Part shown: positions 1 through 64,000 of the stretch, piece by piece
How the letters are laid out: every line of letters starts with the position of its first letter
How positions within the stretch are numbered: position 1 is the first letter of the stretch
DNA from: Candidatus Eiseniibacteriota bacterium
GTDB taxonomy: Bacteria > Eisenbacteria > RBG-16-71-46 > CAVPCR01
Direction: 5' to 3'
Assembly (NCBI GenBank): GCA_963823555.1
Contig: CAWGMA010000001.1
Location: 800,001 to 864,000, forward strand
Length of the DNA: 64,000 nucleotides
Notes under the pieces: model-generated
The model's database searches: none
Told to the model about the DNA's origin: nothing
The model's input: only the letters and a program-made list of their open reading frames with translations
Position numbers and translations under genes: made by a program

Positions 1-1
1 T

Positions 2-529
2 CCCGGTCCCGCTGGCCTCGCCTACTTCGCCTTCGGCGCCGCGCTCATCGCCATCACCTTCATCGACCTCGACTGGCAGATCATCCCCGACGCGATCACG
101 CTGCCCGGGGTGATCACCGGTCTGGCCGCGGCCCTGGCGCTCGAGCTCATGGGGTCGACGGGAGCGGCGGCGACGTTCCCGGCGCACACGCTGCGCGCCC
201 TGAGCGGGGCTCTGGGCGGAGCGGTCGGGCTCTGGCTCGTGGCCGCCGGTTACCGCCGCGCGACCGGGGTCGAGGGGCTCGGCTTTGGCGACATCAAGCT
301 GGCCGCTCTCCTCGGGGCCTTTCTCGGCCTGGGCGGGGTCTTCCTCACCATCTTCCTCGCCTCGCTGGTTGGCTCGCTGATCGGCATCGTGATGATGGCG
401 AGTGGACGGGGGACCGCGAAGACCGCGCTCCCATTCGGCACCTTCCTCGCGCCGGCCGGGATCATCGTCCTCTTTTACGGACCCGCCTTCGTCGGCTGGT
501 ACCTGGGGCTCGTGCGTGGCGGCGCCTGA
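2..529 (+). CDS. pilD: Prepilin peptidase (A24 family), 5'-truncated by the window edge
   Basis: The frame is open from base 2. It has both catalytic-Asp motifs (IDLDWQIIPD, GFGDIKL) and the C-terminal LPFGTFLA, is hydrophobic, and lies next to pilMNOPQ. Confidence 0.9.
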   Translation, partial: PGPAGLAYFAFGAALIAITFIDLDWQIIPDAITLPGVITGLAAALALELMGSTGAAATFPAHTLRALSGALGGAVGLWLVAAGYRRATGVEGLGFGDIKLAALLGAFLGLGGVFLTIFLASLVGSLIGIVMMASGRGTAKTALPFGTFLAPAGIIVLFYGPAFVGWYLGLVRGGA

Positions 530-707
530 CCCGGGGGCTGGCGGGTGGTTTTGTCCTTCTCCCCGTGCAGGTTGCAAGCCGGGGAGCAGGATTTTGAGCT
601 ACCGCACGGCTGCCGGATCGCGGCCCACGCTTGCATCGACCATCGCGGTCACGTATCCGCAAGCACTTCCGGGCGCGCCCGGGTGGTCTCACCCAGAACT
701 TGCAACA

Positions 708-723
708 TGGCACATGCGTTGCT
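708..723 (+). promoter_or_regulatory. Sigma-54 (-24/-12) promoter of the pilMNOPQ operon
   Basis: TGGCAC-ATGCG-TTGCT with exact GG-N10-GC spacing, about 90 nt upstream of the pilM ATG. Confidence 0.75.
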
Positions 724-813
724 CCGCAGCATCCCGGCACCCGCGAATGGGCGGGTAGCCGTGCCTCATGCGCGCTGCGGCCGCAGCGTCAACCAACCCA
801 CTGGAGACTCGAG

Positions 814-1872
814 ATGCTGGGCAGGCAAAGGAAGCAGAAGACCGTCATCGGCTTGGACATCGGTTCGAGCTCGGTGAAGCTCGTCGAGCTCGAGGTTCGC
901 GGCCACGAGGCCAAGCTGGTTCGCTTCGCCCAGGCCCCTCTCCTCCACGAGGCCATCGTCGACTCGGAGATCATCGACCGTCAGGCGGTGATCGAGGCCA
1001 TCCAGGGTCTGTTCGCGAGCCAGGGCATCAAGACCAAGAGCGTGAACACCGCCGTGTCCGGCCGGGCCGTGATCGTGAAGAAGATCTGGATGGACCGGCT
1101 CGAGCAGGAAGACGCGCGAGCCGCCATCCAATGGGAGGCGGAGCAGCACATCCCGTACGACATCAACGATGTCTCGCTCGACTTCCAGATCCTGAACTCC
1201 GATCCGGCCGACAAGCAGATGGAGGTTCTCCTGGTCGCGGCGAAGAAGGACATGGTGCTCTCGCACGCCGACCTGCTGAGGGAAGCCGGGCTCAACCCCG
1301 AGGTCATCGACGTCGACGCCTTCGCCTTGCAGAACGCCGTTCTCGCCAACTACGAGATGGCGGATGACGAGGTGGCCGCACTCATCAACGTGGGCGCCGA
1401 GGAGACGAACCTCAACATCGTGCGCGCCGGCGTACCGCTCTACACCAAGGACATCCCGCTCGGGACGTCGACCCTGCTCGAGGGTCTGAAGCGCCGCTAC
1501 GCCCTGGGCCAGGAGGAAGCCGAGGCCGTCCTCGCCGGTACCGCCGGCGCCGGCGATGCCGACGTTGACCTGCAGACCACGGTGACCGAGATCTTCGAAG
1601 ACCTGGCTTCCGCTGTCGAGCGTGCCGTCGCCTATCTCAAGTCGACCGGCGAGGCGGACGGGGTGACCCGGATCTTCATCGCCGGCGGCGGGGCCGATGT
1701 GACCGGACTGCGCGAGTTCCTCGTGGCGCGCGCGCAAGTCGAGGTCGAAGTTGTCGATCCGCTGGCCCGCCTCGAGATCGATACCGAACGCGTCGATGCC
1801 GCCCAGTGGGCGGAGCAGGCGGCGCAATACTCGGTGGCGGTTGGGCTCGCTCTGCGGAAGGTGGCTAACTGA
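814..1872 (+). CDS. pilM: Type IV pilus assembly protein PilM (actin-like)
   Basis: IGLDIGSSSVKLVEL, EAEQHIPY, DVDAFAL and AVGLALR motifs. GGAG lies upstream of ATG 814. Confidence 0.93.
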   Translation: MLGRQRKQKTVIGLDIGSSSVKLVELEVRGHEAKLVRFAQAPLLHEAIVDSEIIDRQAVIEAIQGLFASQGIKTKSVNTAVSGRAVIVKKIWMDRLEQEDARAAIQWEAEQHIPYDINDVSLDFQILNSDPADKQMEVLLVAAKKDMVLSHADLLREAGLNPEVIDVDAFALQNAVLANYEMADDEVAALINVGAEETNLNIVRAGVPLYTKDIPLGTSTLLEGLKRRYALGQEEAEAVLAGTAGAGDADVDLQTTVTEIFEDLASAVERAVAYLKSTGEADGVTRIFIAGGGADVTGLREFLVARAQVEVEVVDPLARLEIDTERVDAAQWAEQAAQYSVAVGLALRKVAN

Positions 1873-2522
1873 TGCAAATCGCCGAGCGCATGATTCGAAT
1901 CAACCTGCTTCCGGTAACGGAGCAGGTCCGGCCCAAGATGGTGCTCCCGAGCATCTCCTCGGCCGCGCCTGTCATCATTCTCTGCGTCTTGATCGGCGTC
2001 CTCGCCGCAGTCTCGACTCTGCAGAACGTGCGCATCCGCCACATCAACGGCGAGATCGCCGCGCTCCAGGCCGAGGCGACCCAGCTCGGGCCGCTGATCC
2101 AGCGCATCGACCAGCTCACTCGTGAGCGGGAGCTCACGCTCAAGCGGCTCACGGTGATCGAGAGTCTCGACCAGGACCGCCTGGCTCGGGTTCGCCTCAC
2201 CGACGAGATGGCGCGACGGCTTCCGGATTACCTCTGGCTGACGGGCTTTTCCGAGCAGAGCGGGGCGATCACCGTCAATGGCGTCACCTTCTCCAATCTG
2301 CTCGTGGCGGAGCTCATTCGCACCCTCGAGCGCTCGGTGCTCTTCGACCAGGTCGATCTGGTCGTGGCCCAGCGCGGGACGATCGACAACCGCCAGGTCG
2401 TCAACTTCACGCTCAGTGCCCGCCGGCAGACGGCGCCCGATCCGGCGCCGGCCGAACCGGTCGGTCAGGCCCTGAGCACGGCGCCGGTGGCGGGGCAGAC
2501 CCCCGCATCGAGCGGAACCTAG
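1872..2522 (+). CDS. pilN: Type IV pilus assembly protein PilN
   Basis: IRINLLP motif, one TM helix and a coiled coil. The start may be ATG 1890. Confidence 0.9.
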   Translation: MQIAERMIRINLLPVTEQVRPKMVLPSISSAAPVIILCVLIGVLAAVSTLQNVRIRHINGEIAALQAEATQLGPLIQRIDQLTRERELTLKRLTVIESLDQDRLARVRLTDEMARRLPDYLWLTGFSEQSGAITVNGVTFSNLLVAELIRTLERSVLFDQVDLVVAQRGTIDNRQVVNFTLSARRQTAPDPAPAEPVGQALSTAPVAGQTPASSGT

Positions 2523-2592
2523 CGGCGACATGGCGGCGATTCGATCGGGCCGTCGACCGGCAACCAACACCTGTGCAAAGCGGGGCTGAGCG

Positions 2593-3213
2593 ATGAACCT
2601 GCGTGAACCGCGGACCCTCAAGATCATCCTGGTTGCGATCCTGGGCCTCGGCATCCTCTACGGCTACTTCTTCACCACCTACGTGCCCTTCACCTACAAG
2701 GCGCGTGCCGCCGAGGCCGCCAAGCTCGAGGGCGAGATGGCGGAGCTCTCCGGTGATGTCGCCAAGGCGCGGGCGGCGGTGGCGAATCTGCCGGCGCTCG
2801 AGCGTGAGTGTGCCGAGGTGCATGAGCGCTGGGAGATCATGTCGGAGCTGTTGCCGACTTCGAAAGAGATTGCCGGTCTGCTCACCAAGGTGACGCTGGC
2901 CGGCCAGGAGTCGGGAGTGGAGTTCGCCCTGTTCCAGCCGGCACCGCCGCGGGCAGGTGACTTCTACGTCACCTACCCGACGCAGGTCCGGGTCGAGGGC
3001 GGCTATCACCAGGTGGGCCGGTTCCTGGCGGAAGTGGCCAACCTGGACCGTATCGTCAACATCGTCGACCTCAACATGACGGCGGCGCAGCCGGACGAGA
3101 AGTTGCCGGAGCGCACCGTGGTCGCCGCATTCACTGCCGAGGCGTACGCGTTCCAGGAGAACCTGGGACAGCCCGAGGTGGCGGGGGCGGCTAAGGCGGA
3201 GGGGAAGAAGTGA
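2593..3213 (+). CDS. pilO: Type IV pilus assembly protein PilO
   Basis: N-terminal TM helix and coiled coil, LLPTSKEI, and GGYHQVGRFLAEVANLDRIV. Confidence 0.9.
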   Translation: MNLREPRTLKIILVAILGLGILYGYFFTTYVPFTYKARAAEAAKLEGEMAELSGDVAKARAAVANLPALERECAEVHERWEIMSELLPTSKEIAGLLTKVTLAGQESGVEFALFQPAPPRAGDFYVTYPTQVRVEGGYHQVGRFLAEVANLDRIVNIVDLNMTAAQPDEKLPERTVVAAFTAEAYAFQENLGQPEVAGAAKAEGKK

Positions 3214-3932
3214 GGCCCTGGCGCAACCGCAAAGCGATCCTGGCTCTGATCCTCCTCGTCGCGGTGGCCGCCGGTGCCACCTTCATCGTCGGCCCCCGGC
3301 TCGGCGGCGAGGACGCAAAGAACGTGAACTTGGCCCAGGTGGGTCCGGCCAAGGGCGGCCCGGCCAAACCGGCTGCGGCGTCGAGCGCGACGCCCATCCA
3401 GGCGGCGCGCGGCGCAGCGAAGGCGGTCGAGGCACGCCCCGTGGCCGCCTCCATGGCGGGTTCCACGGCGCCGAGCTCGGCAGCTCCGGGGGCGACTCCG
3501 GCCGCCGCCGGCAACGCAGCGGCCTCCGCCGTCAGCGGGCAGTCCGGCGCGACGGGTGCTGCGTTCGCGGAAGAGCCCGAAGGCGATCCCACCGATCGCC
3601 TCGCCCACTGGCAGCGTGAACCCTACTACTACGCCTCCCTTGGCCGACGCGATCCGTTCGGCTCGCTCGTGAGCGGCAACTTCGAATCGGATGGGGAGGT
3701 GGGTCTCGTCGACGTCGGCGATATGAAGCTCGTCGGCATCGCCTGGGACGATATCGACCGCTTCGCCATGGTCGAGGACAGCCGTGGATTCGGTCACGCT
3801 CTTCGCGAGGGTGACCCGGTCCGCAGCGGCAGGGTCCTGCGCATCGAGCGCGACTCGGTGACGTTCCTGCAGACGTCTGCCGGTGAATCGACCACCATCA
3901 CCATTGATCTTCCCATTCGCGGGGGTGACTAA
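3210..3932 (+). CDS. pilP: PilP-like pilus assembly protein
   Basis: Y..GRRDPF motif, a MKLVGI...AMVED beta domain, an Ala/Pro-rich linker, and position between pilO and pilQ. Confidence 0.75.
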   Translation: MRPWRNRKAILALILLVAVAAGATFIVGPRLGGEDAKNVNLAQVGPAKGGPAKPAAASSATPIQAARGAAKAVEARPVAASMAGSTAPSSAAPGATPAAAGNAAASAVSGQSGATGAAFAEEPEGDPTDRLAHWQREPYYYASLGRRDPFGSLVSGNFESDGEVGLVDVGDMKLVGIAWDDIDRFAMVEDSRGFGHALREGDPVRSGRVLRIERDSVTFLQTSAGESTTITIDLPIRGGD

Positions 3933-3933
3933 C

Positions 3934-5757
3934 ATGAACCAGCGTCGTCCGGCCGGCCAGTTCTTCCTGCCGGCGATCCTCATTGCCGCCCAGATTCTCG
4001 CGAGCTCCGCTGCCACCGCCACCGTGGTGAAGCGCGTCAACGTCGAGGAGCGCGGCAGCATGACCCAGCTCACCCTCGAGACCGATGGTCCCGTGCGCTA
4101 CGAGGACTTCGTGCTCAGCAATCCGGAGCGGTTGGTCATCGACTGCCTCGAGTCGACGAGCTTGTTGCCGGCGACCATCGACCTCGAGTCGAGCGGTAGC
4201 CGCGTGCGCTCGATCACGACAGCGCAGTGGACCGGCAAGAATGGGGATCCCAAGAGCCGCCTGATCTGTGAGCTCACAGGTCCGTCCTCCTACTCGATCG
4301 CCGAGCGCCCGCGCGGGCTGGTCGTCGTGCTCGACGCCGGCGGGTCGGCCGATGGCCTCGGTTACGACGAGGACCACCTGGCCGCGACGGCGGGTCCGCT
4401 CCTGGCCTCCGCCGAGGTGCAGGTCGTGCCCGACGCGGAGAAGCCGGCTGCGGTCGGCAAGTCCAGCGCCACCAAGGGCAAGGATGAACCGGTCTTCGTC
4501 ATCGAACCCAAGGGCGAGTACAAGACGGTCTTCTCCCCCGGCTACAATCTCTCCGGCGGTGATCGTCTCGATGCGCGGCCCGATCTTCCGGAGAAGAAGG
4601 TATCGCTCGACGTGCAGCGGGCTTCGATCCAGACCGTGCTCCGCACGCTGGCCGAGATCGCCGGTCGCAACATCGTCTCCAACAACGAGGTGAGCGGTGA
4701 CGTCACCGTCCGCCTCGAGGATGTGCCCTGGCCGCAGGCGCTCGACATCGTGCTCCTCACCCGCGGTATGGGCTACACGGACGAAGAAGGCGTCCTGCGC
4801 ATCGCCTCGCTCGAGCAACTGCGCAAGGAGCAGGTCGACCAGCAGACGGCGGAGCGCAAGGCGGAGGAGCTGCTTCCGGTCGAGACCCGGGTCGTGCCGC
4901 TCAACTTCGCCAAGGCCGAGGAGATGAAGGTCTCGGTCGACAAGCTATGGACGCCGCGCGGTCATGCCGAGATCGACTCGCGCACCAACTCGATCATCAT
5001 CACCGACATCAGCGAGCGGGTGGTGGCGGCGGCTGCGCTCATTCGCCAGCTCGACACCCGCACGCCGCAGGTGCAGATCGACTCGAAGCTGGTTGACGTC
5101 GATGTGAGCGATACCAGCGATATCGGGATCACCTGGACCTTCACCGTCACCGACCAGGGGGCGGGGGATCTCGGCCGACCCCAGAGCTTCACCTCGCAGA
5201 ATCCGATCGGGAACCCGGCCGGCCAGCTGAGCGTCGGCGCCATCCGCCCGGACTGGACTCTCGACATGGTTCTGCAGGCCCTCGCCGAGGACCGGAAGGC
5301 CAACATCATCTCGAATCCGCGGATCACCACCGTCAACAACCGCGAGGCGGCGATCCTCGTCGGCCAGGAGGTTCCACTCATCGTCCAGGATGAGGCCTTC
5401 AACACCGTGGTCCAGCTGAAGCAGATCGGAATCAAGTTGAAGGTGCGACCGCACATCAACTCGGATCGCCAGATCGAGCTCGATGTGCACCCCGAGGTCT
5501 CCGATCTCTCCTCGCAGTCGACGGTGCAGGGCGGGATCATCATCAACACCGCCGAGGCCGACACCCGCGTGCTCGTGAATGACGGTGACACCGCGGTCAT
5601 GGGCGGCCTGGTCCGCGAGAACGAGGGCACGCGAGTCCGCGGTATCCCGGTGCTCAAGGACATCCCTGGACTCGGCTGGCTCTTCAGCTCGACGAGCAAG
5701 GTCAAGCAGAAGCGCGAGCTGATGATCTTCATCACGCCCAAGATCATCGACACCTAG
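3934..5757 (+). CDS. pilQ: Type IV pilus secretin PilQ (AMIN, N0/N3 and secretin domains)
   Basis: Signal peptide, VPWPQALDIVL, DSRTNSIII, SNPRITT, GIPVLKDIPGLGWLFS and RELMIFITPKII. Confidence 0.93.
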   Translation: MNQRRPAGQFFLPAILIAAQILASSAATATVVKRVNVEERGSMTQLTLETDGPVRYEDFVLSNPERLVIDCLESTSLLPATIDLESSGSRVRSITTAQWTGKNGDPKSRLICELTGPSSYSIAERPRGLVVVLDAGGSADGLGYDEDHLAATAGPLLASAEVQVVPDAEKPAAVGKSSATKGKDEPVFVIEPKGEYKTVFSPGYNLSGGDRLDARPDLPEKKVSLDVQRASIQTVLRTLAEIAGRNIVSNNEVSGDVTVRLEDVPWPQALDIVLLTRGMGYTDEEGVLRIASLEQLRKEQVDQQTAERKAEELLPVETRVVPLNFAKAEEMKVSVDKLWTPRGHAEIDSRTNSIIITDISERVVAAAALIRQLDTRTPQVQIDSKLVDVDVSDTSDIGITWTFTVTDQGAGDLGRPQSFTSQNPIGNPAGQLSVGAIRPDWTLDMVLQALAEDRKANIISNPRITTVNNREAAILVGQEVPLIVQDEAFNTVVQLKQIGIKLKVRPHINSDRQIELDVHPEVSDLSSQSTVQGGIIINTAEADTRVLVNDGDTAVMGGLVRENEGTRVRGIPVLKDIPGLGWLFSSTSKVKQKRELMIFITPKIIDT

Positions 5758-5897
5758 TCGAACCAGCGACGGGCAGGCTCTCTGGCCTGCCCTGGAGCCG
5801 AGCCGGCGCGCCTCCATCGCGGGGCGCGCCGGTTCATGCTTTGGAGGCGAGAGAACGCTCCGCATCGGACCCCGGGAGCGTTGAGCCGGGCGCCGGC

Positions 5898-5926
5898 TTG
5901 CCGCCCGCGCAGGCGGGGGGTACGCT
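5898..5926 (+). promoter_or_regulatory. Putative sigma-70 promoter of purD
   Basis: TTGCCG-N17-TACGCT about 60 nt upstream of the ATG. Confidence 0.35.
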
Positions 5927-5983
5927 AGTCGCCCCCAGTCGCTCAGCGGGCGGCGTGCCTCCTTACCCAGGGATCGGGAACCC

Positions 5984-7273
5984 ATGAAGACACTTCTCAT
6001 CGGCAGCGGCGGTCGCGAGCATGCCCTGGCGTGGCGCCTGGCCGGGGATCCGGCCATCGGCACGCTGATCGCGGCGCCGGGCAATCCCGGCATTGCCGAG
6101 CACGCGCGTTGCCTGCCGGTTGCGGCCGGTGATATCGCGGGCCTCGTCGCCGCGGCGCGAAGCGAAGCGGTCGACCTCGTCATCGTCGGTCCCGAGCTAC
6201 CGCTCGTCCAGGGGCTTGCCGACCACCTCGAGCGCGCCGGAATCCCCGTCTGCGGACCCAGCGCCCAGGCGGCACGCCTCGAGGGCTCCAAGGCCTTCGC
6301 CAAGGAGTTCATGCGGGAGCGGGGCATCCCCACCGCCGAGGCCGAGCTCGTCACCGATGTCGAGTCCGCGGCGCGTGCCATCCGCGCCCGCGGCGCTCCG
6401 GTGGTCATCAAGGCCGATGGCCTCGCCGCGGGGAAGGGTGTCGTCGTCGCGCACAGCGTGGCCGAGGCCCTCGCCGCCGCCGAGCGCATGCTCGCCGGGG
6501 AGGCTCTCGGCGCCGCCGGCCGGCGGGTCCTGGTCGAGCGCTGCATGGAGGGGCAGGAGGCGAGCCTCTTCATCCTGACCGACGGCCGGTATTTCGTCGT
6601 GTTGCCGACGGCGGAGGATCACAAGCGGCTCGGAGATGGAGACACCGGCCCCAACACCGGTGGGATGGGGGCCTGTGCTCCTTCCCCGCTTCTCGCCGGC
6701 GATCTCCTCGATCGCGCGATCGAGGAGATCGTCGAGCCCACGCTCGCCGGATTGCGCGAGATCGGGGCTCCCTACCGTGGATTCCTCTACCTTGGACTCA
6801 TGATCGAGGACGGTGTCCCGCGAGTGGTCGAATACAACGTACGGCTCGGCGATCCGGAAGCCCAGGTGGTGTTGCCACTCGTCGGCCCGGGATTCGGCGC
6901 GCTCCTGGCGGCGGCTGCGCGGGGAGAGCTCCCGCCGCGCGCCGCGGTGCCCCCGGCAGCCTCGGCCCGGGCAGCGGCCTGCGTCGTCCTCGCCGCCCCC
7001 GGCTACCCGGAGTCCCCGGTCACGGGGAGCCCCATCCGGGGCCTGGCGGGACGCGAGGCCCTGGCCCGGGAGCAGGTCCTCGTCTTCCAGGCGGGCACGC
7101 GACAGGTCGGCGATGACCTGGTCACCGCCGGCGGGCGGGTCCTCGGGGTCACCGGACTCGGTCCAGATCTGGCCGGCGCTCTCAGCCGCGCCTATCGCGT
7201 CGCGGAGGCGGTCGAATTCGAAGGCAAGCAGATGCGTCGCGACATCGGTTTCAAGTCACTCGCCCGGCGTTAG
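5984..7273 (+). CDS. purD: Phosphoribosylamine-glycine ligase
   Basis: GSGGREHALAW, EGSKAFAK, KADGLAAGKGV, GPNTGGMG and EYNVRLGDPE. Confidence 0.97.
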   Translation: MKTLLIGSGGREHALAWRLAGDPAIGTLIAAPGNPGIAEHARCLPVAAGDIAGLVAAARSEAVDLVIVGPELPLVQGLADHLERAGIPVCGPSAQAARLEGSKAFAKEFMRERGIPTAEAELVTDVESAARAIRARGAPVVIKADGLAAGKGVVVAHSVAEALAAAERMLAGEALGAAGRRVLVERCMEGQEASLFILTDGRYFVVLPTAEDHKRLGDGDTGPNTGGMGACAPSPLLAGDLLDRAIEEIVEPTLAGLREIGAPYRGFLYLGLMIEDGVPRVVEYNVRLGDPEAQVVLPLVGPGFGALLAAAARGELPPRAAVPPAASARAAACVVLAAPGYPESPVTGSPIRGLAGREALAREQVLVFQAGTRQVGDDLVTAGGRVLGVTGLGPDLAGALSRAYRVAEAVEFEGKQMRRDIGFKSLARR

Positions 7274-7297
7274 CGGCCGGGCGCAAAACGGAGGTGG

Positions 7298-7783
7298 ATG
7301 TTGGCTGACAAGCCCATCGTCGGAGTCGTCTTCGGGTCGGAATCCGATCGGGAACTGATGGCCGCCGCCGGCGAGTATCTCGATCGCTTCGGTATTGCGT
7401 ATGAGGTTCATGTCATGTCGGCGCACCGCAATCCCGAGCGCACGGCGCGCTACGCCAAGGAAGCGGCGGCGCGCGGCCTCAAGGTGCTCATCGCCGGCGC
7501 CGGCATGGCAGCCCATCTCGGCGGAGTCGTCGCTTCGCATACCAATCTTCCCGTGATCGGCGTGCCGCTCCCTGGCTCGTCCTTGCTCGGTCTCGATTCC
7601 CTGCTCGCGACCGTGCAAATGCCCGCGGGGGTGCCGGTGGCGACGATGGCCATCGGTAAGGCCGGAGCGCGCAATGCGGCCATCTTCGCCGCGCGCATGC
7701 TCGCGCTCGCGGATCCCCAGATCGCAGCTCGGCTCGAGCGCTTCAGCCAGGAGCTGCAGTCCGGAGTCGGCGGCGCCGTCTAG
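7298..7783 (+). CDS. purE: N5-CAIR mutase
   Basis: GSESD, SAHRNP, AGAGMAAHLGG and QMPAGVPVAT. Confidence 0.96.
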   Translation: MLADKPIVGVVFGSESDRELMAAAGEYLDRFGIAYEVHVMSAHRNPERTARYAKEAAARGLKVLIAGAGMAAHLGGVVASHTNLPVIGVPLPGSSLLGLDSLLATVQMPAGVPVATMAIGKAGARNAAIFAARMLALADPQIAARLERFSQELQSGVGGAV

Positions 7784-7798
7784 CGGAGCCGGTGAACG

Positions 7799-8431
7799 AT
7801 GCTTCGTCTCCAGCTCACGGAGGAGGGAGGGGCGGCGCTGCGGGCGGCGGCCCACGCGCTCAGGGCGGGGGGTGTGGCCGTCATTCCGACCGACACCATC
7901 TACGGGGTTTCCGCGCGGTACGATAGGCCGAGCGCGGTCCGTCGCATCGCCGCGCTCAAGGGGCGTGACACACAGGCCCCCTTTCTCCTTCTCATCGGAG
8001 ATCAGGCCGATCTCGCGCTGTTGACGACCGAGCCGCCGCCGGAGGCGGCCCTCGAGGCGGTGTGGCCGGGTCCGGTGACCCTGCTCTTGCCGGCGCGCCG
8101 TGAGTTGATCCCGCTCCTGCGCGGGACGGCGGGCAAGGTCGCCGTCCGCCTTCCCGGCGCGGGTCGGGTGCGGGCCCTCCTCCAGGCGGTCGGCGTGCCG
8201 CTGGTCTCGACCTCGGTGAACCGCCACGGCGACTCGCCGTTGAACAACCCGGATGCGATCGCCCGCGCCTTCGGCCATGCCATCGATGTGCTGGCCGACT
8301 GCGGAATGCTCTCGCCGTCGGAACCATCGACGATCGTCGATCTTACGCAGCACCCGCCCGTCATCGTGCGCGCCGGTGCCGCGGCGGTCGATGTGATGCG
8401 TCTCAGCCGTCTTCTCGGTAGCTCGCCTTGA
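7799..8431 (+). CDS. tsaC: L-threonylcarbamoyladenylate synthase (TsaC/Sua5/YrdC)
   Basis: PTDTIYG, LKGR, WPGPVT, STSVN and PSTIVDL. Confidence 0.9.
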   Translation: MLRLQLTEEGGAALRAAAHALRAGGVAVIPTDTIYGVSARYDRPSAVRRIAALKGRDTQAPFLLLIGDQADLALLTTEPPPEAALEAVWPGPVTLLLPARRELIPLLRGTAGKVAVRLPGAGRVRALLQAVGVPLVSTSVNRHGDSPLNNPDAIARAFGHAIDVLADCGMLSPSEPSTIVDLTQHPPVIVRAGAAAVDVMRLSRLLGSSP

Positions 8432-8457
8432 CAATTCAAGAAAGGGCGACTTAGCAT
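8428..8457 (+). promoter_or_regulatory. Putative sigma-70 promoter, possibly giving a leaderless transcript
   Basis: TTGACA-N18-TAGCAT in a locally AT-rich patch. The predicted +1 falls at about the GTG at 8464. Confidence 0.45.
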
Positions 8458-8463
8458 CTCACA

Positions 8464-8946
8464 GTGGACGACCAGAGCTTCAAGATCCTCTTCGTGTGCA
8501 CGGGCAATACCTGCCGCAGCCCGATGGCTGAAGCGCTGCTCACCAAGCTGCTCCCTTCCAGCTTGACGCATGTCGTCGTCGAATCGGCGGGGGTGCATGC
8601 CGATCCGGGGAGCCCGGCCACCGAGCAGGCAGTCACCACGGCCGCCGCGGCGGGGCTCGAACTCCGTCCTCATCGCGCCAGTCGTCTCACCCGCGAACGC
8701 GTGCTGGCCGCGGATCTCGTTCTCGGCATGGAGCGCCAGCATGCCGACGCGGCGCGGAACCTGGCCCCGGAGCGAAGCGATCGCATCCACCTGCTTGCCG
8801 AGTTCGAGGCAACTCCGGGTGATCCGGTCGAGGGTATCCACGACCCGATCGGCGGATCGCCCGAGATCTACGCCGAGTGCTTGCGCCGGATCGGACTTCA
8901 CCTGGCGCGCATCTTGCCCCGTATCGAGGAACGCGTTGCGCGCTGA
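8464..8946 (+). CDS. Low-molecular-weight protein tyrosine/arginine phosphatase
   Basis: P-loop FVCTGNTCRSPMAE and the general-acid loop IHDPIG. Confidence 0.92.
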   Translation: MDDQSFKILFVCTGNTCRSPMAEALLTKLLPSSLTHVVVESAGVHADPGSPATEQAVTTAAAAGLELRPHRASRLTRERVLAADLVLGMERQHADAARNLAPERSDRIHLLAEFEATPGDPVEGIHDPIGGSPEIYAECLRRIGLHLARILPRIEERVAR

Positions 8947-8976
8947 CCCCCTGTCCCCGTAAGGAACCCAGAAATC

Positions 8977-10272
8977 ATGCTCGACCACAACCCAGCCCTT
9001 GAAGCGGTGGATCCCGAGATTGCCGCGGTGCTGCGCGGTGAGCTGACGCGGCAGCGCGACACGCTCGAGATGATCGCCTCGGAGAATTTCACAAGCCCCG
9101 CCGTGCTCGAGGCGGCCGGCTCGGTGCTCACCAACAAGTACGCCGAGGGCTACCCGGCAAAGCGATACTACGGCGGCTGCGAATTCGTCGATCGCGCCGA
9201 GGAGCTGGCGCGCGAGAGGGCCAAGCAGCTCTTCGGGGCGGCCCACGCCAACGTGCAACCGCATTCCGGATCCACGGCCAACCTGACGGCCTACTTCGCG
9301 CTGCTCGAGCCCGGCGACAAGATCATGGGCATGAACCTGGCTCACGGCGGTCATCTGACCCACGGCCACCATGTCAACTTCTCGGGGCGCTTCTTCCAGT
9401 TCAGTCACTATGGCGTGGCCGAGGCCACAGGGCGCATCGATTACGACGCCCTCGAGAAGCAAGCCCTGGAGGTGCGGCCGAAGATGATCGTGGCGGGGTG
9501 GAGCGCCTATCCGCGGATCCTCGACTTTCCGCGCTTCCGGGCGATCGCCGACCAGGTGGGGGCGGTCCTTCTCACCGATATGGCGCATTTCTCGGGCCTC
9601 GTGGCCGGCGGCGAGCATCCGAGCCCGGTTCCGCTCTCGGACATCGTCACCTCGACGACGCACAAGACGCTCCGCGGTCCCCGCTCGGGATTCATCCTCT
9701 GCACCGAGGAACACGCCAAGGCCATCGACAAGACCAACTTCCCCGGCATGCAGGGCGGTCCCCTGATGCACATCATCGCGGCCAAGGCGGTCTGCTTCAA
9801 GCAGGCGATGGGCGAGGGGTTCCGCGCCTACGCCCGCCAGATCGTGCGCAATGCCAAGGCGCTTGCCGAGGCCCTGCTTGCTGCCGATGTCGACCTCGTC
9901 TCCGGCGGTACCGATACCCACCTCGTGCTCGTCGACCTGAGGCGGCGCGGGCTCACGGGCAAGGACGCCGAGGCGGCCCTCGAGCGCGCGGGGATCACCG
10001 TCAACAAGAATGCCGTACCCTTCGACCCGCAGAAGCCGTTCGTTACCTCCGGCGTCCGTATCGGGACGCCTGCGCTCACGACGCGGGGATTCGGTGAGGA
10101 GGAGATGCGGCGGGTCGGCCGGCTCATCGGCCGCGTCCTCGACCACATGGGCGATGAGAAGACGCTGGCGGCTGTTCGCGGCGAGGTCCAGGAACTGGCG
10201 CAGAGCCACCCCCTCTATGCCGAGGCCGCCGCCGCGGAAGCCGGAAGCACGATCTCCCGAGCCGGAGCCTGA
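8977..10272 (+). CDS. glyA: Serine hydroxymethyltransferase
   Basis: [21 protein letters not shown] and the PLP site [10 protein letters not shown]. Confidence 0.98.
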
Positions 10273-10799
10273 TGTTGCCGCCGGTGCCTCCGCTTCGCAT
10301 TGCGGTCTCCGGAGCTGGCGCCAGCGATGATCCCGGCCTGCCGGCTGCGCGCGAACTGGCGGCGCGGCTCGGCGCCGCGCTGGCGGAGGGGGGAGCCGTC
10401 GTGGTGACCGGGGGGCTGGGGGGCGTGATGTCGGCCGCGGCGCGCGGGGCGCAGGAAGCGGGTGGGGTCACCATCGGTATCCTGCCCGGTCACACAGCTT
10501 CTGACGCCAATCCGTGGATTTCAATCCCGATCGTCACCGATCTCGGCCATGCCCGCAACGTGGTCCTCGTACACACCGCCGAGGCCCTGGTGGCCGTGGG
10601 GGGGAGCTACGGCACGCTCTCCGAGGTGGCTCTCGCCCTCAAGATCGGCCTGCCAGTGGCCGCGATCCGGAGCTGGGAGCTCGACCGGCCAGGACATCCC
10701 GTGCCGGCCTTGACTCGGTTCGACGATGCAGGGGAGGCGGCCGCCTGGGCGCTTGCGGCCGCGCGCCGGATGCGGGAAGCACGCGCCGGAGGCCGCTAG
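10272..10799 (+). CDS. LOG/SLOG-family Rossmann-fold protein (TIGR00725-like)
   Basis: TGGLGGVM, GILPG, ARN and GGSYGTLSE. Confidence 0.85.
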   Translation: MLPPVPPLRIAVSGAGASDDPGLPAARELAARLGAALAEGGAVVVTGGLGGVMSAAARGAQEAGGVTIGILPGHTASDANPWISIPIVTDLGHARNVVLVHTAEALVAVGGSYGTLSEVALALKIGLPVAAIRSWELDRPGHPVPALTRFDDAGEAAAWALAAARRMREARAGGR

Positions 10800-10986
10800 C
10801 GCGAGCCTTCCGCAAGCGGTGCTCCGGCAGGCTCGTGCTCGAGCCTTGACATGAAGCCGTAGAGGACGGACCCTGTGCGACCGTTCGTTCCCAGCCCCCA
10901 CGCGGTGCGGACATGCGGAGCGACGCCGGCAGAGGGCGAGCCCATCCGGGTGGTTACCCTCTGCACGCAACCCGAAGCAGGAGCCC

Positions 10987-11907
10987 ATGCCGAATCACGT
11001 CACCCTCGAGCCAGTCACCTCACGAGATCTCGCGCCTGTCCTGCGCCTGACAGCCATTGACTGGTTGTACAGCGTTCCGTTCGTCGCGCTCCATGCCGCC
11101 TGTCTGCTGGTCTTCGTGGTCGGCGTGAGTCCGATCGCGGTGGCGGTCGGCGCGGCGCTCTATCTCATTCGCATGTTCGCCATCACCGCCTTCTATCATC
11201 GTTACTTCTCCCATCGCGCCTTCAAGGCGAGTCGCGGGTGGCAGCTCTTGTTCGCCGTTCTCGGCAACTCCACGGTGCAGAAGGGCCCTCTGTGGTGGGC
11301 TGCCCACCATCGCTATCACCATCGCTTTGCGGATCGCGAGGGTGACATTCACTCCCCGGACCGGCACGGCTTCTTCTGGAGCCACATGGGCTGGTTCATG
11401 TCCCGGACCTCGCTGGCCACGCGGAGTGAGATGGTGCCCGATCTGGCTCGATTTCCCGAGCTCCGGATTCTCGATCGCCACCATATCCTCGTCCCCGCTC
11501 TCCTCGCCCTCGGGGTCTATATGCTCGGGGACACCCTATCCCGGCAAGCTCCCGGCCTCGGCACCAGCGGCCCGCAGATGCTGGTGTGGGGATTCTTCAT
11601 CTCGACGATCGCTGTGTACCACGCCTCCTTCACGATCAACTCGCTGTCACATCGATTTGGATCGCGCCGCTTTCCCACCAGGGATACGAGCCGCAACAAT
11701 GCGGCCCTCGCCGTGCTCACCTTCGGCGAGGGATGGCACAACAACCACCACCAATATCCGAATTCTGCCCGCCAGGGCTTCTTCTGGTGGGAGGTCGATG
11801 TGACTTACTACATCCTCTTCCTGCTCGAGCGGCTCGGTATCATCCGTGATCTGCGACCCGTTCCCGAACGCATGCTCAAGCCTGTCGTCAAGCAGACCGG
11901 GGGCTAG
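10987..11907 (+). CDS. Membrane acyl-CoA/lipid desaturase (delta-9 type)
   Basis: Three His boxes: HRYFSH, HRYHH and HNNHH (GEGWHNNHH). Confidence 0.93.
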   Translation: MPNHVTLEPVTSRDLAPVLRLTAIDWLYSVPFVALHAACLLVFVVGVSPIAVAVGAALYLIRMFAITAFYHRYFSHRAFKASRGWQLLFAVLGNSTVQKGPLWWAAHHRYHHRFADREGDIHSPDRHGFFWSHMGWFMSRTSLATRSEMVPDLARFPELRILDRHHILVPALLALGVYMLGDTLSRQAPGLGTSGPQMLVWGFFISTIAVYHASFTINSLSHRFGSRRFPTRDTSRNNAALAVLTFGEGWHNNHHQYPNSARQGFFWWEVDVTYYILFLLERLGIIRDLRPVPERMLKPVVKQTGG

Positions 11908-11914
11908 GGTCACG

Positions 11915-13162
11915 ATGCGAATCGGGATCGTCGGTGCAGGGGTCTCCGGTCTGACGGCCGCCTACCTACTCGACGCCGAGCACGAGGTGACACTGTTCGA
12001 GGCGGGTGAGCATCTTGGTGGTCACGTTCGCACTCTCGATGTCGATATCGCCGGTCAGCGCCTCGCCGTCGACGCCGGGTTCATCGTCTTCAACCGGGTC
12101 AACTACCCACTCTTCTCCCGGCTCCTTGCCCGGCTCGAGGTCGAATCACAGCCGAGCGAGATGAGCTTCAGCATGCAGGACGAGCGCACGGGCTTCGAGT
12201 GGAGCGGGCGGTCGCCGGCCGCGGTCTTCGCCTGGCGGCGTAACTTGCTCCGGCCCTCGTTCTACCGCATGCTCGGTGAGGTCGTGCGCTGGAACAGTGT
12301 CGCTCGCGACTTCTCCCTTCACGGCGAGGGCGAGGTCACGCTCGGCGAGTTTCTCTCGGCGCACCAGTTCTCGAGCGAGTTCATCGATCGTCTCATCGTT
12401 CCCATGGGGGCGGCCCTGTGGTCCGCCGAGCCGCGTTCCATCCTCGAATTCCCCGCGCTGGCCTTCACCCGGTTCCTGGCCAACCATGGCCTTCTCAATC
12501 TGCTCCATCGCCGGGAGTGGCGGACGATCACCGGGGGGGCCGCGCGCTATGTCGAGGCGCTGGCCGGACGCCTGAGAGGGCGGGTTCGCCTGGGGGCCGC
12601 GGTGACCGCGGTGACGCGGCGTGCGGACGCCGTCGAGGTGGCCGTCGGCAGCGGCGATCGGGAGAGGTTCGATCTCGTCATCATCGCCACGCATTCGGAC
12701 CAGGCTCTCCGCTTGCTTGCCGATCCGAGCCCGGCCGAGCAGGAGATCCTGGGTGCCGTTCGCTACCAGGAGAATGATGTTATCCTGCATACCGACCCGC
12801 AGGTTCTGCCGCGGCGCCGCCGGGTCTGGGCGAGCTGGAACGCCTTCATGCCGGCCCGATCACGGGACTGCGTCACGGTGACCTACCACATGAACCGCCT
12901 GCAGCGGCTTCCGGTCACGACTCCGGTGCTCGTGACCCTGAACCGTGGGGAGGCCATCATGCCGGAGGCGATCATCCACCGTGTCACGATGGCCCACCCG
13001 ATCTACACGCGGGCGGCATTCGCGGCCCAGGCGCGGTGGGCGGAGATCAACGGGGTCAACCGGACCTACTACTGCGGCGCCTACTGGGGGAGCGGCTTCC
13101 ACGAGGACGGCGTGCGGAGCGCCGTCACGGTTTGCCGCCAGCTCGGCCAGGATCTCCTGTGA
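11915..13162 (+). CDS. FAD-dependent oxidoreductase (amine oxidase family, UfaD-like)
   Basis: GAGVSG dinucleotide motif, VDAGFIVFN..NYP and GAYWGSGFHEDG. Confidence 0.85.
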   Translation: MRIGIVGAGVSGLTAAYLLDAEHEVTLFEAGEHLGGHVRTLDVDIAGQRLAVDAGFIVFNRVNYPLFSRLLARLEVESQPSEMSFSMQDERTGFEWSGRSPAAVFAWRRNLLRPSFYRMLGEVVRWNSVARDFSLHGEGEVTLGEFLSAHQFSSEFIDRLIVPMGAALWSAEPRSILEFPALAFTRFLANHGLLNLLHRREWRTITGGAARYVEALAGRLRGRVRLGAAVTAVTRRADAVEVAVGSGDRERFDLVIIATHSDQALRLLADPSPAEQEILGAVRYQENDVILHTDPQVLPRRRRVWASWNAFMPARSRDCVTVTYHMNRLQRLPVTTPVLVTLNRGEAIMPEAIIHRVTMAHPIYTRAAFAAQARWAEINGVNRTYYCGAYWGSGFHEDGVRSAVTVCRQLGQDLL

Positions 13163-13983
13163 TGCAGAGCTGCATCTACGAGGGGGTGGTCCGCCACCGG
13201 CGCTGGCGACCAGTGAGTCACGAGTTCGCCTATCGGCTGTTCATGATGTACGTCGATCTGGAGGAGCTGGACCAGCTTTTCTCGGGCCGAGCACTGTGGT
13301 CCCATCGCCGCCCCGCGCTCGCCTGGCTCAGGCGGCGGGATCACCTCGGGGATCCCGCCGTGCCTCTCGTGCAGGCGGTGAGCGACCTCGTTCAGACCCA
13401 CACCGGGAAACGGCCGGCAGGTCCTATCCGGCTGCTGACCCACCTTCGCTATTTCGGATACTGCTTCAATCCGGTCAGCTTCTACTACTGCTTCGACGGC
13501 ACCGGGACCGAGCTCGAGACGGTGATCGCAGAGATCACGAACACACCCTGGGGAGAACGCTACAGCTATGTCTGCTCCGAGCCCTGGAACCTGGGTTCGA
13601 AGGAGAAGAAGCGTTATCGTTTTCGAAAGTCGTTTTTCGTGTCACCCTTCATGGACATGGATGTCGAGTACGACTGGACATTCGATACGCCCGGGCGAGC
13701 GCTCGCCGTCCACATGGAGAGTCGAAAGCAGGACGGGACCTACTTCGATGCTACGCTCACTCTCATGAGAGAGGAGGTGACGACGCGGAATCTTGGGAAG
13801 GTCCTCCTCCGTTACCCACTCATGACCGCTCAGGTGATCGGAGGCATTCACTGGCAGGCACTGAAGCTGTGGAAGAAGCGCTGTGACACATTCGTCCACC
13901 CGCACCAGCCAAGGGAAAGCGCTGGTGCGATCCGCCCCGTTTCCTCAGGAGGCGATACGTCGCGCGGGCATGCCTGCGGCTGA
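13162..13983 (+). CDS. DUF1365 family protein (UfaO-like)
   Basis: IYEG.V.H.R, FNPVSFYY, EITNTPWGE, VSPFM and IHWQALKLW. Confidence 0.88.
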   Translation: MQSCIYEGVVRHRRWRPVSHEFAYRLFMMYVDLEELDQLFSGRALWSHRRPALAWLRRRDHLGDPAVPLVQAVSDLVQTHTGKRPAGPIRLLTHLRYFGYCFNPVSFYYCFDGTGTELETVIAEITNTPWGERYSYVCSEPWNLGSKEKKRYRFRKSFFVSPFMDMDVEYDWTFDTPGRALAVHMESRKQDGTYFDATLTLMREEVTTRNLGKVLLRYPLMTAQVIGGIHWQALKLWKKRCDTFVHPHQPRESAGAIRPVSSGGDTSRGHACG

Positions 13984-15259
13984 GCTCACGCCCGCGCCTG
14001 CCCCAGCCGCCCGCCCCCTGGCACCGGTGCGCGGGCTTCCGGCCCTTGCCCGCTCGGTGATGGCTCGGATCCTGTCCCGGCTCGCCAGCGGCCGGATCAC
14101 GATCATCGACGGCGACGGTAGTCGGCAGTTCGGGAGCATGACCGACGGGAACACCCTCAGCGCCGTCGTGTTCGTGCATGATCCCGCCTTCTACACCGCC
14201 GTCATCGGGGGCGGCAATGTCGGTGCCGGGCGCGCCTATGCCGACGGGCTGTGGACTGCGGACAATCTGACCAACGTGATCCGCATCCTCGCCGTCAACC
14301 AGCAGGTTCTTCATCGGATCGATGGGGCCTGGGCGCTACTCGGCCGTGGTGCCAGCTACCTCGCTCGGGCAGGAAAGCGCAACTCGCGTCGCGGAGACCG
14401 GCGCAACATTGCCGAGCACTATGATCTGGGGAACGATTTCTTCGCCAGCTTCCTCGATGAGACGATGACATACTCGTGCGCCTACTTCCCTGGCGAGGGC
14501 ATGTCCCTGGCCGAGGCGCAGCGGGCGAAGCTCGATCTGATCTGCCGCAAGCTCGAGCTCGGCCCCGGCGATCACGTGCTCGAGATCGGCGGTGGCTGGG
14601 GTGGCTTTGCCGAGTTCGCTGCGGCGAGCACCGGGTGTCGGGTGACGACGGCCACGATCTCCGCAGAGCAATGGACCTTCGCCCGGGAGCGCGTGCGCCG
14701 CGCCGGCCTCGAAGACCGGATCGAGGTGCTTGATCGTGACTATCGGGACCTCACTGGAACATACGACCGGATCGTCTCGATCGAGATGATCGAAGCCGTC
14801 GGGGCCGAGAACCTCGATCGTTTCTTCGTCGCTGTTGATCGCCTCCTGGCCCGGGATGGGATCATGCTGCTGCAGTCGATCGTCATCCCGGATCGTCATT
14901 ACGAGCATGCCCGGCGCTCGGTCGATTTCATCAAGCGGTATATCTTCCCTGGGAGTTTCCTGCCGTCCCTGGGAGCTCTGACCCGCGCGATCAGCAACGT
15001 CTCCGACCTGCTGCTGGTCGGGCTCGAGGACCTGACCCCACACTACGCCGAGACCCTCGTTCGTTGGCGCGAGCGCTTCACGGCCGAGAGCGGGCGGATC
15101 GCGGCGCTCGGATTCGGGGCGGAGTTCCAGCGACTCTGGGAGTACTACTTCTGCTACTGTGAGGGCGGATTCCGCGAGCGAACGATCGGCGATGTGCAGC
15201 TGCTCCTGGCCAGGCCGGAATGGCGCCGGCGGTCGCCGCTCCGGCTGCGGTCGGGCTGA
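13970..15259 (+). CDS. Cyclopropane-fatty-acyl-phospholipid synthase family methyltransferase (UfaM/Cfa-like)
   Basis: NIAEHYDLGNDFF, YSCAY, LEIGGGWG, SIEMIEAVG and WEYYFCYCEGGF. The start codon is uncertain. Confidence 0.9.
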   Translation: MPAAELTPAPAPAARPLAPVRGLPALARSVMARILSRLASGRITIIDGDGSRQFGSMTDGNTLSAVVFVHDPAFYTAVIGGGNVGAGRAYADGLWTADNLTNVIRILAVNQQVLHRIDGAWALLGRGASYLARAGKRNSRRGDRRNIAEHYDLGNDFFASFLDETMTYSCAYFPGEGMSLAEAQRAKLDLICRKLELGPGDHVLEIGGGWGGFAEFAAASTGCRVTTATISAEQWTFARERVRRAGLEDRIEVLDRDYRDLTGTYDRIVSIEMIEAVGAENLDRFFVAVDRLLARDGIMLLQSIVIPDRHYEHARRSVDFIKRYIFPGSFLPSLGALTRAISNVSDLLLVGLEDLTPHYAETLVRWRERFTAESGRIAALGFGAEFQRLWEYYFCYCEGGFRERTIGDVQLLLARPEWRRRSPLRLRSG

Positions 15260-15266
15260 GGACAGC

Positions 15267-16055
15267 ATGGACTCCTGGGCATTGCTCAAGATGGGTGGCG
15301 GCGCCGTCATGCTCATGATGCTCGGGCTCTGGCTCGTGCAGCGGCGGACCGGCAACGCCGGCATCGTCGATGCCGGCTGGGCCGGGGGTCTGGGCGCGCT
15401 CGCTGTCACCTTCGCCCTGGCCGGGGCGGGGGATCCCTGGCGCCGGCTCCTGGTCGGCGTCCTCGGCGGGCTGTGGGGCTTTCGTCTGGCCCTTCATCTC
15501 CTCCGGGACCGCGTGCTCGGGCATCCCGAGGAAGGGCGTTACCGGAAGCTGCGTGCCGAGTGGGGCGCGCATGCCCAGCGCAATCTTCTTCTCTTCTTCG
15601 CCGCACAGGGTCTGCTCGTGATCCTGCTCGCGGTGCCGTTTCTTCTCGCCAGTGGCGATGCGACCCGAGCGCCGTCCGTCACCGATGTCGTGGCGCTGGT
15701 GGTGTGGCTCGCCGGCTGGATCATCGAGACCGCGGCCGACCGCCAGCTCAGCACTTTCAAGGCGGACCCGGCCCATCGCGGTCTCACCTGCCGCCGCGGT
15801 CTCTGGCGCTACTCACGCCACCCCAACTACTTCGGCGAGTGGCTGATGTGGTGCGCCTACGCCATCCTGGCTCTCGGCGCCGCGAACGGCTGGGTTGCCG
15901 TTGGCGCGCCCATGATCATGCTCTTCTTCATTCTCAAGTTGACCGGCATCCCGCCCACCGAGGAGCAGGCGCTGCGCTCGCGCGGTGACGATTACCGCCG
16001 CTACCAGAAGACGACGAGTGCCTTCGTTCCGTGGTTTCCACGCCGGGAGCGGTGA
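15267..16055 (+). CDS. DUF1295 membrane protein (steroid 5-alpha reductase-like)
   Basis: Multiple TM helices, [21 protein letters not shown] and [11 protein letters not shown]. Confidence 0.88.
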
Positions 16056-17086
16056 TGTGGTACGAGCCGCTCATCACGCGCGGCCTCGTCCCCGACTGGC
16101 TGATTCGGATCGGGATTCGTCGTTTCCTGCGCCTCGAGCTCGCGCGCCAGGGGAGGGGTGGCCCGGCCGGGGTGGCGGAGCGTCTGTCCGCGCTCCTGAC
16201 CGAGATGCGCTCCGGCCCGATCGCGCTGCACACAGCGGAAGCCAACCGACAGCACTACGAGGTGCCCGCCGAGTTCTTCCGCGAGGTCCTCGGTCCGCGG
16301 CTCAAGTACAGCTGTGCCTACTGGCCAGAGGATATCCGCGATCTGGCCGCGGCCGAGGAACGCATGCTCGAGCTCTACGCCGAGCGTGCTCGGATCGCTG
16401 ATGGCATGAAGATCCTCGAGCTCGGCTGCGGCTGGGGCTCTCTCACGCTGTGGCTTGCCGAGTGCTTCCCGCGGGCCCGCGTGCTGGGCGTGTCCAACTC
16501 CAGCTCGCAGCGCGAGTTCATTCTCGGGCGAGCCGTTGAGCGCGGACTCGAGAACCTCGAGGTCGTGACGGCCGATATGAACGACTTCGCGACCGATCGC
16601 CGGTTCGATCGTGTGGTCTCGATCGAGATGTTCGAGCACATGCGCAACTACGAGCGACTCCTGGCTCGCATTGCGGGGTGGCTGACGACCGATGGGTTCC
16701 TCTTCATCCACATCTTCACCCACGCCCGGTTCGCCTATTCCTTCGACACCGCCGATCCCGAGGACTGGATCGCCCGATACTTCTTCGCCGGCGGCCTGAT
16801 GCCTTCCGACGACATGCTCCCCCGATTCCAGCGGGATCTGGCCCTCGTCGATCACTGGCGCGTGAACGGGATCCACTATGCGCGGACCGCCGAGGCCTGG
16901 CTTGCGAATCTCGAGGTGCGGCGGACCGCGGTGCTCGCCATCTTCGCCCGGGTCTACGGGCCGGAGGCGGCCAGGGCCTGGTATGAGCGGTGGAGGGTCT
17001 TCTTCCTCTCCTGTGCCGAGCTCTGGGCGTTCGGTGGCGGTGAGGAGTGGCTCGTCTCCCACTATCTCTTCAGCAAGCAGAAATAG
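16055..17086 (+). CDS. Second Cfa-family SAM-dependent methyltransferase
   Basis: [22 protein letters not shown] and [11 protein letters not shown]. Confidence 0.88.
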
Positions 17087-17088
17087 AC

Positions 17089-17112
17089 GAGGCGCGGGGT
17101 CGCCCGCGCCTC
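17089..17112. terminator. Hairpin between convergent genes
   Basis: GAGGCGCGGG-gtcg-CCCGCGCCTC forms a 10-bp stem; the U-tract is weak. Confidence 0.4.
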
Positions 17113-17141
17113 ATCCATTCCCTGCGCCGTTGGGAGCCGGA

Positions 17142-18371
17142 TCACCGGCTCAGGATCAGCTTCTGGCTGAACGTGCGGCCGGCGGATTCGAAGCGGTAGA
17201 AGTAGACACCGCTCGCCAGGTTCCCTGCCTCCCAGCTGAGCTGGTGGGAGCCGGCCTCCATCTCGCCGTCGACAAGAGTGGCCACGACGCGGCCCAGGCT
17301 GTCGACGATCGTGAGCCTGGCAGGTCCGCCCTGGGCGAGAGTGGCCTCGATCGTCGTCGCCGCGGCGAACGGGTTGGGATAGGCCTGGATGAAGGCGGGC
17401 GGTCCGGCGACTGCCTCCGCCGCGATCCCCGCGGGCTGGACGCGGGCCACGATGGTGCCGATATCACCTACCGCCCACCCAAAGCCGGCACCGGCAAAGA
17501 ACACGTCGTTGAGCTCGTTTGCCGTGCCGCTGGTCTCGGGTGCCCAGTTGAGCCCGCCGTTCACCGTGTGATAGATGGTGCCGAGGTTTCCGGCGGCCCA
17601 GCCCTCGGTCGAGCTCACGAAGAAGACGCTGTCGAGACCGACGTTGATGCCGGTCTCGCGGGGAGTCCATGTTGTCCCGCCGTTGTTGGTGTAGATGAGA
17701 GTCGAGTTCTGGCCGGCGGCCCAGCCCTCGGTGGCCGAGATGAAGAAGACGCCGCTCAGGTCGCTGCCCGTGCCGCTCGTCTGGTCGAACCAGGTCACGC
17801 CGCCATCCGTGGTGGCGCGAATGTTGCCGCCGTCGCCCACGATCCAGGCCATCTGCGACCCGATGGCTGCCGCGTTCTGCCAGCGCACGGTGCCGGTCTC
17901 GACGACGCTCCAGGTGGCTCCCGAGTCGGTCGAGCGCAGGATCACGCCGTCCCGTCCTGCGGCATAGGCCATCCCCTGACTGCCGAAGGCCACTGCGCGC
18001 AGGTTGCTTGCGGTTCCGCTCGTTGCCGGCGTCCAGTTGACGCCGCCATTGGTCGTGCGCCGCACCACGCCGTTGTCGCCGACGATGAGACCGATCGCGG
18101 GGGTGGCGAAGGCGACATCTCCCAGATCCTCGGCCGTCAGATTGACCGGAGTCCAGGTCTCGCCGCCGTCGACGGTGAAGAGCGAGGTCCCGGCGTCGCC
18201 GACCACCCATCCGTTGTCTCGGCTCGTGAACCACACGGCGCTCAGGATATTGGTCGTGCCGCTCACCTGCGGCGCCCACTGCGCCAGCGCCGGACTGGCG
18301 ATCGCAAGGGCGAGGAGTGTGCCGGCAACCATGGCGCCGGTGGTAAGCGAGGTCGATGCGGGACGGAGCAT
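17142..18371 (-). CDS. Secreted Ycf48/BNR-repeat beta-propeller protein with a T9SS/FlgD-like C-terminal domain
   Basis: AGGAGG RBS and signal peptide. About seven repeats of L..V.F.....GW.VG..G....T.DGG.TW, then YPNPF...ASGVYFYRF...KLILSR. Confidence 0.85.
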   Translation of the reverse strand: MLRPASTSLTTGAMVAGTLLALAIASPALAQWAPQVSGTTNILSAVWFTSRDNGWVVGDAGTSLFTVDGGETWTPVNLTAEDLGDVAFATPAIGLIVGDNGVVRRTTNGGVNWTPATSGTASNLRAVAFGSQGMAYAAGRDGVILRSTDSGATWSVVETGTVRWQNAAAIGSQMAWIVGDGGNIRATTDGGVTWFDQTSGTGSDLSGVFFISATEGWAAGQNSTLIYTNNGGTTWTPRETGINVGLDSVFFVSSTEGWAAGNLGTIYHTVNGGLNWAPETSGTANELNDVFFAGAGFGWAVGDIGTIVARVQPAGIAAEAVAGPPAFIQAYPNPFAAATTIEATLAQGGPARLTIVDSLGRVVATLVDGEMEAGSHQLSWEAGNLASGVYFYRFESAGRTFSQKLILSR

Positions 18372-18617
18372 GAGACGTAGCCTCCTTGTTGATCGCGCGC
18401 AGGACGCGGTTAAGTTGACAAAAGGGCTTGGGCCGCCGGTCGTGCTCACTGCTCCGGGCCGCGGCGGCCCCTCGATCCCCTGGCCTCGTCCCTCGAATCG
18501 GGGTCTCGGCCGGGAGCCTCCCGGGAGCAGGGCGTCGTCATGCTCTAGAGACGATTCCGGTGTGGGAAAAATACCCGCGGCCGCAGGGGTGACCGGAAGC
18601 GCCGTGGGAGCGGCCAG

Positions 18618-20288
18618 CTAGGCCAGGCGGCGGACCACGAGCTGGGTCATGTCGTCCTGGGGTTCGCCGCCCTGGATGAACTCGCGGACCCTGGCTTCCA
18701 TCGTGCGCGCGAGCTCGACCGGTTCAGCCTCGCGGTTGGCGGTCAGGAGCTCGGTCACCCGCTCGACTCCGAACTCGCTCTGATCGGGTGCCAGCGCCTC
18801 GCGAATGCCATCGGTGTAGGCGTACAGAATGTCGCCCGGGGCGAGCTCCACCGCCGCCGACTCGAGGGGGGCGTCGGGCAGGATGCCGGCCACGAGTCCG
18901 GTTGCCGCGAGCTCCTCCACGTGATCCCCGCCATTGCGGAGGAGAAGCGGCGCGTCGTGTCCGGCGTTGACGTAGGTCAAGCGCCCGGTCGCCGGGTCGA
19001 GATGGCCGAGGAACATGGTGACGAACTTGTCGGAGTCGATCGAGTCGAAGAGGATGTTGTTCACGCGCCGGCCGATGTCGAGGGGACTCGCTCCGGCCCG
19101 TACCTCGCAGCGCAGCATCGCCTTGAGCATGGACATGAGAAGTGCGGCTCCCATGCCCTTGCCGCAGACATCGGCGATGGCGAAGTAGACGCCGCCGTCT
19201 CCGCAATCGATGAGGTCGTAGTAGTCGCCGCCAACAGCAAGACAGGGTCGGTTGGCGGCGTGAAAGGCGTATCCGCTCCGGTTGACCGGCTCCGCCGCAA
19301 GCAGGCGGCGCTGGATGGCGGCGGCCTGCGAGAGCTCGCGTTCGAGAGCGCGTCGCTCCATCGCCTCCTCCAGGAGCCGCTGGCGCTGGATGTGACCGGC
19401 CGCGATATTGCCGAGGGCGGCGAAGAGCGCCAGCTGCTCGCGGTCGAAGTGCTTGAAGGGCGACAGCGTGTCGACGTAGAGGACCCCGGTCGCCTTGCCC
19501 TCGGCGACCAACGGGGCGCACATCACCGAGAAGGTGCCCTGCATGACCAGGCTCTCGGTGCCGACGAAGCGGCGATCCTCCTGGGCGTTGGCGGAGAGCA
19601 CCGAGTCGAGGTTGTCGACCACGCGGCCCACGATGGTCCGGCTCACGGTCATCCGCACCTCGCGTCCCGAGCGGGCGCGGGCCACGCGCGGCTTGAGTTC
19701 GGGCGGGTCGCCTTCGAGGAGCATCAGGCAGGCACGATCCGCTTCCGGCAGGATCTTCAGAAGCTGGCGCACGATCTCCTCGATCACGTCTCCGAAGGGG
19801 CGAGCGGCGAGGACCGATTCGGTGATCTCCTGGAAGAACTGAAGGATGGCGCCCGAACCTGGGCGTTCCGCCGCGCCGGTGATCTGCTCGAGAGGAATGA
19901 ACGTGGTCGCGTCCAGCTTGCCGGTCCCCTCGTAGGCCAGAACCGTGGTGTCGACCTTGCCCTGGAAGGGATCGTCGGAGATCGTGACATCGGGACCCGC
20001 GGCGATGAGGCGCAGGGTCACGTCTCCGAGCCGAACCTCATCGGTGGATGTGACGCGAGTGGGTCCCTGAATGCGCTCTCCGTTCACGAGCACGCCGTTG
20101 CGGCTGCCCAGGTCCTCGATGACGACATGGCCGCCGGGCGCCTGTTCCAGGCTGGCGTGAACGCGCGAGACCGACTGGTCATGGATGGTGATGTCATTGT
20201 CGGGACTGCGGCCGATGCGCACCTTCTCCGCGCGGACGGGTTCCTCGCGGGGCGCGCCATCGAGGGGGATGATCTTCAAGGCAATCAT
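18618..20288 (-). CDS. FHA-GAF-PP2C (SpoIIE-type) Ser/Thr phosphatase
   Basis: FHA motifs IGRS..SRVHA..DLGSRNG; GAF motif SVMCAPL..GVLYVD; PP2C motifs GGDYYD, ADVCGKG, NAGH, YTDGI and DDMT. Confidence 0.92.
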   Translation of the reverse strand: MIALKIIPLDGAPREEPVRAEKVRIGRSPDNDITIHDQSVSRVHASLEQAPGGHVVIEDLGSRNGVLVNGERIQGPTRVTSTDEVRLGDVTLRLIAAGPDVTISDDPFQGKVDTTVLAYEGTGKLDATTFIPLEQITGAAERPGSGAILQFFQEITESVLAARPFGDVIEEIVRQLLKILPEADRACLMLLEGDPPELKPRVARARSGREVRMTVSRTIVGRVVDNLDSVLSANAQEDRRFVGTESLVMQGTFSVMCAPLVAEGKATGVLYVDTLSPFKHFDREQLALFAALGNIAAGHIQRQRLLEEAMERRALERELSQAAAIQRRLLAAEPVNRSGYAFHAANRPCLAVGGDYYDLIDCGDGGVYFAIADVCGKGMGAALLMSMLKAMLRCEVRAGASPLDIGRRVNNILFDSIDSDKFVTMFLGHLDPATGRLTYVNAGHDAPLLLRNGGDHVEELAATGLVAGILPDAPLESAAVELAPGDILYAYTDGIREALAPDQSEFGVERVTELLTANREAEPVELARTMEARVREFIQGGEPQDDMTQLVVRRLA

Positions 20289-20391
20289 GATTTCGATCCG
20301 GATGGTAGGGATTCGCCCTGCCGCGGGCTACGTCACAGAACGGCGAACAAAGATCATGACCGCCTCGCCAAACGGCGTCAAGCGCAACGAG

Positions 20392-20420
20392 TTGACGGCT
20401 TGCCGGGCACTCGCTAGCCT
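20392..20420 (+). promoter_or_regulatory. Putative sigma-70 promoter of M14 peptidase copy 1
   Basis: TTGACG-N17-TAGCCT; a matching element precedes the paralog at 48542. Confidence 0.5.
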
Positions 20421-20499
20421 TGTTGATGACGAAGTCCTTTGCCGGCGATCGGGGTGGCCTGATGCTCTTCGATCCCGACCCCCCACTGCTGGAGGAGCC

Positions 20500-22425
20500 A
20501 TGCACGCGTTCCTCGCTTCTCGCCGCCGGCTGCGCGCCATGTCCGCCTCCGGCCTCATGCTCCTCACCGTGGCCCTGTCCGCCGGAAGCGCGGCCGGAGC
20601 CGTGTCCCTCGTCCGTGCCCCCGCCGGCGCGCCGGGACTCCTCGATCTCGGTCTCGCCCTCGACGATGCAACGCGCGAGGGTATGGAGGTCGTCTTCCCG
20701 GCCACCGAGGAGGATCTCGCCGCCCTCGCCGGCGCCGGCATTCCGGTCGCGGTCGTGATCGCCGATCTGGAGCGCTTCTACGCCGAGCGGCTCCTCGACG
20801 AGCGGTCCCTGTGGGAGGGGTCTGATCCCGGGGACACGCCGGGATTCGGATTCGGTTCGATGGGTGGTTTCTACACGTGGAGCGAGGTGGTGGGGAAGCT
20901 CGATGAGATGCGGGCCGACTATCCCGCTCTGGTCACCGCCAAGCAGAGCCTGGGGCTCTCGCACGAGGGTCGAGACATCTGGATGGTGAAGATCTCCGAC
21001 AACGCCGACCAGAACGAGGGCGAGCCAGCGATCCTCTACACGGGACTCACGCACGCCCGCGAGCCGATGGGGATGGAGGTCATCCTCTACACCATGTTCT
21101 ACCTGCTCGAGAGCTACGGTGTGAACCCCGAGGCGACGTATCTGGTGAACGAGCGAGAGATGTTCTTCGTCCCGGTCCTGAACCCGGATGGCTATGTCTA
21201 CAATCAGACGACCAACCCAGCGGGCGGCGGCGGATGGCGGAAGAACCGGCGCGATTCGGGTGGCGGCATCTACGGCGTCGATCTCAACCGCAATTACGGA
21301 TACCTCTGGGGTTATGACAACGTGGGATCGAGTCCGACGCCGAGTTCCGGAACCTATCGTGGGCCGGGGCCGTTCTCGGAGCCCGAGACCTCGGCCATCC
21401 GCGGCTTCCATCAGGGGCGGACCATCACCACGGCCTTCCACTATCACGCCTACGGCGGCTACGAGATCCATCCCTTCGCCTACGCCGCCAACGCCCTTCC
21501 ACCGGCGCCCGATCTGGCCCTCTACGAGCGCTTCGGCAGCGACATCTCGGCGATGAACGGTTATCTCGTCGGCAACTTCGCGCAGACGCTTGGCTATGTG
21601 GCCAACGGCGAATCCCTCGACTGGAGCTACGGCGAGCAGATTGAGAAGAACAAGGTCTTCGCGTTCTTGCCGGAAGTGGGTACGGGGAGCGACGGATTCT
21701 GGCCGCTGTCCTCCCGGATCGTCCCGCTTGCCGAGCTGCATCTGCCCCCGAATCTCTACTGGACCTGGATCGCGGGGGCCCGCGCGGAGCTCGACGGCGT
21801 GACCGCCGGACCCGAGGTTCCCCTGGGAGCGATGTCGCCCGTGGTTGTCGCGGTCGAGAACCGCGGCCTCGGTGCGGCGGCGAGCGATCTCACGGTCGCG
21901 CTCGCCTCGAGCGATCCATACGTCACGATCGGGGTCCCGGAGAAGCCGTTCCCCGTGGTCCCGCCGCTCACCATCGCAGACAACAGCACGGATCCACTCG
22001 AGTTCTTCGTCTCGGGGAGCGCGCCGCCCAATCATGGGATCGCGCTCGAGGTCACGCTCTGGCAGGGGAACGTGCAGCGGGGGCAGACAACCATCGAGGT
22101 GTCGACGCCGGCGGCTTCAGGGGTGGCCGAGACCGGCGCGCCTGGCCTCGATGGGTTCTGGGTTCGTGTTGCACCGAACCCGATGGGGGAGGGGACCGAG
22201 ATCCGGTTTGCCGTCGACGGGCGGCAGACGGTCGACCTCACGGTGGTCGATGTGACCGGCCGCGTGAGGCGCCATCTCCGCACGCGGGAGCTTTCGCCCG
22301 GCGAGCACCGCGTCGCCTTCGACGGGCGGGATGATGAAGGGGCGCCCTTGCCCGGCGGTATCTATGTCGTGAGGCTCAGGGTCGGGCCGGCAGCCACGCA
22401 CGCGCGGTTGGTCGTCCTGCGCTGA
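20500..22425 (+). CDS. Secreted M14 zinc carboxypeptidase (carboxypeptidase T-like) with a FlgD-like C-terminal domain, copy 1
   Basis: GGAGG RBS, signal peptide, HARE, NPDG, WRKNR, GVDLNRN, SEPET, third Zn ligand in FHYHAY, catalytic Glu in LPEVG, and the PNPM...GGIYVVRL tail. Confidence 0.9.
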   Translation: MHAFLASRRRLRAMSASGLMLLTVALSAGSAAGAVSLVRAPAGAPGLLDLGLALDDATREGMEVVFPATEEDLAALAGAGIPVAVVIADLERFYAERLLDERSLWEGSDPGDTPGFGFGSMGGFYTWSEVVGKLDEMRADYPALVTAKQSLGLSHEGRDIWMVKISDNADQNEGEPAILYTGLTHAREPMGMEVILYTMFYLLESYGVNPEATYLVNEREMFFVPVLNPDGYVYNQTTNPAGGGGWRKNRRDSGGGIYGVDLNRNYGYLWGYDNVGSSPTPSSGTYRGPGPFSEPETSAIRGFHQGRTITTAFHYHAYGGYEIHPFAYAANALPPAPDLALYERFGSDISAMNGYLVGNFAQTLGYVANGESLDWSYGEQIEKNKVFAFLPEVGTGSDGFWPLSSRIVPLAELHLPPNLYWTWIAGARAELDGVTAGPEVPLGAMSPVVVAVENRGLGAAASDLTVALASSDPYVTIGVPEKPFPVVPPLTIADNSTDPLEFFVSGSAPPNHGIALEVTLWQGNVQRGQTTIEVSTPAASGVAETGAPGLDGFWVRVAPNPMGEGTEIRFAVDGRQTVDLTVVDVTGRVRRHLRTRELSPGEHRVAFDGRDDEGAPLPGGIYVVRLRVGPAATHARLVVLR

Positions 22426-22551
22426 AACGCGACCAGGCCGACGGCAATTAATCGACTAGTAGATCCCTTTATATGGTTAGTGATGGAAAGTGCTCAAGGT
22501 AGATGGACCTTTCGTCTTGTCTCATGATTCCATATAATCTTTTTAATAACA

Positions 22552-22565
22552 TTGGTTTACGTCAA
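22552..22565 (+). promoter_or_regulatory. FNR/CRP-family-like binding site
   Basis: TTGGT-TTAC-GTCAA matches TTGAT-N4-ATCAA at 8 of 10 positions, inside the AT-rich intergenic region. Confidence 0.45.
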
Positions 22566-22597
22566 CGACGCCAGCCCTGGCTGCCAGCGGGATATAG

Positions 22598-22626
22598 TTG
22601 ACATGTAGAGCGTGATATCTGAAAAT
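22598..22626 (+). promoter_or_regulatory. Putative sigma-70 promoter of the respiratory operon
   Basis: TTGACA-N17-GAAAAT. Confidence 0.45.
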
Positions 22627-22710
22627 ATCCGCCATCGACCTGGGCCCTCGGCGCTGCCGACTGGAGCCCCACGAAGCCCGGACAGGAAACGAGGCCAGGG
22701 AGGTCGGTCG

Positions 22711-24645
22711 TTGGCAGAGGCGAGCGGCGCGCGAGTTCGACTGGGAGTCGAGGTCCCCGGCGGTGGCTACCACCGCAGCCTGATCTCCTGCCAGCAGGCC
22801 TGTCCGGTCCGCACGGACGCCCGCGGGTATGTGCGCGCCATTGCGGATGGTCGCTTCGAAGAGGCCTACCTCATCGCCCGCGGGCCGAACCCCTTCGCAT
22901 CCATCTGCGGGCGCATCTGCGGGGCGCCGTGCGAGGCTGCTTGCCGCCGCGGGCGCATCCCTCGCCTCGACCCCGACGGCGCCTATCTGGGTCCGGACCG
23001 CCCGGTCGCCATCCGCGCTCTCAAGCGCTTTGCCTGCGAGCAGGCGGGACCCGATGTTCGCCCGCCCGAGGATGTCGTAGACGATCTGCGCCGCTTCATT
23101 CCGGCGGTTGCCGCCGACGCCGAGGAGATGGCGCATCTCCTGCGCGGCGCGGTCCAGGGGCGCTTCGCGCCGGCCCAAGGCGAGTCCGTGGCGATCATCG
23201 GCTCGGGCCCGGCGGGGCTCGCTGCCGCGCACGACCTGGCCCTGCTCGGCTTGAGACCAATCGTCTACGAGATGGAGTCGGTCCCCGCCGGCATGCTCGC
23301 CCTGGGCGTCCCCGAATACCGCCTGCCGCGCGAACTCATCCGCCGGGAGATCGAGGTCATCCGCGCCCTCGGGGTCGAGGTGCGGTGTGGGGTCCTGGTG
23401 GGTCGAGACGTGACCTTTGCCGACCTCCGCGGCGGGCATGCCGCGGTCTTGATCGCGGTCGGCGCCAAGCGCCCGCGAGGCCTGAACCTGCCCGGCGAGT
23501 CCGGGCCGCGCGTGTTCGGCGGCGTCGATCTGTTGCGCGCAGTCGCTCTCGGCGAGTCCGTCGACCTGGGTCGTGAGGTCGTCGTCATCGGCGGCGGCAA
23601 CGTAGCCTACGATGTCGCGCGCACCGTCGTGCGCCAGGTCGCCTACGACGCCGCGCGCACCGCGGCGCGTCTTCCCGGCCGGCGTTCGGTCCGGCTCGTC
23701 TCGCTCGAGACGCTCGAGGAGATGCCGGCCGATACGCTGGAGATCGTCGAGGGCGACGAGGAGGGGATCGAACGGGTCGGCGGTTACGGGCCGGTCGAGA
23801 TCCAGCGCACCGGCGACGGCCGAGTATCCGGTGTCCTCTTCCGCCGTTGCGTCCGCGCCTACGACGATGAGCGCCGCTTCGCGCCGATCTACGACGACAG
23901 CGATCGCCGGACGCTGGGCTGCGACACCGTGCTCATCGCCGCCGGCCAGACCACCGATCTCTCCTTCCTCGCCGAGGGCGGTATGGACATCGAGAGCTTC
24001 CGCCCGGGCTGGCCCCGGGTCGATGCCGACACCCTGGCGACGACCGGCCGTGGCGTCTTCGTTGCGGGCGATCTGGCTCATGGCACACGTCTTCTCATCG
24101 ACGCCGTCGCCTCGGGGAAGAGGGCGGCGCGCTCGATCTACACGCACGTGACCGGCCGTCAGCTCCGGCCGGAGGCCCTCGAAGCGCACCTCGATCTCGG
24201 CGCCTACCGCCGGGAGCCCGGATATGAGCGCATTCGACGGATCGAGATTCCGGTCCTCGAACCCGAGGAACGCTTCGCCCGACCGGGAGCGGCGGTCGAG
24301 ATCGGCTACGACACCGCGCGCGCCACTCGCGAGGCCTCGCGTTGCCTCGATTGCGGTGTCACCCCGGTCTTCGATGGCACGCGCTGTGTCCTCTGCGGCG
24401 GCTGTGTCGATGTCTGTCCCACCACTTGCCTCAAGCTGGTCCCGCTCGCCGATCTCGAGCCGACGGAGGGGCTTCGAAGTCTCATCGACTGCCTTCTCGG
24501 TCCGGACGTCGATCCCGCCGCCCACTCCGCCATCCTCAAGGACGAAGATCGCTGCATCCGCTGCGCGCTTTGCGCCATGCGTTGCCCGGTGGCGGCGATC
24601 ACCATGGAGCGAGTTCAGTTCACGACCGCGTGGAGGTCCTCATGA
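22711..24645 (+). CDS. NAD(P)-dependent FAD/FeS oxidoreductase (GltD/NfnB/DsrL-like) with a C-terminal 2x[4Fe-4S] ferredoxin domain
   Basis: Start taken as the TTG after GGGAGG. Motifs: CQQACP, CGRICGAPCEAAC, IIGSGPAG, VIGGGNVA, AGD, EASRCLDC, CVLCGGCVDVCP and CIRCALCAMRCP. No signal peptide. Confidence 0.88.
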   Translation: MAEASGARVRLGVEVPGGGYHRSLISCQQACPVRTDARGYVRAIADGRFEEAYLIARGPNPFASICGRICGAPCEAACRRGRIPRLDPDGAYLGPDRPVAIRALKRFACEQAGPDVRPPEDVVDDLRRFIPAVAADAEEMAHLLRGAVQGRFAPAQGESVAIIGSGPAGLAAAHDLALLGLRPIVYEMESVPAGMLALGVPEYRLPRELIRREIEVIRALGVEVRCGVLVGRDVTFADLRGGHAAVLIAVGAKRPRGLNLPGESGPRVFGGVDLLRAVALGESVDLGREVVVIGGGNVAYDVARTVVRQVAYDAARTAARLPGRRSVRLVSLETLEEMPADTLEIVEGDEEGIERVGGYGPVEIQRTGDGRVSGVLFRRCVRAYDDERRFAPIYDDSDRRTLGCDTVLIAAGQTTDLSFLAEGGMDIESFRPGWPRVDADTLATTGRGVFVAGDLAHGTRLLIDAVASGKRAARSIYTHVTGRQLRPEALEAHLDLGAYRREPGYERIRRIEIPVLEPEERFARPGAAVEIGYDTARATREASRCLDCGVTPVFDGTRCVLCGGCVDVCPTTCLKLVPLADLEPTEGLRSLIDCLLGPDVDPAAHSAILKDEDRCIRCALCAMRCPVAAITMERVQFTTAWRSS

Positions 24646-25157
24646 GCACACCCTCGCCGGTTCTCGGCGCGCCCTCTCCGGTCGCGCCGGAGCGTTCCCG
24701 TCTCGCCCCAGAGCCCATGCCGCGCCGCGACTTTCTCGGCTTGGCCGCGACGCTCTCGGCCTTGCTCGCACTCGGCTTCGCCACGCTGGGGATGCTCCGG
24801 CTGCCGAAGGCTGCGGTCATCCCCGCGCCCTCGCGGCGCTTCCGGGTCAGCCTGCCGGAATCGCTGGTTCCGGGCGCGCCGTTCCTTCCCCCCGGCCGCT
24901 CGGTGGCCGTGTTCCGTGATGCCGGTGGCGTCTATGCCATCTCCCTCATATGCACTCACCTCGGGTGCATCGTCAAGCACGTGGCGAACGGGTTCGATTG
25001 CCCCTGTCACGGCTCGCGTTTCGCCGCCGACGGGGAGGTCACCAAGGGACCGGCTCCGAAAGCGCTGCCCTGGCTCCAGGTGAAGCGGACCGCAGCGGGC
25101 ACCTACATCGTGGACGAGGGGAAAGAAGTATCACCCGGGACCAAGGAGATGGCATGA
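24642..25157 (+). CDS. Rieske [2Fe-2S] protein of a Rieske/cytochrome b complex
   Basis: Tat-like RRDFL followed by a TM anchor; CTHLGC and CPCHGS boxes; ATGA overlap with the upstream gene. Confidence 0.93.
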   Translation: MSTPSPVLGAPSPVAPERSRLAPEPMPRRDFLGLAATLSALLALGFATLGMLRLPKAAVIPAPSRRFRVSLPESLVPGAPFLPPGRSVAVFRDAGGVYAISLICTHLGCIVKHVANGFDCPCHGSRFAADGEVTKGPAPKALPWLQVKRTAAGTYIVDEGKEVSPGTKEMA

Positions 25158-26689
25158 GCACGGGGCTCGAGCGCTTCTCGGCCAATCTGCGCGCCATCCC
25201 GCGCGCGTTCGCCCGGAGCTTCTATCGTTCGGGAACGCCGCGCACCGACCGCAGCCGCTCGTCATTCGTCTTCAACAGCCTCTTCCTCCATTTCCACTCG
25301 GTGCGCATTCACCGCTGGACGCTGCGCTGGCGGACCACGCTCGGGCTCGGCGTGATCTCGTTCTCCGCGTTCCTCCTGACGCTGGTGACGGGCATTCTCC
25401 TCATGTTCTATTACAAACCCTATCCGAGCGCCGCGTACGATTCGATCAAAGACATTCACTTCGTCGTTCCCACCGGGCAATTCATCCGCAACATCCACCG
25501 CTGGGCGGCCCAGATCATGGTGGTGGCGGTCATCCTGCACATGGTGCGAGCCTTCTATACCGCTGCCTACCGGACGCCCCGCGAGTTCAACTGGGTGATG
25601 GGGATGGGACTGCTCGTCGTCACGCTCGGGCTCTCCTTCACTGGCTATCTCCTGCCCTGGGATCAGCTCGCCTACTGGGCGATCACGATCGGCTCCAACA
25701 TCGCGCAGTCGCCCCGCGAAGTCACCGATGCGCTCGGCATCACCCGCTGGTTCGACATCGGAGGATTGCAGAAGCTCCTCCTCCTCGGCTCCGAGGAGAT
25801 CGGGGAGGAGGCGCTCATCCGCTTCTATCTCCTGCACGTGATGATCCTGCCGCTCGTGCTCGCCGCTCTCGCCGGCGTGCACTTCTGGCGCGTACGGAAG
25901 GACGGAGGGCTCGCGCGGCCGGCTGATGTCGATCGCCGCCTGGGGCCGCCGCCCGCCGGCACCTATCCCGTCTTCACCGAGGAGCCGAAGCGCACCTATC
26001 ACCTGGCCGCGGTCGTCGCCGGCAAGACCCCCGCGGTCGGCAACGGTCCCGAGCAGACGGTGCCGGCGGTGCCTCATCTGTTCTATGCCGAGGCGGGTGT
26101 CTTCATGCTCACGGTGCTCGTCTGTCTCGCGCTCGCTCTCGGCTGGGATGCGCCCCTCAAGGAGCTCGCCAACCCCGCCGTGCCCGAGAATCCGGCCAAG
26201 GCGCCCTGGTACTTCCTCGGCCTGCAGGAGCTGGTCTCGTACTCGGCGTTCATGGGCGGGATCGGGATCCCGGCCATTGTCATCCTCGGATTGCTCCTGA
26301 TCCCGTATCTGGATCGCGAGACGGAAGGCACGGGCGAGTGGTTCGGGGGGCCGGGCGGGGGCCGCCTCGTTCTCCGGTCCGCCCTCTTCGGACTTGCTGC
26401 TGTGCTCCTCGTCGAGGTCATCGCCATCCACTTCGGCTGGATCCGGCAATGGTGGCCGGCGGTCCCGCAGATCGTCATCACGCTCCTCAACCCGGGTACC
26501 GTCCTGACCGCCATCTATGCCGGCTACTCGATCTGGTGCGTCAAGCGCTACGATTCCACTCGTGCCGGGGCGCTCGGGCTGTTCACCTGTTTCCTCGCCG
26601 GGTTCCTCGTGCTCACGATCGTGGGCACGACCTTCCGCGGCCCAAACTGGGAGTTCTTCTGGTCCCGGTCCCAGTGGCCGGCGCACTGA
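25154..26689 (+). CDS. Cytochrome b (b6-like domain fused to subunit IV, with extra TM helices)
   Basis: Heme ligands in IHRWAAQIMVVAVILH and LLHVMILPLVLAALAGVH; TGYLLPWDQLAYWA; NPAKAPWYF at the PEWY position. Confidence 0.92.
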   Translation: MSTGLERFSANLRAIPRAFARSFYRSGTPRTDRSRSSFVFNSLFLHFHSVRIHRWTLRWRTTLGLGVISFSAFLLTLVTGILLMFYYKPYPSAAYDSIKDIHFVVPTGQFIRNIHRWAAQIMVVAVILHMVRAFYTAAYRTPREFNWVMGMGLLVVTLGLSFTGYLLPWDQLAYWAITIGSNIAQSPREVTDALGITRWFDIGGLQKLLLLGSEEIGEEALIRFYLLHVMILPLVLAALAGVHFWRVRKDGGLARPADVDRRLGPPPAGTYPVFTEEPKRTYHLAAVVAGKTPAVGNGPEQTVPAVPHLFYAEAGVFMLTVLVCLALALGWDAPLKELANPAVPENPAKAPWYFLGLQELVSYSAFMGGIGIPAIVILGLLLIPYLDRETEGTGEWFGGPGGGRLVLRSALFGLAAVLLVEVIAIHFGWIRQWWPAVPQIVITLLNPGTVLTAIYAGYSIWCVKRYDSTRAGALGLFTCFLAGFLVLTIVGTTFRGPNWEFFWSRSQWPAH

Positions 26690-26717
26690 GGGGGAGAGCA
26701 GTGAACGGGGCAGCGAC

Positions 26718-28390
26718 ATGAACACGGGGCGGAACAAGCACCTCCTCCTGTGGATGAGCCTCGCCACGCTCGTGCTGCTCGTGGGGGCGGCGCTCCGCGA
26801 GAACGTGGCCAGTGAGTGGCGCGTGCTCCAGCGCCGTTACCAGTCGCGGCTGCCCGCCGAGCAGGCGCGCGATTTCAGGGTACAGCTCCGCCAGATCTTC
26901 TCGCCCCAGGTCGATGCGGTCGATCGCTGCGTGAGCTGCCACGTGGGCATGGCGCCGGGAGAGAGTGGTATCGACGGCGATCGGCTCTACGCTCGCCACG
27001 CCGCTGTCGGACACGAGCCGGGCGAGATCGGGTGCGTCATCTGTCATGGCGGTCAGGGTCGGGCCACGCGGAGCGCCGATGCGCACGGCACGGTTCACCA
27101 CTGGCCGCAGCCGATGATCCCAGCCGCGATGTCCGATGCCGGTTGCGGAGCCTGCCACACGCATCTCGCGGTGCCGGCGGCCGCCGAGTTCGAGCGCGGG
27201 CGGGGGCTCTTCGAGCGCCTCGATTGTCTCGCCTGTCACGCCCTGGACGGGAGAGGAGGCACCCTCAGGCCGGGACAGGGGATGGTGAGCGGTCCCGATC
27301 TCTCGCGCGCCGGCTCGAGCGGCTTCGATGCCGACTGGTACGTCCGGCACCTCGCGCATCGCGACAGCGCTGGAAGCGGTCCCTGGCGTTCCTCGATGAG
27401 CGAGATCGCCGCGACGGATCGCGCCGCGCTCGATATCTTCCTCCACTCGCGGGTCGGTGCACCCGGGCTCGTCGCGGCCAAGGTGGCGTTTCACTCGCTG
27501 GGTTGTCGAGGTTGCCACAAGGTGGGTGGTGTCGGGGGTGACGATGGGCCCGACCTCACGCGCGTGGGCGAGAAGGATCCGGGGCAGCTCGACTTCACGC
27601 ATGTCCCGGGCGCGCCGACCCTTGCCAACTGGTTCGCCGAGCACTTCCGGGCTCCGGGGCGCGTCGTCCCGGGGTCGGCAATGCCCGTCCTCGGGCTGAC
27701 GGCGGAGGAGATCGAGAAGCTCACCTATTACATGTTGTCGCTGCGGCGGTCTGATCTCCCCGAGGCTTTCTGGCCCCGGGACCGCATCCGCGCCGAGCGC
27801 TTCGGCGAGCGCGAATTTGCCACAGATGGCGCCACGCTCTACGGCACCTTCTGTGCAGCCTGTCACGGGCCCGAAGGCCAGGGGATGCGCTACGCGGAGA
27901 CGACCGCGTTCCCGGCCATCGGCACGGCGGATTTCCTCGGTCTCGCGACGGACGACTTCATCACCGAGACCGTGCGGCGCGGGCGGCCGGGACGGCGTAT
28001 GCCGGCCTGGGGTGAGGGAGCGGGGGGGCTCCGGCCCGAGGAGATCCAGGCCGTCGTCGCCTACGTGCGGGGCATGGGCGGTGTTCCGGAGCCGGCCGAC
28101 AGCCGCCCTGCGCGCTGGGTCACGGCCGACCCCGAAGCCGGCGCCCGCCTCTTCCTCGCCAACTGTGCCCGCTGCCATGGCGAAGCGGGCGAGGGTGGCG
28201 AGGGCCCGGCGCTCCATAATCAGGTGCTGCTCTCGACCGCGACCGACACCTACCTGATCGAAACCATCCGTCGCGGCCGCCGCTCGACGACCATGCCGCC
28301 GTTCGCGACCCCGTCGACGACCTGGCGGCTCCTCACCGATCCCGAGATCGAGTCGATTGTCGCCTTCATCCGCACGTGGGAGGTGCGACC

Positions 28391-28394
<4 letters not shown>
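26718..28394 (+). CDS. Membrane-anchored multiheme cytochrome c (7 CxxCH)
   Basis: N-terminal TM helix; CVSCH, CVICH, CGACH, CLACH, CRGCH, CAACH and CARCH; MP distal-ligand motifs in the C-terminal domains. Confidence 0.92.
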
Positions 28395-33087
<4,693 letters not shown>

Positions 33088-33129
33088 TCGATATGGTCCG
33101 GGCGCCGGAGTGCCCGCCAAGGAGCAGTG

Positions 33130-34029
33130 ATGAGAGGATTGTTGCGTAGCAAGCTGGGGCGCGGGGTGCTCGTGCTCGGGGGGATCGCCGTTCTCACGGC
33201 CGCCTGCGGCAAGAGCGGTCCGCCGCGCTCGCCATCCGAGGTGCTCGTGCTCAGCCGGGCCGCGATGGCCACGGACCCGGCGGCCGACGAATGGCGGCAG
33301 GTGCCGGTGCACACGGCGGCGCTCCTGTTACAGGACATGGTCGAGCCCCGGCTGTTGACCCCCTCCACGGCATCGGTCGACGTACAGGCGATGACCGACG
33401 GCAGCCGGATCGCCTTCCGTCTGGCCTGGATCGACTCGAGCGGTAGCGACCTCCCCGGGGCCAGCCGTTTCTCGGATGCCTGCGCGGTGCAGCTCCCGGT
33501 CACCCTCTCTCCCGATGTGCCGGCCCCGCAGATGGGGGAGACTGGACGCCCGGTCGAGATCAGCTTCTGGCGGGCTTCATGGCAGGCGGTCGTCGATGGG
33601 CGGGCGGATGACATCAAGGCGCTCTATCCTGGCGCCGCCGTCGATCACTATCCATTCCAGGCGCCGACGCTCGAGGCCGGATCCGCGGACCAGGAGGCGA
33701 TGGCGGCGCGCTACGCGCCGGCTCGCACGCTTGGCAACCGGATGGCGGGCCCGCGAGAGCGGGCGGTCGAGGATCTGATCGCCGAGGGACCAGGCACTCT
33801 CCATGAGGCGCCCGAGCTCAGCTCCGACGGTCGCGGCGTGCGCACGCAGACGGGGTGGGCGGTGGTGATCACGCGCCCCCTACCGGCGGAGCTCAGACAG
33901 GCGGAGCGCGGTCAGGTCGCGTTCGCGGTCTGGGAAGGCGGCCACGACGAGGCGGGGGCGCGAAAGATGCGCACCGGATGGGTGCCGCTGGCCATCGAGG
34001 AAGCGGGAGGGAAGGGAGGAGGACATTGA
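33130..34029 (+). CDS. Heme-b gamma subunit (EbdC/NxrC-like DOMON fold), predicted lipoprotein
   Basis: LTAAC lipobox; FSDACAVQLP..QMG and AFAVWEGG..E.GARK, which supply candidate Met/Lys heme ligands. Confidence 0.8.
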   Translation: MRGLLRSKLGRGVLVLGGIAVLTAACGKSGPPRSPSEVLVLSRAAMATDPAADEWRQVPVHTAALLLQDMVEPRLLTPSTASVDVQAMTDGSRIAFRLAWIDSSGSDLPGASRFSDACAVQLPVTLSPDVPAPQMGETGRPVEISFWRASWQAVVDGRADDIKALYPGAAVDHYPFQAPTLEAGSADQEAMAARYAPARTLGNRMAGPRERAVEDLIAEGPGTLHEAPELSSDGRGVRTQTGWAVVITRPLPAELRQAERGQVAFAVWEGGHDEAGARKMRTGWVPLAIEEAGGKGGGH

Positions 34030-34703
34030 TGCCTCATCCGCCGCCGGAATCGCATTCTCCGGCGCCGAAGCTGATCGAAAGCGCCGAGTGGCGACTGCTG
34101 GGTCTCTTGTTCGAGCGGCCGCGCCCGGCCTGGCGAGAGGAGATCGCCGCACTCGCCCGTGAGGTCGCGAGCGAGGGTCTCAAGGCGGCGGCGCAGGCGG
34201 CCTCGGCGGCGACCGAAGGGGAGTACCTGGCGCTTCTTGGTCCGGGTGGCGCCGTTTCACCGCGGGAGGTCGGCTACCGCGGCATGGAAGATCCGGGACG
34301 GCTCCTTGCCGACATCGGTGCCTTTCATCGTGCCTTTGCCTTTCATCCGATCTCAGAGGATCCCGTCGATCACGTAGCGCAGGAGATCGGGCTAGTCGGC
34401 TACCTGAGCCTGAAGGTGGCCTTCGCCGAGCACGAGGGCAACCCGGAGGCGGCAACGACCACGGCCCGGGCGCGCGACACGTTCATCGCCGCGCACCTCG
34501 GCGTCTTCGCTCATGAGTTCGCCCGCCGTCTCGGAGCGGCGGCGAGCGCACGCAGCGTGGGCTACCTTGCTCTGGCTGCTCGTATTCTCGCCACCCGCGT
34601 GCCGCAGTCTGCGCAAGCTGCGCCCAGAGCTGCCGCCCTGCCCATCTTGACCGCCGATGGCCCCGACGAGATGGGCTGCGGATCCTGCCCCGACCCGGGA
34701 TAG
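34029..34703 (+). CDS. TorD/DmsD/NarJ-family molybdoenzyme maturation chaperone
   Basis: EDPVDHVAQE motif and F...HL; last gene of the molybdoenzyme operon. Confidence 0.82.
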   Translation: MPHPPPESHSPAPKLIESAEWRLLGLLFERPRPAWREEIAALAREVASEGLKAAAQAASAATEGEYLALLGPGGAVSPREVGYRGMEDPGRLLADIGAFHRAFAFHPISEDPVDHVAQEIGLVGYLSLKVAFAEHEGNPEAATTTARARDTFIAAHLGVFAHEFARRLGAAASARSVGYLALAARILATRVPQSAQAAPRAAALPILTADGPDEMGCGSCPDPG

Positions 34704-34780
34704 GGACTGGGACCGGGGCCAGGCCGGCCAATGCGTTCGCCCGCGTGTCCATGCGAGGCGCAGCGCTCCAAGGCCGCCGG

Positions 34781-35890
34781 TCAATCACCATTCCCCATGC
34801 CGGGAGCGCGATCGCGCTCCTCGTCCTCGCTGGGTCGGCGGCGGCCGATCCAGCCCAGGCGCCGGAAGTAGAGGAGCATGCCGGTCGCCGTTCCTACCAT
34901 CAGCACCATCAGGACCGGATAGGCCCAGCGCTGGCGCAGCTCCGGCATGAATTCGAAGTTCATGCCGTAGATGCCGGCCAGGAACGTCAGCGGAATGAAG
35001 ATGCTGGCCATGATGGTCAGAACCTTCATGACCTCGTTCGTCCGGTTGCTGATCGAGGACAGGTAGGTGCCGAGAAGGGAACCTGCCATCTCGCGATAGG
35101 ACTCGAGCAAGTCCCCGATCTGTACGCAGTGGTCATAGCAGTCGCGGAGGTATAGCCGCGCCGTTTCTCCGAAGTAGTCGCTGTCTCCGCGCACCAGCAT
35201 GTTGATGGCATCCCGTTGCGGTCCGACGGCCCGCCGCAAACCCAGGAGCTGGCGCTTGATCCGGTTGATTTCATTGAGCGTGCTCGACTTCGCCTCGAAG
35301 ACGAGCCGGTCCTCGAGAGCCTCGAACTCATCGCCGAGTTTCTCGATGACCGGGTAGTAGCCGTCGATGACGGCGTCGATGAGGGCGTAGGCGAGGTAGT
35401 CGGCCCCGGCGTTGCGGATCGGTCCCTTGCCCTGGTCGATGCGCGTGCGCACCGGGTCGAAGACGTCCCCGTGCCGTTCCTGGAACGTCAGCACATAGCC
35501 CCGGCCGACAAAGATGCTGACCTGTTCGATGTCGAGCCTCTCATCGAGGAGCCGCACCATGCGGGTGATGTAGAGCTGATGATGGTCATAGGTCTCGGTC
35601 TTGGGTCGCTGCGGGGTGTTGACCACGTCCTCGAGAGCAAGGGGATGGATGGAGAAGCGTGCGCCGATGGCCTCGATGACACGCCGGTCCCCGAAACCCT
35701 GGACGTCGATCCAGGTCACACCGGAGGCGTCCGGAGCCGGAGGGGAGATGGACGCCGGGTCGGCAATGTCCTCGCGCTCGAGGGCGGAGCCAGAGAAGAA
35801 GATGCGCTGGATGCGCGGCGCCGGCGAGTCATGGGCGATCATCAAGGTGCCGGGTCGGGCGCCGACCGGTGGATGGCGCTTGCGAAACAC
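34781..35890 (-). CDS. corA: Magnesium/cobalt transporter CorA
   Basis: HPLALED, QRPK, GIYGMNF and MPEL motifs; two C-terminal TM helices; GTG start after GGAGG. Confidence 0.93.
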
Positions 35891-35953
35891 GATTCCCTCC
35901 TGCACCTCCCGACGCGCAGTGGCACGTGGAACGACGGACACCCCGCCGGCGCG

Positions 35954-37191
<1,238 letters not shown>

Positions 37192-37269
37192 GGGATCTCC
37201 TTTCCTGGGTCGCTGCAGGGCTCGGCTCGTCGGTCCATTCTACATCGAGTGTCGAGACATGGCCTCATG

Positions 37270-40118
<2,849 letters not shown>

Positions 40119-40120
40119 GA

Positions 40121-41293
40121 TCAGTATTCGCCTGGCGACTCGGTGTCGCCTGTCAGGGATGTCGTGGACTCGTTGCCGGTACCGGCGTCCGCCGGAGCCG
40201 CAGCCTCTCTGGCGATGCGCTCGAGCTCGGCGGCGGGGAGCCGATCGATGCCGGCGATCAGCGAACCGAGGGCATCTGCCGCGCTCTCGACATCAGGGGC
40301 TCCGTAGATCCCGACCACGAACGCGCCCTCGGCTCGCGCGCCCGACACGGCGCCGATGTAGCGGTCCTTGACCCATTCGACCCCCAGCTTCGTGCCGGCC
40401 GCGGTCCCGTACTCGAGGAGCCCGGTGGCGAAACGTGCTGCCAGCACCCGGGCGGCAGAGGGATCCGCTGTCGCAATGACGAAGCTCTCGGTCTGCTGGT
40501 CGTCGCCGAGCGCGGAATAGACATTGCTCGCGAACTCGAGCGAATAGCCATTCTCCGGGGTGAATGAAATGCGACCCGGATCGAATCCGAGCTCGCCCAC
40601 GAAGAGCGCGTAGGCCCAGGGCAGCTCCACCGCGGGTAACCCGGAGGCCAGGGTCTGCTTGATATGCTCGAGCTGGGCCGAGTTGCGTGGCGATTCCTCT
40701 GACCCGATCGCGCGCGCATAGTAGCGACCACGCGTCATGAGGAGCGCATTGCGGGCGAGTTGCAGGAGCCCGCCCTCGGCAATCACTGACGGCGCATCGG
40801 CGGAGCGCTCGCCGGCGAAGGCGCCGATCGCGTTCGGTGCGGTCCCGAGGTCGAAGAGCTCGATGTCGACGGTAGCCGTAGGATCCTCGTCGCTGGCGAG
40901 GGACTGGAAATAGAGATGCTCGAAGCCGAGCGCTTTGTAGAAGTCCTCTCGCCCGTCGATCTTCTCGTAGAGATTGGAGCCATCGAAGTGCGAGACGGGG
41001 CCGGCGCTCCACCCCGTTCCCGCGAGTCCCTCCGGGAGCGGACCGCGATCGGCCACGGACGGGTTCGAGGGGAGGAGGGTCGCCGAGACATCGAACAGCG
41101 CCGGGTCGGGGTGGGCGCCCTTCCATGCGATCCAGACGGCAAGCAGGGCGAGGCCGACGACGATCGCGGCGCCGATCCGGACCTCGGCCATGGAATGCCG
41201 GGGTCGGTAATGGCGCCGCCCGTGACGCACGAAGAGACGATCTTCTTTGTTGCGGGTCAGGGTCATCGGGACATGATCGGCCGCGCCACTCAT
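40121..41293 (-). CDS. Membrane-anchored periplasmic protein (DUF6599-like)
   Basis: TM helix then NLYEKIDG...Y...GF and ELFDLG...AIG.F; precedes the DUF362 gene. Confidence 0.6.
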   Translation of the reverse strand: MSGAADHVPMTLTRNKEDRLFVRHGRRHYRPRHSMAEVRIGAAIVVGLALLAVWIAWKGAHPDPALFDVSATLLPSNPSVADRGPLPEGLAGTGWSAGPVSHFDGSNLYEKIDGREDFYKALGFEHLYFQSLASDEDPTATVDIELFDLGTAPNAIGAFAGERSADAPSVIAEGGLLQLARNALLMTRGRYYARAIGSEESPRNSAQLEHIKQTLASGLPAVELPWAYALFVGELGFDPGRISFTPENGYSLEFASNVYSALGDDQQTESFVIATADPSAARVLAARFATGLLEYGTAAGTKLGVEWVKDRYIGAVSGARAEGAFVVGIYGAPDVESAADALGSLIAGIDRLPAAELERIAREAAAPADAGTGNESTTSLTGDTESPGEY

Positions 41294-41491
41294 GGGCGGC
41301 GAAGCCCAGCTCTGGGGGGAGCCGGCGATCCTAGCAGATGAGGCACGCTGCTGTCATCAAGACCAGCGCCCGCGCCTCCACGCATGGCCGGCGAGCCTCA
41401 GAACAGCCGGCGGCTGCGAGCGGGGGGCCCCTGCAGTAGAATCGGCCAGGCGGATGTCCTGAGCGCTGAAGCGGAACCGAGCGGGGAGGCC

Positions 41492-42982
41492 ATGATGCTG
41501 CCCTCACACAAGACCAAGATCGTCTGCACCATCGGACCGGCGTCGGAAGTTCCGGTGATCATGGAACGCATGTTGCGGGCGGGCATGAACGTGGCCCGTC
41601 TCAACTTCTCCCACGGGGAATTGGCCGGCCATCGGGAGATCATCCGGAACCTTCGCGCCGCAGCCCGGAATGTGGGGCGTAGGCTTGCGATCATGGCCGA
41701 CCTGCCGGGGCCCAAGATGCGGATCGGCATCCTGGCCGAGGAGCCCGTCGAGCTCCAGCCGGAGGATGCGATCGTGCTCTCGCGCGAGGAGTTCGTCGGG
41801 TCGGCGGCGAGGGTGTCTGTCTCCTTCACCCGCTTGCCCGAGGTGGTGAAGCCAGGTGACATCCTCTTCCTCAACGACGGACTGATCCAGCTCGAGGTCA
41901 AGGCGGTTCGCGGCTCGGAAGTCGAGTGCGTGGTCCAGGTCGGCGGCGAGCTCCGGTCCCGGAAGGGGCTCAACCTGCCCGGCATCGATCTCGGCATCAG
42001 CGCCTTCACTGACCGGGATCACGAGCTGCTCGCCTTCGCCGCTCGCGAGGGCATCGATGCCATCAGTCAGTCCTTCGTCGAGTCGCGAGCCGATATCGAC
42101 GCCGTGCGCGAGGCCGCGGCCGCGCTCGATTACCACCCGTTCCTGATCGCCAAGATCGAGCGCGCCAATGCGCTGCGCCATCTCGACGGTATCCTCGATG
42201 CGGCGGATGGCATCATGATCGCGCGCGGCGATCTCGGGGTGGAGGTCCCGATCGAGAAGATCGCCCCGATCCAGAAGGACATCATGCGGCGCGCCAACCA
42301 ACGCGCGCGCCCGGTCATCACGGCGACCCAGATGCTCGAATCGATGACCGCGAATCCGCGGCCGACCCGCGCCGAGTCGACCGATGTGGCGAACGCCGTA
42401 CTCGACGGCACCGACTGTGTCATGCTGTCCGGCGAATCAGCGATGGGCCGCTATCCCGTGGACGCCGTCGAGATGCTCGCCCGGATCGCCGCCGCCGCCG
42501 AAGCGGTGCGCCATCCCTTCACCGTGAGCGAGCTCTACGCGGGGATCGAGCTCAAGGGCCGGCTCCGGCCCGAGAACCTGGTGGCGCTCGGAGTCGAGGC
42601 CGCGATCGGCTACTCGGATCCCGCCGCGATCTTCACTCCGACCCTGAGCGGCGCGACGGCCAGGCGGCTCTCGGTCTTCAGGAACCCGGTCTGGATCGTG
42701 GCCGTGAGCGCGCGCGAGGAGACCTGCCAGGGGTTGGCGTTTTCATCAGGCGTTCATCCGGAATACGTCGAGTCCGAGCCGGAGGACTGGAACGCGTTCG
42801 TGCGCCGCTGGGTGCTCGATCATGGGCTCGAGGGAGACATCGCTCTCCTGACCGAAGGGCCGTCGCTCCGGCATCCCGACGCTAACAACCGCATGGAGAT
42901 TGTGTCTCTCGCGCCGGTGCTCGGGTTGGAACAGAACGGGGACAGCGATTCCGGTGTTGTGCGCCGGCCGTGGGCCAAGTAG
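41492..42982 (+). CDS. pyk: Pyruvate kinase
   Basis: KTKIVCTIGPAS, ARLNFSHG, AKIE, ARGDLG, ATQMLESM and MLSGESA. Confidence 0.97.
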   Translation: MMLPSHKTKIVCTIGPASEVPVIMERMLRAGMNVARLNFSHGELAGHREIIRNLRAAARNVGRRLAIMADLPGPKMRIGILAEEPVELQPEDAIVLSREEFVGSAARVSVSFTRLPEVVKPGDILFLNDGLIQLEVKAVRGSEVECVVQVGGELRSRKGLNLPGIDLGISAFTDRDHELLAFAAREGIDAISQSFVESRADIDAVREAAAALDYHPFLIAKIERANALRHLDGILDAADGIMIARGDLGVEVPIEKIAPIQKDIMRRANQRARPVITATQMLESMTANPRPTRAESTDVANAVLDGTDCVMLSGESAMGRYPVDAVEMLARIAAAAEAVRHPFTVSELYAGIELKGRLRPENLVALGVEAAIGYSDPAAIFTPTLSGATARRLSVFRNPVWIVAVSAREETCQGLAFSSGVHPEYVESEPEDWNAFVRRWVLDHGLEGDIALLTEGPSLRHPDANNRMEIVSLAPVLGLEQNGDSDSGVVRRPWAK

Positions 42983-43102
42983 GCTAGTGCAAGATGGCGC
43001 CGGCCCCCGGCCGGCTCTCCAAGGATGCCGCCCCCTCCGGACACCTGCGTCGGGCCCGGCCGGCGGGGAGACGGGTTCCGTCTGCAGACCCGGAGGTCCC
43101 AC

Positions 43103-44350
43103 ATGTCCTTCCTCGCGCAGCGCATTCTCAGCTGTTTGCTTGCCTCTCTCCTTGTGACCATCCTCGGTTGTGGCGACGACAATGAGCCGGCCGGCCCGGG
43201 CGCGGGCAGCGGTTCGATCGCGATCGCCACCACGACCGGCGGCGACGACCTCGACGACAACGGATTCCGAGTTCAAGTCGATACCGGGGCACCCGCTGCG
43301 ATCGGCATCAATGCCTCCGTTATCGTCGCGGACGTGTCGAGAGGGGAACATACAGTCTCGCTCTCGGGACTCTCCGAGAACTGCTGTGTCGTGGGTGACA
43401 ACCCCCGCACCGTGGCGGTGTCGGCCGGTGACACGGTGGAAATCGACTTCGTTGTCGTCTGCGCCACATCAGCGACTGGAGCTCTGGCCCTGGAGAGCAA
43501 TCGTGACGGCGACTTCGAAATCTATGCGATGAACGCCGATGGCACGGGCATGGTCAATCTGACCGACAATTCCGACCTCGAGAAGCACCCCGCATGGTCG
43601 CCTGACGGCCAGCGCATCGCGTTCGTCAGCGATCGCGATGGCGATGACGAGATCTTCGTCATGGATGCGGACGGCGGCAACGTGATTCAGCTCACGAACA
43701 ACTCCGCGGAGGATGTCCATCCAGGGTGGTCCCCCGACGGCCAGCGCATCGCCTTCCAAAGCGATCGTGACGGTGACAGCGAGATCTACGTCATGAACGA
43801 CGACGGTTCGAGCCAGGAGAACCTGACCAACCGTCCGGAAGGGAACGACGACCCCGGCTTGGATCTGTATCCCGACTGGTCTCCGGACGGAACCAAGATC
43901 GCCTTCGTCAGTTCCCGGAGCGGAGTCAGTCTCGACATCTTCGTGATGAACATCGATGGTTCCAATCCCATCAATGTGACCAATAACCCGGCCTCGGATG
44001 AAGCGCCGAACTGGTCACCCGATGGATCCAAGATCGTCTTTGCCAGCGACCGCGGTGGTAACGACGACATCTACGTCCTGGAGCTAAGCAGCCGTATTGC
44101 GACCCGTGTCACCACCCACCCCGCCCTCGACTGGTTCCCGGCCTGGTCCCCCGACGGGTCGCAGATCGTGTTCCGGAGCGACCGCGAAGGGAACCCGGAG
44201 GTGTATCGCATCGATGCCTCCGGTTCTTGTCCGGTCAATCTCACCACGGCCGGTGAGGACGGCGGAGGTGGGGGGGGCGGGGGTGGGGGGGGATCGGCCG
44301 CGAGCACGGACTGCCATCCGGACTGGAAGCCGGCGCGGCCCCGACCCTAG
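43103..44350 (+). CDS. Lipoprotein with a TolB-like PD40 beta-propeller
   Basis: ILGC lipobox, five P.WSPDG..I.F.S.R.G repeats and a poly-Gly stretch near the C-terminus. Confidence 0.85.
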   Translation: MSFLAQRILSCLLASLLVTILGCGDDNEPAGPGAGSGSIAIATTTGGDDLDDNGFRVQVDTGAPAAIGINASVIVADVSRGEHTVSLSGLSENCCVVGDNPRTVAVSAGDTVEIDFVVVCATSATGALALESNRDGDFEIYAMNADGTGMVNLTDNSDLEKHPAWSPDGQRIAFVSDRDGDDEIFVMDADGGNVIQLTNNSAEDVHPGWSPDGQRIAFQSDRDGDSEIYVMNDDGSSQENLTNRPEGNDDPGLDLYPDWSPDGTKIAFVSSRSGVSLDIFVMNIDGSNPINVTNNPASDEAPNWSPDGSKIVFASDRGGNDDIYVLELSSRIATRVTTHPALDWFPAWSPDGSQIVFRSDREGNPEVYRIDASGSCPVNLTTAGEDGGGGGGGGGGGSAASTDCHPDWKPARPRP

Positions 44351-44525
44351 GACCCGGCCCGGCCCCAGCCAGTGAATCGCCGCCCCCGGCGCGCCTGGGG
44401 CGGCGATCTTCTTGCCGCCCCCAGGCGATCCCTGGACCCAGGTATAATGCCGCCTCGGACCGGACGGTCCGTGGGTGCGGGGTCGCTAATGGCGGTGGCT
44501 CGAGAGCTGCCGGCTGTGGGAGGCA

Positions 44526-45296
44526 ATGGAGCAGATGTCATTCCCGAGGACTTGCAGGCGCATCGCCACGTTCACCGCGCTCTTGTCGATCATGGCGTGC
44601 CAGTCGACGACCGCGGCCGATCTCATCGTCGACGGCAACTTCGAGGCCAACCAGAAGAGCGCAGACTTGCGCAAGGACGCGAAGGGCCAGGACTGGTACG
44701 AGAGTCGCAAGGACGGCAAGGAGGGGCACGATCTCCTCATGCTGAGCACCAAGGACATCGCGGGGAACGCCACCAAGAAGGCCATGGTCAAGGGCGACCG
44801 CAAGTTCAACACGTACCTCACGCAGCGCTTTCCCGGCGAGCAGGCCGGCGATTTCACGGTCGAGTTCGACATCTTGGTGCGTGAGATCATGCCCGAGGAG
44901 AATCACTCCGCCTTCTTCTTCAGCGGTACCAGCACCGACAAGAAGAACGGGCCCAACTCGACCGGCAGCGAGCGATTCGTGTTCCTGGGGTTCGAGAACG
45001 CCACCGAGAAGGGGAAGATGAACCTCTTCGCGCGGGAGCGGGCCAAGAGCTGGGAGGAGAAGACGATCGTGGCCAGCGGTCTGGATCTGGGCAAGTGGTA
45101 CACGATCAGTGTCACCGTGCAGCCGAAGAAGGAGCGGTATCAGGCCATGGTCAAGGGCATGGGTGTTGCCAAGGACCTCGAGGCCTTCACCGCCAAGGGC
45201 AAGACGCCGAAGAAGCTCACCCACCTGAGCTTCGCCTCGTGGAATGACGGGGCGGGGACCTTCTACATCGACAACGTGGTGGCGCGCACGCAGTAG
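44526..45296 (+). CDS. Hypothetical exported (lipo)protein, probably a beta-sandwich
   Basis: GGAGG RBS, IMAC lipobox-like motif, DGNFE at the start of the mature domain, YIDNV at the end, and clean coding-like codon usage. Confidence 0.65.
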   Translation: MEQMSFPRTCRRIATFTALLSIMACQSTTAADLIVDGNFEANQKSADLRKDAKGQDWYESRKDGKEGHDLLMLSTKDIAGNATKKAMVKGDRKFNTYLTQRFPGEQAGDFTVEFDILVREIMPEENHSAFFFSGTSTDKKNGPNSTGSERFVFLGFENATEKGKMNLFARERAKSWEEKTIVASGLDLGKWYTISVTVQPKKERYQAMVKGMGVAKDLEAFTAKGKTPKKLTHLSFASWNDGAGTFYIDNVVARTQ

Positions 45297-45322
45297 CCTC
45301 GCCGTATCCAGTACAAGAAGAG

Positions 45323-45352
45323 GCAAGGACGGGGAGCGATCCCCGTCCTTGC
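45323..45352. terminator. Hairpin between convergent genes (probable terminator)
   Basis: GCAAGGACGGGGA-gcga-TCCCCGTCCTTGC is a perfect 13-bp stem with a GNRA loop. Confidence 0.65.
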
Positions 45353-45384
45353 TGTCATGGTTGCGACGCGGTGACCCGGCGCAG

Positions 45385-46263
45385 CTACTTGAGCAGGGTC
45401 ATCCTCTTCGTCACCGCGACCCCGGCTCCTTCGATCCTGTAGAAGTACACGCCCGAGGGTACGGGCGCGCCGGCAAGGTCCGTGCCCTCCCAGGCCACCG
45501 TGTGGTCACCGGCAACGACCTCGCCATCGATCAGGCTCCGCACCAGGGCACCTTTGGCGTCGAAGATCCGTAATGAGACGCGGCTGTCAGCGCTCAGATT
45601 GAAGCGGATCGATGTCATCGGATTGAAGGGGTTCGGCTGGTTCTGTAGCAAGCGAATCCGCTCATGCCCGGCAACCGGCTCGGCGGCAGCCACCGCCACC
45701 ACACCACCGGCCGTCTCGTGGATCGCATAGATGAAGTCGCCGAACGTGGTGCCGTCGTTGTTGGCGGCGTTCCCGGCCACGTAGAACTCGACCTGAGAAT
45801 CCGGGCCTGCGGTCCAGTCGAAGGACCACTCTCGCGGTCCCGCTGTGCCGCGCCGGGTGCCGGCGCTCGTATGCTTCAGATAATCGGGGGCCGGCGCCGG
45901 GTTGTCGCTGATCTGCGTGCTGTCCGGATCCGTGACGATGATCGTGCCGCTCGACTCGTTCTGCGCGTTGATCACGGTGAGCTCGAAGCCCCAGCGCGAC
46001 TGTCCGGGATCACTCAGGCGCACGGTGAGGCTGTAGGTCTGGCCGGCACTGATGGTTGCCGGAACGCCCAGGAGCTCGAGCTGCCCGTTCCCCGCATTGA
46101 GCGGGAAGTCGCCGTGGCAGGCGACACAGGTGAGCTGGTTCGGCGGGTTGCCCGCGTACCCGTCGGGTGGGCCGCCGCTGAAGGCCGCGCCATCCCGGAC
46201 GGCAAGAACCAGCGTGAGCGCCGTGGCCGAGAGCACGATCAGGTGCCTGCGATTCGCATTCAT
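45385..46263 (-). CDS. Secreted Reeler-like (choice-of-anchor V) protein with a FlgD-like C-terminal domain
   Basis: Signal peptide, GPP.G.AG.P...TCVACH, WSFDWTA, AGNAAN.DG...GD and the QNQPNPFNP...SGVYFYRI tail. Confidence 0.75.
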   Translation of the reverse strand: MNANRRHLIVLSATALTLVLAVRDGAAFSGGPPDGYAGNPPNQLTCVACHGDFPLNAGNGQLELLGVPATISAGQTYSLTVRLSDPGQSRWGFELTVINAQNESSGTIIVTDPDSTQISDNPAPAPDYLKHTSAGTRRGTAGPREWSFDWTAGPDSQVEFYVAGNAANNDGTTFGDFIYAIHETAGGVVAVAAAEPVAGHERIRLLQNQPNPFNPMTSIRFNLSADSRVSLRIFDAKGALVRSLIDGEVVAGDHTVAWEGTDLAGAPVPSGVYFYRIEGAGVAVTKRMTLLK

Positions 46264-46281
46264 GTTGCCTCCTGCCGTTTA

Positions 46282-48306
46282 CTACTTGACCAGGACCATG
46301 CGATCGGTGAGCACCTGACCGCCGGCTGACAAGCGATAGATGTAGACGCCAGAGCCCACCAGGTGACCGCGGTCATCTCGTCCATCCCATTCCACGGTGT
46401 GCTCGCTGGCTCCGAGCATGGCGTCGACGAGCGTGCGCACCGTGCGGCCGCTGGGGTCATGGATGGTGAGCTGGACCGGGCCGGTCGCAGGCAGGGTGAA
46501 GCCGATGGTGGTCGAGGGATTGAAGGGGTTCGGCCGCGCGGCGTGGAGCGCGAGCCGCGTCGGCGGGGCGCCGAGCGCCGTGACCGGAGCCAGGTTGAAT
46601 GTCTGGCTGCCGCCGAAGCGATCGACCGCCTCGATCCGGTAGATATAGGTCTCGCCCGGTGTCGCCGTCCGATCGACGAACTCGTAGTCGGCGGTGTCCC
46701 CGGTGCTCGGGATCATCGCGTCATTGAGGCGCGCCGGGTGTTCGCCCTCGACCGTGCGATGGATGTGGAACCCGAGGTTGTCCATCTCGCTGGTCGTACG
46801 CCAGCTGATGACCACCGCGCCGGGCTGCGCAATCGCCTCGGCCGAGGCCATCTCGACCGCAGTGGGGGCGCAGTCCTCGGGGACGAGACGGTGCACGACA
46901 CCGCCGGTTCCGAAGGGTGCCAGTTCGCTCGACCCGCAGACGTAGATCTCGCCCGCCTCGTCCTCGCCGAATCCCTTGAGGAAGAGTCCGTAGGGTACGT
47001 TGCCGGCGCCGATCCGGAATTCCCGGATCTCGTAGCTCCCGGGCTGTAGCGCGACGAGGTAGTAGAGGCGGCCCGAAGGCGTGGTGAACTGGGCTGCGAA
47101 GTCGCCGAAGACGTACTTGCCGCGGAGGGCCGAAGAGCACGAGCCGCGGTAGACGAAGCCCCCGGTGATGCTGATGCCCCCGACCTCATGGCTGTATTCG
47201 ACGATCGGGTCGAGGAGCGGCTCGCCCAGGGGGCCGGTGGTGGCGCAGGTCGCCGGCGGGACGGTGGGGTTGAGGGGGTCGAAGCAATGGAGCCCCTCCC
47301 GGATCACCCAGCCGTAGTTGCCCCCGCGCTCGACGATGTTGACCTCCTCGAAGAGGGCCTGGCCGACATCGGCGACGAAGAGGTCGCCGGTGCCGCCCGG
47401 CCCGTCGTCGAACGAGAACTTGTAGGGATTGCGCAAGCCATAGGCATAGATCTCGTCGAGGCCGGGAACGCCGACGAAGGGATTGTCGGCCGGGATCCGG
47501 TACTCGAGCCCGGGATCCTGTCCATCGACATCGATGCGCAGCATGGCGCCGAGGGCAGTCTCGATGTTCTGGCCATTGCCAATGGGGCCGTGGGACGGCG
47601 GATCGTCTGCCAGTCCGTCACCGGCGCCGCCGCCGTCGCCGAGCGTGAAGTAGAGGAAACCATCGGGGCCGAAGGCCAGCTGACCCGCGTTGTGGTTGAA
47701 TTGAGGTTCATCCACTCGGAACAGGATTCGCTCCGAGCTGGGATCCGCGATGTTGGGGTCGGTGGTCGAGACCGCATACTCGGCCAGGATCTCCTCGTGG
47801 CAGCCACGCGAGGTGCCCACACAGGGCTCGCCTGGACTTCCTTCCCGCGGTGAGCTGTGGCGGACGAAGAAGCGCCCGTTGGTGGCGTAGTCCGGGTGGA
47901 AGGCGAGGCCCAGGAGCCCCCGCTCGTCGAAGAACGTGTTGAGCATCGGGAGCCTGTCTCCGATATCCAGGAACGGCGTGGGCAATAACACGCCCTGGTC
48001 GACGATCCAGACCTTCCCGGATTGCTCCCAGATGAAGAGGCGACCTGATCCATCTCCGGCGTGGGTCACGCCCAGCGGCGCCGTGAGTCCGTCGGCGACG
48101 GTCTCGAGGGCGACCGTGATGTCCCCCTGGGGGATCTGGGCCAGGCCGGCGGTGGCCAGGGACAGGCATAGCAGCGAGCCGAGCACGACGGGCAAGGCGA
48201 TGCGCGCGGCGCGCCGGCGATGCGGATGATCTTCCCCGTTTGATTTCGGGCGCGGAATGCGGTCGAGGACGAGGGCCTGCTTCCGGGACATTGAGCTCTT
48301 CACCAT
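46282..48306 (-). CDS. Secreted PQQ-dependent glucose/sorbosone dehydrogenase-family protein with a FlgD-like C-terminal domain
   Basis: ERGLLGLAFHPDY, NHNAGQLAFGPDG, YGLRNP, ADVGQ...EE, NYGW and a PNPFNP tail. Confidence 0.88.
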   Translation of the reverse strand: MVKSSMSRKQALVLDRIPRPKSNGEDHPHRRRAARIALPVVLGSLLCLSLATAGLAQIPQGDITVALETVADGLTAPLGVTHAGDGSGRLFIWEQSGKVWIVDQGVLLPTPFLDIGDRLPMLNTFFDERGLLGLAFHPDYATNGRFFVRHSSPREGSPGEPCVGTSRGCHEEILAEYAVSTTDPNIADPSSERILFRVDEPQFNHNAGQLAFGPDGFLYFTLGDGGGAGDGLADDPPSHGPIGNGQNIETALGAMLRIDVDGQDPGLEYRIPADNPFVGVPGLDEIYAYGLRNPYKFSFDDGPGGTGDLFVADVGQALFEEVNIVERGGNYGWVIREGLHCFDPLNPTVPPATCATTGPLGEPLLDPIVEYSHEVGGISITGGFVYRGSCSSALRGKYVFGDFAAQFTTPSGRLYYLVALQPGSYEIREFRIGAGNVPYGLFLKGFGEDEAGEIYVCGSSELAPFGTGGVVHRLVPEDCAPTAVEMASAEAIAQPGAVVISWRTTSEMDNLGFHIHRTVEGEHPARLNDAMIPSTGDTADYEFVDRTATPGETYIYRIEAVDRFGGSQTFNLAPVTALGAPPTRLALHAARPNPFNPSTTIGFTLPATGPVQLTIHDPSGRTVRTLVDAMLGASEHTVEWDGRDDRGHLVGSGVYIYRLSAGGQVLTDRMVLVK

Positions 48307-48541
48307 GATGGCCTCCGCAGTGGTTCTGCACGCTCCGTGCAGACAGTGATGGGCCGCGATCCCGGTTCTTCCGGTGGGTTACGGCTGACGCCGGGTCCGC
48401 GCCTCACCTGGATTTCGGGGGGCAAGGAGCACGCGGGACAAGGCTCCTGGATCACCGACGGCGCCGGGCGGGAGCTGATACACGCCGGGAACGGGTGGCA
48501 GCCATAGCCTGAGGGCTGGATCTTGACCGGGGCGCGGAGGT

Positions 48542-48570
48542 TTGACGGATCCCGACGCGAAGCGTAGACT
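48542..48570 (+). promoter_or_regulatory. Putative sigma-70 promoter of M14 peptidase copy 2
   Basis: TTGACG-N17-TAGACT. Confidence 0.55.
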
Positions 48571-48685
48571 AATTTCGGTCCCCGCCGTCACTTGCCGTGC
48601 CGAGCGGTCCGCACTCGGGCGCCCCGGGGCGGCTTCACCCGCCGGGCCTGCGCCTCTTCACCGTTTGCCAGAAGGAGACTCTCTG

Positions 48686-50614
48686 ATGCGGCGATTCCTC
48701 GATCTCAGCCGCCACGCTGCTGGTCGTCTCGGGCCATTCCTCGTGGTCGGCATCCTGCTCATGGCGGCTGTGATCCCCGCCCAGGCGGCGACCCGGCTCG
48801 TGAGCGTTCCTGCGGATGCCCCGGGCCTCACTGAACTCGGCCTCGAGCTCGATCACGTCACGCGTGAAGGTAGCCGCGTGATGCTCGTGGCGGGCGACTG
48901 GGACCTGGCCCAGCTCGCGGCGGCGGGGATCGACTACGAGGTCGTGATCGCCGACATGGAGGCGTACTACGCCGATCGGCTCCTCGCCGAGCGTTCGCTG
49001 TGGCAGGGAGCGAGCCCCGCGGACACGCCGGGATTCGGTCTCGGCTCGATGGGCGGTTACTACACCTGGAACGAGGTGATCGGAAAGCTCGACGAGATGC
49101 GGACGGACTATCCGACGCTCGTTACCACCAAGCAGAGCCTCGGGATCTCGCATGAGGGTCGCGACGTGTGGATGGTGAAGATATCCGACAACGCCGACCA
49201 GAGTGAAGGAGAGCCGGCGGTTCTCTACACGGCACTCACTCATGCCCGTGAGCCCGAGGGGATGATGCTCCTCGTCTACTACATGTTCCATCTCCTCGAG
49301 AACTACGGGACCGATCCCGAGGCCACGTACCTGGTCAACGAGCGGGAGATGTACTTCGTGCCGGTCATGAATCCCGACGGGTACGTTTACAACCAGACGA
49401 CCGATCCCTCCGGCGGCGGCATGTGGCGGAAGAACCGGCGCGACAACGGCGGTGGCATCTACGGGGTCGATCTGAATCGCAACTACAGCTTCTACTGGGG
49501 CTACGACAACCAGGGCTCGAGCCCCACCCCGAGCTCGAGCACCTACCGTGGGCCGGCGCCGTTCTCCGAGCCCGAGACGTCGGCGATCCGGAACTTCCAC
49601 CAGGGGCCGACGATCACGACTGCCTTTCACTATCACACCTACGGCAACTACGAGATCCATCCCTTCGGTATCGCGCCGACCGCGTTCCCGCCGGAGCCCG
49701 ACTACAGCCTGTATCTCTTCTACGGCAGCGAGATCTCGGCGATGAACGGTTATCTCGTCGGCAACTCGTGGGGCACGGTCCACTACGCGGTGAACGGCGA
49801 CGCCGTCGACTGGAGCTACGGCGAACAGACCGAGAAGAACAAGGTCTTCGCCTTCATCCCCGAGGTGGGAAGCCAGAGCGACGGGTTCTGGCCGCCGTCT
49901 TCGCGCATCGTGCCGCTCGCCGAGGAGAACCGCGGCCCGAATCTCTACTGGGCCTGGATCGCCGGAGCGCGCGGGGTGCTGACCGGGGCCATGGCGGGAC
50001 CGGAGGTGCCGGCCGGAGCCACGTCACCGGTCGTCGTCGACGCCGGCAACTTCGGTCTCGGGTCGGCCGCCAGCGATCTCACGGTGGCTCTCGCGTCGGC
50101 CGACCCCTATGTGACGATCGCTGTGCCGGAGAAGCCGTTCCCGGTGCTCGGGCCGCTCGAAGTCGGCAACAATGCGAGCGACCCGCTCGAGTTCACGGTT
50201 GTCGCCGGGGCGCCGGGCGGCCATGTGATCCCGCTCCAGGTGACACTCAAGCAGGGTGGTGTCGTGCGCGGCCAGACCAACATCCAGGTGACGGTGCAGG
50301 CCTCGGCTGGTGTGGGCGAGAACGGAGCGCCTGGGATCGGCACGCTCGCGGTGCGTGCGACTCCGAACCCGATGGCCGGTGGCACCGAGGTCCGGCTCGC
50401 TCTGCCGGCTGCGGGACGCGTCGAGGTGGCGGTCGTCGATGTCGCGGGCCGCGTGCGCCGGACGCTGGCGGTGGGGGAGATGGCGGGGGGTGAGCACCGG
50501 ATCGCCTTCGATGGGCGCGACGACTCGGGCGCGGGGCTGGCGAGTGGGGTTTACCTGATCCAGGTGCGAGCCGGCGCGGCTCACGCCGAGACGCGGCTCG
50601 TCGTGCTCAGGTGA
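48686..50614 (+). CDS. Secreted M14 zinc carboxypeptidase with a FlgD-like C-terminal domain, copy 2
   Basis: AAGGAG RBS; HARE, WRKNR, GVDLNRN, FHYHTY and IPEVG; collinear with 20500-22425. Confidence 0.9.
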   Translation: MRRFLDLSRHAAGRLGPFLVVGILLMAAVIPAQAATRLVSVPADAPGLTELGLELDHVTREGSRVMLVAGDWDLAQLAAAGIDYEVVIADMEAYYADRLLAERSLWQGASPADTPGFGLGSMGGYYTWNEVIGKLDEMRTDYPTLVTTKQSLGISHEGRDVWMVKISDNADQSEGEPAVLYTALTHAREPEGMMLLVYYMFHLLENYGTDPEATYLVNEREMYFVPVMNPDGYVYNQTTDPSGGGMWRKNRRDNGGGIYGVDLNRNYSFYWGYDNQGSSPTPSSSTYRGPAPFSEPETSAIRNFHQGPTITTAFHYHTYGNYEIHPFGIAPTAFPPEPDYSLYLFYGSEISAMNGYLVGNSWGTVHYAVNGDAVDWSYGEQTEKNKVFAFIPEVGSQSDGFWPPSSRIVPLAEENRGPNLYWAWIAGARGVLTGAMAGPEVPAGATSPVVVDAGNFGLGSAASDLTVALASADPYVTIAVPEKPFPVLGPLEVGNNASDPLEFTVVAGAPGGHVIPLQVTLKQGGVVRGQTNIQVTVQASAGVGENGAPGIGTLAVRATPNPMAGGTEVRLALPAAGRVEVAVVDVAGRVRRTLAVGEMAGGEHRIAFDGRDDSGAGLASGVYLIQVRAGAAHAETRLVVLR

Positions 50615-50637
50615 GCGCTTGAAGTGAGAAGGGGACG

Positions 50638-50685
50638 CGAACCGCGGGGCGCAGCATGCTACTGCGCCCCGCAGTTCGTTTCTCA
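50638..50685 (+). terminator. Intrinsic terminator
   Basis: GCGGGGCGCAG/CTGCGCCCCGC stem followed by a T-rich tail, just after the M14 copy 2 stop. Confidence 0.6.
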
Positions 50686-51099
50686 TTCTCGGGGACGAGC
50701 ATCACGAGTCCGCTCGGAAGCCTGGGGGTCTGGTCCGGAATACCCAGCCGCGACTCCCTGGCTCCATTGATGGGTCCCGCGCAACCCTGAGACGACTTCT
50801 CTCCAACTACGCGCGTCATCAGTGTCGCGGAGGTCATGTCAGCACGGGTTGCGAGCGCGGGGGCGCTGCTGAAGACACGGAGACGGCCAAAGTGCGTACG
50901 CGTATAGGTATTTGACGTACTCCAAGATCGCCTGTGCATGACCATCTCAGCAATTGGTTGGATGCATGCACAGCGCCAATACTCCTTGACTGCGGTCCAT
51001 CATCGCGCACAATAGGTGAGGGCTGGAGCTCCTCCAGCTGCCGGTGGAACCCCTCTCCTCATCTGGCAGCACAGGGATCACGGACATGGAGGTCGCACA

Positions 51100-51567
51100 A
51101 TGAATCGATTGCTCACGTGTCTCGCTGTCTCGCTCGTTGCTCTTCTGTTCATACCATCCATCACCTCGGCGAATTGCACCCAGGGCTTCTGGAAGAATCA
51201 CCCCTATCTGTGGTGTGCTCAGTCGCTGCAGCTCGGCGATGTTGTGTACAACCAGGACGAGCTGCTCAGTATCCTGTGGCTGGAAGTGGAGGGGAACGGC
51301 CTTGTCTCGCTTGCGCACCAGCTCATCGCGGCGAAGCTCAACGTTGCCTGTGGTGCCGACCCGATCGATTGCATTGCTGACGCCGATGCGCTCGTCGGAA
51401 TGCTGGTTGTGCCTCCGGTTGGAACTGGACATCTACCTCCTGAGGTCACATCGCCGCTCATCCAGTGTCTGACTGCCTTCAACGAATCGCCGGGCGGTAA
51501 CACGCTCTGCGATGTCATCCCGATCGACCCGACCAATTGGGGGTCCATCAAGGCGATGTACCGCTAG
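51100..51567 (+). CDS. Small secreted Cys-rich protein with a C-terminal WGSIKAMYR motif
   Basis: GGAGG RBS, signal peptide, TQGFWKNH and LAHQLIAAKLN motifs, and six Cys in the mature part. Confidence 0.75.
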   Translation: MNRLLTCLAVSLVALLFIPSITSANCTQGFWKNHPYLWCAQSLQLGDVVYNQDELLSILWLEVEGNGLVSLAHQLIAAKLNVACGADPIDCIADADALVGMLVVPPVGTGHLPPEVTSPLIQCLTAFNESPGGNTLCDVIPIDPTNWGSIKAMYR

Positions 51568-51594
51568 AGCGTCGTCCCTCAACTAGCTATCGTT

Positions 51595-51636
51595 CAGTGA
51601 CCCCGGGGGAGCGTTCCGCCGGGGTCGCTGTTTCTT
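51595..51636 (+). terminator. Intrinsic terminator
   Basis: CAGTGACCCCGG...CCGGGGTCGCTG stem followed by TTTCTT. Confidence 0.6.
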
Positions 51637-51818
51637 GTGAGTTGGCGGTTGCTGGGAGGGTGAGGTCCTCATCCGACTTCCTGGAGCCTGGAGAGCTGCG
51701 ACGAGTGAATGCCGCACCTTTCGGCTTGCGCCATCGTGTAATGTCAGAAGCTCCGGAATGAGCCCGCAATGAGTCATTAACAAAGAACAAGATCATCCGA
51801 AGGTGAGGAATCCCATCC

Positions 51819-52409
51819 ATGCACACCTGCTGGAATCGGCCGTCTGGTCCGCGTGCACTTCTCGTTGTGTTCCTTCTGGTCGCGGCGGGAGCCTTCTCCA
51901 CCGCCCACGCCGAGGCTGTCATCTATGAGGCGAGTCTCGACGGGCAGAGCCAGTCTCCACCCAACGCATCCCCCGGAATCGGGAACGGTCTGGTTGAACT
52001 CGACGCCGTGGCGCACACGATGCGCATGAGGGTCACCTTCAGCGGGCTGATGGGCACCACCACTGTCTGTCATATTCATGCGCCGACCGCGGTGCCCGGG
52101 ACAGGGACCGTGGGGGTGGCGACGCCGACCTTTCCCGGGTTCCCAGCCGGCGTTACGGCCGGGATCTATGACCATACATTCGACATGACCCTGCCGACCA
52201 GCTACAGCGCGAGCTTCCTGGCCGCCAACGGTGGGACCGCAGCCGGTGCGGAAGCTGCCCTGTTCCAGGCCATCGCTGATGGCAGGGCATACCTCAACAT
52301 CCACACGAGCGAATTTCCCGGGGGGGAAATCCGCGGCTTCTTCCAGCCCCTTAGCCCGACGCCCACGGACGAGACGACCTGGGGACGATTGAAGTCGCTC
52401 TATGATTGA
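51819..52409 (+). CDS. Secreted CHRD-domain protein with a C-terminal TWGRLKSLY motif
   Basis: Signal peptide, CHIH and AYLNIHTSEFPGGEIRG (CHRD signature). Confidence 0.88.
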   Translation: MHTCWNRPSGPRALLVVFLLVAAGAFSTAHAEAVIYEASLDGQSQSPPNASPGIGNGLVELDAVAHTMRMRVTFSGLMGTTTVCHIHAPTAVPGTGTVGVATPTFPGFPAGVTAGIYDHTFDMTLPTSYSASFLAANGGTAAGAEAALFQAIADGRAYLNIHTSEFPGGEIRGFFQPLSPTPTDETTWGRLKSLYD

Positions 52410-52796
52410 TAGCGTTGAGGAAGCGGGCGCCTGGCGCGCCCGGATCACCTGAGGCCACTGGTCGCGCCACGCGGGATCGACGTACGAGTGGAACAGGCGC
52501 CCGACCTTGCCGGTTTTCCGGCGCGTGATCTCTCTGTACCGGATCAGATTGCTAAAGATGAGCGCGCGGAGAAGGGGACGGGGTTGTGATGCCCCGACGA
52601 TCCAAGGACGCCGTGATGGCCACGGCCGACACGACGGCCCACGCTACGCATGCCACGGCCAGGAACATCAGTCCGTATGGATGCTCATTGCAGACCCCCT
52701 GCTCCCGTCACGGGATCTCTTGACCGGCACGTGGATGACGTCCCTACGGCGTCCTCATGCCGTCCTGGCGGGAGGCGGATCGCGCGTCCCCCGCGG

Positions 52797-54176
52797 CTAC
52801 TTGATGAGGGCGAGCGGCTCGGTCTCGGTGCCGGTGGGCGAGGTCACACGCAGGTAGTACACGCCGCTTGCGGTGGTCTGGCCGGCGTCGGTGTCGCCGT
52901 TCCATCTGAGGCGATGCTCGCCCGCGGACATTCGGCCGTGATGGAGTGATCGGACGAGGCGCCCGTGCACATCGTAGATCGCAACGCGTAGCGGGACGCT
53001 CGAGTCATTTGTGAGCAGCGAGATGGTGGTCGCCGGGTTGAAGGGATTCGGAAAGACGCCGCGCAGCACCTGGCGCTCGGACGCCGCGACGGGATCGAGC
53101 TGGAGGCCGGCCGTGCCCCGCACGCTCTCGAAGATGTAGAGCCCGGTCTCGACGTCGCTGGCGAGGATCCTTCCGGACGGCAGGAACGGATAGACCCCCC
53201 AGGTGCCACCGTAGGTGGCGGGCGGTGTTCCCGGAGTCGTGTCATAGAAGTAGGACTCCACCGGGTTCTGGGGATCCGAGATGTCGACGACGCGCACGCC
53301 CTCCCAGTAATAGGATATGTAGACGAGCCCCTCCTGGATGAACGCGTTGTGGATGATGCGCGCCTCGGCGCCGGTCGCCGTGTACTCGCCATCGGGAAGG
53401 ACAGCGCCCAGATCGGTGATATCCCAGATCCGCAGGTGCCCGCCTTGGGTTTCATCGGTCGTGACGGCGATGGTTGCGTCTTCGTTCGTCCAGACGTTGT
53501 GGCAGACGGCGTTCGGCCAGGTGACGATGGTCACGGTATCGATGCTGGCAGGGTTGGTCACGTCGAGGATATACAGACCCGACCCGTGGGGAGCGTCGTT
53601 GTAGATCTTGGCGCCGTAGAGGATGCCATCCTTGACATAGCCGTCGTGCAGGTAGCGGTCGCTATAGTCACCGATCTGAGTGGGCGCGAGCGGGTTGGAG
53701 ATGTCCAGGATGGGATTGTTGTTGCCGACCCCGAACAGGTAGGCGCGCTGGGTCGTCTCATCGATATAGAGGTTGTGGGCGGTGGTCCCCCACCGGGTGG
53801 CGTCGAACGCGGCGTAGGGGTTCGATACGTCGATCACCTGCATTCCTCCGGAAGCCTCGCTGACCGAGAACACGTAGTCGCCCAGATGCTTCATGTCCCG
53901 CCAGTTCGACTGCGGGCCGGGGACGAAGGAGGCGACGACCGGAACGGCCGGGTTGGTGACATCGATGATGTAGACCCCGAGCGAGGAGCCGAGGACCGCG
54001 AATTCGCTGCCGTTGGCCGCGAACCCCCAGACATCGCTGTAGCTCCAGTTGAAGGGAGGGTAGTTGCAGTCACACGGATCGAGGGTGCCGAGGAGGTTGA
54101 GCTCCTGGGAGCCGACTGCGGTCGAGGTCACGATCAAGAGAGCGAGCAACGCGCTGCAGGCCGAGAGTCGAATCAT
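52797..54176 (-). CDS. Secreted LVIVD-repeat (choice-of-anchor B-like) protein with a FlgD-like C-terminal domain
   Basis: SDVWG, WRDMK, AHN, HD and HN motifs; repeated I.D.SNP..P; WGVYPFLPSG.ILASD; FPNPFNP tail. Confidence 0.82.
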   Translation of the reverse strand: MIRLSACSALLALLIVTSTAVGSQELNLLGTLDPCDCNYPPFNWSYSDVWGFAANGSEFAVLGSSLGVYIIDVTNPAVPVVASFVPGPQSNWRDMKHLGDYVFSVSEASGGMQVIDVSNPYAAFDATRWGTTAHNLYIDETTQRAYLFGVGNNNPILDISNPLAPTQIGDYSDRYLHDGYVKDGILYGAKIYNDAPHGSGLYILDVTNPASIDTVTIVTWPNAVCHNVWTNEDATIAVTTDETQGGHLRIWDITDLGAVLPDGEYTATGAEARIIHNAFIQEGLVYISYYWEGVRVVDISDPQNPVESYFYDTTPGTPPATYGGTWGVYPFLPSGRILASDVETGLYIFESVRGTAGLQLDPVAASERQVLRGVFPNPFNPATTISLLTNDSSVPLRVAIYDVHGRLVRSLHHGRMSAGEHRLRWNGDTDAGQTTASGVYYLRVTSPTGTETEPLALIK

Positions 54177-54227
54177 GTTGTCTTCCCTTCGCACAACGGC
54201 AAACCAGGCTGGTCAGAGGCCGGAAGG

Positions 54228-55709
54228 CTAACGCGCCACGACGAGGACACGACTCTCGGTGCGACCGGAGGTGCGGAGTCGTACGAAGTACACTCCATTG
54301 GATACGCGGGCGCCCGACGCATCCTGCAAATCCCAGGTGATCGATCCGCCGCGGATCCCGGCGCCGGAGTCGGCACCGCCGGCGCGAAGCGTGCGCACCA
54401 GCCGTCCCGCCACATCGTAGACCTCGACCCGCGCATCCGTGGTGAGCGGCCGCCCAAGAGCCAGGCGGACCGCGGTCGCCGCGGGATTCGGAGTCGGTCG
54501 GCCGAGGGCTGGCGAGCCGGGGGCCGCGGCGTCACCGCCGGCGGCGTCGCCGATCGCGGCTGCCGCGCAGGTGTCGTACGACGCGCCCATGAGCTGGTTG
54601 CAGGCGTTGTTCTGGGGGCGGGCAGGGGAGAGAGCGGTGAGATTGTAGCCATCCGAGAAGGGTGGGGCGCCCGCGCACTCCTCGGGATCACAGAACAGCG
54701 GATCCTCGAACACGCATGCCGAGTTGTAGTCCGGAATGCCGGTGCCGGCGACACTCGCCGGATCGACGAGGCTGCAGAGGAAGGCCGTGGTCACCATCGA
54801 TCCATCGAGCGTGACATCCGGTACCCCGCAGGTGCCGTTGCCCCAGACGATGCAGCGATCGAGGACCACATCGGCCTGGCCGGCGCAGCTGACGGCGATG
54901 CCCCCGCCGCTCGCGCTGGCGAAGTTCCCGGCGATCGTCGAGCTCGTGAGATAGACGCTGAAGAAGGGACAATCGGCGAAGAGCCCGGCTCCGATCCCCG
55001 CCGAGTTGCCGATGATCGTGCAGCGGTTGACGGCTCCGTCGGGGGTGGCGACCCCGCCGCCCCTGCCCTCCGTCCCGCCGAAGTCGCTCGCCCAGTTGCC
55101 GCGGATCGTGCACTGAAAGAGCGTGGCGTTGTCGACGAACACGCCCCCGCCGAGCCCGGGAACGCCGCCTCCGGAGCCGTTGCCGTCGAACAAGCAGTAC
55201 TGGACCGAGCCTCCGGCCGTGTACATCCCACCGCCGCGTCCATCCGCAGCGATGTTGGCGGTGAAGACGCAGCTCTGCACGAGCGGCGAGCACCCCGCCG
55301 CGATGAGCATTCCGGCGCCGTCCGGCGAGATGTTCGCCGCCGTGGGCCTGAAGTTCTGGATCGTGAAGCCCTCGATGAGTGTCGTCAGCCCCTCGTTGTT
55401 GTGGAGGTGGATGCCGCGCGCATCGGTGAGCTCCCCGTCGATGATCGTGGCCTCGGCCCCCGCTTCGGAGACGAGGCGGATCGCCTTGCCGCCAAAGTCG
55501 ATGTTGCGGTTTCCGGGCCCCGTGTAGAGGCCGGGTGCGACGAGGACCGAGTCGCCCGGTGAGGCGGCGTCAACACCGGCCTGGATCGTGGGCGCGGCGG
55601 AGGGAACGCGGATGGTGGCCGCGGCGGACGGTCCCGGCCCGAAGGCGAGCAGGGAACTGGCCACGATGACCGCGAGAAGACCAGGAATCGGCAGGTGGGG
55701 GATGGGCAT
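54228..55709 (-). CDS. Secreted parallel beta-helix (pectin-lyase-like) protein with a FlgD-like C-terminal domain
   Basis: TIQAGVDAA..GD.VLVAPG.Y, GFTI, repeated C.I.GN.A..GGG, DPLFC and PNP...NGVYFVRL. Confidence 0.82.
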   Translation of the reverse strand: MPIPHLPIPGLLAVIVASSLLAFGPGPSAAATIRVPSAAPTIQAGVDAASPGDSVLVAPGLYTGPGNRNIDFGGKAIRLVSEAGAEATIIDGELTDARGIHLHNNEGLTTLIEGFTIQNFRPTAANISPDGAGMLIAAGCSPLVQSCVFTANIAADGRGGGMYTAGGSVQYCLFDGNGSGGGVPGLGGGVFVDNATLFQCTIRGNWASDFGGTEGRGGGVATPDGAVNRCTIIGNSAGIGAGLFADCPFFSVYLTSSTIAGNFASASGGGIAVSCAGQADVVLDRCIVWGNGTCGVPDVTLDGSMVTTAFLCSLVDPASVAGTGIPDYNSACVFEDPLFCDPEECAGAPPFSDGYNLTALSPARPQNNACNQLMGASYDTCAAAAIGDAAGGDAAAPGSPALGRPTPNPAATAVRLALGRPLTTDARVEVYDVAGRLVRTLRAGGADSGAGIRGGSITWDLQDASGARVSNGVYFVRLRTSGRTESRVLVVAR

Positions 55710-55796
55710 GCAACTACCTCCGGGACGGGAAGTCGAGCCCCAGGCTGGCTCCTTACCGGATCATTCTAGAAGATCGAACCGGGACATGCCAACCCA

Positions 55797-56594
55797 TCAG
55801 GATCCTGGCATCGGCAGGAGCACCTGGGCTTGCAGGCGAAGTTGCCAGTCGGGGCCGACATCGGGTTTGACGACGTTGTAGTAGGCCTGCGACTGCACGT
55901 TGAGCGGCAGCTTGCCCAGGAAGAGCAGCTTGCCTCCTCCCGCCCCGAACGGCACCACCCACCGCTGATCGGACTCGGCCTTCCAGTTCACCGTGATGAT
56001 GGGCGCGCTGTTCACGTACCAGCCGTTGCCGAGCTGGCGGACGATGAAGTACTGGAGGAGACCTCTGTTCACGTCGTCACGATCCGAGTCGCCGGCGAAC
56101 GACCACACGTTGTTGGCCAGGAGCCCCAACGTCCAGGGGCCGTTCTGAGACAGGACGACAGCGGACGGCCCCAGGCTCCACTTCTCCGTGCCGCGGTGTT
56201 CTCCACCAGAGGGGATCTCGAGCACGGGTCCCACACCCCATGTCACCGATCCGCTGGGCGGTACGTAGAACGCTGTGAACACGATGTCAGACAGGCCTGA
56301 AGAGAAGCGGCCACTCTCGGCCGTGATGTCGGGTAGCCACACGACGGGGAAGATGGTGCGGGTCACGATCCGCCCCCCGGCCAGCGGGATGACGGGCTGG
56401 ATGTTCAGCACGTTCCGGGTGCGATCGAACTCGCCGAGTCCGAAGTCATCGTTGAGCTGTAGCGGCACGCTCACGAGGTCAGCGATCGGATTGGCTGCCT
56501 CTTGCGCCAGGTCCTGGGCGGATTGCTGCGCAGGAGAGATCCGCGGCGTCATCAGCAGCAAGAACAGGACGCCGATCACGAACGACCTTGGCAC
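55797..56594 (-). CDS. Putative outer-membrane beta-barrel protein ('neuromedin U'-annotated/MetA-pathway-like family)
   Basis: GTG start after GGGAGG, signal peptide, LA....NPIA.L.S.P.Q, NIQPVIP, WGVGP and alternating beta strands. Confidence 0.65.
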   Translation of the reverse strand: MPRSFVIGVLFLLLMTPRISPAQQSAQDLAQEAANPIADLVSVPLQLNDDFGLGEFDRTRNVLNIQPVIPLAGGRIVTRTIFPVVWLPDITAESGRFSSGLSDIVFTAFYVPPSGSVTWGVGPVLEIPSGGEHRGTEKWSLGPSAVVLSQNGPWTLGLLANNVWSFAGDSDRDDVNRGLLQYFIVRQLGNGWYVNSAPIITVNWKAESDQRWVVPFGAGGGKLLFLGKLPLNVQSQAYYNVVKPDVGPDWQLRLQAQVLLPMPGS

Positions 56595-56960
56595 TCTTTC
56601 GCCTCCCTGGCTGAAGTCTCGCATTGCGCGATCGGCCCGATGATCCCAGCTCCTCACGCTCTCCGCACCTCGGCAAGTCCTCACATCTAGCACTCGCTTC
56701 CCCACGGTCAACGCGCCCACGTCCCTGGCAGGTGCCCGGAAGGGCCGCCTGAGCCCTGTTGGCGGCGCGATGCCCAATGGCCACCGCGAGAACATCACTG
56801 CTTGTAGGTGCCCTTGATATCGCCCCAGCGTACGGGCTCCTCCGGCCTCCTCTCGCCGGCGATCGCGATGCGACGAGCGCTGCACGGGCCGTCCAGGCTC
56901 CGGGGCCGGGAGCGTGGAGAGACTGGGCGAAGCCCCCCCGGCCAGTGCCCCGCCCCCTTC

Positions 56961-57008
56961 TTGACAGACTGCGACGTTTGTCGCATATTATGCGCGACAA
57001 ATGTCGCA
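56961..57008 (+). promoter_or_regulatory. blaI promoter with two palindromic operators
   Basis: TTGACA at 56961; palindromes TGCGAC-GTTT-GTCGCA (56970-56985) and GCGAC-AAAT-GTCGC (56994-57007) flank TATTAT. Confidence 0.8.
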
Positions 57009-57077
57009 GAAGCTTCCGTTCAGGGTGGATAGGCCACCGCGGCCCCGCTTCCGGGGCCGCCCGGCCAGGGAGGAACC

Positions 57078-57515
57078 ATGGGCGAGCCGCTGCCCGATCT
57101 CTCTCGATTCGAGCTCGAGGTGCTGCGCCGGGTGTGGACCCGGGGCGAAGCGACGGCGCGCGACATCCACGCCGATCTCCCGTCCCCGCCGAGCTACTCC
57201 ACCGTGCGCAAGATCTTCGAGCGCCTGGAGGAGAAGGGGGCCATCCTCCGTGTCCGCCGGGACGGGAGGGCATGGGTCTATCGCTCGGCGGTCAAGTCCT
57301 CGGCCATGATCCAGAAGGAGATCCGGCGTCTCCTGGACGGCCTCTTCGGTGGTCGGGCGGCCTCGCTCGTCGCCCATCTCGCCGAGATGGATGAACTGAG
57401 CCTCGCCGATATCCGCGAGATCGAGAGTCTCCTCGACACCGAGCGACCGCACGAGAACGCCCCGGATACCGCTCGCGGCGAAGGGCGACCGCAGCGCACA
57501 AGGAGGCCGGCATGA
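57078..57515 (+). CDS. BlaI/MecI/CopY family transcriptional repressor
   Basis: LS..ELEVL..VW, YSTV....RL..KG, Y.S and FGG...LVAHL. Confidence 0.92.
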   Translation: MGEPLPDLSRFELEVLRRVWTRGEATARDIHADLPSPPSYSTVRKIFERLEEKGAILRVRRDGRAWVYRSAVKSSAMIQKEIRRLLDGLFGGRAASLVAHLAEMDELSLADIREIESLLDTERPHENAPDTARGEGRPQRTRRPA

Positions 57516-58906
57516 ACTCCCTCGCTGTCTTCCTGCAAGATGTCTGGTTCGCCGTCGGAGTTCACCTCTGGCAGACCGCGATCGTTCTCGTTCCGGTCCT
57601 CGTCCTGGCGCGCTGGTTCGCTCGGGTGCCGGCCCGCGCCCTCGACATCCTGTGGGGGCTCGCGCTCCTCAAGCTGCTCCTTCCGGCCGCTTTCATCGCG
57701 GAACTCATGGCTCTGCCCGCTCACATCGCGCCGCTGCTGTCCAGGCTCGGCCTTGCCACCGTGTCTCCAGCCGATACCTGGATTCGTGTCATCGACCCCT
57801 CGCTCGGGGTCACGGCAACCGCGCGCGATTCGACGCTGCTCGGACCGGCTCTTCTCCTCCTGACCGTGCTCTGGGCGGTGGTGGCGGTGGTGTCGATCCT
57901 ACGATCGGTCAAGGAGCTCGGCCGGCCTGACGCAACCGAGGTGGTTGCCCTGGCCGGACCGCAGCGGATCAAGCTCGAGCGGGCAGCGGCCGCCGCCGGG
58001 GTTCCCATCGAGAGCATCGTGGTCCATGGCAGGGACACGCTGCCCTTCGTCACGGGCCTCCTCAGCCCGCGCCTTCATCTTCCATCTCGCCTGGTCCACG
58101 AGATGACGAACGAGGACCTGGTTGCGGTTCTCCTTCACGAGCACGCTCACGCTCGCCGGCGGGATCCGCTCCGGCGCGCCCTCTACCGCGCTCTCGATGC
58201 GGTGTTGTTCTTCTACCCCGTGTGGTGGTTCTTGCGGGGGAAGCTCGAGGAGAGCGCCGAGCTGGTCTGTGATGACTTCGTGCTGCGGGCTGGGGTCCCG
58301 GCCGAGAGCTACAGCCGCGCCCTGGCCCGCTGCCTCGCCTCGAACCTCGTGGCAGACAGGCCGTCCTTTGCGGCGGCGATGGCGGAAGGCGGATTTCTCA
58401 AGCGCCGTCTCATCTCCTTGACGAGACGGGGGAGGTTCACAGTGATGAGTCGCTCTGGAATCATGCTGCTATCGGCCCTGGTTCTGGTCACGGCTGGATC
58501 CCTGGCGCCCGTCGTGATCACGGGTTGCGGGTCCGAGTCCGATCAGACGGCAGGGACGGAGTCGCCCGTGTCGAGCCCGGCGGCGACCGTGGCCGTGACG
58601 AAGGAAGGCGCCGCAGCGGACATGCAGGAGCTTGATGAGATGCCGAAGCTCATCGAGATGGGGAAGGTCGAGTACCCCGAGTCGGCGCGGAAGGCGGGTG
58701 CCGAGGGGATGGTCTTGATCAAGGCCAAGGTCTCGGCGGAAGGCAAGGTCGCCGAGGCCGAGATCGAATCGGGTGTGGAAGGCTACCCCGAGCTTGGAGA
58801 CTCGGCCCTGAACGCGGTGCGCGAGGCAACCTTCACGCCGGGCATCCTCGACGGGAAGCCTGTCGAGAGCTGGGTCAAGATCCCGGTCAAGTTCGCGCTC
58901 AATTAG
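57512..58906 (+). CDS. BlaR1-type M56 metallopeptidase fused to a TonB C-terminal domain
   Basis: TM helices, PF..GLL.P, HEHAH, E..CDD and LKRRL; C-terminal YPESARKAG.EG.V...F.P...DGKPV...IPVKF. Confidence 0.9.
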   Translation: MNSLAVFLQDVWFAVGVHLWQTAIVLVPVLVLARWFARVPARALDILWGLALLKLLLPAAFIAELMALPAHIAPLLSRLGLATVSPADTWIRVIDPSLGVTATARDSTLLGPALLLLTVLWAVVAVVSILRSVKELGRPDATEVVALAGPQRIKLERAAAAAGVPIESIVVHGRDTLPFVTGLLSPRLHLPSRLVHEMTNEDLVAVLLHEHAHARRRDPLRRALYRALDAVLFFYPVWWFLRGKLEESAELVCDDFVLRAGVPAESYSRALARCLASNLVADRPSFAAAMAEGGFLKRRLISLTRRGRFTVMSRSGIMLLSALVLVTAGSLAPVVITGCGSESDQTAGTESPVSSPAATVAVTKEGAAADMQELDEMPKLIEMGKVEYPESARKAGAEGMVLIKAKVSAEGKVAEAEIESGVEGYPELGDSALNAVREATFTPGILDGKPVESWVKIPVKFALN

Positions 58907-58940
58907 TCGGGGCTGCTCGTTGCTGGCGCGCCGCCCCGCG

Positions 58941-60170
58941 CTAGATCGCCGCGGTGACCGCTTCGAGGAGCCGCTCCGCCTCGGCCGCCGTGTTGTAGTG
59001 CACGAAGCTCGCGCGCACCACTCCCTCCTCGGGGGCGAAGCCGAGGGCGTGGCAGAGGTGATAGGCGTACATGTGGCCGTTGCGCACCGCGATGCCGGCG
59101 CGCTGGATGGCGGCGGCGATCTCGCTCGAGCGCCGCCTGGCGCTGACGAAGCTGATCGTGGGAACGCGTGAGCGATCGGTGGTGGGGGGGCCGATGAGGC
59201 GGATGCCAGGGATCTCGCCGAGGCCCCGGATCACGCTTTCTTGAAGTGGGAGCTCGAGGGCGCTCATCGTGGCGAAGGCGTTCTCGATCGTCTTCCGATC
59301 GCGCTCCACTCTTTCCGTCCCGGTCACGAATGCGAGGTAGTCCGCCAGGGCGAGGATCCCGGCGCAGCCCTCGTGCGAGGGCCCGCCCAGCTCGAACTTG
59401 TAGGGAAGCTCCTCCTTGGGAACGAAGAAGTGGTTGGGCCCGGTGAGCTCGGCCACCGCATCCGCTCGGCCGTAGAGCGCCGCCATGTGCGGCCCGTAGA
59501 CCTTGTAGGTCGAGTAGGCGTACCAGTCGACATCCCAGCGATCGACGTCGATCGCCCGGTGCGGGGCATAAGCCACGCCATCGACGACCACGCGCGCGCC
59601 GGCGTCATGGGCGAGCCGGGTGATCGCCGCCACGTCCACGACGTCGCCGAGCAAGTTCGAGACATGGGGGAAGGCGACGAGTGCGGTGCGCGGGGAGAGG
59701 AGCCGCTCGAGCTCGGGAAGCGGGCAGGTGAAGGTCTCGGGATCGACCCGCCAGTGACGGACGACGATACCCAGGCGCTCGAGCCGTGTCCACGGCCCGT
59801 GGTTGGCCTCGTGCGCGGTCTCGGCGAGGATGATCTCCCGACCGGGGCGCAGCACCTCGGCATAGCTGTCGGCCAGCATGCGCAGGAGCGCCGAGGTCGA
59901 CCCGCCGAGGATCACGTGCCCGCGGCCGCCATTCATGAACAAGCGCACGAACTCGTGCGCGTCATGGATGAGCTGGGTGCAGAAATCGGAGAGCGGGTAG
60001 CCGGCACCGACCTGGACGTAGGTCTCGAGCATGTAGTCGCGCATGCGCTCGGCGACCACGCGCGGCACTTGCGATCCCCCGGCGTTCTCGAGGAAGATGA
60101 GCTCCCCGGCCAGGGCGGGGAAGGCCTGGCGCAGGCGATCGACGGTGGCGTTCACGGTGGAGGGGTTCAT
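58941..60170 (-). CDS. Class V PLP enzyme (cysteine desulfurase-like)
   Basis: ENAGGSQ, HEAN, SNLLG, DGVAYAPH, PLP-Lys in STYKVYGPH and RASFVHYN. Confidence 0.88.
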   Translation of the reverse strand: MNPSTVNATVDRLRQAFPALAGELIFLENAGGSQVPRVVAERMRDYMLETYVQVGAGYPLSDFCTQLIHDAHEFVRLFMNGGRGHVILGGSTSALLRMLADSYAEVLRPGREIILAETAHEANHGPWTRLERLGIVVRHWRVDPETFTCPLPELERLLSPRTALVAFPHVSNLLGDVVDVAAITRLAHDAGARVVVDGVAYAPHRAIDVDRWDVDWYAYSTYKVYGPHMAALYGRADAVAELTGPNHFFVPKEELPYKFELGGPSHEGCAGILALADYLAFVTGTERVERDRKTIENAFATMSALELPLQESVIRGLGEIPGIRLIGPPTTDRSRVPTISFVSARRRSSEIAAAIQRAGIAVRNGHMYAYHLCHALGFAPEEGVVRASFVHYNTAAEAERLLEAVTAAI

Positions 60171-60240
60171 GGCAGGGAAGATAGCCGGTGCGGGTGACTG
60201 GGCTCAAGCGATTGCCGAGATCTCGTGGGGCCGCATCGCG

Positions 60241-61248
60241 ATGGCCGCGCTGATGGCGGGTTTCCTTCTCGCGCTCTTCCTCGCGGCCGCAGCCTGGGCC
60301 GGTGCCCCTCAGCTCCCCGATCCCATCACCGTCCACGTCTTCTACGACCACGACATCCACTTCGCTCCTGCCGACTCGAGCCGATACGACACGGGGGCCG
60401 TGACCGCAACGCATGGCGGTCGCGTCATCACCCGCATGGTCGAGCTGCCGCGCTGCGAGTATCCAGTGCGGATCACCGCCACCGTGGCCGTGCGGCCCAT
60501 CGCCAAGGACGAAACCGATGTCCACGATCGCTGGGACCGCGCCGGGAACGTGCGTCTCCGGGTTCCCGGTCGGTCCGATGTGGAGATCGTCAAGTTCATC
60601 ACCGCATACGGGGGCGCGACCGAGTATCAGCTCGACGTCACCGAGCTCGGGCCGCTTCTCACCGGCCGCGCCACCTTTCACGGATTCATCGATACCTGGG
60701 TGAGTCCGGCCTGGAAGATGGACTTCAGCCTCTGCTTCGCCCCGCTCGCGGACAGCCTGATCACCGGTTGGGTGGAGCCGGTCTTCTACGAGGAATCGCT
60801 CACCGCCGAGCGGCTGAGGGGGGATGGTGTGCTGAGTACCGTCGAGATTCCGCCCTCCGGCGGCCGCGTGGTCCTCCGCTACCTCGCCTCCGGGCACTGC
60901 ACGGACGGCCGCGGCGCCGACGAGTTCGAGACCAGGGACCACGTGATCACCGTCGACGGCCGCGAGGTGGCGCGGCTAAGGCCCTGGCGCGCGGACTGCA
61001 AGCAGTTTCGCGCCGTGAACCCGTATTGCCGGCGCTGGTCGGATGGTAGCTGGTCGGCCGACTACAGCCGGAGCGGGTGGTGCCCGGGAGATCAAGTCCT
61101 CCCCGAGGAGGTCGATCTGAGCTCGTTCCTTGAACCGGGCCGGCATACGCTGGGCGTGAACGTTCGCGGCGTGCGGCCCAAGGGCGAGGACGGGCACTTC
61201 GGTTACTGGCGCGTGTCGGCGGCGCTCGTCGGCTACTCCAGGCCATAG
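60241..61248 (+). CDS. Secreted peptide-N-glycosidase F-related protein
   Basis: Signal peptide; DRWDRAG, E...FITAYG, SGH...DEF and SRSGWCPG. The start codon is uncertain. Confidence 0.72.
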   Translation: MAALMAGFLLALFLAAAAWAGAPQLPDPITVHVFYDHDIHFAPADSSRYDTGAVTATHGGRVITRMVELPRCEYPVRITATVAVRPIAKDETDVHDRWDRAGNVRLRVPGRSDVEIVKFITAYGGATEYQLDVTELGPLLTGRATFHGFIDTWVSPAWKMDFSLCFAPLADSLITGWVEPVFYEESLTAERLRGDGVLSTVEIPPSGGRVVLRYLASGHCTDGRGADEFETRDHVITVDGREVARLRPWRADCKQFRAVNPYCRRWSDGSWSADYSRSGWCPGDQVLPEEVDLSSFLEPGRHTLGVNVRGVRPKGEDGHFGYWRVSAALVGYSRP

Positions 61249-61455
61249 CGGCCTCTCCGCCTCTTGACGAGCACGAGCCGCGCACGAGCCCGTTCGAGGT
61301 GAACCCGCGATCCCGGTTGCTGCTATTGTCCTCGCGGAGACGAGTCTGGCCCCGAGGCTCGGGAGCGCCGGCCGTGCCGGCGCGAGTCAGGCCCCGCTCC
61401 GCCCGGCGGGCGGATCCGAGGCCGAGTTCCGGTCCAGGATGGACTGGCCAAGGGG

Positions 61456-63960
61456 ATGGAACCCATGCGCTTGCCGCGTCTCATCGTTCTCGTTGTCGCG
61501 GGTCTGATTCTGGTCGTCGGGGCCGGATTCCTCCTCCTGCGTGTCATCTTTCCCCCCCAGCGGATACGGGCCGAGGTCGTCAAGCGGGCCGAGGCTGCGA
61601 CCGGCTATGACCTCGCCCTCGAGGACGCCGGCCTCCACCTCTCCCTGCGCGGGATCGAGGTGCGTCTCGAAGGCGTTTCGGTGCGCCATCCGGCGCGTGC
61701 CACCGAGGATCCGGTGCTCCGTCTCGAGCGTCTCGATCTCGGGGTCGAGCTGTTTCCGCTGCTGGCGCGCGAGCTCAAGGTCACGCGGCTTTCGCTCACG
61801 AAACCGCGGGTCTTCCTCTACAAGGATGCGCGCGGCGTCTTGAACGCCAAGGTCGAGCGGCCGGTGTCCCAGGCCGGCCAGGCGCCGGCGGGCGAGAAGA
61901 CAGCCGGCCTTCTCGTCGCCGTGCCGGCAGCACACATCGAGGATGGCACTCTCCTCTACATCGATGAGGCGACGCGAACGCAGTATGCCGTCGAAGGCCT
62001 GACCGGCGATCTCAAAGCCCGGGTCGACGCGGACACCGTGCGGCTCGGCGCTGACCTGGCGATCGGCGGCGTGCGCGCCGACATGAGATCCGGCGGGGGA
62101 GCAGCCTATGGACCGCTTCCGCTCGCTCTCAAGGCCGAACTCGCGCACGCTCCCGGAACCGGCGTCACCCTCGTGCGTGGCGCCGAACTCGGTCTGGCCG
62201 CCATCCAGCTCCGGGTCGATGGCCGGATCGACTCGCCGCCCCCCGCCCCTGGCGCCAAGGCCGAGCCGGTGCTCGATCTCAGCCTCGTATCCGGTGAGTT
62301 CGAGCCGGAGAAGGTGCTCTCGCTGGTCGGTCAGACCCTGCCGCAGGGCCTCCGAGTCGCCGGCAAGGCCAAGCTCTCGGCCACGGTTCGCGGGCCGGCC
62401 AAGACCGCCGACATGGCGGGCTCGCTGACGCTATCGGGCGTCGACGTGACTCCCCCGGACCGCTCCGGACCGCTCCTGACCGGAGTTGCCGGCGAGATCG
62501 GCTTCACGCGCACCACCCTCGCGGCGCGGAACATGCGTGGGGCCCTGGCCGGCACTCCATTCCAGATGTCGGCCACGGTCGAGAACTTCGCCAAGCCCGA
62601 GGTCACCGGAGATTTCTCCTTCACCGCCAAGCTCACCGATCTCGCCGCGCTCGCGACTCTGCCGCCGGGGATGGCGATCGAGAGCGGCACGCTCGCCGCC
62701 GATCTCGATTTCGCCACGCGCGCGCCCGACTTCGTGCGTTCACTCTCGCTCCGCGGCACCGCGCGCGGCGAGAACATCGCCGGCAAGCTGCCGGCGGTCG
62801 CGGTTCCGCTCGGCGATCTCGATTTCGATGCTCGCCTCTCCGGGCGCCAGGGCACGATCGAGCCCTTCCGGATGACGCTCGGCCGTTCCGACCTGAGCGG
62901 CCGGCTCGCGCTCTCGAGCCTCGATCCGCCGCGCCTGGACTTCGCTTTGAACGGAAAGCGAATCGACCTCGATGAGCTCATGGGCCCGCAGCAGGAACGA
63001 GAGCCAGCCACCACCACAGCCGCAGAGAAGGACGAGAAACCGTTCGCGGTTCCCATGCGCGGCACGGTCCGGGCCGATGAGCTCATCTACAAGGGGCTCG
63101 TCGCGCGCAATGCGAGCTTCATCGTCGCGCTCGACGAGGGCGGGCTCCGCCTGGACCAGATGCACGCCGCTCTTCTTGGCGGCACCGTGGACGGCAACGT
63201 CGTGGTCAACCTCGCCGATCCGGACTCGGTGCGCTACACCTCGGATCTCCAGGTGAAGGGCGTTGAGGCCAACGAGATCCTCACCGCCACCACACCGATC
63301 AAGAACCTGATTCACGGCAAGCTCGATGGGACGCTCGACCTGGCCGGGGTCAAGGCCGGAGATTCGACACCGCTAGCGCTCCTCGACGGGCTCGGGAATG
63401 CCACGGTGAGCGAGGGCTACTTCGCCGCGGACGGCCCCCTCGGCATGATCGCGAGCCAGATGGGACTCCTGGCCGACGGCCAGAGCCAGATCGACTTCCA
63501 GCGTCTGGTCGCGGCGTTCCAGGTGGACCACGGTCGCGTCAAGTTCCGGGATACCAAGATCGGATCGGCCCGCTCGGGCGAGTTCAATGTGAGCGGATCC
63601 CTGGGGCTCGACGGGACTCTCGACTACGCGGTGGCCGCCCTTTTGCCCAAGCGCTACCTGCCGCCCGATGTGACGCGCCGCCCGGAGCTGGTCGCGCTCG
63701 TCACCGATGGCTCAGGGCGTGTGCCGGTGGATTTCCGGATCACGGGGACCGTCCGCGATCCCCAGGTGACGGTCGACCTCGAGAAGATCCAGAAGCGGGT
63801 GGTCGCGGGTGCCGAGAAGCGGGTCGAGGCAGAGGTGCAGAAGGAAGTCACCAAGCAGTTCGACAAGGCGGTCAAGGAAGCTGCAAAGGGGCTCGAAGGG
63901 CTCTTCGGGAAGAAGAAGCCGGCCGCCAGCGACAGCGGAAAGGCGGCGCCCCCGCGGTGA
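61456..63960 (+). CDS. AsmA-family protein
   Basis: N-terminal TM anchor, long beta-rich body with IDLDEL and a C-terminal VDFRITGT..DP.V followed by an amphipathic helix. Confidence 0.8.
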   Translation: MEPMRLPRLIVLVVAGLILVVGAGFLLLRVIFPPQRIRAEVVKRAEAATGYDLALEDAGLHLSLRGIEVRLEGVSVRHPARATEDPVLRLERLDLGVELFPLLARELKVTRLSLTKPRVFLYKDARGVLNAKVERPVSQAGQAPAGEKTAGLLVAVPAAHIEDGTLLYIDEATRTQYAVEGLTGDLKARVDADTVRLGADLAIGGVRADMRSGGGAAYGPLPLALKAELAHAPGTGVTLVRGAELGLAAIQLRVDGRIDSPPPAPGAKAEPVLDLSLVSGEFEPEKVLSLVGQTLPQGLRVAGKAKLSATVRGPAKTADMAGSLTLSGVDVTPPDRSGPLLTGVAGEIGFTRTTLAARNMRGALAGTPFQMSATVENFAKPEVTGDFSFTAKLTDLAALATLPPGMAIESGTLAADLDFATRAPDFVRSLSLRGTARGENIAGKLPAVAVPLGDLDFDARLSGRQGTIEPFRMTLGRSDLSGRLALSSLDPPRLDFALNGKRIDLDELMGPQQEREPATTTAAEKDEKPFAVPMRGTVRADELIYKGLVARNASFIVALDEGGLRLDQMHAALLGGTVDGNVVVNLADPDSVRYTSDLQVKGVEANEILTATTPIKNLIHGKLDGTLDLAGVKAGDSTPLALLDGLGNATVSEGYFAADGPLGMIASQMGLLADGQSQIDFQRLVAAFQVDHGRVKFRDTKIGSARSGEFNVSGSLGLDGTLDYAVAALLPKRYLPPDVTRRPELVALVTDGSGRVPVDFRITGTVRDPQVTVDLEKIQKRVVAGAEKRVEAEVQKEVTKQFDKAVKEAAKGLEGLFGKKKPAASDSGKAAPPR

Positions 63961-64000
63961 GCAGGAACCACCTCCCGCCAGCGCGCCGCCGTGTCGGAGG

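What the first reader, a model, noticed from the sequence alone, without database searches (positions are those of the whole stretch)
22711..34703. One operon joining an NAD(P)-linked Rieske/cytochrome b complex to a periplasmic NXR-type molybdoenzyme through a 7-heme cytochrome
Seen: eight co-directional genes, mostly with overlapping stop/start codons, in the order flavo-FeS oxidoreductase, Rieske, cyt b6+IV, heptaheme cyt c, Tat-exported Mo alpha, FeS beta, heme-b gamma, TorD chaperone. There is no NarI-type anchor and no NarK in the operon. Known: anammox bacteria encode Rieske/cytb complexes with an NAD(P)H oxidoreductase and multiheme cytochromes, apart from their NXR cluster; haloarchaeal periplasmic Nar is linked to a Rieske/cyt b pair. 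Inference: this could be a single supercomplex spanning cytoplasmic NAD(P)(H), the quinone pool and periplasmic nitrate/nitrite. It could run as Q-cycle or bifurcating nitrate respiration, or as nitrite oxidation with built-in reverse electron transport to NAD(P)+, in a lineage not known for either. I know of no characterised system with this exact layout.
Basis: partly seen in the sequence, partly recalled or inferred. Interest (0 to 1): 0.92.

Follow-up and report, generated by a model that had tools for sequence, protein, structure and literature searches.

The report
Nitrate-respiring operon with NAD-linked bc complex
Eight tightly packed genes, kept in the same order in many unrelated bacteria, encode an outward-facing molybdenum enzyme of the nitrate/nitrite type beside a Rieske/cytochrome b complex and an NAD-type flavoprotein; together they likely respire nitrate and may turn the spare energy into NADH, a reaction proposed for anammox bacteria but still untested.

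Summary
There are eight intact co-directional genes, and five of the seven junctions overlap. All eight lie in the same order in 56 of the 80 closest loci; the other 24 are cut by a contig end or a gap. In 121 genomes of one acidobacterial family, the two halves occur in exactly the same 25.

The alpha subunit keeps the NXR active-site residues but forms its own branch outside the Kuenenia-type NXR group. Carriers look like facultatively anaerobic heterotrophs: carbon-fixation markers are rare, and NrfA is enriched (18 of 25 carriers against 24 of 96 non-carriers). Sister operons attach the same four front genes to a cbb3 oxidase or a perchlorate-reductase-like enzyme, both electron sinks.

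Best reading: menaquinol-to-nitrate respiration, probably bifurcating to NAD+ (0.55; nitrate as acceptor about 0.8).

It is partly in print: seven genes in the same order in Thermogutta terrifontis (2017), an operon-bearing cytochrome b clade G' (2017), and the anammox front module (2025). My searches found no biochemical study. This scan found the cassette several times before on other DNA. Verdict: new variant of a known kind.

The parts
22598..22626 (+). Sigma-70-like promoter candidate (TTGACA-17-GAAAAT) in the AT-rich gap before gene 1
   Evidence: Only hit in 22300-35000, 10 of 12 matches; shuffles give 1.1 +/- 0.9, so the position, not the count, is suggestive
22711..24645 (+). Cytoplasmic FAD / 4x[4Fe-4S] NAD(H) oxidoreductase with DsrL/NfnB-like domain order, 644 aa
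   Evidence: Fer4_20, Pyr_redox_2 and a C-terminal Fer4 pair; xLE at the place of the NADP-binding YRR, Glu in 61 of 61 rows (motif rule from PMC7596348); no TM helix
24642..25157 (+). Rieske protein with Tat signal/anchor, Ser-x-Phe (predicted mid-to-high potential) type, 171 aa
   Evidence: CTHLGC in 65 of 65 rows, CPCHGSxF in 60 of the 62 rows printed; best PDB hit is an anammox-type Rieske, 9RK4
25154..26689 (+). Long cytochrome b (b6 + subunit IV fused), APWY Qo motif, no haem cN cysteine, 511 aa
   Evidence: His115/129/228/243 conserved; Gly at the b6 Cys position in 65 of 66 rows; KAPWYF in 66 of 66; His46, Arg248 and Lys249 invariant where present
26718..28394 (+). Membrane-anchored heptahaem cytochrome c; predicted four mostly bis-His haems followed by three His/Met class I domains, 558 aa
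   Evidence: 7 CxxCH, and 7 in 66 of 70 relatives; TM 8-26; conserved Met322/428/526 after the last three motifs
28391..31960 (+). Tat-exported Mo-bisMGD alpha subunit, NXR/pNar type, 1189 aa
   Evidence: 896 bits to Kuenenia NxrA 7B04 versus 174 to 4YDD and 130 to NarG; CAPNDTHNC in 75 of 80 rows and WHTDLPPGH in 77 of 80, the rest gaps; RRxF in 67 of 70
31960..33087 (+). Beta subunit with a NarH-like Cys pattern (three [4Fe-4S], one [3Fe-4S]), 375 aa
   Evidence: TIGR03478 best hit; Cys spacing
33130..34029 (+). Haem-b gamma subunit (EB_dh/NxrC type) with Met/Lys ligands and a lipobox-like anchor, 299 aa
   Evidence: Aligns to 7B04_C and 2IVF_C with the Met and Lys ligand positions kept; PxMG and KMR in 66 of 66 rows; loose lipobox pattern in 58 of 65
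34029..34703 (+). TorD/NarJ-type maturation chaperone, 224 aa
   Evidence: Weak PF02613 and TIGR03482 hits, below cut-off; position conserved

Best explanation
The operon likely encodes a self-contained nitrate-respiring chain, in which menaquinol is predicted to be oxidised at the outer (Qo) site of the Rieske/cytochrome b complex and its two electrons split. One electron would run Rieske > heptahaem cytochrome c > haem-b gamma > FeS beta > Mo site, reducing nitrate to nitrite in the periplasm. The other would run haem bP > bN > a possible extra His46-ligated haem > four FeS clusters > FAD, reducing NAD+ in the cytoplasm. The NADH would then be re-oxidised by complex I, so energy that a plain Q-cycle would waste on the 0.5 V drop is kept.

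Shown: the genes, their cofactor motifs, their strict linkage, and the host's menaquinone, complex I and oxidase genes. Inferred: the substrate and direction (about 0.8 for nitrate as acceptor), the physical contacts, and bifurcation to NAD+ (about two in three, given nitrate reduction).
For: (1) Linkage. All eight genes are in order in 56 of 80 loci. In one family, the 25 of 121 genomes with the alpha are exactly the 25 with a cytochrome b of at least 70% identity, on the same contig in 23 of 25.

(2) Active site. It matches KsNXR Cys67/Asn70/Asp71/Asp275.

(3) The front four genes are a plug-in module for electron sinks. In 4 of 4 sister loci fetched (of 7 genomes with a 59-62% cytochrome b) they precede a PcrA-like alpha-beta-gamma-delta set. 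In 2 of 2 more distant loci they precede cbb3 CcoN/CcoO, with the flavoprotein in one.

(4) Carriers look heterotrophic. Among 51 carrier genomes, ACL was found in 1, ACS in 2 (weak), RuBisCO-family hits in 10 but only 1 above 400 bits, NirK in 3 and NrfA in 25. Within one family NrfA is in 18 of 25 carriers against 24 of 96 non-carriers.

(5) Cultured relatives. The nitrate-respiring T. terrifontis has Rieske, cyt b, cyt c, alpha, beta, gamma and TorD as consecutive genes, plus NrfAH (PMC5673643). A 75%-identical alpha occurs in Thermopirellula anaerolimosa, titled an obligate anaerobe.

(6) Neighbours. An Rrf2 gene lies directly upstream in 27 of 56 loci; RIC/YtfE, Crp/Fnr and Mo-cofactor genes recur nearby.

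(7) Bifurcation features. The host has the futalosine menaquinone pathway. The Rieske has the Ser-x-Phe signature of Kustd1480, measured at +335 mV. His46 and Arg248/Lys249 sit at about the spacing of the modelled extra haem in the Kuenenia complexes (PMC12954380). The haem cN cysteine is absent, which would remove the quinone-reducing short circuit that those authors name as the main obstacle. The energy balance is +0.08 to +0.14 eV per quinol.
Against: There are no expression, biochemical or structural data for this operon.

An A-type oxidase is present in 48 of 51 carriers, so nitrite oxidation with oxygen is not excluded. KsNXR works in both directions (PMC8387239 abstract). Kao and Hunte call APWY characteristic of reverse operation, citing a Geobacter p-cresol cluster, though without biochemistry.

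The host itself has no NrfA, NirK, NirS, NosZ, NarG or NapA hit (genome 92.5% complete), so its nitrite has no known fate. The NrfA association is across related genomes and has no unrelated-gene control, so it is overstated.

The His46 mapping is by spacing (202 residues here against 204 in Kuenenia), not by alignment. The energy margin is thin. One cbb3 sister locus (L118) has no flavoprotein within the 20 kb fetched. T. terrifontis proteins were not compared with these, and THTE_1513 was not identified.
Confidence: 0.55

Rival explanations
1. Nitrate respiration with the flavoprotein running the other way: NADH feeds electrons into cytochrome b to refill the quinol pool (FNR/b6f-like), or the complex runs an ordinary Q-cycle with the flavoprotein as an accessory.
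For: NADH to quinone is downhill. DsrL-family enzymes are reversible (PMC7596348). A self-contained NADH-to-nitrate cassette would travel well by lateral transfer, and its distribution is patchy: 3 of 41 genomes around the host, host included, have a hit of 76% or more.
Against: It bypasses proton-pumping complex I, which the host seems to have (NuoF hits); Hauser et al. reject it for Kuenenia on this ground. The haem cN cysteine of a b6f-type Qn site is missing.
Confidence: 0.22
2. Periplasmic nitrite oxidation (mixotrophic or for detoxification). Electrons would leave through the heptahaem cytochrome to an oxidase, or enter the Rieske/cytochrome b in reverse.
For: The closest solved structure is a bidirectional NXR and the FS0 Asp is shared. 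An A-type oxidase is present in 48 of 51 carriers. APWY is proposed to mark reverse operation. Suarez et al. 2023 hypothesise NxrA for planctomycete enzymes of the wider clade.
Against: The alpha lies outside the Kuenenia-type group (896 versus 1782 bits for a member of that group; separate branch). Carbon-fixation markers and NirK are nearly absent. Reverse flow at Qo would consume NADH and is about 0.1 eV uphill. Sister operons end in reductases.
Confidence: 0.1
3. The molybdoenzyme reduces another high-potential oxyanion (chlorate, perchlorate, selenate) or an N/S-oxide, with the same front module as donor.
For: The alpha is only about 41-42% identical to the Kuenenia-type group. The module already pairs with a PcrA-like enzyme. 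Type II enzymes are promiscuous (own knowledge).
Against: The Asn/Asp active-site residues are kept, the NrfA association and nitrosative-stress neighbours point to nitrate, and T. terrifontis grows with nitrate. No chlorite dismutase appeared among the recurrent neighbours.
Confidence: 0.08

Closest known systems
Kuenenia stuttgartiensis Rieske/cytochrome b complexes Kuste4569-4574 and Kustd1480-1485 (Hauser et al. 2025, PMC12954380; proposal by Kartal 2013, seen only as cited there)
   Same: Rieske + cytochrome b + multihaem cytochrome c + cytoplasmic FAD/4xFeS NAD(P) oxidoreductase; Ser-containing Rieske; P-WY Qo motif; extended subunit IV; candidate His and Arg/Lys for the modelled extra haem; menaquinone host.
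   Different: Here cytochrome b and subunit IV are fused and the haem cN Cys is absent. The cytochrome has seven haems, not six or eight. The high-potential partner is encoded in the operon and is a Mo nitrate/nitrite enzyme, not an HAO-like protein. Hosts are non-anammox heterotrophs.
Thermogutta terrifontis THTE_1512-1506 cluster (Elcheninov et al. 2017, PMC5673643)
   Same: Rieske, cytochrome b, cytochrome c, alpha, beta, gamma and TorD as consecutive locus tags in this order; the authors suggest complex III serves nitrate growth; NrfAH is present.
   Different: The paper calls the enzyme cytoplasmic NarGHI and, in the passages and table rows read, does not mention the flavoprotein, seven haems or bifurcation; it reports no biochemistry. 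Sequence identity to this operon was not tested, so it is very likely, but not shown, to be the same system.
Cytochrome b clade G' (Dibrova et al. 2017, PMC5600118) and the APWY clade (Kao and Hunte 2014, PMC4122944)
   Same: Long cytochrome b with GLGx and P-WY motifs in 'large conserved operons' of unknown function; the figure legend lists Pyr_redox_2, Fer4_20, Molybdopterin, EB_dh and Nitrate_red_del among neighbours.
   Different: No function or mechanism was assigned. I could read only the figure's text, so which leaves carry those neighbours was not seen.
Haloarchaeal periplasmic Nar with NarB/NarC (Haloferax mediterranei pHM300)
   Same: Order Rieske, cytochrome b, alpha, beta, EB_dh haem protein, TorD; outward-facing nitrate reduction linked to a Rieske/cytochrome b, with antimycin sensitivity reported (via PMC4683180).
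   Different: The alpha is of another branch (25-27% identity); there is no NAD flavoprotein and no multihaem cytochrome in that cluster.
Kuenenia NXR-ABC (PDB 7B04; Chicano et al. 2021, PMC8387239)
   Same: Tat-exported alpha, 3Cys/1Asp FS0, Asn70 and Asp275, NarH-like beta, Met/Lys haem-b gamma.
   Different: Separate branch at roughly half the score of true group members; it sits in a 15-gene cluster with a tubule-forming subunit there, against an 8-gene Rieske operon here.

Membership tests
Periplasmic type II DMSO-reductase alpha-beta-gamma enzymes (NXR/pNar) | Tat signal on alpha; FS0 motif, substrate Asn and Mo-ligand Asp | tested here: met
   RRxF in 67 of 70; CAPNDTHNC and WHTD conserved and aligned to KsNXR residues
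Periplasmic type II DMSO-reductase alpha-beta-gamma enzymes (NXR/pNar) | Four-cluster beta, Met/Lys haem-b gamma, TorD-type chaperone | tested here: met
Anammox/Nitrospira-type NXR clade | Alpha falls inside the Kuenenia-type group | tested here: not met
   896 bits to 7B04 against 1782 for L101; separate branch with WHTDLPPGH instead of WHGDQAPGH. The tree had no named Nitrospira or Kuenenia row; L101's group stood in for them.
Anammox/Nitrospira-type NXR clade | Nitrite-oxidising activity | not testable with these tools
   Needs enzyme assay
Cytoplasmic NarGHI | NarG over the family cut-off, NarI anchor, no Tat signal | tested here: not met
   TIGR01580 149 bits against a cut-off of 1084; no NarI; Tat present
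Anammox-type NAD(P)-linked Rieske/cytochrome b complex | Rieske, four-His cytochrome b, P-WY Qo motif, multihaem cytochrome c and FAD/FeS oxidoreductase in one cluster | tested here: met
Anammox-type NAD(P)-linked Rieske/cytochrome b complex | Split cytochrome b / subunit IV with the CxGG haem cN site | tested here: not met
   Fused 511 aa protein; Gly at the Cys position in 65 of 66 rows; Kuenenia rows read CMGG
Anammox-type NAD(P)-linked Rieske/cytochrome b complex | His and Arg/Lys for the modelled inter-monomer haem b | tested here: inconclusive
   His46, Arg248 and Lys249 invariant; spacing 202 against 204; Kuenenia sequences not in hand for alignment
Anammox-type NAD(P)-linked Rieske/cytochrome b complex | Quinol-driven NAD(P)+ reduction | not testable with these tools
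   Unproven even for the anammox complexes
Cytochrome b clade G'/APWY | Long cytochrome b, GLGx at the cN site, APWY | tested here: met
Cytochrome b clade G'/APWY | Tree placement with the published G' sequences | not tested
   Those sequences were not fetched
Haloarchaeal NarBC-GH system | Alpha of the haloarchaeal NarG branch | tested here: not met
   25-27% identity, separate branch; the gene order is shared
DsrL | N-terminal 2x[4Fe-4S], FAD/NAD(P) Rossmann folds, linker, C-terminal 2x[4Fe-4S] | tested here: met
DsrL | Host carries dsrAB | not tested
   Not searched; the operon context points to a different partner

The most novel reading that the evidence does not exclude
A widespread, swappable front module (NAD flavoprotein, high-potential Rieske, cN-less APWY cytochrome b, multihaem wire) performs quinol-based electron bifurcation to NAD+ whenever it is plugged into a high-potential terminal reductase: this nitrate enzyme, a perchlorate-reductase-like enzyme or cbb3 oxidase. 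The NXR-type version is one supercomplex that raises the energy yield of nitrate respiration in common soil, sludge and sediment heterotrophs above that of Nar or Nap. This would be a mode of energy conservation never demonstrated for a Rieske/cytochrome b complex.
Probability: 0.4. Interest if true: 0.88.

Novelty: new variant of a known kind. Interest (0 to 1): 0.68.

Why it matters
First, quinol-driven NAD(P)+ reduction by a Rieske/cytochrome b complex has been proposed for anammox bacteria, which lack genetic tools (PMC8387239), and it remains unproven. For one of their complexes no high-potential partner had been named (PMC12954380). This operon supplies a partner in the same transcription unit, and close versions appear to exist in cultured planctomycetes, so the idea becomes directly testable.

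Second, the alpha is annotated as nitrate reductase or nitrite oxidoreductase, and was found in 25 of 121 genomes of one acidobacterial family and in at least 577 stretches of the species collection. If it reduces nitrate, surveys that count such genes as nxrA overestimate nitrite oxidisers and miss a route into nitrate ammonification.

Tried and rejected
Assembly chimera: rejected by synteny. The assembly has local frameshift-rich stretches (window about 35.8-40.3 kb; the oxidase locus), but the eight ORFs are full length against relatives.

L043 as an exception lacking gamma and TorD: rejected, since a run of N follows beta.

FNR control: the window has one 2-mismatch box at about 22552-22565, but 0 of 56 relatives have a box with at most 1 mismatch (3 of 56 in coding controls), so it is rejected (consensus recalled). 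The dyad search upstream gave no shared motif (best 10 of 59 regions, absent in the window).

NADP specificity: rejected by motif.

Plasmid carriage: not found among 72,556 plasmid records. The best hit is Natronococcus at 50%, without the front module.

Expression: no RNA holder listed. The T. terrifontis table shows THTE_1507 and 1509-1513 expressed at low, similar levels on two sugars under microaerophilic growth, which says nothing on direction.

The profile search returned mostly fragments; ten of its longer hits were used for the tree. The flavoprotein search in a second family found matches in 10 of 61 genomes and was not followed up.

Literature searches aimed at a prior description found no biochemical study of this layout. 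The library lacks most subscription papers; Kartal 2013, de Almeida 2016, ten Brink 2013 and Dibrova 2013 were not read.

Full report
OBSERVATION. The eight genes are present as described, all on the + strand and full length. Five of seven junctions overlap and two have gaps of 28 and 42 nt. A sigma-70-like site lies about 85 nt before the first gene, and no convincing internal promoter or terminator was found (these are consensus scans only). GC content matches the flanks. The window is G000:C1:800001-864000 of a 4.6 Mb, 92.5% complete genome, in which the block is single copy. The closest named locus, L051 (88% alpha identity), is labelled Candidatus Eisenbacteria, so the host probably belongs there.

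CONSERVATION. All eight genes lie in order in 56 of 80; three of these have the flavoprotein cut by the contig start. The other 24 keep the order as far as their DNA reaches: 23 end at a locus or contig edge and L043 at a run of N. Record titles span Acidobacteriota, Planctomycetota, Binatia, Myxococcota, Methylomirabilis, Eisenbacteria, Acidimicrobiia and others. In 121 genomes of the family of G048 (a Bryobacteraceae locus), 25 have the alpha. Exactly these 25 have a cytochrome b of at least 70% identity, on the same contig in 23. The cassette is patchy near the host: 3 of 41 genomes including G000. More distant alphas occur without the front half, in Natronococcus occultus (50%) and L101 (40%).

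ANATOMY OF THE MOLYBDOENZYME. The alpha scores 896 bits against Kuenenia NxrA and at most 175 against other solved enzymes. It keeps the FS0 Cys/Asp ligands, the substrate Asn and the Mo-ligand Asp named by Chicano et al. (PMC8387239: abstract and passages) in every relative that covers them. It is not a member of the Kuenenia-type group: L101 scores 1782 bits, and the tree separates the two groups. That tree is FastTree on 18 of the 80 loci plus selected outgroups, with L101's group as stand-in and no named Nitrospira row. Gamma keeps the Met/Lys haem ligands and has a lipobox-like start.

ANATOMY OF THE FRONT MODULE. The cytochrome c has an N-terminal helix, four haems with mostly conserved His partners and three class I His/Met domains, which reads as a wire ending at high potential (inference). 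Cytochrome b has the four b-haem His in b6 spacing, APWY at Qo and Gly in place of the haem cN Cys. The flavoprotein has the DsrL domain order and xLE where NADP enzymes have YRR. By the rule of Loffler et al. (PMC7596348: passages) it is NAD(H)-type.

THE MODULE IS SWAPPABLE. Seven non-carriers had a full-length cytochrome b at 59-62% identity. I fetched four of the seven, and all four hold flavoprotein, Rieske, cytochrome b and a hexahaem cytochrome followed by a type II alpha-beta-gamma(-delta) set closest to PDB 4YDD/5E7O (about 900 bits; that these are perchlorate reductase is recalled). Two more distant loci hold Rieske, cytochrome b and a heptahaem cytochrome followed by cbb3 CcoN and CcoO with the active-site His kept; one also has the flavoprotein. 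An oxygen reductase is a one-way sink, so there the high-potential arm must run outward from quinol. Earlier notes of this scan report the cbb3 form in chlamydiae and other phyla; I checked only my two loci.

HOST PHYSIOLOGY. I searched 51 carriers: G000 plus 50 of the 56 complete loci, with six Bryobacteraceae-type loci dropped for the limit. Genomes with a hit: ATP-citrate lyase 1; acetyl-CoA synthase 2 (64 bits); RuBisCO family 10, with 1 above 400 bits; cytoplasmic NarG 9; NirK 3; NrfA 25; A-type oxidase 48. Completeness was not shown for these genomes. Within one family NrfA was found in 18 of 25 carriers and 24 of 96 non-carriers (odds ratio 7.7, Fisher p 3e-5); kin are not independent and I ran no control gene. 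G000 has futalosine menaquinone genes, NuoF homologues, a bd oxidase and an alternative complex III-like cluster beside an A-type oxidase locus. It has no hit for NarG, NapA, NrfA, NirK, NirS or NosZ. An Rrf2 gene sits directly upstream in 27 of 56 loci, but not in the window. RIC/YtfE, Crp/Fnr, a porin of the alginate-export family and Mo-cofactor genes recur nearby.

MECHANISM. With menaquinone at -74 mV, nitrate at +430 mV and NAD at -320 mV (textbook values), splitting one quinol between nitrate and NAD+ releases 0.08-0.14 eV after paying 0.12-0.18 V to move the electron inward. Hauser et al. (PMC12954380: abstract, passages and sections 3.3 and 4 read; supplement not read) measured +303 and +335 mV for the two Kuenenia Rieskes, the higher one having Ser-x-Phe as here. 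They modelled an extra haem held by His43/His62 near Arg247 or Arg266/Lys267, and named quinone reduction near haem cN as the main obstacle. Here His46, Arg248 and Lys249 are invariant at a similar spacing and the cN Cys is gone, which fits a complex built to pass the low-potential electron to the flavoprotein (inference). Running the machine backwards from nitrite would need NADH as the second donor and is about 0.1 eV uphill, so it cannot supply NAD(P)H by itself. Against this reading, Kao and Hunte (PMC4122944: passages and one section) link APWY to reverse operation, most carriers can respire oxygen, and the host's nitrite has no known sink.

PRIOR ART. Elcheninov et al. (PMC5673643: passages and supplement rows) list THTE_1512 Rieske, 1511 cytochrome b, 1510 cytochrome c, 1509-1507 Nar and 1506 TorD in T. 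terrifontis, suggest complex III serves nitrate growth, and call the enzyme cytoplasmic. Dibrova et al. (PMC5600118: passages, one section and the text of Figure S1; the drawing itself was not visible and may show this very operon) describe clade G' operons of unknown function. Suarez et al. (PMC10732223, passages) and Zheng et al. (PMC10811736, passages; author name recalled) place the Thermogutta enzyme among NXR-like or Natronococcus-like proteins. Haloferax has the Rieske, cytochrome b, alpha, beta, EB_dh, TorD order, and Methanoperedens has a similar logic in separate clusters (PMC4683180, passages). Passages of PMC3903129, PMC6050957, PMC11929135 and PMC13335318 were also read. For Thermopirellula I saw only the title of its description in a reference list, and I did not see its gene neighbourhood. 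Eight searches found no biochemical study of the eight-gene layout. This scan has reported the cassette at least five times in other genomes.

VERDICT. The feature is real, strictly conserved and widespread. It works like a haloarchaeal Rieske-linked periplasmic nitrate reductase joined to an anammox-like NAD-linked Rieske/cytochrome b complex, but fails membership in both the Kuenenia-type NXR group and the split, cN-bearing anammox complexes. It is partly noticed in print and was not found characterised. Interest 0.68: each half is known, but the join makes a standing bioenergetic proposal testable.

Noticed in passing
L113:2806-13115 (+); L114, L115, L116 (G143, G195, G091, G123): Sister eight-gene operon with the same front module, a hexahaem cytochrome and a PcrA-like type II molybdoenzyme (TIGR03479 over cut-off); L113 has a fused NfnAB-like gene just downstream.
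   Followed up: partly
L117:4638-17556 (+); L118:5387-10957 (+): Rrf2, Rieske, APWY cytochrome b, heptahaem cytochrome and cbb3 CcoN/CcoO, with the same flavoprotein family after ccoO in L117, followed by a Cu ATPase.
   Followed up: partly
L101:6849-14494 (-) (G003): Kuenenia-type NXR (1782 bits to 7B04) in a relative of the host, with a gamma fused to a dihaem cytochrome c and no Rieske module, next to genes that look like a benzoyl-CoA reductase cluster (read by eye); its close relatives are named from Rokubacteria, KSB1 and Methylomirabilia.
   Followed up: partly
L103:8841-14493 (Natronococcus occultus plasmid 2): A 50%-identical alpha, unannotated in the record and split over two reading frames near its start, followed by beta and TorD, beside a haem-copper oxidase-family gene and RIC; no Rieske module.
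   Followed up: partly
window 35800-40300 (-): Frameshift-rich stretch holding pieces of an aldo/keto reductase, a 4Fe-4S protein, DUF362 and DUF6599; it looks like local long-read indel errors, as does the oxidase locus at G000:C1:552900-554300.
   Followed up: no
G000:C4:98722-103357 (-): Second cytochrome b fused to a nine-haem cytochrome c, downstream of a five-haem cytochrome.
   Followed up: no
G000:C2:492972-500801 (-); C4:289623-301985; C1:1598109-1599663 (-): Large multihaem cytochrome clusters, including an ORF with 36 CxxCH motifs in 944 aa, and a frameshifted protein with eight haem motifs over two frames that might be a nitrite-reducing octahaem (not tested).
   Followed up: no
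window 10987-17086 (+): Fatty-acid desaturase, amine oxidoreductase, DUF1365, two cyclopropane synthases and DUF1295: a compact lipid-modification cluster.
   Followed up: no
window 17142-22425 and 45385-55709: Several secreted proteins with FlgD-Ig / T9SS-type C-terminal tails, including two M14 carboxypeptidases and a glucose/sorbosone dehydrogenase-like protein.
   Followed up: no
G000:C1:1192084-1192181: A tRNA-Sec is present in the genome.
   Followed up: no
L002 and L059: One genome carries two copies of the molybdoenzyme half; G089 and G194 also gave two hits.
   Followed up: no
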